NCBI GenBank assembly: GCA_030390025.1
Contig: CM059431.1
Span: 139,068,001 to 139,132,000, forward strand
Length of the DNA: 64,000 nt
Reading direction: 5' to 3'
DNA from: Squalus acanthias
Taxonomy: Eukaryota
Every line of letters starts with the position of its first letter. Position 1 is the first letter of the stretch. Under the pieces are notes generated by a model, which searched no databases, was not told the origin of the DNA, and was given only the letters and a program-made list of their open reading frames with translations. This document shows, one piece after another, positions 1 through 64,000 of the stretch. The position numbers were made by a program, and so were the translations under genes.

Positions 1-517
1 GAGGGAGACTGTGAGTGACAGACAGAGAGACCGTCAGTGAGAGAGAGAGACATGAAATCAAAAGGCAAGTTGCAGAATAGAAAGCCTGTTTCTGTCTGCC
101 ACAAAGTGGAAGGATAAGGTACTGAAAAGTGTCTTTTTGGTTTTAATCTTCCAACACAACAGTTATCCTTCTGCACGCTGGCCATGGTGTGTGTGAGTGT
201 GTGTGTGTGAGAGAGAGGGCAAAAGCAGGTGTTTGTGTGAGATGTGGTCTGGTGTTTTATTAGCTGCTGTTGTTGTATTAAACCCGATTTATTTCATTCT
301 GGACTGATCCACATGTAATGGTGTTGTGTATCACTTCATTGCACTTTATTTCACTTCACTTCAAGTCAGTGAGATATTGAAAAGTTTCTTTGTGGACTGT
401 CTTACAGTAAAAGCTGCTGTGGCATCTTTGCATTCTTTTTATTCCACTCCACTCAAATCAAGACAAGGCAGGCAGGCAGTGAGAGAGACACATGAAATCA
501 AGACAACATGCAGAATA

Positions 518-737
518 GAAATAATAACAGAAAATGCTGGAAATACTCAGTAGGTTAGGCAGCATCTGTGGCGAGAGAGAGAAACAGAGTAAGTGTGTTA
601 GGTCGATGACCTTTCGTCAGAACCTTGCCAGAATCTGACGAAAGGTAATCGAGCTGAAACATCAACTCTATTTCTCTCTCTCTCCACAGATGCTGCCTGA
701 CCTGCTGAGTATTTCCAGCATTTTCTGTTTTTATTTC
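518..737. mobile_element. Palindromic (fold-back) Penelope-like-derived element with minimal hammerhead ribozyme motifs
   Basis: About 100-bp inverted arms (acagaaaatgctggaaatactcag...ctgagtatttccagcattttctgt) around a 14-nt spacer. CTGACGA at 635 is followed by an imperfect stem II and GAAAC at 656. Confidence 0.75.
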
Positions 738-928
738 AGATTTCCCACATACACAGCATTTGCTTTTGATGCAGATTAGAAAGCCTGTTTCTGTAGGCCA
801 TAAAATGAAAAGATAAGATACTGAAAAGTGTCTGTTTGCTTTTAAACTGATGAACACAGCAGAGGAATGATATAAATCAACTTTCTTTCATTGCTGAAAG
901 TGTTTTGTGGCTATTTTGCAGGCTGGCC

Positions 929-961
<33 letters not shown>

Positions 962-1968
962 CAGACAGACAGCAAAAGCTGGCGTGTATGCAGGGCTTGT
1001 TTGTGTTCGAGTTACCTGCCATGTGCTTTAGTACTGCATCTCATGCCTGAAAACAGAATGTATACACCATCAGAACATACTGATTTTATTCCATTCTGCA
1101 CTGCTGTGAGATCTTACTTTTTCTTTCTCTCAAGAATTTTGTAAAAAGCAAGGCTACATATATACATCAAGCCATTTGATATTTTTCTGGACTGGACCTT
1201 ATAGGGGAATGTTTGTGAAGTGTTTCATGGCATTTCCTGTTGTGGGATCTTACTCTCCCCTTCAGCCCAACACAAACAAGACAAGACTTTTGTAAAAAAA
1301 AATGAGTATATGTTATATATTTTTAATTATTTTCAGAATAATCCATTTGAATTTTTTCTGGACTGGGCTTTATTGGGGAATGTGCGTGGGGTGTTTTCAG
1401 AGCAAAAGCTGCTGTGGGATCTTTCCATTCATTTTATTCCACTCCATGCAAATCACAGACATGCAGCCATTTAGTTAACAAAAGTAAAGTATATATATAT
1501 TATTTATTCCTCATTGTATTTACTTCTTTTCACTCTCTCAGGCTTTCATTTCCTCTCGGGGGCCCGGATTTCTCATCAAAAATTGACACTCCCAGGCTAC
1601 ACCACTTTCAAAGTGAATATGTGCGTGTGTGAGTGTCAGTTTCTGCAAATTGCAGAGTCTGTGTGAGGCTGTGTGTCATGTCACTGTAAATTTTAGTTCA
1701 ATGTGGATGGGAGGGAGAGTGTGAGTGAGAGAGAGACACACAGACAGTCAGTGAGAGGGAAATACATGAAATCAAAAGGCCAGATGCAGAATAGAAAGCC
1801 TGTTGCTGTAGGCCGCAAAGTAAAAGGATAAGACACTGAAAAATATTTTGTGGCGCGTCCGATAGTAAAAGCTGCTCTGGCATATTTGCATTCTTTTTAT
1901 TCCACTCCACTCAAATTGAGACCAGGCACGCAGTGAGAGACATATGAAATCAAGACACTATGCAGAAC

Positions 1969-2187
1969 AGAAATCAAAATAGAAAATGTTGGAAATACTC
2001 AGCAGGTCAGGCAGCAACTGTGGAGAGAGAGAGAAACAGAGTTAATTCAGCTCGATGACCTTTCGTCAGATTCTGGCAATGTTCTGACGAAAGGTCATCA
2101 ACCTGAAACATTAACTCTGTTTTTCTGTCTCTCAACAGTGGCTGCTTGAACTACTGAGCATTTCGAGCATTTTTTGTTTTTATTTCA
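1969..2187. mobile_element. Second copy of the palindromic hammerhead-bearing element, core inverted relative to the first
   Basis: Same arms. CTGACGA-aaggtcatcaacct-GAAAC at 2084-2109. The spacer attctggcaatgtt is the reverse complement of the copy-1 spacer, with 1 mismatch. Confidence 0.75.
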
Positions 2188-3171
2188 GATTCCCCACTTC
2201 CACAATATTTTGCTTTTGATGTAGAATAGAGAGCCTTTTTCTGTAGGCCGCAAAATGGAAAGAGAAGATACTGAAACGTTTTTCAGCTGTTAAACTGCCA
2301 AACACAGCAGAGCAATGATGTAAATCAACTTTCTTTCATTGCTGACAATGTTGTGTAGCAATTTTGCAGGCTGGCCTGTGTGTGTGTGAGGGAGAGAGAG
2401 ACAGACAGACAGACAGCAAAAGTTAGTGTGTATGCAGGGCTTGTCTGATTTCAAGTTACCTGACGTGTGAATTGGCACTGCATCTCATGGCTGGAAAAAA
2501 CAGAAAGTATACACCATTAGATCATTCTGATTTCATTCCAGACCGCGCTGCTATGGGATCTTACTTTGCCTTTCTTTCAAGACTTTTGTAAAAATTAAAG
2601 CTACATATATACATCAAGCCATTTGATTTTTTTTCTGGACTGGACTTTATAGGGGTATGTTTGTGGGGTGTGTGAGAGCATATCCTGCTGTGGGATCTTA
2701 CTCTCCCTTTCATTCCCAACCCAAACAATACAAGACAAGACTTTTGTAAAAGCAAAGTATATATATTATGTTTACTTTTTTACTACCTTCAGAATAATAA
2801 ATCTACTTGATTTTTTTTCTGGACTGGGCTTTTTTGGGGAATATTTGTGGAATGTTTTCAGAGCAAAAGCTGCTGTGGGATATTTCCATTCATTTTATTC
2901 CACTCCACTCAAATCACAGACAGACATGTTGTTTACCGAAGTAAAGTATATATGTTATTATTAGATTCTTGATTAAACTTTCTTCTTTTCACCCTCTCTC
3001 CATGCCCATCTCCTGGGGCGCCAATCACCCCCTACATGCCTGTTAACCACCTCCAATCCCCCAGGCCACGACCCCAGCCCCTTGTGGTCCTGAGCTTCAC
3101 ACTCACTCACTCACTCACACAGGAGCCGAGCTGGCGAGCTGCAGCCGCCATTCCTTCCTTGCTTCCTGCAC

Positions 3172-3400
3172 CATTGCTAAAGAGCTATTATATTGCAAAG
3201 TGATATTCCATTGCAAAGTGATATTCCATTCGTAAAGGGCTATTATATTGCAAAGGACTATTATATTTCAAAATGCTACTCCATTGCAAAAAACTATTAT
3301 ATTGCAAAATGCTGTTCCATTAAACAGGTCTATTCCATTGCAAAGTGCTATTCCATTGCAAATTTCTATTCCATTGCAAAGTGCTATTCCATTAAAAGGA
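3172..3400. repeat. 18-bp minisatellite (ccattgcaaagtgctatt)
   Basis: Visible tandem units; the ORF track gives a 6-aa period (CYSIAK). Confidence 0.85.
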
Positions 3401-3409
3401 CAATTGTAC

Positions 3410-6160
3410 AATCATAGAAATTTACTGCACAGAAGGCGGCCATTCGGCCCGTCGAGCCTGTTCCGGCTCTCTGCAAGAGCACTTCACCTCGTCCAGTCTC
3501 CTACCCTTTCCTGTAGCCCTGATTTTTTTTTCCTTCACGTACTTATCCCATTCCCTTTTGAAAGCCACGATTGAATCTGCCTCCTCCACACTTTCAGGCA
3601 CTGCATTCCAGATCTTAACCACACGCTGCCTAAAAAAGTTTTTCCTCATATCGCCTTTGCTTCTTCTGCCAATCACCTTAAAGCTGTGTCCTCTTGTTCT
3701 CGACCCTTCCGCCAATGGGAACAGTTTCCCTCTATCTACGCTGTCTTCACACCTCATGATTTGGAACTCCTCTATCAAATCTACTCTCAAACTTCTCTAC
3801 TCTAAGGAGAACAACCCCAGCTTCTCCAGCCTATCCATATAACTGAAGTCCCTCATTCCTGGAACCATTCTTGTAAATCTTTTCTGCGCTCTCTCTAAGG
3901 CCTTCACATCCTTCCTAAAGTGCGGTGCCATGAATTGGACACAATACTGCAGTTGAGGCCAAACCAGTGTTTTATAAAGCTTCATCAAAACTTCCACGCT
4001 GTTCTACTCTCTGCCTCTATTTATTAAGACAAGGATCCCGTATGTTTTTTTAACTGCTTCCTCAAACTGCCCTGTCACCTTCAACGATTTGTGCACATCT
4101 ACCCCCAGGTCTCTCTGTTCATGCACCCCCTTTAGAATTGTACCCTTTAGTTTATATTGTCTCTTCTCATTCTTCCTACCGAAATGTATCACTTCGCACG
4201 TTTCTGCATTAAATTTCATCTGCCACGTGTTCGCCCATTTCCCCAGCCTGTCTATGTCCTCTTGAAGTCGATCACTATCCTCCTCACTGTTCACTATACT
4301 TTCAAGTTCTGTGTTACCTGCAAATTTTGAAATTAGGCCCTGTACACCCAAGTCCAAGTCATTAATATATATCAGGTAAAGCTGTGGGCCAGGTGCCGTT
4401 GCCTGGGGAACACCACTGCATACTTTCCTCAAGTCCGAAAAACAACCATTCACCACTACGCTCTGTGTATTCGTGTCCATGCTGCCACTGTCCCTTTTAT
4501 TCCATGGGATTCAACTTTTCTGGCAATCCTATTATGTGGCGCGTTATCAAACGCCTTTTGGAAGTCCATGTACACCACATCAACCGCATTGCCCTCATCA
4601 ACCCTCTCTGTTACCTCATCAAAAACCTCAATCAAATGTTGAAAGTATATACAGACCCTTAATTTTTCATGAAATGCTTTGCCAGGCAAAAAGCTTTTAC
4701 AAAGTGAAATAAAGTTGGTAAATGTAACAAGCAAACTTTCACTGATAAGGCAGGAAACATGGTTGTTACTGCAGGGGTTAGTGATAGTCAACAGAGATAA
4801 ACAAACCCTCTCAGATTGTAGACATGATGTCTCTGGTGATCTTTCTGAGGTGAGAAGTTAAACCTTTGAAGCTTTGAATTGCAGACACGATATAACTCAT
4901 GAACCGAACCAAGTGGTTCTCTGTCACCTTTGTAAGTAAACTTTAGGAGTGAATGAACAATTTTGGGCTGTGCTAAGGACAAACTGAATAATAGCCACAC
5001 ACGATGTGTGAGTGTAAACGTTTCACAGCTCAAACATCTCAGACCAACATTAAAGGAAGATTTCACTATCTCTGAATGAATGATTTAATGCAAAATACAA
5101 GGAAAGCTGTATAAAACACAGTCGCTAAAGAAAATCAGCACTGCAGTCAGAAGAAGGTGGCTTGGCCAGTCATCTTGCTTGTGAGGATCAAGCTGCATTC
5201 AGAGGAAGGAGGGGCCTGGTCAGTCTTTTCGTGTACGAGGACCTACAATCAACGCTGGACGGATCATCGGCGGCTGGTTGTATGTATGATTTCCTGTAAT
5301 ATTATTGGCGAACTGCTCGAATAGTGGTTGTGGTTTTGAATCTGTCTTAGGAACAATAAAAGGTTAAAGACAGAACCCGTGTGTCTGGTGTAATTTCTCA
5401 TAAGTCTAAAGTCTGAACTCTATATCCTGTTGGACGGGGCGAGGGGTAATTCTACACGTCTTTCACAAGTTAGTTATATTCGATTTGCCTTTGACAAATC
5501 CGTGCTGGCTTCCCTTAATTAATCCACACTTGTCCAAGTGACTGCTGCTTATGTCCCGGATTATCGTTTCTAAAAGCTTCCCCACTATCGGGGTTAAACT
5601 GGCTGGTCTGTAGTTGCTGGGTTTATCCTTACAGCCTTTTTTTGAACCAGGGTGTAACATTTGCAATTCTCCTTTCCTCTGGCATCACACCGGATCTAAA
5701 GAGGATTGGAAGATTATGGCCAGTACCTCCGCAATTTCTACCATTACCTCCCTCAGTATCCTAGGATGCATCCCATCCAGTCCTGGTGATTGTCTACTTT
5801 AAGTACTGCCAGCCATTCTACTGCCTCCTCTTTATCAATTTTTATCCCATCTAGTATCTCATCTACCTCCTCTTTCACTATGACTTTGGCAGCATTTCTT
5901 CCTTGGTAAAGACAGATGCAAAGTATTCATTTAGCATCTCAGCCAGACCCTCTGCCTCCATGTGTAGGTCCCCATTTTGGTCCCAAATTGGCCCCACGCC
6001 TCTTCTTACTACCCTTTTATTATTTATATGCCAATATAACACTTTTGGATTCCATTTTTTGTTAGCTGTCAGTCTATTCTCATACTCCCTTTGCCCCTCT
6101 TATTTGCTTTTTCACATCCCCTCTGAATTTTCTATATTCCCGTTATACGCAGCACCTGAT
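3410..6160 (-). mobile_element. CR1 LINE ORF2 (RT and 3' end), degraded, interrupted by a solo LTR
   Basis: Minus-strand ORFs contain NYRPASLT, QHGFVKGKS, DVVYMDFQKAFD, YINDLD, ISKFA, LERAQKRFTRM and FFRQRVVKIWN. Confidence 0.92.
4640..5465 (+). mobile_element. Solo LTR (826 bp) inserted in CR1
   Basis: Ends TGAAAG (4640) and CTTTCA (5465), with TATAAAA at 5110 and AATAAA at 5355. CR1 sequence resumes colinearly on both sides (atcaa|...|caagttag). Confidence 0.7.
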
Positions 6161-6169
6161 ATTCCGTTC

Positions 6170-6860
6170 TATTGCTGTCAATGGAACTGATCATCAGGCA
6201 CTTCGTATCCCCCTCCCTGGCCAGTGTCTCAGGTTGAACCGGACTGTTGTCCACCTCACTCTCCTGTTTGACCCTGAGCTGAGCTTCTGACCCCAGATCC
6301 TGTCCAACACAAAGACTGTGTCACATCGATCAGCTCCGCACCATCTGGCACAAAATCCTCATCCATATCTTTGTCTCCTCCAGACATGTCTAGGCCAATA
6401 CTCTCCTGAACTGCCTCACATCTTCTACTCTCCATAAACATGAGCTCATCCAAAACACTGCTGCCTGTAACCTAACTCGCACTAAGTCCGAATCGCAGCT
6501 CAAACCTGCGCCCGCTGATCTACGCTCGCTCCCGGTCCAGAAACGTCTCAATTTGACAATTCTCCATCATTGCCTCGCCTCTCCCTATCTCTGTAAACTC
6601 CCCCAACTCTACAAGTCATACAATGTGTAGTAACTGCCTTACAAGAGCAGAGATGGCGAGGTTTGTTTTTTAATATCTCCGAGAAATCTACGTTGCTCCT
6701 ACTCCGGTCTCATGTGAATCGCCCACATTTTTCAGCCCTCCATTTGTGGCAGTGCCTTCAGCTGTCCAGTCCAGTCCTCAAACTCTGGCATTAAATCCCT
6801 AAAGATCTCCATCTCTCTCCTCCTTTAAGATGCTTCTTAAAGCCTACCGGTTTGACCAAG
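6170..6860 (+). mobile_element. Degraded L2/CR1-group LINE 3' fragment
   Basis: Resembles the C-rich L2-type sequence at 48480-50385; no intact frame. Confidence 0.5.
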
Positions 6861-7284
6861 GTTTGTTCATCTGTCCTAAATTGTGCCCTGGATTTTGCAG
6901 CCAGCAGTGAATTAACAGCGCTCGCTGTTCATTACACTACCTCTTGCCCACAGATTTTCTCCGGGTTTTGCTCAGGAATTTTGGTGAATAGAAATCCAAA
7001 ACAGCGCGGCGCCCTCTACAGGGGATCTGGGTCCCGGGTGAACAGGTCAAGCAACTGTGCATCTCCTCAACCAATCAGATTAGAGAATCCTTACTGAAAA
7101 ACTCAGCATCTGAACCAGGAAGTGTAAATTAGAATAGTTAACTCAGAGACAAATCATGCACAGAGAACGAAATGAAGAGAGAAAAGAAAGATGTGATTAA
7201 GAGAGTGAGAGATACAAGAGACAAAAGGAAAAGTTAAAAAATATTTATTTATATATTTATTTTTTGATTTTCAACAATATTTTT

Positions 7285-8440
7285 TTTCATTCTTCGGATG
7301 TGGGCGTCGCTGTCAAGGCTAGAATTTAATGCCTATTGCTAATGGTCCTTGAGAAGGTCGTGGTGAGCCACCTTCTTGAACCACTGCAGTCCGTTTGGTG
7401 AAAGCACTCCCATAGTGCTGTTAGGAAGGGAGTTCCATGATTTTGTCCCAGCAACGATGAAGGAACGGTGATATATTTCAAAGTCAGGATCATATGTGAC
7501 TTGGACGGAAACTTGGAGATGATGGTGTTCCCATGCATCTGCTGCCCTTGTCCTTCTTGGTGGTAGAGTTTCTAGGTTTGGGAGATGATGTCGAAGAAGC
7601 CTTGGCAATTTGCTGCAGAGCACCTTGTAGATGGTGCACACTTTAGCCACTGTACACTGGTGAAAGTTTAAGGTGGTGGATGGTGTGCCTATCAAGCGAG
7701 CTGATTTCTCTTGGATGGCATCGAGCTTCGTGAGTGTTGTTGGAGGGGAACCCATCCGGGCAAGTGAAGAGTATCCCATCACACTCCTTACTTGTGCCTT
7801 CTAGATAGATGGTGGAAAGGCATTGAGGAATCAGGAGGTGAGACACACGCCGCAGAATAACCAGCCTCTGACCTGCTCTTGTAGCCACAGTAACTATGTG
7901 GCTGATCCAGTTTAGTTTCTGATCAATGGTGACCCCCCAGGATATTGATGGTGTGGGATTCGGTGATGGTAATCACGTTTAATTTCAAGGGGCGGTGGTT
8001 AGACACTCTATTGTTGGAGATAGTCAGTGCCTGGCACTTGTGTGGCGTGAATGATACTTGTCACTTATGTCGTCCAAGTATTTCTGCATGTGGACATGGA
8101 CTGCTTCAATATCTGAGGATTTACGAGTGGAACTGAACACTGTGCATTCATCAGTGATCATCCACACTTGTGACCTTATGATGAAGGGAAGGTCATTGAT
8201 GAAGCTGCTGAAGATGATTGGGCCTAAGACATTGCCCTGAGGACCTCTTGCAGCGATGTCCTGGGGCTGAAATGATTGGCCTCCAACAGCCACTAACACT
8301 TTCCTTTGTGCTAGGTATGACTGCAGCAAGTGGAGAGTTTTACCCTGATTCCCAGTTACTTCAATTTTACTAGTGCTCCTTGATGCCCCACTCGAGCTTA
8401 TGCTGTCTTGATGTCAAGCGCAGTCACTCTCACCTCACCT
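7285..8440 (-). mobile_element. CR1/L2-group LINE RT 3' portion, degraded
   Basis: GPQGNVLGPIIFSSFINDLP and WNSLP motifs; homologous to 37470-38460. Confidence 0.85.
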
Positions 8441-9129
8441 CACCTCAGAAAAATTGCCATTTGCGCAAGGGAATTCCAAATTTCTACCACCAGTTGCATG
8501 TCAAATGTTTTCCTAACTTCACTCCTAGCTCTATTTTTTACGCTCTGTCCACTAGTACTAGACTTTTCAACCATCGAAAATTGTTTCTTTCTAGCTGCCT
8601 TATTAGTTTGTCTTAATATCTCCAAACCTAATAAATCCTTCCTAAGGTGCCCAGAACTGAAACCAGTCCTCCAGCTGTGATCTAACCAGGGCTTTCTATC
8701 ACTGGAGAATAAGTAGCACACGCCTATATTGTAATCCTCTAGATGTAAACCCCAGCTTTGCATTAGCCTTGTTGATTGTTTCCGTACCTGCCCATGATAT
8801 TTTAATGATTTTTTTATTCATTGGACGTGTGGACATCGCCAGCAAGGCCAGCATTTAGTGGTGGTCGTGAGCCGCATTCTTGAATACAACTGAGTGGCTT
8901 CCTAGGCCATGTCAGAGGGCAGTTAAGAGTTAACCACATTGCTGTGGGTCTGGAATCACATATAGACCAGAACGATAGATTGGCTTCTATTAGTGAACCA
9001 GATACATTTTTGTGACAATGTGGTAGTTTTGCCATTACTGATTTATTATTTAATTGACATTTATATTTATATTTAATGGCAATTTATATTTATATACATA
9101 TATATATATATTTAAATAATTAATAGTCT

Positions 9130-9772
9130 GCACACACTCGGAGGTCGATCGCCAAACCCTCGTCAACACCTTCACCGAAGCGTACGAGAGCATGGGCCTT
9201 ACACTAAACATCCGTAAGACAAGATCCTCTACCAGCCTGCCCCGGCCACACAGTACTGCTCCACAATTATCAAAATCCATGACGAGGCCTTGGACAACGT
9301 GGAACACTTTGCATACCTCGGGAGCCTACTGTCAACAAGAGCAGACGTCGATGACGAATTCCAACACCGCCTTCAGTGTGCCAGTGCAGCCTTCGGTCGC
9401 CTGAGGAAGAGAGTGTTTGAAGATCGGGACCTCAAACCCAGCACCAAGCTCATGGTCTACAGAGCAGTAATGATAACCGCCCTCCTGTATGCCTCAGAGA
9501 CATGGACCATGTACAGCAGGCACCTCAAAGCACTGGAGAGGTACCACCAACGCTGCCTCCACAAGATTCTGAAAATCCATTGGCAGGACAGATGCACCAA
9601 CGTCAGTGTTCTCGCTCAGGCCAACATCCCCAGCATCGAAGATTCAACCACCGTCTGCCCCACCTGCTACAGCGACTGTAGGTCCCGCATTGGACTCATC
9701 AGTCACCTGAGAACTAATTTTTAGTGTGGAAGCAATTCATCCTCGGTTCCGAGGGATGGCCTAAGAAGAAGA
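9130..9772 (+). mobile_element. RTE-clade LINE 3' fragment
   Basis: VEHFAYLGS, ASAAFGRLRKRVF, LLYASETWT, terminal CxxC..SRIGLISHLRT and an (aag)n tail. Confidence 0.85.
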
Positions 9773-9879
9773 ATTTAATTGAATTTACATTCCCGAGCAG
9801 CCGTGGGGGGGATTTGAACCCATCTCTCGGGATGACCTACTAGTCGAATAACATAACCACTATACTACTGTACCCATAT

Positions 9880-10690
9880 GTACCCGGAACCCTAAGTCTT
9901 TTTGGAACTCCACTTTTTCTAGCCTTTCACCATGTAGAACGTATTCTGATGTATCCTTTTTGTTCCGAAGTGGCTGACCTCACATTTGCCAAAGCTAAAT
10001 CCAGTTGCCACAATTTTGCTCATTCTCAATCTATTAATATCTCTACGTAATTTTGTGCTTCCATCAACACTGCTTACAATGCCGCCAATCTGTTTCTTCG
10101 TCCAACTTGGATATGTGGCTCTCAATTTAATCACCTAAGTCGATAATAAATACGGTTAATAGGTGAGGCCCCAACACAGAACCCTCAGGACACCCCTAGT
10201 CATATTCTTAAAAATGAAGTACCTGCCCATTACCCTTATACTGTGTTTCCTGTCGCTCAACCCATTTCCTAACCAGGACAATAATTTGCCTTCACTTCCA
10301 TCGAGCTTCAACTTTACCCTACATTCCCTTATGAATGAATTTATCGAATGCATTTTTGCTCATGTCTTTTAGTTTTTAATGATTTGTGAACTGGGACTCA
10401 CAGACCTCTTTGCTCCTCAAGTTAATAGCTTCCCATCATTTAGAAAATACTCCGAGTTATCTTAATTGGTTCCAAAGTGGATGAATATTTGTACAATGAA
10501 CTCGATTTACCATCATTTTGCCCACTCACTTCAACTGTCTCTGTCGCTTACTACTACAGTGCCTCCAAACTTAGTGCGAACTTGGAGCTGCCGCACTCTG
10601 TTGCTCCGTCCAAGTTATTAATAAATGTGGTGAAAAGATGACGATCCAATACAGATATCTGGGGAACCGCACTTCTCACATCTGACACCG
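9880..10690 (-). mobile_element. Highly degraded CR1 fragments
   Basis: Remnant motifs KCEVSHFG and WLGNGLSDRKH in the minus-strand ORFs. Confidence 0.65.
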
Positions 10691-10740
10691 CTGCTAAAGA
10701 GCGTGTCGCTGGTGGGAGAGAGAATATTCCTCAAGTGAAG

Positions 10741-10940
10741 NNNNNNNNNNNNNNNNNNNNNNNNNNNNNNNNNNNNNNNNNNNNNNNNNNNNNNNNNNNN
10801 NNNNNNNNNNNNNNNNNNNNNNNNNNNNNNNNNNNNNNNNNNNNNNNNNNNNNNNNNNNNNNNNNNNNNNNNNNNNNNNNNNNNNNNNNNNNNNNNNNNN
10901 NNNNNNNNNNNNNNNNNNNNNNNNNNNNNNNNNNNNNNNN
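10741..10940. other. Assembly gap (200 N)
   Basis: Run of n immediately before the satellite array. Confidence 1.
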
Positions 10941-13900
10941 AAAGCTAGAAGCTTTGAAGGTCCAAAGCTAGAAACAGTGAAGGTCCAAAGCTAGAAACAG
11001 TGAAGGTCGAAAGCTAGAATCAGTGAAGGTCCAAAGCTAGAAAGTGGAGTTCCAAAGCTAGAAACAGGTGAACATCCAAAAATTTAGAAAAAGTGAAGGT
11101 ACCAAAGCTAGAAACAGTGTAGGTCCAAAGCTAGAAAAGTGAATGTTCAAAGCTAGAAATGGTGGAGGTCCAAATCTACAAAACAGTGTGGTCCAAAGCT
11201 AGAAACAGTGAAGGCCCAAAGCTAAAAAGTGAGTTCCAAAGCTAGAAAGAGTGGAGATCCAAAGCTAGAAACAGTGAAGGTCCAAAGCTAGAAAACAGTG
11301 ATGGTGCAAAGCTAGAAACATGTGAAGGTCCAAAGCTAGAAAGAGTGGAGATCCAAAGCTAGAAACAGTGAAGGTCCAAAGCTGGAAACAGTGAAGTTCC
11401 AAAGCTAGAAACAGTGAAGGTCCAAAGCAAGAAACAGTGAAGGTCCAAAGCTAGAAATAGAGAAGGTCCAAAGCTAGAAACAGTGAAGGTCCAAAGCTAC
11501 AATCATTGGAGGTCCAAAGCTAGAAACAGTGAAGATCCAAAGTTAGAAAAAGTGAAGGTCCAAAGCTAGAAACAGTGTAGGTCCAAAGCTAGAAACAGTG
11601 AATGTTCAAAGCTAGAAATGGTGGAGGTCCAAAGCTAGAAACAGTGAAGGTCCAAAGCTAGAAACAGTGTAGGTCCAAAGCTAGAAACAGTGTGGGTCCA
11701 AAGCTAGAAAAAGTGAATGTTCAAAGCTAGAAACTGTGGAGGTCGAAAGCTAGAAACAGTGAAGGTCCAAAGCTAGAAGCAGTGGAGGTTCAATGCTAGA
11801 AACAGTGAAGGTCCAAAGCTAGAAACAGTGTTGGTACAAAGCTAGAAACAGTAGAGTTCCAAATCTAGAAACAGTGGAGGTCCTAATTTGGAAAATGTGG
11901 AGGTCCAAAGCTAAAGAGAGTGAAGGTCCGAAGTTAGAAACAGTGGAGGTCCAAAGCTGGAAACAATGAAGATCCAAAGCTAGAAACAGTGGAGGTCCAA
12001 AGTTAGAAACAGTGGAGGTCCAAAGCTAGAAACAGTGAAGATCCAAAGCTAGAAACAGTGAAGTTCCAAAGCTGGAAACAGTGAAGGTCCAAAGAACGAA
12101 AAAGTGGCGATCCAAAGCTAGAAACTATGAAGGTCCAAATCTAGACACTGTGGAGGTCCAAAGCTAGAGTCAGTGAAGGTACAAATCTAGAAACAGTGAA
12201 GTTCCAAAGCGAGAAAGAGTGGTGGTCCAAAGCTAGAAACAGTGGTGGTCCAAAGCGAGAAAGAGTGGAGATCCACAGCTGGAAACAGTGGAAGTCTAAA
12301 GCTAGAAACAGTGAAGTTCCAAAGCTAGAAACAGTGAAGGTCCAAAGCTAGAAACAGTGAAGGTCCAAAGCTGGAAACAGTGAAGATCCAAAGCAAGAAA
12401 TAGCGGGGGTCCAAAGCTAGGAACAGTGAAGGTCCAATGCTAGAAATAGTGAAGTTCCAATTCTAGAAATAGCGGAGGTCCAAAGCTAGAAACAGCGAAG
12501 TTCCAAAGTTCAAACTGTGGAGGTCCAAAACTAGAAAGAGTGAAGGTCCAAACCTAGAAAAAATGGAGGTCCAAAGCTAGAAACAGTGAAGGTCCAAAGC
12601 TAAAAACAGTGAAGATCCAAATCTAGAAACAGAGGTGGTCAAAAGTTGGCAACAGCGAAGGTCCAAAGCTAGAAACAGTTGAGATCCAAAGCTAGAAACA
12701 GTGGCGGTCCAAAGCTAGAAACAGTGAAGGTCCAAAGCTAGAAAGAGTGGAGGTCCAAAGCTCGAAACAGTGAAGTTCCAAAGTTAGAAACAGTGAAGGT
12801 CCAAACTAGAATCAGTGTTGGTACAAAGCTAGTAACAGTGAGGGCCAAAGCTCGAAATAGTGAAGGTCCAAAGCTGGAAACAGTGAATGTTCAAAGTTAG
12901 AAACAGTGAAGGTCCTAAGCTAGAAACAGTGAAGGTGCAAAGCTAGAAACAGTGTTGGTCCAAAGCTAGAAACAGTGGAGGTCCAAAGCTAGAAACAGTG
13001 TAGGTCCAAAGCTAGAAACAGTGAATGTTCAAAGCTAGAAATGGTGGAGGTCCAAAGCTACAAACAGTGGTGGTCCAAAGCTAGAAACAGTGAAGGCCCA
13101 AAGCTAGAAACAGTGGAGTTCCAAAGCTAGAAAGAGTGGAGATCCAAAGCTAGAAACAGTGAAGGTCCAAAGCTAGAAACAGTGATGGTGCAAAGCTAGA
13201 AACAGTGAAGGTCCAAAGCTAGAAAGAGTGGAGATGCAAAGCTAGAAACAGTGAAGGTCCAAAGCTAGAAACAGTGAAGTTCCAAAGCTAGAAACAGTGA
13301 AGGTCCAAAGCAAGAAACAGTGAAGGTCCAAAGCTAGAAACAGTGAAGGTCCAAAGCTAGAAACAGTGAAGGTCCAAAGCTACAAACAGTGGAGGTCCAA
13401 AGCTAGAAACAGTGAAGATCCAAGTTAGAAAAAGTGAAGGTCCAAAGCTAGAAACAGTGTAGGTCCAAAGCTAGAAACAGTGAATGTTCAAAGCTAGAAA
13501 TGGTGGAGGTCCAAAGCTAGAAACAGTGAAGGTCCAAAGCTAGAAACAGTGTAGGTCCAAAGCTAGAAACAGTGTTGGTCCAAAGCTAGAAAAAGTGAAT
13601 GTTCAAAGCTAGAAATGGTGGAGGTCGAAAGCTAGAAACAGTGAAGGTCCAAAGCTAGAAGCAGTGGAGGTTCAATGCTAGAAACAGTGAAGGTCCAAAG
13701 CTAGAAACAGTGTTGGTACAAAGCTAGAAACAGTAGAGTTCCAAATCTAGAAACAGTGGAGGTCCTAATTTGGAAAATGTGGAGGTCCAAAGCTAAAGGG
13801 AGTGAAGGTCCGAAGTTAGAAACAGTGGAGGTCCAAAGCTGGAAACAATGAAGATCCAAAGCTAGAAACAGTGGAGGTCCAAAGTTAGCAACAGTGGAGG

Positions 13901-16900
13901 TCCAAAGCTAGAAACAGTGAAGATCCAAAGCTAGAAACAGTGAAGGTCCAAAGAACGAAAAAGTGGCGATCCAAAGCTAGAAACTATGAAGGTCCAAATC
14001 TAGACACTGTGGAGGTCCAAAGCTAGAGTCAGTGAAGGTACAAATCTAGAAACAGTGAAGTTCCAAAGCGAGAAAGAGTGGTGTTCCAAAGCTAGAAACA
14101 GTGGTGGTCCAAAGCGAGAAAGAGTGGAGATCCATAGCTGGAAACAGTGGAAGTTTAAAGCTAGAAACAGTGAAGTTCCAAAGCTAGAAACAGTGAAGGT
14201 CCAAAGCTAGAAACAGTGAAGGTCCAAAGCTGGAAACAGTGAAGATCCAAAGCAAGAAATAGCGGGGGTCCAAAGCTAGGAACAGTGAAGGTCCAATGCT
14301 AGAAATAGTGAAGTTCCAATTCTAGAAATAGCGGAGGTCCAAAGCTAGAAACAGCGAAGTTCCAAAGTTCAAACTGTGGAGGTCCAAAACTAGAAAGAGT
14401 GAAGGTCCAAACCTAGAAAAAATGGAGGTCCAAAGCTAGAAACAGTGAAGGTCCAAAGCTAAAAACAGTGAAGATCCAAATCTAGAAACAGAGGTGGTCA
14501 AAAGTTGGCAACAGCGAAGGTCCAAAGCTAGAAACAGTTGAGATCCAAAGCTAGAAACAGTGGCGGTCCAAAGCTAGAAACAGTGAAGGTCCAAAGCTAG
14601 AAAGAGTGGAGGTCCAAAGCTCGAAACAGTGAAGTTCCAAAGTTAGAAACAGTGAAGGTCCAAAGCTAGAATCAGTGTTGGTCCAAAGCTAGTAACAGTG
14701 AGGGCCAAAGCTCGAAATAGTGAAGGTCCAAAGCTGGAAACAGTGAATGTTCAAAGTTAGAAACAGTGAAGGTCCTAAGCTAGAAACAGTGAAGGTCCAA
14801 AGCTAGAAACAGTGTTGGTCCAAAGCTAGAAACAGTGGAGGTCCAAAGCTAGAAACAGTGAAGGTCCAAAGATAGAAACAGTGAAGGTCGAAAGCTAGAA
14901 ACAGTGGAGGTCCAAAGCTAGAAACAGTGGAGGTCCAAAGCTAGAAATAGTGAAGGTCGAAAGCTAGAAACAGTGGAGGTCCAAAGCTAGAAACAGTGGA
15001 GGTCAAAAGCAAGAAACATTGGAGGTCCAAAGGTAAAAAGAGTAGAGATCCAAAGCTAAAAGCAGCGGAGGTCCAAAGCAAGATACATTGAATGTGCAAA
15101 GGTAGAGACAGTGAAGGTCCAAAGCGAGAGGCAGTGGAGTTCCAAATCTAGAAACAGTGAAAGTCCAAAGCTAGAAACAGTGAAGGTACAAAGCTAGAAA
15201 AAGTGAAGGTTCAAAGTAAGAAACAACTGAGATCCAAAGAAGAGACAGTGAAAGTCCAAAGCTAAATAGAATTGAGCTCCAAAGCTAGAAACAGTGGAAG
15301 TCCGAATCTAGAAACAGTGGAGGTCCAAAGCTAGAAACAGTGGAGGTCCAAAGCTACAAACAGTGGAGGACCAAAGCTAGATACAGTGAAGGTCCAAAAC
15401 TAGAGACAGTGAAGGTCCAAAGCTAGAAACAGTGACGGTCCAAAGCTAGAAACAGTGAAGGTCGAAAGTAAGAAACAATTGAGATCCAAAACTAGAATCT
15501 CTGATGGTCCAAAGCTAGACACAGTGAAGGTCAAAGCTAGAAACAGTGGAGGTCCGAAGCTAGAATAGTGAAGTTCCCAATTTAGAAACAGTGGAGGTCC
15601 GAAGCTAGAATAGTGAAGTTCCCAATTTAGAAACAGTGGAGGTCCAAAGCTAGAAATAGTGAAGTTCCCAATTTAGAAACAGTTGAGGTCTAAAGCTAGA
15701 AACAGTGGAGATCCAAAGCTAGACACATTGAAGGTCCAAAGCTAGAAACAATGGAGGTCCAGAGCTAGAAACAGTGGAGGTCCAAAGCTAGAAACAGTGA
15801 AGGTCCAAAGTTAGAAACAATGAAGGTCCAAAGCTAGAAACAGTGAAGGTCCAAAGCTAGAAACAGTGTTGGTCCAAAGCTAGAAACAGTAGAGGTTCAA
15901 AGCTAGAAAAAGTGGAGGTCCAAAGCTAGAAACAGTGGTGTTCCGAAGCTAGAAATAGTGAAGTTCCCAATCTAGAAACAGTGGAGGTCCAAAGCTAGAA
16001 ATAGTGAAGCTCTCAATCTAGAAACAGGGCGGTCCAAAGCTAGAAATAGTGAAGTTCCAAATCTTGACACAGTGAAGGTCAAAGCTAGAATCAGTGGAGG
16101 TACGAAGCTAGAAATAGTTAATTTCCAAATCTAGAAACAATGGAGGTCCAAAGCTAGAAATAGTGAAGTTCCCAATCTAGGAACAGTGGAGGTCAAAAGC
16201 TAGAAACAGTGGAGATCCAAAGCTAGACACATTGAAGGTCCAAAGCTAGAAACAATGGAGGTGCAAAGCTAGAAACAGTGAAGGTCCAAATCTAGAAACA
16301 GTGGATGGTCGAAAGCTAGAAACAGTGGAAGTCCAAACCTAGAAACAGTGAAGGTCCAAAGCGAGAAACAGTGAAGATACTAAGCTAGAAACATTGCAGT
16401 TCCAAAGCTAGAAACAGTAAAGGTCCAAAGCTAGAAACAGAAAAGGTCCAAAGCTAGAAACAGTGAAGGTCCAAATCCAGAAACAAAGGATGTCCAAAGC
16501 TAGCAATAGCGGTTGTCCTAAGCTAGAAACAGTGGAGGTCCAAAGCTAGAAATAGTGAAGTTCCCAATCTAGAAAGAGAGGAGGTCTAAAGCTAGTAACA
16601 GTGAAGGTCCAAAGCGAGAAACAGTGGAGGTCCAAAGCTAGAAACAGTGTAGGTCCAAAGCTAGAAACAGTGAAGGTCCAAATCCAGAAACAAAGGATGT
16701 CCAAAGCTAGAAATAGCGGTTGTCCAAAGCTAGAAACAGTGGAGTCCAAAGCTAGAAACAGTGGAGGTCCAACACTAGAAACAGTGAAGGTCCATAGTTA
16801 GAAACAGTGGAGGTCCAAAGCTAGAAACAGTGAAGGTCCAAAGCGAGAAACAGTGAAGGTCCAAAGCGAGAAACAGTGAAGATACAAAGCTCGAAACATT

Positions 16901-19160
16901 GACGTTCCAAAGCTAGAAACAGTGAAGGTCCAAACCTAGAAACAGTGGAGATCCAAAGATGGAAAAAGCGATGTTGCAAAGCGAGAAACGGGTGAGATCC
17001 AAAGCTCGAAACAGTGGAGGTCCAAAGCTAGAAACAGTGAAGGTCCAAAGCTAAAACAATGTTGGTGCAAAGCTAGAAACAGTTTTGGTGCAAAGCTAGA
17101 AACAGTGTTGGTCCAAAGCTAGAAACAGTGGTGGTCCAAAGCTAGAAACAGTGAAGGTCCAAAGCTAGAAATAGCGGAGGTCCAAAGCTAGAAACAGTGA
17201 AAGTCCAAAGTTGAAAACAGTGGAGGTCCAAAGCTAAAAAGAGTGAAGGTGCAAAAGGAGAAACAGTCATGGTCCAAAGCTAGAAACAGTGGAGGTCCAA
17301 AGCTAGAAACATTTAAAGTCCAAAGCTAGAAACAGTGGAGGTCCAAATCTAGAAACAATGAAGGTCCAACGCTAGAAACAGTGGAGATCCAAAGCTAGAA
17401 ACAGTGAACGTCCAAAACTAGTAACAATGAAGGTCGAAAGCGTGAAAGAGTGGAGCTCTAAAGCTAGAAAGAAAGGAGCTCCAAAGCTAGAAACATAGGA
17501 GGTCCAAAACTAGAAAGCGTGGAGATCCTAAGCTAGAAACAGTGAAGGTCCAAAGACTGAAACAGTGGAGATCCAAAGCTAGAGAAAGTGAAGGGCCAAA
17601 GCTAGAAACAGTGAAGGTCCAAAGCTAGAAACAGTGTAGGTCCAAAGCTATAAACAGTGTAGGTTCGAAGCTAGAAATAGTGAAGTTCCCAATCTGGAAA
17701 CAGTGGTGGTCCAAAGCTAGAAATGGTGAAGTTCCCAATCTAGAAACAGTGGAGATCCAAAGCTAGGAATAGTGACGTTCCCAATCTAGAAACTGTGGAG
17801 GTCCAAAGCTAGAAACACTGGAAGTTCCAATCTAGAAACAGTGGAAGGTCGAAAGGTAGAAACAGTGGAGTTCCGAAGCTAGAAATAGTGAAGTTCCCAA
17901 TCTTGAACATTGGCGGTCCAAAGCTGAAAGAGTGAAGTTCCCAATCTAGAAACAGTGAAGTTCCAAAGCTGGAAACAGTGAAGGTCCAAAGAACGAAACA
18001 GTGGAGATCCAAAGCTAGGAAACTGTGGAAGGTCCAAATCTAGACACAGTGGAGGTCCAAAGCTAGAGACAGTGAAGGTCCAAATCTAGAAACAGTGAAG
18101 GTCCAAAGCGAGCAAGAGTGGTGGTCCAAAGCGAGAAAGAGTGGTGGTCCAAAGCTAGAAACAGTGGTGGCCCAAAGCGAGAAAGAGTGGAGATCCAAAG
18201 ATAGAAACAGTGAAGTTCCCAATCTAGTAACAGTGGAGGTCCAAAGCTAGAAATACGAAGTTCCCAAGCTAGGAACAGTGGAGTTCCAGAGCTAGAAATA
18301 GTGAAGTTCCCAATCTAGAAACAGTGGAGGTCCAAAGCTAGAAGTAGTGAAGTTCCAAATCTAGACAGAGTGAAGGTCAAAGCAAGAAACAGTGGAGTAC
18401 CGAATCTAGAAATAGTGAAGTTCCCAATCTAGAAACAGTGGAGGTCCAAAGCTAGAAATAGTGAAGTTCCCAATCTAGAAAGAGAGGAGGTCTAAAGCTA
18501 GTAACAGTGAAGGTCCAAAGCTAGAAACAGTGGAGGTCCAAAGCTAGAAACAGTGTAGGTCCAAAGCTAGAAACAGTGAAGGTCCAAATCCAGAAACAAA
18601 GGATGTCCAAAGCTAGAAATAGCGGTTGTCCAAAGCTAGAAACAGTGGAGTCAAAAGCTAGAAACAGTGGAGGTCCAACACTAAAACAGTGAAGGTCCAT
18701 AGTTAGAAACAGTGGAGGTCCAAAGCTAGAAACAGTGAAGGTCCAAAGCGAGAAACAGTGAAGGTCCAAAGCGAGAAACAGTGAAGATACAAAGCTAGAA
18801 ACATTGACGTTCCAAAGCTAGAAACAGTAAAGGTCCAAAGCTAGAAACAGAAAAGGTGCAAAGCTAGAAACAGTGAAGGTCCAAATCCAGAAACAAAGGA
18901 TGTCCAAAGCTAGAAATAGCGGTTGTCCAAAGCTAGAAACAGTGGAGTCCAAAGCTAGAAACAGTGGAGGTCCAACACTAGAAACAGTGAAGGTCCATAG
19001 CTAGAAACAGTGGAGGTCCAAAGCTAGAAACAGTGAAGGTCCAAAGCGAGAAACAGTGAAGATCCAAAGCAGAAACATTGACGTTCCAAAGCTAGAAACA
19101 GTGAAGGTCCAAACCTAGAAACAGTGGAGATCCAAAGCTAGAAAAAGCGATGGTGCAAAA
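10941..19160. repeat. 23-bp satellite array (aaagctagaaacagtg[a/g]aggtcc), about 8.2 kb, with higher-order blocks
   Basis: The monomer recurs every 23 nt (10941, 10964, ...). Diagnostic variants repeat at about 1.86-1.9 kb offsets. Confidence 0.98.
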
Positions 19161-20690
19161 AATAATTTCTGAAGGAAAATATCCTTTGTTACCTAGTTCA
19201 TATCATATGAAGTACTACACAAATACACGGCGATTTCGCTACATTAACACTATAGTTGATTTTTCATGTCCTTAACTTCTGCTGCGGATCGTGATTCTGA
19301 TTCCAGAGAGTCTGGGTAAATTAGCGTTGTGGATGCTGCAGGTTAATGAACACACCCTGAGTAAAGATCAGTTACACATCACAGTCCATAAACAAGACAT
19401 TCATGATGATCAGTACAATCCCTCCCCGCCCTGTACTCTGGTGCAGAGCTCGATCAGAATCACACACGGTCTCATTCAAATTGCAACCGTTCTGATAAAT
19501 TACTGACGCTTTAACCAAAGTCATTAATCCTCTGCTTTGTAACAATGGCTACATTTCCCCACAGCTCTTCCATCTGCGGTTCAGAAGACCCCGCAGTGAA
19601 ACCCGTGTTCTGTAGCGGGAATAAGTTTCTTGTCCTCAATTAAATTTCATTATTCACCATAAAAACCAGTTTATTATCGGAGCAAGAAAAGGGCAAAGTG
19701 CGCAAGCGACAAAGTTCGCTGACTAAATTTAACGGAAAATAGTCTCTCATCAATGAGTAAACAGTCTGGGCTTGATCAGGCTGTTTACACCCATGAATAT
19801 CAAGCTCCGGCTTCCAGTAACTGGAACTGACTCAGCCAATGTGTGCGGTAAACAAGTGATATTTCTGCTTCACCGCCTGTTAACTTTTAGTGGTCGTGAT
19901 TCATTTTCACATTTTCTTTTAATCTTTCTTTTAACAATTTGGCAGGCGGATTAATATTATTATGAGATGGGAAAATCTGAAGATTCAATTAATTTCCCAT
20001 TAGCAGTTGTATTTATTATAAATATTGACATTTCGCACTACCTCTTGCGATTACTCAGTATCTCAATGATCTTCCTGCTTATCTGTGCTGTCGCTCCCAG
20101 TCTGTTACCGGCCCCCCCCTTGCTCCGTGCCTGAAATTCGTGAAATTAACCTTTCTGCTGCCCCAAAGGTGCTGTTCCTGGTCTTTAATGTTGTTTCCTT
20201 CCCGCACCGGTTCCATTATGTATTTCCGCTGTTTCCATTCCTATCAGCTCTGACTCTGTCCTAACTTCCCTTCCTGCAACAGAGAACAGGGCGGGGAGAG
20301 ATTGTAATAATCAGGCTGTAGGATGCACTTTCCATCCCACCTGCTCCATGCCTGAATGTCCCCCCGCATCTGTCTTTGCCTCCTGCTCTACAACCTTCCT
20401 CCACCTCTAACATCTGCCGCTAACCCTTTATTGTTCCCTATCTGCTGCAATCCTAATTTTACCCTTGGCCTTCCTTTCCTCCTGCTCCGTGCCCGATCCA
20501 CTCACAGCTGTTCGCCCTCCAGCTCTATATCTGACTCTCCCTCTCCTTTCCTTTCCACCTACCCCATGCCTGATTGCCTTCCCTGCTCATTTCCCATCCT
20601 GCTGCATGTCTGATTCTCCATCCACCGCAAAACTATATATCAAAGCTATTCGACGTACTCTGGCGTCACAATCAGTCTACGTACAATCCA
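19160..20690. repeat. Copy 1 of a diverged ~1.5-kb duplicated non-TE segment
   Basis: Colinear with 22915-24460, for example gcaggttaatgaacacaccctg.gtaaagatcagttacacatcaca and ccatctgcggttcagaagacc. Confidence 0.85.
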
Positions 20691-21234
20691 AAAGCTCATC
20701 CAATGTTATCTTCACCGAATGTTGTTACAAGTTCGAGAAATGCTGCCTACCGTAATGAAGTAGCTTTGCCCAGCGGGCTAATGTTTTCGTACATATTCCT
20801 TTCTGGTTCGTCACTCATCTCCATGCGAAGAATTCCACTTGTCTATTTCATAGTTTTCAGTAGGTTTAGGGTCTCAATCTAAACCCGTTCAGTTCCTCCC
20901 TCCATCTTGATTCCCCGAGCGGAGGCAATAGTTGCTCTCTATCTACCCTATCGAAACTTTTTAACATGTTAAACACCTCGGTCAGAGCGCCACTCCAATT
21001 TTCTATACTCAAGCGAATAATAAACCAACTTTAATGCAAGCTGTCAATCTGAGTGCAAGCCCAATGATCCCCCACTGTGTCTCCTTCCTCCTATAATGTT
21101 AAACCCAAGTCAAAAGGCTTGCCTCCATTTTAATGCTCTCTCATTTGCGAATACCTTTGTATGGAACCTTATCGAATGCCTTCTGACAGTCTACATCGGT
21201 AACATCCATAGGCAACTCATTTGTCTACCTTATA

Positions 21235-21550
21235 AGACGTTAAAAACGAGGCCCCGTCTGCTCTCTCAGGTGGACCTAAAGATCCATGGCACTATTTCGA
21301 AGAAGAGCAGTGGAGTTATCCTCCGGTGTCCTGGCCAATATTTATCCCTCAATCACATAACAAAAAAGATTATCTGGTCATAATCACATTGCTGTTAGTG
21401 GGAGCTTGTTGTGCGCAATATTGGCTGCCGCATTTCCACGTTACAACAGTGACTCCACTTCAAAAATACTTCATTGAGTGTAAAGCGTTTTGAAAACGTC
21501 TGGTGGTCGTGAAAGGCGCTATATAAATACAAGTCTTTCTTTCTTTTTAT
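21235..21550 (+). mobile_element. Deu-domain-type SINE (SacSINE1/AmnSINE-like) 3' part
   Basis: ggtgtcctggccaatatttatccc core and a gtgaaaggcgctatataaatacaagtctttc tail; family recognised from memory. Confidence 0.55.
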
Positions 21551-21559
21551 AAGTGATAG

Positions 21560-22400
21560 CCTCAAAATATTCAACTAGATTAGTCAGACATGGATTACCT
21601 TTAATAAAGCCATGCAGGTCCTCCCTGATCAGCGATCTTTTTGCTCAAATGCTCCGTCAATCTATCCTTAATGAACGATTCCAGTAGCTTCCCCTCAACC
21701 GGCGTTAAACTGACATACATATAGTTACCCAATTTTTCTATCTCACCCATCTTAAATACGAGTGACGATAGCAATTTCCAGTCAAATGGCACCTTCCAGA
21801 ATCAAGAAAGCTGTGAAAGATTCTAACTCGTGCTTCGGCAGTTTTCCACCCTACTTCTTTTAATACGCTTGGGTACAAATCATTGGGTCCTAGAGTTGTA
21901 TCTATCCTAAGTCCCATTATTTTATCCATCAACATTTTTACTATTCTGAATACAGGAAGTTCCTCCACTTGATTTAATTTTAGTTTCCCTCTATCACTGA
22001 TACTTTGTCCTTTTCAGCTACTGTGAAAATGGATAAAAAGAATTCGTTAAATAAATCTGCTGTTACCTTGTTAGCTATTACCGTATCATCATTGTCTGTC
22101 ATTAATGGGCCCCACATCTGCCTCAGACACTCTCTTAATCTTATATATGTACACAATTGTTTTACGATTAGCATTAATATTACTTGCAATGTTTTGTTCT
22201 ATTTCCATTTTCAGCTCTTAATATTTTCTTTGTGTCCTTTGTCGTTTTCTATATTTCTCCCAGTCTTCTGGATTAACGCTTTTCTTGGTATTAGCGTGAG
22301 TCACTTCCTTTGACATTTTACTGCTTCTCACCTCAAAACGCTGACCATGGTTGTTGGACTGTACAATTGGAATTCTAGCTCTTTAGGGATAGTTTTGGTT
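21560..22400 (-). mobile_element. Degraded CR1 ORF2 fragment
   Basis: GPNDLYPSVLKE and GNYMYVSLTPVEGKLLES motifs. Confidence 0.8.
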
Positions 22401-22914
22401 GACAGCTATGTCCTATCCTCAAAATTAATATCAGATTGAATCCAGCCCAATTCCCGCCCCACCAGCCCCCTCACAATGATCAGCAAAGTGATGGATGGAC
22501 TCATCGATAGCGCCATCAAACAACAGTCATTCATCAATAACCTGCTCAGAGACGCTCTGTTCCGGTAATGCCTGAAATACTCGGATCCCTACTTGTTCTC
22601 AAATGCAAGAGTTAAATACCAGAGCAGAGGTGACCGTAAATCCCCTCGATAATAAGGTGCTATTTGACTAGTTTTGGCACCAAGGAGCCCGAGGATCCTG
22701 AGGTCAATGTGGGTCAGCGGTAAAGCTCCCGTGGCTGGAAAACTTGGATTTCGGTGATGGTTAATCTGACTGTTTTATGTAGAAGACTCGACCTCATAGC
22801 TGTGTTACAAATGGGAAATATATGTTTTAATACTGTTTTACTGCTGTATAATTTTAGCGTGGGAGTTTCCACTTTGAGGTTTTATTTTCTTAGGTGGCGC
22901 TGCATCCAGTAAGT

Positions 22915-24460
22915 AAATTTCTGAAATAAACTATCCTTTCATACTTTACTCAAAATAGATACTACAGCATTTCAATATCATTGAAAAATTACACAAATAA
23001 ACAAGATGCTGAGTCCACTCCGGTACATTTCAACAGTATAATTGTGCTCAGTACATTCCGGGTCCTTACCTTGTGCTGCGGCTCCTGATTCTGGTTCCAG
23101 AAAGTCTGGGTAAGTTAGCGTTGTGTGTTCTGCAGGTTAATGAACACACCCTGGGTAAAGATCAGTTACACATCACAATCATAAACCAGACCTTTAGCCT
23201 GATCAGTCCAATCCCTCCCCGCCCTGTTTTCTGGTGCAGGGTTCGATCTGAATCACACACGGTTTTATTCGAATTGAATTGTTCTGATGGAATACTGATC
23301 CTTTAACCAAAGTCATTAATATTCGTTTTGACAACAATGACTACGTCTTCCCCCCCCCTCCCGCCACTCCAATCTCCTCCATCTGCGGTTCAGAAGACCC
23401 TGCGGAGAGACTGCGTTCCGTAGCAGGAATCACTTTCGTGTCTCAATTCGATTTGCTGACTCCCCATAAATCCTCTCTATTATCGGAGTATAAAAGGGCA
23501 CAGATAGCAAGGGACAAAGATCACTGTTAGTTTATTGGGATCATACACCAGAGGGAAGGGCACTGTGAACTATTGGAGTTAACACGTTAATGTTTTGGAA
23601 TTACCTTCCTTTTTCTTTGACCCGGTTCTAACTCTGTGTAAATGTAGTTCATTAGGATCCTGGCTCTATTAATCTGGGTATCCGGCTTTTTACAATGTTC
23701 ACCTGATCTTGATTGACATGGAGTTCAGAATTCCCGTCACATGACCAGTTACAGGTTAGTTTTCAATGATGGTCATTTATCAGCAACAAAGAAACGATTA
23801 TAAAATCCGGGAGATGATCTCCAGTTAATTAGTAACAGTCTCGGCCTTGATCAGGTTGTTCACACCCAGGGGTATCAGTCTCCGGGTTTCACATACTGGA
23901 ACTGAATCAGCAAATGTGTTCGGTAAACAAGCGAACCGTCCGTATCATTGGCCAGTTAACTTTTATTGGTGGTGCTGTAAATTTCCATTTAATTTCCTTT
24001 CAAAAAGGGGGCAGCAAATTCAATTCATTATGAGACTGAGTAACTCTGAAAATTAAATCAATTTCCTAATTATAATTTGCATTTAACATAAATAATATAA
24101 ACTTTATAAAATATATCCCGACTCCTCTGGGTCTGATTCCCCTTCCTCCTTCTCCGTGCCGCTCCTTCCGGTGCTTCATCTCTGGTTCCCCACCTATTCT
24201 GTTCCTGATGTTTCCTTCCCTCCCCCACCTGCTACAATCCTAATTCTCCCCTTTGCCTTCCTTTCCTCCTGCATGGTTCCTTATTCAGCCCCTGCATCCG
24301 TTCACCCACCGGCTCTTTATCTGATGCTCCCTGTCTTTCCTTTTCCATCTCCTCTATACCTGATTATCTTCCTTGCTTCCCTCTCCATCTTCATGTCTGA
24401 TTCCCCATTCAGCACAAAGGACACATCAAAGCTATTCAAATTACTCCAGCGTCACACTAA
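22915..24460. repeat. Copy 2 of the duplicated segment; on the minus strand, GC box and CCAAT elements upstream of a splice donor
   Basis: The minus strand reads gggcggggagggattgg (about 23207-23224) and later cacaag|gtaagg at about 23070. Confidence 0.75.
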
Positions 24461-25499
24461 TGATATGGGATCAGTTGGGAAAGTGGAATTGAAATCGAAG
24501 ATCAACCAATTATCTTATTTAATGGCGGAGAGGGTTCGAAGGGCCGTATGGCTTATTTCTGCTCCTAATTCTTATGTTCTATGTAATATTCGGAACAATA
24601 TTAAAAATGATACGTTTTCTAATCTTTCCTTGGCTGTTGTTATCGCTACAAACTAAAATACGTATTCAATACAGATTTGCGTCTATTGAGCAGGAAGATT
24701 CCCTTTACATGGAACGATGCTATCACCATGTTGCTCACAGTAGTATTTGACAGAGTGCGCCTGTTTCTATTGACTTGTCCAGGCAGCAGTGGGTTGTAAA
24801 TCTAGTTATAGTGATTCTTCATGGAACTTTGAAATGCAATGTGTGGTTAAATCGCCTAACGTTTCTGCAATTTTATCAAACTTCGGAATGAATTTTTGTC
24901 CATGCAGCAACATCTCAATTTTATCTCAAATATCTGACAATTTCCTTTTGCATTTATTACCTGCACTATCTATCAATCATAGTTACATAAATCTTTCAAT
25001 ATTGGTGTAATTCAAAAAAATATATTACTCTGGATTCAGAAACAGGGTGAAAAACGTAATTTCATTTTCGATTATGAGCTTTCAACTTTTGATCAACAAT
25101 CGTGATTTCTCGTTCATATTGAAAAAGGCAAACATTACAGTTAAGAGCTGAGTTCCCAATGTTTTGTATCATTAGGAAATTTACCGGAGACACGTGCTCT
25201 ATTCCACATGGCCCAGAAACTGTATGAAGTGGCGGCTGAAGGTGAGACCGCATCTGTAGAAATTTACCGAGGCAGGAGGGCAAATTACGTCATTGGTTCT
25301 GCGCTAACGGAAACTTGATTTGACAATTTATCTGTTAAATTTAAATTGCTGGGCATATGTTAGAAGGCAATTGTCTCTTTTTCTCAAGAATGTTATTCCA
25401 CCAATACATCTCGTTAGTGTCTATTCAAATGCCACCTTAGGGAGAAAGGTACAAATTGTTCGCTCTGAAATTGAGGTGTAATAACCCAGCGGCAATGAC

Positions 25500-26895
25500 G
25501 ACATAGAAGCATAGAATAGTACAGCATTGAAGGAGGCCGTTCTGTCCATCCAGTCTGCGCTGGCTCTTTCGAATAGCAATCCAGTTAGTCCCATTCCTCC
25601 AATCTTTCCCCATATCCCTGCAATGTTTTCTCCTTCAAGTATTTATCGAATTTGCTTTTGAAAGCTATTATTGAATCTGATTCCACCACCATATCAGGAA
25701 GTGCATCCCAAATGCAACCGAAACATTGTGTAATAAAGTTTTTCCTCATGATGCCTCTGGTTCTTTTGCCAATCACCTCAAATCTGTTGCCTTTTGTTAT
25801 CGACCCTTCAGCCACTGAAAACCGTTTCTCTTTGTTCTCTCTATCTAATCCCTTCGTGATTTTAAACATCAGTATCTAATCTCCACTTAACCTTCTGTGT
25901 TCTTAGGACAACAATCCCAGCTTTTCCAGTCTATCCACGTAGCTCTAATCCCTCATTCCTGGAACTATTCTAGTAAATCTCTTCTATACCCTCCCGAAAT
26001 CCTTCATGTCCTTCCTAAATTGTGGTGCTCAGCATTAGACACAATACTCCAGCTGGGAAGGGGTGGGGTTCGAAATAACCTTTTATATAGGATTAGCGCA
26101 CTTCTTGCCTTTTGTATCCATTGCCTCTACTTATAAAGCCCAGGATACTATAGGCTCTATTAACTGCTTTACTAACTTGTCCTGCCACCTTCAAACATTT
26201 GTACTCAAAGATCCCCTGGTCTCTCTATTCTTGCACCCCATTTAAAATTGTATCATTTAGCCAAAATTGTCTCTCCCCAATCTACCAACCAAAATATAGC
26301 CGGTCACACTTGTCTGCGTTGAAGTTAATCTGTCATGTGTTCGCACATTCCACCAGCATAACTATGCCCTGTTGAAGTTCATTTCACTAATCCTCATTCT
26401 TTACTACGCTTCCAAGTTTCGTGTCACTTGCAAATTTCGAAATTGTGCCCTGTACCCTTAATTTTAAGTCATTGATATTTATCAAAAACAGCAGTGGTCC
26501 CAGTACTGAATCTTGGGGAAGACCAGTGTATTCTTCCCTCAAGTCCGAAAAAAGCAGCTATTCACCACAACACTCCGTTTTCTATCCTTTAGACAATGTT
26601 ATATCCATGCTGCTAATGCCTGTTTTATCCCAAGGCCTTCAATTTTGCGATCAAGCCAATTATGTGGTGCATTCATCAAACGCTTATCATCAACTCACCC
26701 TCATCCACCCACTCTGTTAGCTAATCAAAAAACTCAATCAAGTTAGTAAAACACGAATTGCCCTCAACAAATCCGCACTGACTCTCCTTTATTAGTCCTT
26801 GCTTGTCCAGTTGGCTGGTAATGTTCTTGCGAATTACTGTTTCTAAACATATCCCCTCCATCGACGTTAAACTGACTGGCCTATAATTGTCAGAT
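25500..26895 (-). mobile_element. CR1 LINE RT/3' fragment
   Basis: NYRPVSLTS, SCFTNLIEFFD and IWDALP motifs, plus CR1 3' UTR at about 25500. Confidence 0.9.
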
Positions 26896-26989
26896 TTCTT
26901 TAGACGAAAGTCAAGGAGATTGAGAGAATAGAACGACCCCCGCTCGGTGTTCTGGTCAGTTATAGCTACACACAATGGTAAAGGTTCCC

Positions 26990-27910
26990 GTGTGACTGGG
27001 TGGCAGGAGGATCCGTGGTCGGGCCGGCGTGAACCGAATAGATTTGACACTTGAAGTTCAAATTAAGAGTGTTCTAAGTCAGCAGAATGGGTTGTTAGGA
27101 CGAGAAATGAAAGATCAACTCCAGGCCGTCCTTTCATTTATGGAATTGACACATGAGGATAAGGAAGTCGTGGAACAACTAAATGCTGTTAAACATAATC
27201 AGGATAAAATAACTGGCAATATTACAAATGCCGTGGCATGTGCTATCTCTCTGGCATATTGGGAAAACGCAGTTAGTATAAGTTTGAGGGATCTCTGTGA
27301 ACTTCGCCTCCCAGAATGTGTTCCCCACTCCGCCTCGGATGGATGTTTGGGAACACGGCTCCATACTTGTCCGGCTGGACAGTTTGTTCATGCCTACCCG
27401 CTTCGAAGTTCCTGAAAAAAATTCGAGAGATACTAACCGTATTCCTCCGTTGGTTTGTTGATAAAGAAGGAGAACCGGTTCCACTTGTTTTGAGTACAGT
27501 CCATTGGGCAAGTCGAGGATGGTCGCTTGTATAGATCAGAGACCCATCCCACTACTTGGAAAGTGGAGAGAAGGAATGGGAACTGTAGGACTTACAGGAT
27601 GTGAGTGAGACGGGAATACTTGATTATGTGGATGTGACGTCATCAAAGACCAGGCGTGTGGTTACACATTGCCTCTCAGTGCCCGGTCTGTAAGATATTC
27701 CTAATGTCGAACTAAGAAGGGACAAGTATAGGAGGATTGTCGCCTTTGGCCATCCGATACTCTCGCTCTCCTTTGATTTAAAGTCGGTTCAGCATCGGAC
27801 TGCTACGTCCCATGAACAGCTGTTCCACAGGCAGAAAATAATACCAGAACCAAACAGGAGAATCAACAGATTCCCATTCATGGTGGGAAATGATGTATAA
27901 CGCCGATCAA
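26990..27910 (+). pseudogene. Degraded viral fusion-glycoprotein/env-like coding remnant (LTR element or endogenous retrovirus)
   Basis: Gly-rich segment (DWVAGGSVVG), heptad-rich ORF 27029-27415, Cys-spaced block GLTGCE*DGNT*LCGCDVIKDQACG (about 27587-27665) and SHSWWEMMY near 27870-27900. Stops and frameshifts are present. Confidence 0.5.
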
Positions 27911-28439
27911 CAGATATGGTATCGCCGACTGTCAGAATCTCAAATCACTGGCCAGAGCGCGCTGGAGGGATTTTACTCGCCTTAGCCTGGTGGATCAGAC
28001 GGGCGATAAGGCGGCTAAACGAGAGAGCTAACGTACATGAAATGGCAACACGACTCAAAATGTAATCTTCTTATAATCGTATAATTTTATAATAATATAT
28101 ATATATATATGTGTCATCAGGCTTCAATGCCAATGTTTGCACGCGGTTGCATAACATTTTCACGGGATGTGCAATGATGTCTCGTGCCTGAATGGTGAGA
28201 TTGACAGGGCCCGACTTCAAGCGATGGAAAGTCAGTAATGCTGCTCAACAATTCCGTGAGGCTCCACAGGAAGTAGATATAAGAAAGTTTTCCATTTTTT
28301 CATCTCGCCCTGCCTGTTTACGCAAGTTAAAATGCCCTTGTGTCATACTAGCGGAGCTTGCAGGTTCCTGTTTGGGAACTAACTGAGCTTGTTGTTGCGC
28401 GAGCCTGAAACTTACAGGTAACAGCTGGTGAACAACATA

Positions 28440-28705
28440 CGGTTAGGGGCAAGGGCAGAGAGTACTAATTAGACCCCAGCACATTGTGTATAATTATAGG
28501 GCGAGTGGTCAGTGGGGCGGGGGGTGGGGGGTTCCTGATCAACCACCTTCGATTCGCAGTCTGATCAGTTCGCGATCCACGGTAGTCAGGTTGTATAATT
28601 GTTCAGTTATCATACTAACATTGTTAACGTTACTTAACTTCAATAAACTTAATCTTTGTACGGAACCTCGCCATCACAAATTTACATTCTGGCGTCCCTG
28701 GGTGG
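28440..28705 (+). mobile_element. 3' part of an LTR followed by a tRNA-Asn primer-binding site
   Basis: AATAAA at about 28642 and ...TTTACA at 28686, then TGGCGTCCCTGGGTGG (28690-28705), which is complementary to the 3' end of vertebrate tRNA-Asn (CCACCCAGGGACG-CCA). The LTR 5' boundary is not defined. Confidence 0.7.
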
Positions 28706-28768
28706 ACTACAGATTTCAGAGTGTTAGCGAGTTCTAGGCCCTTATTACATCACGTGTGACTAAACTTT

Positions 28769-28955
28769 GGCCTAGAAATTCGTCTCTGGCGGTGTCGAAA
28801 AACGGGCGGTATCGGATCGGTCGCCCGTTATACGCAATGCCTGATATTCAGTTCCATTGACTGCACTAGAACTGAACCTCAGGCTCTTCTTATAAAGGGC
28901 GGCCGATCCGATATCGCACGTTTCTTGCCACCGTCCGAGAAGAATTTATAACCCC
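28769..28955. mobile_element. MITE with Harbinger-like TIRs
   Basis: Ends ggcctagaaatt...aatttataaccc, with internal inverted arms (tatcggatcggtcgccc / gggcggccgatccgata). Confidence 0.7.
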
Positions 28956-30191
28956 TTGTGTTCCGACCAAGAAGCGGCAGCGAGCAGCAGCTGCTGCTCT
29001 GGAGCGGTGCCCGTATCCCATTGGGTTTGGCTGTGCAGAGTCTCGGCTCCCGGAAGTGCAGAATTTCGAAGGCCAGATGTGAAGTTGAAGAATTTATTGT
29101 CTCCTGGCCGGTGCCGGTATCTTAATCTCAGGGCCCGGAGTGGTTATTGCCGATCAGAGGAGAGCATCTGAGGGAGGCAGTGGGAGAGGTGCAGAATATT
29201 GGAACTGTCGCAAGCTAATATGGGAAGCCCCAGTCCGGTACTCCCAAAAAAACAGGCGATTCAGTAGGAACTGGAGCTCCCGGTAAAGGAAAATAACTGG
29301 GTTAACAATGGCATTATTTGGGGAAATATCGGATGATCGAGTTCACCTCACGGAGCTGTAGCCGCAGGAGTGAAACCGCAGGTAAACTCTGATGGTTATG
29401 AGAGCCCCAATGGAGACACACCGGATCCTGTTCGTCAAATAGGTAGTTACCGTGTCTCTAATAATGTGTTCAGGCCTGTCGATTCAGAGACGGATTACAG
29501 ATATCTGCACATACTAAAATCAAATGTAAGCATTATTTCTGACAGACCTGAAAATCAACAAAGCAGCGACATTCGCCAACAGTAAGAGGATTATCTCACT
29601 ACATTCCAAAATCAGACAACCTTACCTAGCGCAGGACACAGCAACCACAGCCCACACTCTCTGTCCGGGGAACTGTGGCTCTTCATTGGAGGTTTCGCGC
29701 GGATCATCTTCTAGGTGGAAACTCACTATTTTAGTACCTTTCTTTATCACTGTGTCCATGGGTATGTGACTGTCAGCATTTCACACCAGTTGTTTCCCTT
29801 ACAGTCCCCACACTCTTTGATTCACAGGAGATGTCAAATCAGATGTTTCTCTTCCTGCAGCGTAGCAACTCAACTTATCCTCCTTATCCTAACACCATGT
29901 CGCCCAGCACATACTCTTATGTAGCTGGTCATCCGTCTCTGACTGGGAACTCTCAGCTCTGAAGTATCTTCCTCAACGATATCACTCTTTAGACACGAAC
30001 GTGTTTGTTCCTAGCTCTGTTCACCGTCATGTTCTGACACTGGGTTTCCCTACTGTGTCAAGGCAAAAAACAGAGTCGTTTGTCTCCTGCTTTCATTTCT
30101 CCTTATGGATGACAAACCTATTGAACTGAAATTTCCCCTGTCACACACATTTACAATAGTGGCTCTTTCTTCTAGTATGCTTCGATGTGGT

Positions 30192-30640
30192 GTTAGAATA
30201 TCGTGTTAACAGACAGGAGCTGGGAATGAGCATCACTACACTCCCCCAGATATAGAGTTAGACTATCATGTTAACATACAGGAGTTGGAAATGAGCATCA
30301 CTGCACTCCCACAGATATAGAGTTAGACTGTCGTGTTAACAGACAGGAGCTGAGAATGATCACTACTGCACTCCCGCAGATATAGTGTTAGACTATCGTG
30401 TTAACAGACAGGAGCTGGGAATGAGCATCACTGCACTCCCGCAGATATAGAGTTATACTATCGTGTTAGCAGACGAGCTGGGAATGATCATCACTGCACT
30501 CCAGCAGATATAGAGTTAGACTATCGTGTTAACAGACAGGAGCTGGGAATGACCATCACGACACTCCCGCAGATTTAGAGTTAGACTATCGTGTTAACAG
30601 GAGCTGGGAATAATCATCACAACACTCCCACAGCTAAGTG
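30192..30640. repeat. 65-bp minisatellite, about 7 copies
   Basis: tatcgtgttaacagacaggagctgggaatgagcatcactgcactcccgcagatatagagttagac at 30199, 30264, ... Confidence 0.92.
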
Positions 30641-30881
30641 TTAATGAACATTTATGAACCTACACTAATTCCGCTACAGGATCCCTGCTGGTGTGACTGC
30701 TGCCCTGGTGAACATAGCAAGTAGTCGTTAACTTCATCAGGTTTTATTTTACTTTATTTATATATTTTCCAAACATCTCCCATTTTGAGATTACCAGAAA
30801 GAAGGACGCTCTTAAACAGAAAACCAGTTGAAATTTCGCTTTAGTTACGAGAGGAATATTTGGTTTGACTTAATGTTTTTC

Positions 30882-31870
30882 TCATCTTTTAACAAATTGG
30901 AGTATTAGTTTTCAGGGAGATTTTAGCACATTCTTCAACTCTTCTCTGAATTTCCTCTGGTTAGCTGCATAAATACATGTGTTTGTGCAAGAACTCAAAT
31001 ACATGAGCAGGTACCCGCTTTCGGTGGCGATATATCCAGGATTTGAGTCATCGCCTTGGTAATAAACGGTGCTTGACAGCCTGGTGGCTGCAAAACTCCC
31101 GACAGCTGTCAGCCACGAGAGTATAAACCTGACCGATATAGTGAAGAGTAAAATAATGGATTTCCATCGTTTCTCCATCTCTGTATCGCTCTGATTCTCA
31201 CTGCTGTGACCCCGGAGTCCCCTGCGGGCTCTACTGGCCACTAAAATGCGTCTGACGGTCAAAGAATTAAACAGGGCCATGAAAGCGAAGGGGAGCAATG
31301 GGACTGATAGAGTCTGGATCCAGCTGTATACTGACCATGCGGGTAATGTAAAAACGTCCACAGTTGTCCGACAACCCCACTGCACATTGTTAATTATTTG
31401 TTCAGCTTCATATTAAAACAAGATAGGGAGACCCTTTAAATAGGTCAGGACAGAGACCGTTACTATAACCGCGGTGGCGGTTCGCTCGATGCAATACTTC
31501 GCTTTAAACCCCTGACAGCAGATCGCCACAAATCGGTCAAATGTGAAGGAGATTGTAAACCACACCGACATATCCAGGTTGGCAAAGGTTAGATATAGAA
31601 GGAACATACAAACGGCAGTGTAGGACAGGAATGAATATGGATAGTTATAATCAAATACACTATTACGTTTATGATCATGACCAGTAGATCTGCTGTTGCC
31701 ATGGCCAACATGTATACAGAGATACACTTGGAAAGCTCGCAGTTTCCTCGGGAGAGAATCACAATTGTCAATACGTTTGTTGTAAGAGAGAGAGAAGAGG
31801 AAAGTTACCAGGGACACACACGGAAATGGCCAGCGGTGTAGCTACCTCGGGTGATATACAAGGGAACCAT
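30882..31870 (-). pseudogene. gpr139-like: GPR139-like class A GPCR pseudogene
   Basis: NVLTIVILSRGNCELSKCISVYMLAMATADLL, SVWFTISFTFDRFVAICC and SCTNTCIYAANQRKFREELKN are paralogous to 45609-46495. Lesions: frameshift at about 31650, TAA at 31413-31415, acceptor AG>AA at 31780-31781. Confidence 0.88.
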
Positions 31871-32992
31871 ATTAATAGCGAGCACTAAAGAGAATGTTAA
31901 AAAGAAAGAAAACATTTCACCGCCAAAATAGAGGTATACATTCCGTGATCCTTCCAGCAGAGTCCGGCTGGAAGTTGCCAAGGGAGCGGGATCCGGAGGG
32001 ATGGCTGGGAGCAGGGTTTGGAAGACTATGGTCAGTTAGAGATGTCTGTAATCCGAGGAATTATCCACATTCAGTAAACTGAACAAAATTAGTAATTGAA
32101 TCAGTGTCACGGAAACCACGCAGACAATATGTAGTGAGCGGCCTCCTGTACAGGGGAAAGAGAACCTCGCCGTCCCGCGGTACAGGGAGGGGTTTCGAGA
32201 GCCGACTCCCCACGATTAATCGCCCAGAATAGCGCCTCGCCTGCCGCCCGGACTGGAAGGACAACCACTGAGATTCGCAAGCTTATTCCAGTGCTTTTGT
32301 GAATTTACAGTGAGGATGATATCCGGAAATTATTACAATATCCGGGAAAGGTACTATTTAATGTTATTTGTCATATTACACAACCCACTACATAGAATGA
32401 CCAGGAGATTACTGATACAGACAGATAATCAGGGGTGGACTCATCAGGAAGAGTTGTCAGCGCGTAGTTCTAATCTCCTTACGTTGGACAAAGGCAGACA
32501 TTAAAGTTTTATGATGTGGCATAATCTATAGTGCTAGTAACGCTTCGCTAACGTGATGATAACATGTCAACGCGTTCTGTTTATTTCTAATTAATAGGTA
32601 ACGCATTAACCCATTAAGCCATCTTGTAATTTATCTAATGGTCTTAATGAGCATGGGCGTCGCTATCATTGATTTTCTCAAGGTTTGTACCTTACTATCA
32701 CATCTAATCTCACACCTTCTCTATTAGACTATTGTATTCAGTCAGTCTTCTGACCATCACCTGTCTGCTTCGCTCGGTGCCCAGACACACCATGTCAGAT
32801 TATTACTCCATTAATGTAGGGTCACAGTTTCTAATCTTAGTTAAAATATGTGTAAGTTCCTTCAATATTGAAAAATGTCAAATAAAGTTATTAGAATTAT
32901 TAGGGTCTTCTCCACCTGGCCTACCCTTGTCTACACTTGCGCTTATAGACTTATTAGAGGAACTGATTCTCACAAAAACGCACAGCATGATG

Positions 32993-33092
32993 CAAAATAA
33001 AAACAGAAAATGCTGGAGATACTCAGCAGGCCAGGCAGCATCTGTGAAGAGAGAAACAGACTTAATGTTTCTGGTCGATGACCTTTCGTCAG
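32993..33092 (-). mobile_element. Single arm of the hammerhead-bearing element
   Basis: The minus strand reads CTGACGA-aaggtcatcgacca-GAAAC-attaagtct-GTTTC...tgctgcctggcctgctgagtatctccagcattttctgttttt. Confidence 0.75.
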
Positions 33093-33749
33093 CATGATGC
33101 GAAGATTGCTGGAGACCTCACGCTTCAGTTGCTGAGCAGTAGCAGGGTGATCAACCCCAGCTATTCCTAACTTCACGTCAGAATGGTCAGGAATTTATCC
33201 CTGAGCCAAAAGACAATGAAGTCCCGGAATTTGGGAACTTTACCCTCGGTTTCCATTAGCTTTCATGAGTTCATCATTCCAAAGAATTGGAGTCAATGCG
33301 TGAAATTTCTATACAGGTCTTAGGAAATGACCAAAGCTTATTTTATCATTATGTATAAAGAAGAGGTAAACAGTGGTCTAACTCACGGGGCACGCTGCAG
33401 CAAAATCTGGACCATGATAGGTTTCACAGAAACTATTTTATATGAAGGAAAAGGCAGTAACCAATTTATAAATGGTATTTGAATCCCTGGCATCTCCATC
33501 AGTTTGAGATTAAGAATTTCGGATACAGCTGTGCAAACATCCTCTTCGATTTTACGAACATTAGCGACAACGACAGACAGGTTTATATTTAGCTGCAAAA
33601 CAAAACCTAATGCTATGCACACGAGATATCAGAATGGAAAGAGAACGGACAAGTTCAATGGATCGACCGCCAGACATTCACGGGTTTTTGGTGAAGGCGT
33701 CTTTAAATTCAAAATCATAAGCGGGACATGTTCTGAGTCCATGTTCTTG

Positions 33750-34520
33750 AATAATATATTTATGAGTGACTTGGATGAAGGAATAGAGAGCTGAATCTCC
33801 AAGTTTGCAGATGACACTAAGTTAGGAGGGACATAAGTAGTGCAGATGGGAGCAGAAAGTTCCAAAGGAACATTGACAGATTAATTGAGTGGGCAAAACT
33901 GTGCCAACAGAATTCAATGTGGGGTCATCGACATTGGACCCAAAAAATAAATATCGTGTTATTGTCTAAATGGTTAGAAACTAGGAGCAAGCAGGTTTGG
34001 GAGTCCAAGGAAACAAATCAATAAACGCTAGTAGACAGGCTCAGAAATAGTCAAAAGGACTCATGCACTGTTGGTCAATATCTCAAGGGGCTGAAATACA
34101 AAGGGGAAGAAGTTCTGCTTCAGTTGGATAGAAACTTGTTCATTCCCCATCTGCGTTTAGCTTTTGGCAACGCAACTCAAGAAGGATATCTTGGCCTTGG
34201 AGGTGTGAAGAACAGATTCACTAGAATGATACCGGGGCGTAGACAGTTAATTTAGGAGAGCAGATTGAATAAACTTGGATTCTATGCCCACACGCAAATA
34301 AGATTAAGGAGTGAACTGATGGAGGTGTTTAAAAGTGGATATCTGGTACACTGTCACCCAATTGACCTTATTAAGACTGTGGTCGACAGGGTGTTGTTAG
34401 GTTATGGTACTTGGGATATGTATCAAAGGAGGGTGAATGTGGCTGAGGGACAGAGCAGCCATGATTTAATTGAATGGGGGGAAAGGCTAGATGGGCTGAA
34501 TGCTTTAGTCCTGATCGATG
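33750..34520 (+). mobile_element. Degraded CR1 3' fragment
   Basis: tccaagtttgcagatgacactaag (SKFADDTK) and a CR1-type 3' UTR. Confidence 0.8.
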
Positions 34521-35112
34521 TTCCTATGAAATGCATTGACTAGTCAGGAGGCAAACCTCTGACCTGCAATTATAGCCACGGTGTTGTCGGGTAAGTCCAG
34601 TTATGGTTCTAACCAGGTGGTAGTGGTGGGGGCGGGGGGCAGTTCCAACACTTTTAATTCCTGCCCATTAGTTCTTGCCCTGGGACATATGTCAACTTCT
34701 CCATCTAGTTTGGTATTAGGTGCAAATTTTACCAATTTGCAAACGGGCCAAACATTTATCCTGGGGAAACATCAATCACTCCTCCGCCCACTCTGATTTA
34801 ACTTCTATAATAGTTTGTAGTTGTATTTCAGCATTCGGCCACTTAGTTATCCATTTGACCATAGATAATATTCTGATAGCATCGTGTTCACTTTAAGTTT
34901 ATTATTCGCATAACAGTATTAACCTGGGAGTAAATCTGCTGACGCAATCTGTTTGTTCAAATGACTGTAACTAATATCAATGATCAGGGGGCAGAGCTGT
35001 GCGGGTGGAGATTTAGCTCCCCTATTAAACTGACTTCATTCAATGTACTGCTCAGATTTTACACCGGGGGTTGTGCACTCGTCACGATAGAAACCGTCGT
35101 TTCTCAGAGAAG

Positions 35113-38100
35113 ATGGGAGTAGTACTTAATGAAATAACAACGATTTACTACCCTATTCTTGCTGCTGTCGGCGTTCCTGGTAAGCGCTTATACACAGACA
35201 GTAATTGCATAAATCGTTGGTAACAGTGTTTCTGTTAGTGTTGCATGTCTGACAGAACCGCAGCTCTTCTTTCCAGCTCTGGTACACAGTTTGTGACCTG
35301 TGTTGTCAGTTCACCCCTAAGATTCCCCGGTTAATTAACGTGGTGCTTTCTTCCAAACTACAATCTTAAACAAAATTGCCGTGTTATTCTCTCCACTGAA
35401 TATCGTTCAGTCTTTTGTCCAGATCATATACTGTATGAGATAAGATTTTTAAAATATTTGTTCTTGGGATATGGGCAAGGCCACAATCATTGTTCACCTC
35501 TAGTTTCTCTCAGAAGTTTGTGGTGGGCTTTCTCCAAGAACTATTGCCGTACTAATGATGATGCATCTCGCACGATGGCATTGGTTAAGAATTGCAGGAT
35601 TCTGACTCAGCAGCGATGAAGAGCACGATATAGGTGAAAGGTATGATTGTGTGTGACTGAAGGGGGTGGTGTTTGCACAGCGCTAATGCTCTCATTATTC
35701 ATGCTAGTAGAGTGCGCGTAGGGAGAAGTGTTCTCGACACAATCTTGATGAGTTGTTGCAGTGAATTGTGCAGATCACACGCACAGCAGACCCCGAACGC
35801 CAGAGGGAGAGCGGGTGCATATTGAATCGATTTGAAGTGCACTGCCCAAGCGAACTTCTCTGTTCTAGGTTTAGTTGAGCTTTTGCGGTGTTGCTGTTGC
35901 TGAACCCATCCAGACGATCGTTGAGTGGCCCGTCACACTCCCGACTTGATGCTTTCAAATGGTGGAGAGGCGTTTAGGGGTCAGATGCAGCGCCACTCGA
36001 TGCATATTGGTGCTCATTACCTGTAAATAAAGAGGGTTTAGGTTTCTCGGTGATACACTGATCCTGGGCAAGAGATAACATCAATCCGTTTCACTTTTCA
36101 ATTGAAACTCTTTGGAATAATTCAGTAGGGCATTATTTGCCTAATTCAGTAGAAAATTAATCGGCTAATTCAATGGAAAATTAATTGAAATCATTCAGTG
36201 AAGAATTAATCAGCATACATTTGAAAACTCACATTATGCTGCCGGATGATAACACTGAGGTGCAGCATGTAGATGAGAAATAGGATGGGGCCAAGGGTAA
36301 ATCCTTGAGGGACACCATGGGTAACAGTGCGGGATCGGGAAGAGAAGCCATTGCAGGAGATTCTATCTTTACGGCCGGAAAGATAGGATTGAAAGCAGGC
36401 GAGTAAAATCCCATCAAGCTGGACGACGGTGGAGAAGCGTTGGTGCAGAATTTTATGGCCAACCGTGTCACAGGCTGCAGACAGGTGCAGAAGGTCTATG
36501 GAGAGGAAAGAAAAGTTGGAGATGGGGCGAAAGTTTGCAAGAACGGAGACGTCAAGGGTTAATTCTTGAGGAGAGGAGTGATGACGGCAGATTTGAAGGA
36601 AAGGGGGACAGTACCTGAAGTGAGAGAACCGTTCACAATATCAGCTGACATGGGAGCCCAGAACGAAAGTTGGGTTGTCAGCAATTTAGTAGGGATAGTG
36701 TCGAGAGAGCAGGAGATTGGCCTCATTTATAAAATAAGCTTTGCAAGGGCAAGAGGGGAAAGAGGAGAGAAGTTAGAGTAGAATGAAAATTTAGCGATAG
36801 GGCAGGGGGAAAACGGAGAACATGTAAGATCCGGTGGGCTAGTGGAAGGGAGGGAATTGAAAGCAGAAGCAGTGGAATGGATGTTATCAATCTTTTTCAC
36901 AAAGACGTCCAGGAGCTCCTCCCATTTGTCGTTGTCATTGAGGGAGGGGGAGTCAAGGGAGGGTGTATTGAGAAGACATTTAGTGTTGGACAAGAGAAGC
37001 CTGGTGTTATTTATGCCTCCCTAGATGATCTTGGGATAGTGGGTGGTTTTAGTGATGGAGAGTAGGACCTGTTAGTGCTTTATCTGATCTAGCCAAATCT
37101 GGTGATGTAAGATTAGACCAGTTGTCCACCAAAGACGTTCAAGTTTGCGTCCCTTGGACGTAAGGGTGTGGAGATCAAGGTCATACCAGGGGGAAGGACT
37201 AGGGTGAGCGAGTGTAATGATTGTTGTGGGGACAAGGGCATCAAAGGTGGTGGAGAGGGTGTGATTTAGTAAGTCAGTAGCTGCAGAGATGTCATGAAGA
37301 ATAGTTGGCCAAAGGCTAGATAGTTGGGATTTAGAAAGAGCAGTGGTAAGGGTCTTGAGGCAGAGATTTTTTTTCCAGTGGTTATTGGAAAAGAAGTGCG
37401 GTTATGAGATGTAAGGGGAATAGGGGTAGAAATTGATAAAAGGAAATGGTCGGAGATTGCCTTATACTTCTAAGTCAGGATTGTGTGTGACTTGAAGGAG
37501 AACTTGGAGCAGGTGGTGTTCCCATGCGCCTGCTGCCATTGTCCTTTCAGGTGGTAGAGGTCGCGGGTTTGGGAGGTGCTACCGAAGAAGCCTTGGTGAG
37601 TTGCCGCAGTGCATCTTGTAGGTAGTACACACAGCAGCCACGGTATACAGGTGGTGCAGGGTGTGAAAGGTTAAGGTGGTGGATGGGGTGCCAATCTAAC
37701 GGGCTGATTTTTCCTCAATGGTGTAGAGCTTCTTGAGTCTTGTTGGAGCTGCACTCATCCAGGCAAGTGGAGAGTATTTCATCACACTCCTTACTTGTGC
37801 CTTGTAGATGGTGGAAAGGTTTTAAGGAGTCAGGAGGTGAGACACTCGCCGCAGAATACCAAGCCTCTGACCTGTTCTGGTTGCCACAGTATTTATGCGG
37901 CTGGTCCAGTTAAGCTTCTGGTCAATGCTGATCCCAGGATGTTGATGGTGGGGCATTCGGCGATGGTAATGCTGGTGAATGTCAAGTGGTGGTGGTTAGA
38001 ATCTCGCTTGTTGGGGTAGTCATTGCCTGACATTTGTGTAGCGTGAATGTTACTTGCCAATTAACAGCCCAAGTCTGAGCGCCCTCCAGCTCTTGTTGCA

Positions 38101-41100
38101 TGCAGGCATGGACTGCTTCATTTTCTGAGGAGTTGTGAATGGCGCTGAACACAGTGGAGTTACCAGCGAACATCAGCATTTCTGAATTTATGCTGCAGGG
38201 AAGGTCATTGATGAAGCAGCTGAAGATTGTTGAGCCGAGGACACGGCCCTGAGGAACTCCTGCAGCGATGTCCTGCGGCTGTGATGATTGATCTTCAACG
38301 ACCACAGCCATATTCCTTGGTGCTAGGTATGACTCCAGCCAGTGTTGAGTTTTCCCCCCGATTTCCATTGACTTCAGTTTTACTAGGGATCCTTGATGCC
38401 AGACTCAGACAAATTATGCCTTGACGTCAAGGGCAGTCACTCTCACCTCACCTCTGGAATTCAGCTCCTTTGTCCATGTTTAGACCAAAGCTGTAATGAG
38501 GTTGGGAGCCGAGTGGCGCTGGCGGAACCCAAACTGGACATCAGTGAGCAAGTTATTGGTGAGTAAGTGCCGCTTGATAGCACTGTCGCCGACACCTTCC
38601 ATCACTTTGCTGTTGGCTGTGAATAGACTGATTGGGAGGTATTTGGCCGGTTTGGATTTGTCCTGCTTTTTGTGGACAGGACATACCAGGGCAGCTTTCC
38701 ACATTGTCGGATAGATGCCAGTATTGTAGCTGTAGAGGAACAACTTGGCTACAGGCGTGGCTATTTCTGGAGCACAAGTCTTCAACACGACAGCAGGGAA
38801 GTTGTCGGGGCTCATAGACATTGCTGTATCCAGTGCGCTCAGCCGTTTCTTGATATCACGTGGAGGGAATCGAAATGTTGGAAGACTGTCTTCTGTGATG
38901 GTGGGTCCTCAGGAGGATTCCGATATGAATCAACCACTCGGCACTTCAGGCTGAAGATTTTTGCAAACGCTTCAGCCTTGTTTTCTGCACTCGTGTACTG
39001 GGCTACAACATCATTGAGGATGGAGATATTCATGAAGCCTCCTCCTCCTGTTATTTGTTAAATGGTGCACCACCATTCACGACTGGATGTGGCAGGACTG
39101 CGGTGCTTTGATCTAATCCGTTGGATGTTGGATCACTTAGCTCTATCTTTAGCATGTTGCTTCCGCTTTTTGGCATGTATGTAGTCCTGTGTTCCAGCTT
39201 CCCCAGGTTGCCACTTAATTTTAGGTAAGCCTGGTGCTGCTCCTGGCATGCTCTTCTTCACTTCTTATTGAAACAGTGTCGGTCCCCTGGCTTGATGGTA
39301 ATGGTAGAGTGAGGTATTTCCGGGTCATGTGGTTACAGATTGTGGTGGAATACAATTCTGCTGCTGCTGAAGACACACAACGCCTCATCGATGGCCAGTT
39401 CTGAGCTGTTATATATCTTCTGAAACTATCCGATTTAATACGGTGGTAGTGCCACACAACACGTTGGAGCGTGTCCTCAGTGCGAAGACGGGACTTCGTC
39501 TCCACAATGATTGTGCGCAGGTTACTGCTACCAATACTGTCATGGACAGATGCATCTGCGACAGGTTTATTGGTGAGGACGAGGTCGAGTAGTTTTTTCC
39601 ACCGTATTGGTTCTCTCACCAACTGTCGCAGGCCCAGATTGGAAGCTATGCCCTTCAGGACTCGGCCAGCTCGGTCAGTAGTGGTGCTACTGAGCCACTC
39701 TTGTTGATGGACATTGAAGTCCACCCACCCAGAGTACATTAAGTGCCCTTGCTATTCTCACTGCTTCTTCCAAGTGATGTACAACACGGAGGACCACTTA
39801 TTCATCAGCTCAGGGAGGGAGCTAGGTGGTAATCAGCAGGAGGTTTCCATGCCCATGCTTGACCTGAAGCCATGAGAATTCATGAGGTCCGGAGTCAATG
39901 CTGAGGACTCCCAGGGCCAGTCCTTCACAACTGTATATCACTGTGCCGCCACCCCTGGTAGGTCTGTCCTGCCGGTGGGAGAGGACATACCCAATGATGG
40001 TGATGGCGGAGTTTGGGACATTCCCTGAAAGGTATGATTCTGTGATTATTATTATGTCAGGCTGTCGCTTGATCAGTCTGTGGGACAGCTCTCCAAATTT
40101 TCGAACAAGTCCCCAGATGTTGGTGAGGAGAACTTTGCAGGATAGACTGGTCTGTGTATGCCGTTGCCGTGTCCGTAGCCGGTGCCAAGGTCGATACCGG
40201 GTGGTCGGTTCAGTTTTATTCTTATTATTGTGTTTCGTCGCGCTTTGTTACAATGGAGTGGCTTGCTGGGCCATTTCAGAGGGCATTAAGAGTCAACTAT
40301 GTTGACATGAAGGGAGAGATTAATTGAGAAAAGAAGGGCCGTGAACTCAAAGGAGGAAGAGCAAGATGAGTTGAGCTGAAGTTTGTAATCTTCGAGGATG
40401 AGAAGTCGCTCGATGGAGAGTCAGACGGAAGAAAGCAAAGCGGATATCTGATTGAGAAAATTGGCTTGTTATTTGGTTGTGCGGTACACAATAAGAATTT
40501 TAAAAGAGAGACTTGAGGGGTGGACCAAGTTGAGATGCTCGAAGGAGCAGTAGTTGCTGGAGGAGTAGGGAGACACTCCAAGGTGTGATTTAGATATAAG
40601 GGCTAGACCACCACCGCGGCGGTTTGGGCGTGGAATAGAGTGGATGTTATAGCGCGGTGGGGAATCATCATACAGGGGGAAGGTGTCATCACCCCTCTAC
40701 CATGTGTCTGTCAATTCCATGATGTGAGTTTGATCGTCCACAACAAGGCCATTGGTGGCAAGGGAAGTGTGAAGTGATACATTTAGACAGGAAGAAGGAG
40801 TAGAGGCAATAAGGGAAGTGTGAAGTGATACATTTAGACAGGAAGAAGGAGCAGAGGCAATAAGGGAAGTGTGAAGTGATACATTTAGACAAGGAGAAGG
40901 AGTAGAGGCAATAACTAAATGGTACAATTTTAAAGCAGCTGCATGAACCTGGGTTGTGTTTACACAAACCTCGGGAGGTGGCGGGACAATCTGAGAAGCC
41001 TGCTAAAATGCACATTGCGTCCATGGCATTATTAATTGAGGAACAGAGTACAAAAGCAAAGAAGACATGTTAAACCTTTGTAAAGAACTAGTTAGGCCTC

Positions 41101-44100
41101 GGCTGGAGTATGATGTTCAGTTGTTGGCACCACCCTTACGTTAGGAAGGATGTCATGGTCTTGGAGAGGGTGCAGAAGAGATTTACTGGAATGCTAACAG
41201 GGATGAGGCACTTCAGTTATGTGGAGAGACTGAAGAAGATGTTTTTTTCTCCTTATAGCTGATACGGTTAAGAGGAGATTTGACAGTGCTGTTAACAATC
41301 ATGATTGATTTTGACAGAGCAAAGAAGGAGAAATTGTTTACTGTGTCCGAAGTGTTGTTAAGCAGGGCACAGATTTAAGGTGATTGTCCAAAGAAGCAGA
41401 GGCGACTTGAAGAAACATTGCTTTTTACACAGCAAGTTGAAGCCGGAAAGGGAGGTGGAAGCAGATTCAATCTTAGCATAAATACTTGACGGGAAAACAT
41501 TGGCAAGGCTATGGGGAAAGAACTTCGGATTTTGATTAATTGCATAACTCTGTCAAAGAGCCAGCACAGACACGATGGGCCGAATGGCCTAATTCTGTGC
41601 TGTATCATTCCATGATTCTATGATTCTATCTACACTACTTACATTCCTAACTACTTTTGTGTTATCGAATAACTTGGATTTATAAGACAACATAATATTT
41701 GTTGTTGAATTTAATGAATAATCATTTGACAGCTATACGAATGTACGGACATACGAACAATGACGGATAGGTAGAGATCTCTAGCCCGTCCAGCATCTAC
41801 TACACAATATATACACCCTTCATCTCAACCGAAACCATCTGATCTCCTGGGAGAGGTGGAAACCAGGTAAAAATCTAGGCCAGTTTGGGGGAAAATTGGG
41901 GAAATTTCCATCAGACTAATCTTGGCGATCGAAATTAGTCCGGGAGATCACTCTGGTCCTGAATTAGCCGAAGTACCTTCCTTTGGTAAGAGATAATGTC
42001 CGCCCCAGCCAGAAACCGTTCAGCTCTCGCTTGAAGGACTTTGGCTAATCAGCGTCCACCGCACTTGACGGCATCCTGTTCCAGTTGTCCACTATTCTCT
42101 GGGAAAAGAATCACCTCCTGACATCTAACCTAGAACTGGCCTTACACAACTTTGAAATTGTGACCTATGGTTCTACCTAATCTATTGAATTGGAACAAAC
42201 TGTCAACTGCATCACAATATATTCCCTTCATTATCTTATATACCTCAATCGGATCACCTCTATTTGTACGCTGCGCTAATGTGTAGAGTCCCAACTCTTT
42301 TGCCTATCTTGATAACTAAAATGCTTTATACTGGGAATTAATCTAATGGCCCTCCACCCTTTGCACCCTTTCCAAGGCCTAATTATCATCCACTATGATA
42401 GGAGACCAAAAGTGGGCTGTGAATTCCAAGTGATGCAGGACCATAGTCTGGTACAAGGACAAAATAGTATGCTTCATCTTATGTACAATTGTCCCATCAA
42501 AGAACCCCAACACCATATTCGCTCTAGCTGTTGCTTCACGGCATTGCTCATGTAGCTTTAGAGATATAAGCATTAGAATGCCCAGATCATTTTCTTTCTC
42601 TGGATTCTTTAATGTTTTTCCCTAAGGGTGTATGAATGTTGAGCATCCGTCCTGCCCACATGCACTTTTCCAAATTAACATCACTTGTCAGTCAGGAACC
42701 CATCTCCCAACACAAGATCCACCTGAAGCAGTTGAGCATCGTCTACAGTCCTAACACTCGCACCGATCTTAGTAACAATTGTAAAATTGCAGGTCATGGC
42801 CCCAGCACCTACATCTAGATCACTATTAAAAGTAGTAAAACGCAATGTCCCAACACCAATCCCTACGGGACACTACTGATGACTGGTCTCCAAACAGGTC
42901 CAAATCCACCTATAACTACTTTTTGCCTACATCCTTCTAGCCAGTTCTCAATCCAGCTCAATATATTGCCAGCAATACCACAGCTTCCAATATTGTAGAG
43001 TAGCCTCTTGTGCAATAACTTATCAAATGTTTTTTTAGAAGTCTAACTATACAATATTTACTGGGATTCCCTCATCCACCATCTTGGTGACTTCGTCAGC
43101 ATCAACTGATTTCAATCAATTAATAATTTATTGACGTAATATGATAATTAAATAACTGATAACTGAATTACAATGAATACATTAACTGAACAAATTTCTT
43201 GACTCAATAGGGTGCTGAAAAAGACAAAACAAATTATGAAAATATTTGATGTCCAGTCCCACCTGCTCCTTCCGTAGCCCGCATTGAAACATGAACTTGC
43301 CCAGTCCCCATTGTGCCTACACGCTGCCCAGTCTCAATTTCACATTCGCTCGACACAGTCCCTAATGCCCTGGCCAATCCTCATTGTACCTCCTTCCTCC
43401 TCAGTCTCCATTGCTCCTTAACCCTGCCCATCCCATATTGTAACATAAGCCAAACCAATCCGCTTTGCAGCTTCACCCTGCAGTGTCAGCATTGCACATT
43501 AAACCGATCATTCATCATTGTACCTTCACCCTGCACAGTCACTATTGTACCTTCAACTTGTGCTGTCCCCATTGTACCGTGACCCTGCTCTGTCCCCATT
43601 AAACATAATTCTGCACTTTCCCCATTGCACCTTCAACCTGCTCAGTGTGCATTGCACATTGACGCCTGCCAGCCCCCATTGCACATTTACCCCACTCAGT
43701 CTCCATTGCACATTTACCCCGCTTAGACTCCACTGCACATTCACACACTCGAAGCCTCCATTATACATTTATTCCGCTCAGTCTCCATTGCCCATTCACG
43801 CCATCCTGTCTCCCTTGCACATTCTCCTCGCCCAGTATCCATTGCACATTCACTCGCTCCCATCCTCCATTGTACATTCACCCAATCGCACCCCCATTGC
43901 ACATTTTCCTCGCCCAGTCTCCATTGCACATTCGACCCGCCCAGTCTCAATTGAATATTTTCTCTGCCGAGTCTCCATCGCCCATTCATTCCGCCCAGTC
44001 TCCATTGCAAATTCTCCTCGCCCAGTATCCGTTGTACATTCACACAATCGCACCCCCATTGCACATTCTCCTCGCCTAGTATCCATTGTACATTCACCCA

Positions 44101-46495
44101 ATCGCAGCCCCATTGCACATTCTCCTCGCCCAGTATCCATTGTACATTCACCCAATCGCAGCACACATTGTACATTCTCCTCGCCCAGTATCCGTTGTAC
44201 ATTTACCCAATCGCAGCCCACATTGCGCATTCTCCTCGCCCAGTATCCATTGTACATTCACCCAATCGCAGCACACATTGTACATTCTCCTCGCCCAATA
44301 TCCATTGTACATTCACCCAATCGCAGCCCACATTGTACATTCTCCTCGCCCAGTATCTATTGTACATTCACCCAATCGCTGCCCCATTGCACATTCTCCC
44401 CGCCCAGTCTCCATTGAACATTTACCCAATCGCAGCCCCATTGCACATTCTCCCCGCCCAGTAGCCATAGTACATTCACCCAATCGCAGCCCCATTGCAA
44501 ATTCTCCCCGCCCAGTATCCGCTGCACATTCTCCCCGTTCAGTCTCCATTGCACATTCTCCCTGCCCAGTCTCCATTGCTCATTCTCCCCGCCCAGTCTC
44601 CATTGCACATTCACCCCGCCCAGTCTCCATTGCTCATTCACCCCGCCCAGTCTCCATTACACATTGACACTGCCCAGTCTCCATTGCCCATTCTCCCTGC
44701 CCAGTCTCCATTGCTCATTCACCCCGCCCAGTCTCCATTGCTCATTCACCCCGCCCAGTCTCCATTACACATTGACACTGCCCAGTCTCCATTGCCGATT
44801 CTCCCTCTCCAGTCTCCATTGCACTTTCACCCCGCCCAGTCTCCATTGCCCATTCTCCCCTTCCAGTCTCCATTGCCCATTCTCCCCTTCCAGTCTCCAT
44901 TGCTCATTCACCCCTTCCAGTCTCCATTGCTCATTCACCCCGCCCTGTCTCCATTGCCCATTCACCCCGCCCAGTCTCCATTGCCCATTCATCCCTTCCA
45001 GTCTCCATTGCTCATTCACCCCGCCCAGTCTCCATTGCCCATTCACCCTGCCCAGTCGCCATTGCTCATTCTCCCCGCGCAGTCTCCATTGCCCAGTCTC
45101 CATTGCACATTCTCACCTTCCAATCTCCATTGCACATTCACCCCGCCCAGTCTCCATTGCCCATTCTCCACGCCCAGTCTCCATTGCACATTTACCCCGC
45201 CCAGTCTCCATTGTTCATTCACCCCGCCCAGTCTCCATTACACATTCGCCCTGCCCAGTCTCCTTGCTCTGACTCAGACTTTATCCATTTTGGTCCAGAT
45301 TATGTGTTTAGCTGTGGTCGCTGTGCCAGTGCACGTTTCTTCTCTTAAATCAACGCTTCATCTTTACTGACCAGATTGACTTGTTTTTTCTTGCTCCAGG
45401 GTGGCTGGTGCTTTGTTAGTTTCATCAATACTACTGTCGTTGAATTTATTATTGCCTTTCATTATTATTATAAACGCTTGTCTACATCCAGCAAAGGAAT
45501 TCACTTCAATCGATGCAACAACAATCCAGAAATTTCATTCAAAATCCTTTCGAACGAATGTTGTTTGACAGTCTGGTGAAATATTTATAGTCTTTTTCTC
45601 TATTACAGTTAACTTTGTTGCGATTGTGGTCCTGTCCCGAGGAAATTGCGGTCTCTCGAAATGTGTGACTCTCTACCTGGTGGCCATGGCAGCGGCGGAC
45701 CTCCTGGTTGTTGTCACCGATGTCATATTAAGGTGCATTGCTGATATTTATTTCCCTGTTTCATTCTTGACCATTAACCTCATGTGCCGTCTCAACGCTG
45801 TCCTGATGTTTGCAGCCACAGAAACTTCAGTCTGGTTCACGGTGGTTTTCACCTTCGATCGATTTGTGGCCATTTGTTGTCAGAAGCTGAGAGCTAAATA
45901 TTGCACCGAAAAAACGGCGGCTATTGTTATCGCGGTGGTGAGTGTGCTGAGCTGTTTGCAAAGCATTCCCTGGTACTTTGTATTTGACCCTGAGTTTATA
46001 ATGGACAATGTACCCCGGGGTTGTGTCATGAAACCCACCTTTTTTACTGCACCTGCGTGGGGAGCATTTGAAATACTTCACCTTGTTTTAACCCCTTGTA
46101 TACCATTTATTCTGATTTTCCTGTTCAATGCTCTCACCGCCAGGCATATTTTGGCGGCCAGTAGGGTCCGCAAGGGACTCCGGGGCCGCAGCAATGGAGA
46201 GAATCACAAGGATCCAGAGATACAGAACCGAAAGAAATCCATCATTTTACTCTTCAGTATATCGGGCACTTTCATACTCTTATGGAGCACAGAAGTTGTA
46301 TATTTCATCTCCCTGCATGTCACAAACGCCCAGTTCTATACAGCCAGTGTCCTTGAATCAGCCGGAATCATGCTTCAGCTGCTGAGTACCTGCACCAACG
46401 CGTGTATTTATGGCGTGACACAGAGTAAGTTCAGAGAGGAGCTGAAGAACGCAGCGAAATACTCCCTGAATCTGGTTTCTAAATTATTTCAATAA
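35113..46495 (+). CDS. gpr139-like: GPR139-like class A GPCR, two exons (35113-35179, 45609-46495), 317 aa
   Basis: Exon 1 MGVVLNEITTIYYPILAAVGVP-G|gtaagc splices in phase 1 to tacag|TT AAC (VNFVAIVVLSRGNCGLSK). The product has seven hydrophobic segments, ADLL, TFDRFVAIC, NACIY and SKFREEL, with no internal stops. AATAAA at 46651. Confidence 0.88.
36230..37465 (-). mobile_element. Degraded L2-type LINE fragment (intronic)
   Basis: Reverse complement of the family at 48480-50385; purine-rich on the + strand. Confidence 0.7.
37470..40300 (-). mobile_element. Long CR1/L2-group LINE ORF2 remnant (endonuclease to RT), intronic
   Basis: DFNVHQQEWL, LLDLVLTN, KQDKSKPAKYLPISL, QFGFRQ and GVPQGRVLG motifs. 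Confidence 0.9.
40760..41630 (+). mobile_element. CR1 3' fragment with a triplicated 51-bp unit at its 5' end
   Basis: aagggaagtgtgaagtgatacatttagac...gaggcaata x3 (40760-40913), then CR1 3' sequence with an (attctatg)n tail. Confidence 0.8.
41740..43100 (-). mobile_element. Degraded CR1-group LINE 3' fragment
   Basis: ANMVLG, LYQTMVLHHLEF and FWSP motifs. Confidence 0.7.
43250..45265. repeat. 27-bp C-rich minisatellite (cattctccccgcccagtctccattgca) with a 54-bp A/B dimer sub-array
   Basis: The ORFs show a 9-aa period (IAHSPRPVS). Units alternate with the cattcacccaatcgcagcccc variant at about 43870-44500. Confidence 0.95.
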
Positions 46496-47139
46496 TACAT
46501 ACAGCTGTAGACTTTCCATATACTGCCCGTTGGCGTTTAAAGTCAGAAACCAAATGAGTTCACTGAAGGAACTGATATTCCTGCAAAACATTGAATAACA
46601 TTGTGAGCACTGGACATAAATTAACTATACCAATACGCACGGTGTTGTGAAATAAAGCGTGATTTAATTTAATGTTAAATGTTTTGCTGTAATTAAACCT
46701 GATATAAAATTAGATGAAAGGCTCCTTTGAGTGTTTGCTGTCACAGACGCCGCCCGTTGGGGTGGACTGAGGGTGAGCTGTCAGTGTCAGGCAGCGTCCT
46801 GTCCATTGGAACATGTCTTTGGATCACAACAGACTAATAATGAACCAATAAAAGGACCATGTGTAACCGGTAAAATATTAACGTGGTTTCAAACTCCAGC
46901 GGGGAGTTCAGGAGATCACTTAGTCTCAGACCTGCTGTGTAGCAATGTTTACTCACTGCAGGAAGTTTAATGAGACATGAGGCTGGCGCTGGTCACTCGG
47001 GTCCATAAAGAAACGCTCTGATAGTCTCTGATTGATATTATCATCCCACCACAAGGAATACCTTCAGTATAACAGCCGATCTGCAGGCTTTCATTTGCTT
47101 GTCTGATATAAAATTTGGGCTAAGATTGTTTTCTATATC

Positions 47140-48207
47140 ATTTTCTGAATGGCAGGCAGTAACAAGTGGGGTACCACAGGGATCTGTCCTGGGTCCCCAG
47201 CTGTTCACAATTTACATTAATGACCTGGATCAGGGAGTCGGATGCAGCATTTCCAAATTTGCAGACGACACTAAACTAGGAGGGGGGGTGGGCTCAGAGG
47301 AGGAGACCAGGAAGCTCCAGAGCGATTTGGACAGACTGGGTGATTGGGCGGATAAATGGCAGATGCACTATAATGTGGACAAGTGCGAAGTTATCCACCT
47401 TGGGTGCAGGAACGGGAGGGCAAATTATTATTTCAATGGCAATAAATTGGGAGAGGGGGAAGTACAGAGAGACCTGGGTGTTCTTGTACACCAGTCACTG
47501 AAGGCGAGCATGCAGGTGCAACAGGCGATCAAGAAGGCAAACGGTATGCTGGCCTTCATAGCAAAAGGGTTGGAATACAGGAACAGGGATACCTTGCTGC
47601 AGCTGTACAGGGCACTGGTGAGACCACACCTCGAGTACTGTGTACAGTTTTGGTCGCCTCATCTGAGGAAAGATGTTCTTGCCATGGAGGGGGTGCAGCG
47701 GCGATTCACCAGGCTGATACCAGGAATGGCGGGATTGACCTATGAGGAGAGACTATGTAGTTTAGGGATGTACACACTGGAGTTTAGAAGATTGAGAGGG
47801 GACCTCATAGAAGTGTATAAAATTCTGACAGGGCTAGACAGACTAGATGCAGAAGGGATGTTTCCCTTGGCGGGTGAGAACAGAACTAGAGGACATAATT
47901 TAAGGATAAGGGCTAAACCATTTAGGACAGAAATGAGGGGGCATTTCTTCACTCAGAGGGTGGTGAACCTGTGGAACTCATTGCCACAGAGGGCAGTGTA
48001 CGCCAGCTCATTAAATATATTTAAGAGGGAATTAGATATATTTCTACAGGCAAAAGGGGTTAAGGGTTACGGAGAGAAGGCGGGGACGGGATACTGAATT
48101 GGAGGATCAGCCATGATCTCATTAAATGGCGGAGCAGGCTCGAAGGGCCGGATGGCCTACTCCTGCTCCTATCTTCTATGTATCTATGTATCTATGTATC
48201 TATGTAT
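47140..48207 (+). mobile_element. Young 5'-truncated CR1 insertion with an open RT C-terminal frame
   Basis: Uninterrupted frame from SGVPQGSVLGP through FADDTK to WNSLP, stop at 48097, complete 3' UTR and a (tatctatg)n tail. Confidence 0.95.
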
Positions 48208-48479
48208 TTAACCGCTCTTGACTTTGATTCAACACATGCTCTCCATACACACTACAAGCCTTTGAGATTCGGCTTTCCTTGAAATTGTTGTTGTTATGAA
48301 TGATTACAGCATTAACTTTACCCATAACTTTTCTTAACCCTTCTGGTAGCCATTTATCGAAACCAGGCAGTCTCTTCCCTCTGAAATAAAATCTCCAATT
48401 TCCACAATCATTCCTCGAAATAGACCTTGAATTGTTTGCGTCTTGCGTGCTGACGGTATAGCTCTTATCACTAAATGGC

Positions 48480-50385
48480 TCCTTGTTCTGTCCCCCTCCT
48501 CCTCTGGCACATTCTCCTGCTTTGAGGATTTCACCTGTTCCCCTCACTTTTCACCTCTCATTTAAACTCCTTGTTCTGTACCAGCCATACAAGTATCACA
48601 CGAAGTTTCTCACCGAGATACCTTCACTGCTTTCCTCCCTCAGCCTCTGCACCAAGCGACTTCTCATGCTCGGTGATTTGAAGCTCCATCTCAACTCATC
48701 ATGCTCTTTCTTCTCTGAGTTCACAGCCCTCCTATCCTCCCTTAATCGCTCCCTCCATATAAACTCCCCTACCCATTTGATGGCCACCCCTTCACCTTGC
48801 CCTCTCACGTGCCCTCGCAACTCGCATCATGTTAATCACAGATTAGAACATTCCATATCACTTCCTTGTATCGCTCCCCACCACATCCTCCTTCCTCCTT
48901 TCAACCCCACTTCCATATATGTCAGACCCTGGGGTAAAAATCTCTCCCCCAAGTCACTTTCAACTGCACATTCAAGTTCGCACTGTAAAGCTTTTGTTTC
49001 ACCATTCAACGTGACATTTCTGCAGCTACCGATCTGCCCAATCCCACCCTCACCTAAAACTTTGATGCCTTTGTCATCATTAAAACCATTCCTCTCTCTC
49101 TCTTACCCTGGTCGATTCCCCTGATAAGCCCATCATATCCGCTACCTTGAGTCTAAGGGATGCAAACTTGAACGTTTATGGAGGACTGCTAGTTAGTCAT
49201 CCATCTTCAGGTCTGGCTGGACCACATAAAGTACTATCAGGTCCTGCTCTCCTCCGCCAAAACTGCTCACTTTTCAAGGATATCCTGGAATGCAAAGACA
49301 ACTCCCAGATTTTTTCTCCGGAAACTACAGGTTTCTCACCCATCTTCCCTGCCTCCCAAACCTTCACCTCCAACAAGAAGTGCGAGGAGCTCACGAACAT
49401 CGTTGTCACCAACAGTTATAAATTACTCGCAGCTGCCTCTGCCGCTTCCCTCACTTCCCGTAACCCACCGGGCCAAACTCTTTCTAAGTTTTCCCCCTGC
49501 CCCAGCCCTGAACTGACCTATTTCTCTGGCTTTACTCCTATCGCCCCTCATTCTCTCTGCGAGCTCTTCTTTTCCATGAGATCCACTTCCTGCTCCCTCG
49601 ACCCTATTCCCACTAAACTGCTGACCACCCAACCTCCCTTCCTGATCCCCATGTTAGCTAATATTTTTAACGGCTCCATCTCCTCAGGTAATGACCTCCC
49701 CTTAATATCTGCCGTTGTCACACCTCTCGTCAAAAAAACCCTTGCCTCCTCTGCTCTTGCAAACTACCTCCCCATCTTCAATCCCATTTCCCCTACAAAG
49801 TCCTTGAACATGCAGTCTCCTCCCAAAAACATGTCCATCTTTCCTGCTTTATCATAGCTCCAATCAGGTTTCCGCCTATCCCACTGTATCATCAAATTCA
49901 CAAATTACATCCTGCGTTACTGCGACCGTGGCAAACAATGTCTCCTCATCCTTTCCCACCTGTTTGCAGCCTTCGATACGGATGACCACAGCATCCTCCT
50001 CCAACGCCATCCTTTTTTCATCCATCTTGGTGGGAATTCACTCGCCTAGTTCCATTCTTATCTATCCAATCGTTGCCAGGTAATCTCCTGCAATGGCTTC
50101 TCTTCCCGCTGCCGCACCGTTACCTGTGGAGTCTCCTGAGAATCTATCCTTGGCCCCTCCAACTTCTCATCTACATCCTGCTCCTCGGTGACATCATCCA
50201 GCAACACAGCTTGAGATTCCACATGAGCTCTGCCTCACCACCACTTCTCTCGAAACCTCCACTGTCATTACATTGTCATACTGCATGTCCAACATGCAGT
50301 ACTGCATGAGCAGAAAGTTCCTCCAACTAACTAATGGGGTCCGAGGCCATTGTCTTCGCATCCCGCCACAAACTGTGTTCTCTGG
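48480..50385 (+). mobile_element. Degraded L2-type LINE ORF2
   Basis: LYQPYKY, LGDLKLH, SCSLDPIPTKLL and caatcaggtttccg (QSGFR) motifs. Confidence 0.8.
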
Positions 50386-51050
50386 GACCTAGGGAGAGAG
50401 TTCTTTCGGGGATTTATATTTAAATCCTCACATCAATAATAGAACCCAGGGAGAGAGTCCTATTGGGGATTTACATGCAAATCCTCTCAGCAATATTAAC
50501 ACCCAGGGAGACTGGCCTATTGGGATTTACATGTAAATCCTCTCACCAATATTATTACCCAGGGATACTGATCTATTGGGATTTACATGCAAATCCTCTC
50601 AGCAATATTAGTACTCAGGGAGAATGGCCGATTGGAATTTAAATTTAAATCCTCACATCCTCACATCAATATTAGGACGCAGTGAGAGAGTACTATTGTG
50701 ATTTACATTTACATCACCACACCAATAAAAGGACTCAGGGAGAGAGTCCGATAGGGGATTTGTTTTTAAATCCTTTCACCAATATTAGGACCCAGGGAGA
50801 GAGTCTATAGGGGATTTGTTTTTAAATCCTCTCACCAATATTAGGATAAAAGAAGAGATCCTGCTGGGGATATATATTTACATCCTTTCGCCGTTATTAT
50901 GACAGAGGGAAAGAATCCTTTTGAGATTTACATGTAAACATTCACCAATATTAGGACCCAGTGAGAGTTTCCTATTGGGATTTAAATTTAAATCCTCACA
51001 CCAATATTAGGACCCATGATGGGTCGCCTAATTTGGGATTTGCATTTGGC
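50385..51050. repeat. ~56-bp minisatellite whose monomers contain a palindrome
   Basis: cccagggagagagtcctattggGGATTTACATGTAAATCCtctcaccaatattagga, about 11-12 copies. Confidence 0.88.
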
Positions 51051-51559
51051 ATCTGTTGTTTTGCAGAGTATCCATCCTTTCTCTGGGTCTTGTTCACAAT
51101 AACACATTTAATGCCATAATGAATCAGCAATGACAGAGTTCATGAGAAACTGACTATAAAGATCTCAGGTTTTCCTTAACTAGTTGTAGAGAGAGAGAGT
51201 CTGGATTGGAAAGGAACAACAACATGGTTTCAGCTCTACCTGGGGAAAGAACACACGGTAATATAGTTTTTTTATCTGTACGTCTATGGCTCAAAGATAT
51301 TGTGTGTATGTGGACTTTGTCGAATACAAATAAACAGAATTAGTTGCTAACCATATTGTAGGGTCAGAATCAAATTGTTTACATTATTGGCAACAGTGGC
51401 AGAGCCTGACTAGCAACTTTCCTGATTGTGTGACACATAGTAGTCTGTTCTAATTCCATGCTTCCATCTAAACTGCTTATAATGCCGCCTATCTTTGTGT
51501 CATCGTCAAACGTGGATACGTGGCTTGGATATGTGGCTAATTACGAAGATGGCAGCCCA

Positions 51560-52370
51560 AAGATCTAAGTGGAAAATGGCGCTACGGATACATAATTGGC
51601 TCAGTGATAGGAAGCAAATGGTTGTGGTGGATGGATGTTTTATCAGACTGGTAGGTAGTTTGCCGTGCTGTTCTCCTATCGTCATTTCGGGTCAATTACA
51701 CTTTTCATTTTCTTATAAACAACCTAGGGTGCAGCCTTATAAATTTTGCAGATGATACGAGACTTGGAGAAGTAGTAGGTAGTGATGTGGTTAGTTATAG
51801 GCTTCAGGTTGGCATAGCACGGATTGTAAAATGGGAAGCAGCATGGCAGATGAAGTTCGATGCGGAGAAGTGTGAAATGATGCAATTTGGGAGGACTGAA
51901 ATGGAAAAACAGCACACTCTAAATGGCACGATTTTGAAAAGTGTAACTGAGCAGAGGAATCTTGGTGTCCATATACACAAATCCTTAAATGTGGCTGGGC
52001 AAGGTGACAAGTTGGCTAAAAAATCATATGGTTTACTTGTGTTTCTAAATAGAGGAATGGAATATAAAAGCAAAGAGATCATGCTAGAACTTTATAAATT
52101 ACTGGGAAATCCTCAGCTGGAGTATTGTGGACAATTCTGAGCACTACCCTTCAGGAAAGATGTAAAGGCCTAAAAACGGAACAGAGGAGGTTTACCAGTA
52201 TGTTACCAGGGATGAGAGACTTCAGTTATGAGGAGAGGTTGGAAAGGTTAGGACTGTTCTCCTTGGAACAGAGAAGTTAAGAGGTTACCTAATAGAGGTT
52301 TACAAGATGATATGAGCTTTGATAGAGCAGATAGAGCAAACTATTCCCTCTGGCGAAGTGGGTAAAGAGC
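51560..52370 (+). mobile_element. Degraded CR1 RT/3' fragment
   Basis: WLSDRKQ, WQMKFDAEKC and PQLEYCGQF motifs. Confidence 0.88.
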
Positions 52371-53382
52371 TAGAGATATTGCTTAGATTTACACGCCAGT
52401 GAATCTGAAGTCAAATTAACGCATCAAAGGCCAAATTTTGGCCCAGATACTAAACATCTCCCAATAGCTAGTTAGACTCTCACCTCGGCAAAATCATCGA
52501 TTGAAGTGATTCTCAGTAAAGCTCCTCACATTTCCAATCATTGTTGAAGTTTCCCGTTTCTGGCCTTCGACACTGGGGATTTGGCCGCAACAGATCTTCT
52601 CTATGAACCTAGCGAACTTTCTCCAGTCCCAGTTAGTGTAGTGATGATTCGACTTATCTCTCTCCACCTTCCTGGGATACTGCTTAATCAAATAAACGTT
52701 TAAGAAAAACGAGATTCAAATTAATTAGAAAATATGTTACAGGAAAACAATAGGACTATTTTTTGACTATAAATATATTTAATTTGAAAATATTTACAAT
52801 TTTTTGAAGTATTTACTTTACTGTTAAATAGTTCTTTCGTTTGCCCCTATAGGCGCTAAATTCACACACAGGAAAAATTCAGTTGGTTGCGCCTCCGTTA
52901 GCGCCTTAAGAGGGCGCTAATGGGGCGCAAAGCCGCTAGCGCTCGGGCGCAGCGATGTTTGCGCTGCTCGGGAACTTAACTAGACATTGTGCGGCGGCGC
53001 TAAACTTTACCGCCGCGACCACCTGCGCGCGCAGATTGTGACGTCATTCCATGGTGCAACGCCCTTGTGGCGCCCCGGAGCGGAAATTGAGTGGCGCCCC
53101 CTGCCTTACCGCCTGGCGCATCCAACGACCGGAAGACTGGAACGCTATCAATCGCTGTGGGGCTGGGGGGGGGGGGGCGCTATTTAAAGGGGGCCTCTTC
53201 CTGTCTTTTTCTGTGGTTGACATTTTTGCACCACTTGTTCTGAGAGAGAGAGAGAGATTCGGAGAGAGAGAAAGAGAGACTTCTGCATTGTGTCAACGCT
53301 TTGTGAGGTAGTTTTGCCTACTGATCCTAACTTCGCTGGTACTTTGGTTGCTGTCCTTCATAACTTTGCTTGCAAAGAGACT

Positions 53383-54544
53383 ATGGGGGCTGCACTGAAT
53401 GGGGGCGTCGTCCTGCTCCAGCTGAATCGGAGGACACAGAGACGCAGAGAGAGAGTGGCAATGATGGCCAGATGGAGGAAGGCCAACAGGCGTCTGTACA
53501 GGAGAGCTTACCCTCCCAGGGTATACCGTGAACAGCTCTCCGACATTCATATGTCTGAGGAGCTGTGTTTGCGAAGGCTGCGATTCAGCAAGGAGGTGGT
53601 CACTGAGCTCTGCCACCTGCTGCAGCCAGATCTGCAGCCTCAACTGAGGTCCAGGACGTCTCTGTCGGTGGCAATGAAGGTCACAGTGGCTCTCAACTTC
53701 TATGCTACTGGCTCATTTCAAGCTGCTGCTGGGGACTTCGCCAATATCTCCCAGTTCGCGGTGCATTGATGCATCCGGCAGGTCACAAATTCCTTCTTTA
53801 AAAGGAGACGAGAGTTCATCTCTTTCCCCATGACCCTAGACACATCAGCGTGACCGCGCTCTGGGCTTGGCGAGGATAGCGGGCTTCCCCATGGTGCAGG
53901 GCGCCATTGACTGCATGTATGTGGCTTTGCGTGCTCCACATGAGAATGCCGAGGATTTCCGGAACAGAAAGAGGTTCCATTCCTTCAATGTTCAGTTGGT
54001 CTGTGACCACAGACCGCTGATACTCGCTGTCAATGCCCACTATCCTGGCAGCTGCCACGATGCTTTCATCCTGCGCCAGACTACTGTGGCAGAACTTTTC
54101 GAGGCACCGCATCAGCCAGTTGGTTGGCTTCTCGGGGACAAGGGGTATCCATTGAGCACCTGGCTGATGACACCGCTCCGTACGCCCAACACCCCTGCTG
54201 AGCTGCGGTACAATGAGAGCCATCAAGCTACCAGGAACATCATTGAGCGCACAATCGGCGTGCTGAAGCAACGGTTCCGCTGTCTCGACCATTCTGGAGG
54301 AGCCCTGCCGTACTCGCCTGAGCGAGTATCCAACTTCGTAGTTGTGTGCTGCATGTTGCATAACATGGCAATCGTCAGGACACAGCCAATGCCACCAGGC
54401 CTTGGAGCATCACCAGAGAAGGAGGAGGAAGAGGAGGAAGAGGACGAGGAGGATGATCATCAGCAGCACCAAGGCGGGAGGGTGGCCCACAATGGTGAAA
54501 CTGCAAGGGCCGTCCGTCAACGGCTGATAGCAAGCCGCTTCTAG
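53383..54544 (+). pseudogene. Harbinger (HARBI1-type) DDE transposase, disrupted
   Basis: RRLRFSK, ALNFYATGSFQ, GAIDC, GSCHDAFI, LLGDKGY, IERTIGVLKQRFRCL and CCMLHN motifs plus an acidic tail. Lesions: TGA at 53767-53769 and a +1 frameshift at about 53840. Confidence 0.93.
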
Positions 54545-56513
54545 GGCCCCTGCTGTGGAAATGGCTTCTGCCATTGCGAATAACATCAATGAACCCAGCA
54601 CGCAACCCCTAAGCCGGCCAAGGCACCAATGATTCCAAACACCAAACATGTATATTTTGAATACAAAAACTTATTTATTTTACAAACTCTGTGTGTGTCA
54701 TTTCCTCATGACAAACTCATAGAAATAAACACAAAAAAACAGTCATTAACATAACTGGTTCTCACAACCTGGAGATAATGTCCAAAACACTAGACAAAAG
54801 TTGGACCACGAACCTCGGCCTTTAATAAAAAAATGACCAGCATTTTGTCACACCTCCTACTTTTTGCCCTTCGAGGGTGATCTCCTTCCCTTGCGCACTT
54901 CCCCCCTTCTAACCCTACTGCTCCTCCGTAATGGGACCTCAGTGGCTGCAGCAAGGCTGGTGGAAGGCTGCTGATTGTCAGACCCTGACACTGCAGATGC
55001 CCCTGAAGGACGGCCTCGACCAGTTCTGGGCCTGGAGGGCCCGGCTGCAGACTGCACCAACTCTGCATGGGCGGCAGCAGTCAGTCCTACAGGCGGTGGC
55101 AAGTGCAGTGGAGAAGTGACAGTGTTGGCAGCAGGAATGCTGTCATCGTGAGAGAGGACAGCAACTCCCTGCTCGCCCGACACACTGGCACTCCCACGGG
55201 GCAGCACTTCAGCATCCGGAGCAATCTGCTGGAGCACAGATTGCTGGCCTGCTGCGGCACGGTGAGAGCCCCGGGGACATGTGAACGAACCATCGAGGTT
55301 GGCAGCTGTCAGTGCTCGCGTGGCCTCAATCTGAGTCTGCATGAGAGCAGTCAGAGATGGGATCACGGCAGTCAGTGACTGAATTGCAGCACTAAGCTTT
55401 AGTGTGGCATCCGCCTGTGCTACAGCGAAGTGCTCCACACTCCTTGCCAGTGACTCAATGCATTCGGGCACCCTTCCCACTGCACCCATGAGCTCAGTGT
55501 GCATGCCCACCGCCTGTGTGTTCATTTCTGCGATCAGCCGCTCCTCCTCTGCGTCCATTGCAGTAGGAGTCGCTGGCATACTCTCCCTCTGGGGAGAAGG
55601 CCCCCGTTCTTCCCTACCCCCATGGCGTTGCTGCAGCCCGCTGGGTCCTGGAGCTTCACCCTCATCAGACCCTTCCCCCCTGCTCCCCTCCAGGGAAGGC
55701 GTGTTCCCAGTGTGGGCATGGGCTTCCTCGGGAGAGGGTGGCACTGATGCTCCGGCTTCCTCTTCCTCCTCGGCTGCAGCTTCACTCCCACTGGCAGCTT
55801 CAGGGCCCGTCTCCTCAGCTGGTGAATCACCATCTGAAAGCAGGGAGGTACAAGAGTGGCTTTAGCGTGAGGACAGGGTGGCAGTAAGGGAGGAATAAGT
55901 GCAGCGAGTTAGCAAGTTGGATTGAAAGTGTCAAAGGCTGGTGTTGTGAGGGACAAGTGGAAGGACAGAGGACAAAAAGGTGATGACCTTACCATTGCTG
56001 TCCAGAACGGGGTCGGCGTCTCCAGTGGCGACGGGACCGATCACTCAGCTTGCCACAATCCTGTGGACGCGCTCCTCAAGATCGCTGAGGGGTGCAGCTG
56101 AGGCCGCCCTCCACCTGTCCGTTGCTGCTGTCTCCTATTATGCGCCAGCTTGGCCTGCAAGAAAAAGGACAGCATCTGAGTAAATATACAGCCATGGTCT
56201 TGCCTGATGTGCCTCCCATAGGTGAATAGCCCTTACTGTATGCAGCCATGGTCTTGCCTGATGTGCCTCCCATAGGTTAATAGCGCTTACTGTATGCAAA
56301 GTGTGGAATGTGTGTGTGTGTTTCATGAAAGGGCCATAGGTGTTGGATGAGTGTTGTGCATTGGGGTTTTAAGACCCTCTGGCCATAGAGTGAGGTTGAG
56401 ATGGAGGGATGGAGAGGTATTGAGAAAAAGCCAGTCACCCTGACGACCTGAGTGAGGTCGTTGAACTTTTTGCGGCATTGAACATGGGTCCTGGGCACCA
56501 TGCTCCTGGAGGA

Positions 56514-56606
56514 AATAACAACAGAAAACGCTGGAAAAACTCAGCAGGCCAGGCAGCATCCGTGGAGAGAGAAAGAGAGTTAACGTTTCAGGTCGAAGAC
56601 CTTTCA
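56514..56606 (-). mobile_element. 5'-truncated hammerhead-element fragment inserted in the Myb exon, 10-bp TSD
   Basis: TCCTGGAGGA flanks it at 56504-56513 and 56607-56616. The sequence matches the arms at 518-737 and 32993-33092. Confidence 0.85.
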
Positions 56607-56694
56607 TCCTGGAGGAGATGCTCTGAGCCACCTCCCTCCACACTCTTCTGTACTCGCGTGACAAAGGCCTCCTGCCACTCTCAGGGAAGAGTAT

Positions 56695-57590
56695 GGGGTA
56701 GAAATTAGGTCGCGCCCCATTTGGGGCGCAAATATCGTCCGGACGCAAATATTAGCGCCTGGCGCTAATTATCGGCACTGACGGGAAACTTCACTTTTAC
56801 CGCCCCGGGAGGTGAGTGGAGCGCTAAAGCAGGCGCTGCACACCTCTCTTAAGGCGCAAAGGCCGAGCAGTGAGGCGCTAACTCGGAGCGCTGGCGAAGC
56901 TCATGTAATGTCAGTCAGCAATGGAACACACACACAATGGCACGGGCCAGTTCTTAAAGGGGATGGTTAATCTTGCTTTCCATCCACATCCTGTTCATTG
57001 CTGCCTTGAATCTCGGCCTGGAGAGACTTGCACATCAAATGTGCTCGAAAGAACAATGGAGAGCACCAGGCAAAGAGCTCAGAGTGCAGCTCCCACGGTC
57101 TCTGCTAAATCGATACAAGGAATGGCAAATCAAAATGAACCTGCAAAGTGCTGCTCAGTACCCAAAACTCCTTCACACAACGTTGAATCTCTCCAGAAGT
57201 CTTTCCCTCTCTCTCTCAGAATGCGTAGTTCAAAAATGCCACCAACAATAAAAGACAGGAAGAGGCCCCCTTTAAATAGCGCCCCCCCCCCCAGCCCCAC
57301 AGCGATTGATAGCGTTCCAGTCTTCTGGTCGTTGGAAGCGCCAGGCGGTAAGGCAGGGGGCGCCACTCAATTTCCGCTACGCGGCGCCCCAAGGGCGTTG
57401 CACCATGGAATGACGTCACAATCTGCGCGCGCAGGTGGTCGCAGCGGTAAGTTTTAGCGCCGCCGCACAATCTCAAGTTAAGTTCTCGAGCGGCGCAAAC
57501 ATCGCTGCGCCCGGGCGTTAGCAGCTTTGCGCCCCATTAGCGCCCTCTTAAGGCGCTAACGGGTGGCGCAACCAAGTGAATTTTTACCCC
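56695..57590 (-). mobile_element. Non-autonomous Harbinger deletion derivative (896 bp) nested in reverse orientation
   Basis: TIRs GGGGTAGAAATT / AATTTTTACCCC, TAT TSD at 56692-56694 and 57591-57593. Its halves are inverted homologues of the host element's right and left ends. Confidence 0.9.
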
Positions 57591-58039
57591 TATAGATCTT
57601 CTGCGCTCCACCGCGCCAACCTGAGCATCGAAGGCCCGCTCGGTGAAGCGCTGAGCTCGTTCTCTCACCCTCTCCATCCTTGGCAGCAAAATGGATTCAC
57701 AGGTCTCTCCAGGCCGAGATTCAAGGCTGCAATGAGCAGGGTGTGGCTGGGGAGCAAGTTGCCCCCCCCCCCCTTTAAGAACTGGCCGGCGCCAGTGTGT
57801 CTGTGTTCCCTCGCTAACTGGCAGCACCTGCGCTGCGCTCGCGTGCTGAGTTAGCGCCTCACTGCTCGGCCTTTGCGCCTTAAGACAGGTGTGCAGCGCC
57901 GGATTTAGCGCTCCACTCACCTCCAGGGGCGTTAAAAGTGAAGTTTCCAGTCAGTGGCGATAATTAGCTCCAGGCGCTAATATTTGCGTCCAGACGATAT
58001 TTGCGCCCCAAACGGGGCGCAACCTAATTTCTCCTCCTT

Positions 58040-58665
58040 AGAGTTATGCAGCACAGAAAGACGCCCTTCGGCCCATCGTGTCGGCACCGGCCATCAAGCC
58101 CTGTCAATTCTAATCCAATTTTCCAGCACTTGGTCCATAGCCTTGTATGCTATGGAGTTTCAAGTGTTCATCTAAATGCTTCTTGAATGTTGTGAGGGTT
58201 CTTGCCTCTACCACCCTTTCAGGCAGTGAGTTCCAGATTCCAACCACCCTCTGTGTGAAAATGTTTTTCCTCAAATCCCCTCTATACCTCCTGCCCCTCA
58301 TTTGTAACTGTGCACCTTGGTTATTGCCCCCTCTACTAATTCCTTTCTATCTACACTATCTGTGCCTCTCATAATTTTGTACACCTCAATCAGGTCCCCC
58401 CTCAGCCTTTTCTGCTCAAAGGAAAACAACTCCAGCCTGTCCAGTCTATCTTCATAGCTGAAGCGCTCCAGCCCAGGTAACATCCTGGTGAATCTCCTCT
58501 GCACCCTCTCCAATGCAATCACTTCCCTCCTGTAGTGTGACGACGAGAACTGCGCACAGTATTCCAGCAGTGGCCTAACTAGCGTTTCGTACAGCTCCAT
58601 CATAACCTCCCTGCTCTTATATTCTATGCCTCGGCTAATGAAGGCAAGTATCCCATATGCCTTTC
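58040..58665 (-). mobile_element. CR1 3' end fragment
   Basis: LVRPLLEYCAQF, LERVQRRFTRM and FTQRVVGIWNSLP motifs. Confidence 0.92.
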
Positions 58666-59239
58666 TTCTGCCCACTCTAGCTCCGCCACAGTGACATCCC
58701 AGGGGCGGAAACCTATCTTCAGATGACATCAAAATGGAGCCAGGAGCCAATCACACAGCAGCCAGGAACAATGTCACAAATCAGCCAGAGATCCGCCCAG
58801 TCGAGATGTCACAGTGTCACATGATCAGGCTCTGCTTCTGGTGCGCAGTCTCACTGGGCATGAACGCAGGTTGTACAATTAGTCCTGTCTCCGAACCCGC
58901 CCCCATCTACTGAGATTCGAGGCAGGGAGTACAGACTCCCAAAATTACCCCTTATGCATTCTCCATCCCATAATCCAAATGCAAGATCCCACTATTTAAT
59001 AGACCCCCTGTCCATCATTTGCTTTGTAAATTCGAAAGTTCCCCTTCTCTCTATATCAGGCAGATTGACTCCGTACTGCTTTGGCAGTGACAGGCTGTTT
59101 GAGATAATAGTGCTGAGATGAGGCAGGGATATTACAGCCACCATCTCTGCTCTAAAAATAGTCTACTCGCTTCAACAATTGAAGGGATAAGTGAGGCATT
59201 CACCAGTGGTATCAGGTGGAAGAATCATCGGGTTAGGAA

Positions 59240-59800
59240 CAGCATGGGTAAGACAGAGTGTAAAGTTCACTCAACACTGTACTATCCCAGGGCAGGTACG
59301 GCATGGGTTATTTACAGAGTAAAGCTCTATCTATAATGTGCAATCAAACCCTCCAAGGGCAGATACAACAAGGGTTTGTTCCAGAGTAAATTTCCATCTG
59401 CACTCTCCCCTCAAACACTCCCATGGCAGGTACAGGTCAGGTTAGCTACAGCGTAATGTTCCCTCTACACTTTCCAATCAAATACTCCCAGGGCAGGTAA
59501 AGAAAGGGTTAGATGCAGAGTAAAGCTCCCTCTACACTGGACATTCAAACACTCCCAGGGCAGGTACAGGACAGGTTAGCAACAGCGTAATGCTCCCTCT
59601 ACACCTTCCCATCAAATACTCCCAGGGCAGGTAAAGAAAGGGTGAGATACAGAGTAAAGCTCCCTCTACACTGATCTTTCAAACACTCCCAAGGCAGGTA
59701 CAGCATGGATTAGCTACAGATTAAAGCTTCCTTTCCACTGTCCCGCAAAACACAATCAAGGCAGTTGCGGCAGGGGTTAAATATAGTGTAAATCTCGCTG
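59240..59800. repeat. 67-bp tandem repeat (partly a 134-bp dimer)
   Basis: actcccagggcagg...gggttagatacagagtaaagctccctctacact at 59484, 59551 and 59618. Confidence 0.88.
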
Positions 59801-60139
59801 AATTTTGGTTGATCAAGCAGAGTCAACTCAGCATGTGCTCAATGCAGCGTACAGCTCCTCTGACACTATCCAATGAACCTCACCAACTCAGATTCAGCAT
59901 GGTATGGTTACATGATACAATTCCGGGTGGACTGCATAGATTCGAGTTCTCTCTCTCCACATTCATGAGATCCTGCTGACTCCAATAATCTATCAATATA
60001 AAATGATTCATAATAATTTCAGAAACAGTATTCGGAATACAATGGGACTATTTTTGTGATTATTTTATATTTAATAGGATTATATTTCTAATTAATTTGG
60101 TTGAATTACTTACTTTAATATTAAATTGCACTTTTCTAT

Positions 60140-60425
60140 CCTTGCCCCTATTTATAGGGACTATACTCATTCACAATATCTGCTGCGAAATCCAGCTCCG
60201 CCCACAGTAACATACCACTGATGGGGCTTAACCAGTGGGGGGACCTGTCTCCAGGTGACATCACAAAGGAGCCAATAGCTAATCACACCGCAGTCAGTAA
60301 CAATGTCTCAAAGCAGCAGGAGCTCCGCCCAGTGGAGGTGTCACAAGGACACATAACCTTGCTCTGCTCCTGGTGTGCAGTCTCACTGGGGATGAACACA
60401 TGTTCTACATTTAATCCTGCGTCCT
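60140..60425 (-). promoter_or_regulatory. Candidate Pol II promoter (TATA box plus GC, CCAAT and CRE-like boxes)
   Basis: TATAAATA on the minus strand at about 60149-60156, with ccgccc boxes, agccaat and tgacatca upstream. A paralogous copy lies at 58665-58895. Confidence 0.45.
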
Positions 60426-60734
60426 GAGATAATGTCAAAGAATATTTTTCTCTGAGAAATACCCGACCTATTAAGCTTAACAGAAGCTGCACCATATTCC
60501 CGGTGACAGAAGCAATTAACATTTTAAACCACACTCCCATGTGTAAAATAAGATGTGGGTAAGAGTTCATCACAGAAATAATATTGAAATAGCGAGTCTT
60601 GGTTAGTCAGCATTTCTTTCATTCTGCATAAGAAAGTCATCAGTTCATTAATGGTGACTTAAACAATTATTTTCTCACGTTACATGCATGCAAGTAATTT
60701 AATTAAGTGATGTGTTTTCACTTCTTACTAATAA

Positions 60735-60798
60735 ACAGACAGGGAATCGAACCTCTGCCGCTATAAGTGAGAGCGCCGAACCTTAACCACTAGACAAC
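60735..60798 (-). pseudogene. tRNA-Glu(CTC)-derived pseudogene
   Basis: The minus strand gttgtctagtggttaaggttcggcgctCTCacttatagcggcagaggttcgattccctgtc resembles vertebrate tRNA-Glu-CTC (A box, anticodon loop, GGTTCGATTCC). The acceptor and anticodon stems are degraded. Confidence 0.7.
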
Positions 60799-60894
60799 TT
60801 TTAAAAACTGAGACAAAACAACGCGATAATTTTAAATATAATTGATTCTATCCGTTTTGGATGCAAATTTACATTTCCTGACTCTGCTGCTAAC

Positions 60895-62358
60895 AATGTG
60901 TTTCCCTGTATCTGTGATATTGATTCATTTACTGGGGCATCTGTCTTCATTCCAAATGTGTTTCCTTGTATCTGTGATATTGATTCATTTATTGGGGGAC
61001 ATCTGTCTTCATTGCAAATGTGTTTCCCCGTATCTGTGATATTGATTCCTTTATTGGGTCATCTGTCTTCATTCCAAATGTGTTTCCCTGTATCTGTGAT
61101 ATTGATTCATTTATTGGGGCATCTGTCTTCATTCCAAATGTGTTTCCATGTATCTGTGATAGTGATTCATTTATTGGGGGGCATCTGTCTTCATTCCAAA
61201 TGCGTTTCCCTATATCTGTGACATTGATTCCTTTATTGGGACATTTGTCTTCATTCCAAAAGTGTTTCCCTGTATCTGTGATTTTTATTCATTTATTGGG
61301 GGTCACCTATCTTCATTCCAAATCTATTTCCCTGCATCTGTGATATTGATTCATTTATTCGGGTATCTGTCCTCATTCCAAATGTTTTTCCCCTGTATCT
61401 CAGATAATGATTCATTTATTGGGTGATCTGTTTTAATTCCAAATGTATTTCCCTGTATCTGTGATATTCATTCGTTTATTGAGGGCATCTGTCTTCAATC
61501 CAAATGTATAACCCGGGTTCTGTGATACTGATTCGTTTATTGGGGCATCTGTCTTCATTCCAAATGTCTTTCCATCTGTTTGTGATTTTTATTAATTTAT
61601 TGGGAGTCATCTGTCTTCAATCCAAATGTATTTCCCTGTATCTGTGATATTGATTCGTTTATTGAGGGCATCTGTCTTCAATCCAAATGTATTTCACTGT
61701 ATCTGTGATATTGCTTCTTTTATTCGGGGGCATCTGTCTTAATTCCAAATGAGATCTCCTGCATCTGTGATATTGATTCATTTATTGGGTCATCTGTCTT
61801 AATTCCAAAGTCTTTCCTTGTTTCTCGGATATTGATTCATTTATTGAGCGGAATCTGTCCTCTTTCCAAATGGTTTTCCCTCTATCTCTGATAATGTTTC
61901 ATTTATTGGGGGGCATCTGTCTTCATTCCAAATGTTTTTCCCCTCTGTCTGTTATTCTTACTCATTTATTGGTGGTCATCTGTCTTCATTCCAAATGTTT
62001 TTCCCTGTATCTGCGATATTGATTCATTTATTGGGGGTCATCTATCATCATTCCAATTGTGTTTCCCTCTATCTGTGACGTTGATTCATTTATTGGGGGT
62101 CATCTGTGTTCATTCCAAATGTGTTTCCCTGATTCTGTGATATTGATTCGTTTATTGGGGCTTCTGTCTTCATTCCAAAGCTATTTCGCTGTATCTGTGA
62201 TATTGACTCATTTATATGGGCATCGTTCTTCATTAAAAATGTGTTTCCCTGTATCTGTGATTTTTATTCATTTATTGGCGGTCATGTGTCTTCATTCCAA
62301 ATGTGTTTCCCTCTTTCTTTGATATTGATTCATTTATTGGGTCTCATCTGTCTTAATT
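60895..62358. repeat. 60-62-bp minisatellite, about 24 copies
   Basis: tgtgtttccctgtatctgtgatattgattcatttattggggcatctgtcttcattccaaa in tandem. Confidence 0.95.
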
Positions 62359-62359
62359 A

Positions 62360-63825
62360 AGATGGAGAGTGAAGTAGTTGACTCAGAGACTAGGGTCCTG
62401 AATTTAAATAAAGGAAACTACGATGGTATGAGGCGCGAATTGGCTAGGATGGATTGGGGAACGTTACTTAAAGGGTTGACGGTGGATAGGCAATGGCAAA
62501 CATTTAAAAATCGCATGGATAAACGACAGAATTTGTTCATCCCTGTTTGGCATAACAATAAAACAGAAAAGGTGACACAACCGTGGCGAACAAGGGAAAT
62601 TAGGGATAGCATAAGATCCAAGGAGAGAACATATAAATTGGCCAGAAAAAGCAGCAAACCTGAGGATTGGGGTCAGTTTAGGATTCAGCAAAGGAGGACA
62701 AAGGGATTAATTAAGAGGGGGAAAATAGACTATAAGAGTAAGTATGCAGGGACATAAAAACTGACTGTAAAAGCTGCTATAGATATGTGAAGCGAAAAAG
62801 ATTGGTGAAGTCAAGCGTAGGTCCATTGCTGTCAGAATCAGGGGAATTTATAATGGGGAACAAAGAAATGGTAGACCAATTAAATACATACTTTGGTTCT
62901 GTCTTCACAAAGGAGGACACAAATAACCTCCCAGAGATATCGGTGAACATAGCGTCTACTGAGAGAGTAGAACTGAATGAAATCATTATTTGTAGGGAAA
63001 TGGCGTTAGGAAAATTGACGGGATTGAAGGCCGATAAACCCCAGGGCCTGATAATCTACATCCTAGGGTACTTAAGGAAGTGGCCCTTGAAATAGTAGAT
63101 TCATTGCTGGGCATCTTCCAAAATTCTATAGACACTGGAACAGTTCCCATGGATTGTAGGTTAGCTAATGTAACCCCACTATTTAAAAAAGGTGGGAAAG
63201 AGAAAATGGGGAATTATAGACCGGTAAGCCTGAAATCGGTAGTGGGGAGAATGCTACAGTCCATTAGAAAAGATGTAATAGCAGAGCACTTGGAAAACAT
63301 TGACAGGATCGGACAAACTCTATATGGATTTACAAAAGGTAAATCATGCTTGACTAATCTACTGGAATTTTTTGAGGATGTAACTGGTAGAATAGATAAG
63401 GGACAAGCAGTGGATGTGGTGTAGTTGGACTTTCAGAAGGCTTTCGATAAGGTCCCGCATAAGAGATTAGCGTGCAAAGGTAAAGCACATGGGATTGGGG
63501 GTAAGGTACTGACTTGGATAGAGATCTGATTGGCAGACAGGAAGCAAAGTGTTGGAATAAACGGGTCTTTTTCCGAGTGGAAGGCAGTGACTACTGGGGT
63601 ACCGCAGGGATCGGTGCTAGGTACCCAGTTATTCACAATATATATTAATGATCTAGACGTGGGAACTAGATGTAATATCTCCAAGTTTGCAGACGACACA
63701 CAGCTGGGTGGTGTGTGTGTTGTGAGGAGGATGCAGAGAAACTCCAGTATGATTGGGACAAGTTGGGTGATTGGGTAGATGCATGGCAGATGCAGTATAA
63801 TGTGGATAAATGCGAGGTTATCCAC
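62360..63825 (+). mobile_element. CR1 ORF2 fragment (linker to RT), degraded
   Basis: NYRPVSL, GKSCLTNLLEFFE, GVPQGSVLG and SKFADDT motifs. Confidence 0.92.
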
Positions 63826-64000
63826 GATGCGGAGATGCCGGTGTTAGACTGGGGTAGACAAAAGTGAGAAGTTGCACAGCACCAGGTTATAGTCCAACAG
63901 TTTTATTTGAAATCACAAGCTTTCGGAGCGTTGCTCCTTCGTCAGGTGAAGTAAAGGAATTCCTTTACTTCACCTGACGAAGGAGCAACGCTCCGAAAGC
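63826..64000. mobile_element. Perfect palindromic element of a second family with hammerhead cores, interrupting CR1; runs off the window
   Basis: Perfect 82-bp palindrome 63919-64000 centred on GAATTC (63957-63962). Each strand reads CTGACGA-aggagc-aac-gctcc-GAAAG. Confidence 0.8.

Follow-up and report, generated by a model that had tools for sequence, protein, structure and literature searches.

A PIF/Harbinger-type transposon with a convergent Myb/SANT gene in a shark genome, very probably a fossil of an abundant elasmobranch family

Results

A PIF/Harbinger-type transposon lies at positions 52871-58037 of the window (the whole 64-kb stretch of DNA that was analysed), and it carries a DDE transposase gene and a convergent, three-exon Myb/SANT gene. 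A sequence-only reading had proposed a two-gene Harbinger with a spliced Myb/SANT partner at 52870..58037. The identification was right, both subterminal regions are present as claimed, and the right end stands, but the left boundary moves to 52871, since host homology reaches 52870. The remnant of the left TIR (52871..52879, plus strand) was delimited by that homology to a paralogous host unit and by comparison with the intact end of an element nested in this one; it retains two of the first five bases of the 12-bp TIR, with the outer approximately three bases gone. The left subterminal region and transposase 5' leader (52871..53345, plus strand) bear repeated GGCGCTAA-like motifs and are 91% identical over 400 bp to the left end of the nested element. 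Such motifs occur 11 times in the element, among them at positions 31 and 58 of each end, and once in the other 58.8 kb of the window. A copy of GGCGCTAA at 52852 was rejected as part of the element, as it sits in host-homologous sequence.

The right subterminal region and right TIR (57678..58037, minus strand), which are followed by TTA, were recognized by comparison with the ends of the nested element; the TIR itself occupies 58026-58037 and has two differences from that of the nested element. The TIRs of the outer ends are degenerate, whereas the 12-bp TIRs of the nested element match at 11 of 12 positions. A matching target duplication was sought at both ends of the outer element and was not found. 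The spacer between the convergent stop codons (54545..54856) has, on each strand, a candidate hexamer resembling a poly(A) signal (54724, plus; 54674, minus). An Rfam scan of the element returned one chance match, below its cut-off.

Adjoining the right TIR is the tail of a LINE 3' fragment (58038..58663, minus strand) that matches other LINE fragments in the window and that we take to be CR1-type. By flank identity, the paralogous host unit (59939..60424, plus strand) is an empty site for the element together with this LINE fragment, which is missing there: 52870 corresponds to 60175 and 58664 to 60179, with identities of 72% and 81% on the two sides.

The transposase is a single-exon Harbinger DDE pseudogene (53383..54544, plus strand), recognized by tblastn of homologues over both halves and by Pfam DDE_Tnp_4 (PF13359; E 2.2e-38, model positions 1-158). 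The earlier report of complete catalytic motifs and two frame lesions was accurate: the triad is intact in the aligned columns (D 53909, D 54137, E 54245), and exactly two lesions break the frame, a stop at 53767-69 and one extra base at 53843. In four contig runs, other copies lack the stop at 53769 in 93-100% of the covering depth and the extra base in 98-100%. Sixteen substitutions relative to the majority of other copies were inspected, drawn from the best 40 of 290 differing places listed; 14 are missense and 15 change or stop the protein, as is expected without selection. Of the 54 columns that are strongly conserved, the protein departs at only two, as compared with a median of 3 among homologues in the C-terminal half. 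A conserved F and H close to the first catalytic D are replaced. A quick tree, constructed without bootstrapping, places the protein inside an all-elasmobranch clade of 56 rows with a support of 99.

The Myb/SANT gene is read from the minus strand as exon 1 (in three pieces), intron 1, exon 2, intron 2 and exon 3. The first piece of exon 1 (57591..57677), with its ATG at 57677 and including the right target duplication of the nested element (57591-93), aligns to the N-terminus of P0121, a sawshark PF13873 protein. The second (56617..56694), 48% identical to residues 30-56 of P0121, runs as far as the TAT of the left target duplication (56692-94). The third (56439..56513) encodes the last helix of the Myb/SANT domain, as judged by Pfam and by the PF13873 relatives P0121 and P0122.

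Two insertions separate these pieces. The larger (56695..57590, minus strand) is an 896-bp non-autonomous Harbinger, identified by its resemblance to the outer ends (83% and 91% identity), its target duplication and its empty site. It is inverted relative to its host element, belongs to a sister subfamily, has intact 12-bp TIRs, carries a relic Myb start at 57056 and is flanked on both sides by the 3-bp duplication TAT (G-TAT-A). Its exact empty site (joint 56691-57591, three letters of which fit either side) is found in 7, 2 and 2 contigs of X1, X8 and X12, i.e., in three of the four runs. That this insertion is itself a Harbinger was missing from the sequence-only reading. The smaller insertion (56514..56616) is a 103-bp copy of an unrelated, abundant repeat with three more copies in the window at 80-88%; it has a 10-bp target duplication (56504-13 / 56607-16), and its empty site (joint 56503-56607) occurs in six contigs of X1, one of the four runs.

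Exon 1 stays in frame across both insertions. Its pieces, joined with an X for each break, reach 78 bits on a profile of PF13873-bearing relatives (five repeats from two proteins), as against at most 6.2 for shuffled sequences (200 shuffles, 193 reported). The profile proteins were recruited with one exon-1 piece; the other two pieces and exons 2 and 3 align in order too. The prediction that exon 1 would return to frame upon removal of two insertions was thus borne out by the frame, the score and the empty sites in other copies, and the rebuilt exon has the Myb/SANT signal whose absence had been named as grounds for abandoning the proposal. Pfam searches had also been proposed; that for DDE_Tnp_4 was positive, and that of the exon-1 pieces, scanned separately, gave a weak match in one of four cases (Myb_DNA-bind_4, E 0.035).

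Intron 1 (56155..56438) is predicted from its GT..AG ends and from colinearity with P0121. It contains a 54-bp tandem duplication (56185-56292), and its donor is changed at the +5 base (56434), which differs in nearly all covering contigs of three of the four runs; its spliced joint is not among the 15 of 74 joints listed. Exon 2 (55993..56154), placed by alignment to P0121 and by comparison with other copies, is 162 bp long where 3n+1 is needed. It has lost one base near 56092, at a frame change in the alignment to P0121, and has a stop at 56045-47 that is absent from 99-100% of the covering depth of other copies. Other copies differ from this one at both lesions, the extra base in exon 2 accounting for ~1% of the depth in X1 and 33-55% in the other three runs. 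The base loss, this stop (56047) and the donor change were additional to the lesions that the earlier reading had counted in the Myb gene. Intron 2 (55834..55992) is 159 bp long with GT..AG ends; its joint, 55833-55993, is present in X8 and X12, which we guess to be RNA (no run is on record as such), and absent in X1 and X15.

Exon 3 (54857..55833) is open and has a low-complexity tail. It matches the tail of P0121, a Myb_DNA-bind_5 protein, at 27% identity over 225 columns (E 5e-17), and the Myb domain and tail are colinear with this protein over all three exons. Word-based homologue searches found no match with exon 3 among 8000 candidates scored and none with a 43-residue exon-1 frame in the single candidate scored. 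An exhaustive search with a 30-residue exon-1 piece yielded seven matches, two of which are Myb proteins; the other five were dropped as unrelated repetitive sequences. A protein-cluster atlas offered leads only: the exon-1 piece drew Myb clusters (0.76-0.80), and exon 3 drew, with low recognition, an unnamed chordate cluster (0.91) and PF13873 clusters (0.77-0.78).

Many other copies, sharing the termini as the sequence-only reading supposed they should, are found in public contigs. The four runs contributed 52268, 2980, 1960 and 178 matching contigs, with all 30 bins of the element covered in each; these contigs mix subfamilies at 85% likeness, and their depth is not a copy number. Runs of organisms D-F (share 0.43) were left out of the evidence. 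Long pieces carrying two other organism labels diverge from this copy by only 1-2% (23 of 1788 bases in six pieces of X15; 37 of 1921 in seven pieces of X12), and a family consensus is therefore recoverable. No contig in the four runs spans the whole element; thus, an intact autonomous copy is not demonstrated.

Discussion

The anatomy of the element, its lesions, the empty sites, the multi-copy state and the splicing of intron 2 in family contigs are directly established. In our judgement the locus is very probably a fossil, i.e., a broken copy of an abundant two-gene elasmobranch element of a kind already known; with like confidence, we regard the family as a multi-copy, autonomous PIF/Harbinger-type family of elasmobranchs in which this copy is dead. 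It cannot make its proteins, and most likely it can no longer be excised.

The sequence-only reading held that a few edits would restore the element, and for this copy that claim fails. A nearly intact autonomous element would be in keeping with the undamaged DDE triad, the open exon 3, the small number of deviating conserved columns and the slight divergence from the family, but there are at least eight disabling or probably disabling lesions (two in the transposase, five in the Myb gene and one at the left TIR tip), the inspected transposase sites are mostly missense with more such changes among the Myb sites, and the conserved F and H mentioned above are gone. We consider near-intactness improbable. 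The sound route to restoration is a consensus of many copies, which is how Harbinger3_DR was recovered; Harbinger3_DR and Harbinger3N_DR of zebrafish were reportedly studied by Sinzelle et al. in 2008.

Assembly error in a repeat-rich region might also account for the nested arrangement or for the lesions; assemblers can go astray in long inverted repeats, and a 200-N gap exists elsewhere in the window. For each insertion, though, the target duplication and the empty site are both exact, and the inner and outer ends differ by 9-17% and are thus not collapsed duplicates, making such an artefact very unlikely. Hardly credible at all is the view that a transposase/Myb pair was domesticated, as in HARBI1/NAIF1, and degenerated into a pseudogene afterwards. 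Related elasmobranch proteins do look domesticated; P0019 has K at the catalytic E and falls in a 90% cluster that Carcharodon and two Scyliorhinus species share. The locus studied here instead has TIRs, subterminal motifs, many diverging copies and an intact DDE triad, and the paralogous empty site already largely refutes domestication; the single copy, lack of TIRs and conserved position of HARBI1/NAIF1-type genes are not seen.

The fossil of a mobile family being our preferred reading, we propose the following history. The ancestral element would have been ~4.1 kb long, with a TIR at either end and, between them, the transposase gene followed by the convergent three-exon Myb/SANT gene. On the model of Harbinger3_DR and Ping/Pong, the Myb protein may have attached to the motifs repeated in the subterminal regions and recruited the DDE transposase to the 12-bp TIRs, and cut-and-paste transposition would have generated a 3-bp, A/T-rich duplication. 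Once inserted, the copy presumably went on to decay, free of selection. A sister element, itself non-autonomous and presumably mobilized in trans by related proteins, would then have entered Myb exon 1, followed, in a probable order, by the short unrelated repeat; stops and frameshifts also arose, and the left tip was lost.

The closest proteins, at 64-74% identity to the transposase, are from elasmobranchs. The nearest, from Pristiophorus japonicus and Heptranchias perlo, are annotated "putative nuclease HARBI1" (74% over 78% of the C-terminal half; 64% over all of it). None of these relatives is a described transposon: all are automatic gene annotations, and the closest of them, P0001, carries K in place of the catalytic E, which is intact here. 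From the same set, the uncharacterized P0121 matches all of the Myb exons but has three Myb repeats, unlike the protein encoded here.

The DDE_Tnp_4 triad, a Myb/SANT second gene, TIRs and a 3-bp duplication (that of the nested element) place the element in the PHIS superfamily. In the accessible part of PMC4482050, NuwaI, NuwaII and the PIF/Harbinger groups have two ORFs, average lengths of 4.1-4.7 kb and 3-bp duplications (TWA for PIF/Harbinger, CWG for NuwaI, TNA between C and G for NuwaII). The shark element agrees with these groups in its DDE and Myb/SANT ORFs, 12-bp TIR starting GGG, ~4.1-kb length and 3-bp duplication. The sole two-sided duplication (TAT, n=1) fits none of the TWA, CWG, TNA and ANT given there, and thus neither NuwaI nor NuwaII; the flank at the outer right end, TTA-G, agrees with TWA or with NuwaII, but on a single side, and one further flank begins ATA. 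Intact copies of both genes and both TIR tips do not occur together in this copy. Among the NuwaI and NuwaII hosts listed in that part of PMC4482050, no elasmobranch is named.

Harbinger3_DR and Harbinger3N_DR, as described in the accessible portions of PMC2836001 and PMC9392472, comprise a DDE transposase and a separate Myb-like gene, with autonomous and deletion-derived members. The shark family resembles them in these respects and in being recoverable by consensus; it belongs to an elasmobranch clade, its observed duplication is TAT, and the likeness drawn here is one of layout. Rice Ping/Pong and the MITE mPing similarly combine an autonomous element of two genes with a deletion derivative that is mobilized in trans, by a sister element as well, but they are active plant elements, and the shark derivative lies inside the Myb gene of its relative (PMC2836001, in part). 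HARBI1/NAIF1 and MSANTD1-4 are of the same protein classes but are single-copy host genes, whereas the shark locus is a mobile-element fossil; the HARBI1/NAIF1 origin mentioned in the sequence-only reading is correct as background and silent on this copy (PMC9392472, in part). Orthology to these genes is not expected.

The element is of a known kind that is little described in sharks and rays. As far as the consulted part of PMC9179366 goes, a 2022 survey recorded no Harbinger in the elephant shark, proposed a loss in cartilaginous fishes and called for other species to be examined. The presence of a shark and ray family means that such a loss is not general to cartilaginous fishes. Shark genome papers, in the parts available (PMC8455134, PMC12498223), only list the superfamily in repeat tables. 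Our literature search found no description of an elasmobranch Harbinger family or of LINE-tail targeting; subscription papers, Repbase reports or supplements may contain one. This locus provides the full anatomy of one such family, down to the termini, the two genes with their introns and a non-autonomous partner, and the low divergence of the family makes it a good start for a second vertebrate Harbinger system beside Harbinger3_DR.

In itself the locus is a fossil of an ordinary sort; only current activity, or proof that LINE tails are preferred, would lift its interest above that. An elasmobranch lineage with intact, transcribed and spliced autonomous copies, a non-canonical TAT/ATA duplication and homing on one set position of the dominant LINE's 3' tail and on its own relatives is conceivable, though we think it rather unlikely. 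If it exists, a DNA transposon would be using the tail of another transposon as a safe haven. The LINE-tail part of this idea rests on a tiny number of cases: the right end of the outer element here adjoins the same LINE-tail position as an independent left end from organism C, in the opposite orientation, the latter junction being a loose end at 57590 among the best 24 of 1630 listed. Alternatively, the LINE could have inserted at the Harbinger end. The LINE tail in question occurs only twice in the 64-kb window, and X1 contains a further junction, of a Harbinger end into a transposase.

Coding capacity of the element

By the criteria of the superfamily, the element at 52871-58037 is a PIF/Harbinger transposon; the superfamily's groups, which are distinguished by target duplication, offer no clean fit for TAT, known from one two-sided case, that of the nested element described below. 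Its transposase pseudogene (53383-54544, + strand) is spanned by two frames together; both halves align to homologues, and the C-terminal half matches the whole Pfam DDE_Tnp_4 model (E 2.2e-38). It retains the catalytic residues, D 53909, D 54137 and E 54245. The sequence-only reading had described a reconstructable Harbinger with two transposase lesions, and these are borne out: other copies lack both the stop at 53767-69 (absent from 93-100% of covering depth) and the one extra base at 53843 (98-100%) in all four public sequencing runs whose contigs were aligned. The 16 transposase substitutions that we inspected, drawn from 40 of the 290 places differing from other copies' contigs, comprise 14 missense changes, one stop and one silent change, a pattern that fits unselected decay. 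Counting against such decay, this copy departs from only 2 of the 54 columns that are strongly conserved: one, at 53869, is confirmed as copy-specific, and in the other Y replaces H next to the first D.

The convergent Myb gene starts at 57677 on the - strand, and its exon 1 is cut by two insertions. These, too, had been recognized; an exact target duplication accompanies each, and contigs without them were found. A 30-residue piece of exon 1, used as a query, gave seven matches, two being Pristiophorus proteins with Myb_DNA-bind_5 domains. On a profile built from the five repeats of these two proteins, exon 1 (with X at the breaks) scored 78 bits and exons 1 and 2 together 115 bits, shuffles reaching at most 6.2. 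Exon 3 has its counterpart in the tail of P0121 (E 5e-17), one of the two. In P0121 and P0122, both from Pristiophorus, the Harbinger Myb exons stand two or three times in tandem ahead of one tail, which could reflect a domesticated gene with duplicated exons or a chimeric annotation. Three contigs from runs X8 and X12 (two organism labels), which are probably RNA, lack the 159-bp intron 2; no such joint was seen in X1 or X15. The presence of intron 1 is suggested by its ends and by colinearity, its joint not being among the 15 of 74 contig joints displayed.

What the sequence-only reading missed are three further Myb lesions. A missing base shifts the frame of exon 2, which is also interrupted by a stop at 56047, and in the donor of intron 1 the +5 base is altered relative to other copies' contigs. 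The extra exon-2 base is present in other copies in all four runs, at only about 1% of depth in X1. The observation of the sequence-only reading is thus confirmed in part and its interpretation supported in part: the identification as a two-gene Harbinger stands, and the proposal that a few edits would restore an autonomous element does not hold for the present copy, which makes neither protein.

The larger exon-1 insertion (56695-57590, 896 bp) is a complete, non-autonomous Harbinger, inverted relative to its host, which therefore contains long inverted repeats there. It is flanked by a TAT duplication, has 12-bp TIRs agreeing at 11 of 12 positions, and retains a relic Myb start. Its ends are 83% identical to the outer right end and 91% to the outer left end; its source is a sister subfamily rather than the host copy itself. 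In each of the four runs the nested element has a greater summed contig depth than the genes, which hints at an amplified MITE-like family, but depth is not copy number. Further nested and deleted derivatives exist, as joints in X1 and X8 reveal. One (57590-56695) links the two ends of the nested element head to tail, another (57563-53579) leads from the end of an element into the transposase gene, and several are internal deletions (e.g., 56826-57247 and 55336-55825).

The other insertion (56514-56616) is an unrelated 103-bp repeat with three further copies in the window (637-737, 1970-2067 and 32995-33090). These show a CTGA(C/T)GA...GAAAC core, reminiscent of the minimal hammerhead ribozymes found in Penelope-like elements. 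An Rfam scan of the element, where the inserted copy's core is clipped, gave no hit above its cut-off. Minus its insertions, the element measures about 4.1 kb.

Termini, mobilization and target site

An empty site is available 7.3 kb downstream, in a paralogous host unit: host homology stops at 52870 and restarts at 58664, and between these flanks lie the element and then a reversed LINE fragment (58038-58663). The host unit (52646-52870 plus 58664-58892, versus 59939-60424) is a diverged, non-coding-looking duplication of 72-81% identity. The outer right TIR differs from the inner TIR at two positions, and TTA comes directly after it. The outer left TIR retains two of its first five bases, no target duplication was found beside it, and this copy probably lacks a usable left end. 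Motifs resembling GGCGCTAA occur near positions 31 and 58 of all four ends, inner and outer. The element has 11 copies of the exact 8-mer, the remaining 58.8 kb a single one; we infer that these end motifs are candidate Myb sites.

Portions of two papers (PMC2836001, PMC9392472) report that Harbinger transposition requires both proteins, that the Myb-like protein binds the element ends and the transposase, and that deletion derivatives are mobilized in trans, including by sister elements. By analogy, the Myb protein of the shark element would bind both ends and transposase, both proteins would be needed, and non-autonomous derivatives of the family could be mobilized in trans by the proteins of the family itself or of sister elements.

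The outer right end directly adjoins the start of the reversed LINE tail, which occurs twice in the 64-kb window. In a contig from organism C, a left end is followed by the identical tail at the identical position; this junction arose independently and is oppositely oriented. These two cases, the contig one coming from a selected 24 of 1630 loose ends, are a lead that Harbinger ends may prefer the LINE-tail position, and target preference is given as a superfamily trait in part of PMC2836001. Alternatively, the LINE may have arrived second, next to a Harbinger end, a sequence of events in line with the ATA that the empty site also shows at the junction.

Relatives and distribution

The element stretch is partly present in 20 of 24 listed runs, seven of which hold at least half its words. 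The four runs (three organism labels) yielded 52268, 2980, 1960 and 178 aligned contigs, each set covering 30 of 30 bins. In the autonomous part, long contig pieces show 23 differences from this copy in 1788 bases (X15) and 37 in 1921 (X12), so divergence within the family is low. Mutation rates in sharks are considered slow, and low divergence need not mean recent activity. No contig piece in the four runs spans the element from end to end, and none therefore shows an intact copy.

Among the 120 listed transposase homologues, the top identity is 74% across 78% of the query; 77 come under the names of sharks or rays, with Pristiophorus japonicus accounting for 48, which points to an elasmobranch host. 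A quick tree of 121 rows places the transposase in a 56-row clade (support 99) whose members all come from Pristiophorus, Heptranchias, Narcine or Mobula, which suggests that the family has long resided in elasmobranchs. Small transposase-like clades with short branches (P0019/P0131-P0133/P0029, P0048/P0052, P0026/P0034/P0035 and P0009/P0010) are common to distant sharks or rays, and K, R or Q replaces the catalytic E in some members. P0019 belongs to a single 90% cluster spanning Carcharodon and two Scyliorhinus species. These proteins look like elasmobranch-specific domesticated genes.

Sections of PMC9179366 state that Harbinger was not found in the elephant shark and call for other cartilaginous fishes; the superfamily is recorded in sharks, the elements themselves going undescribed in the relevant parts of PMC8455134 and PMC12498223. 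Our literature search found no description of such an elasmobranch Harbinger family.

Neighboring features

The window, a repeat-rich piece of animal DNA, contains LINE fragments, tandem arrays and genes for rhodopsin-type receptors. These 7TM receptor genes lie at 45569-46495 (+) and 30912-31841 (-), one of them open for 308 aa (Pfam 7tm_1, E 3e-21), the other broken by a stop. A strongly A-skewed array of 23-bp units (10941-19159; 8.2 kb, approximately 358 copies) begins directly after a 200-N gap. The 3' part of a LINE reverse transcriptase (47036-48100, +) is open for 353 aa, and this LINE carries an 8-bp tandem tail at 48175-48207.
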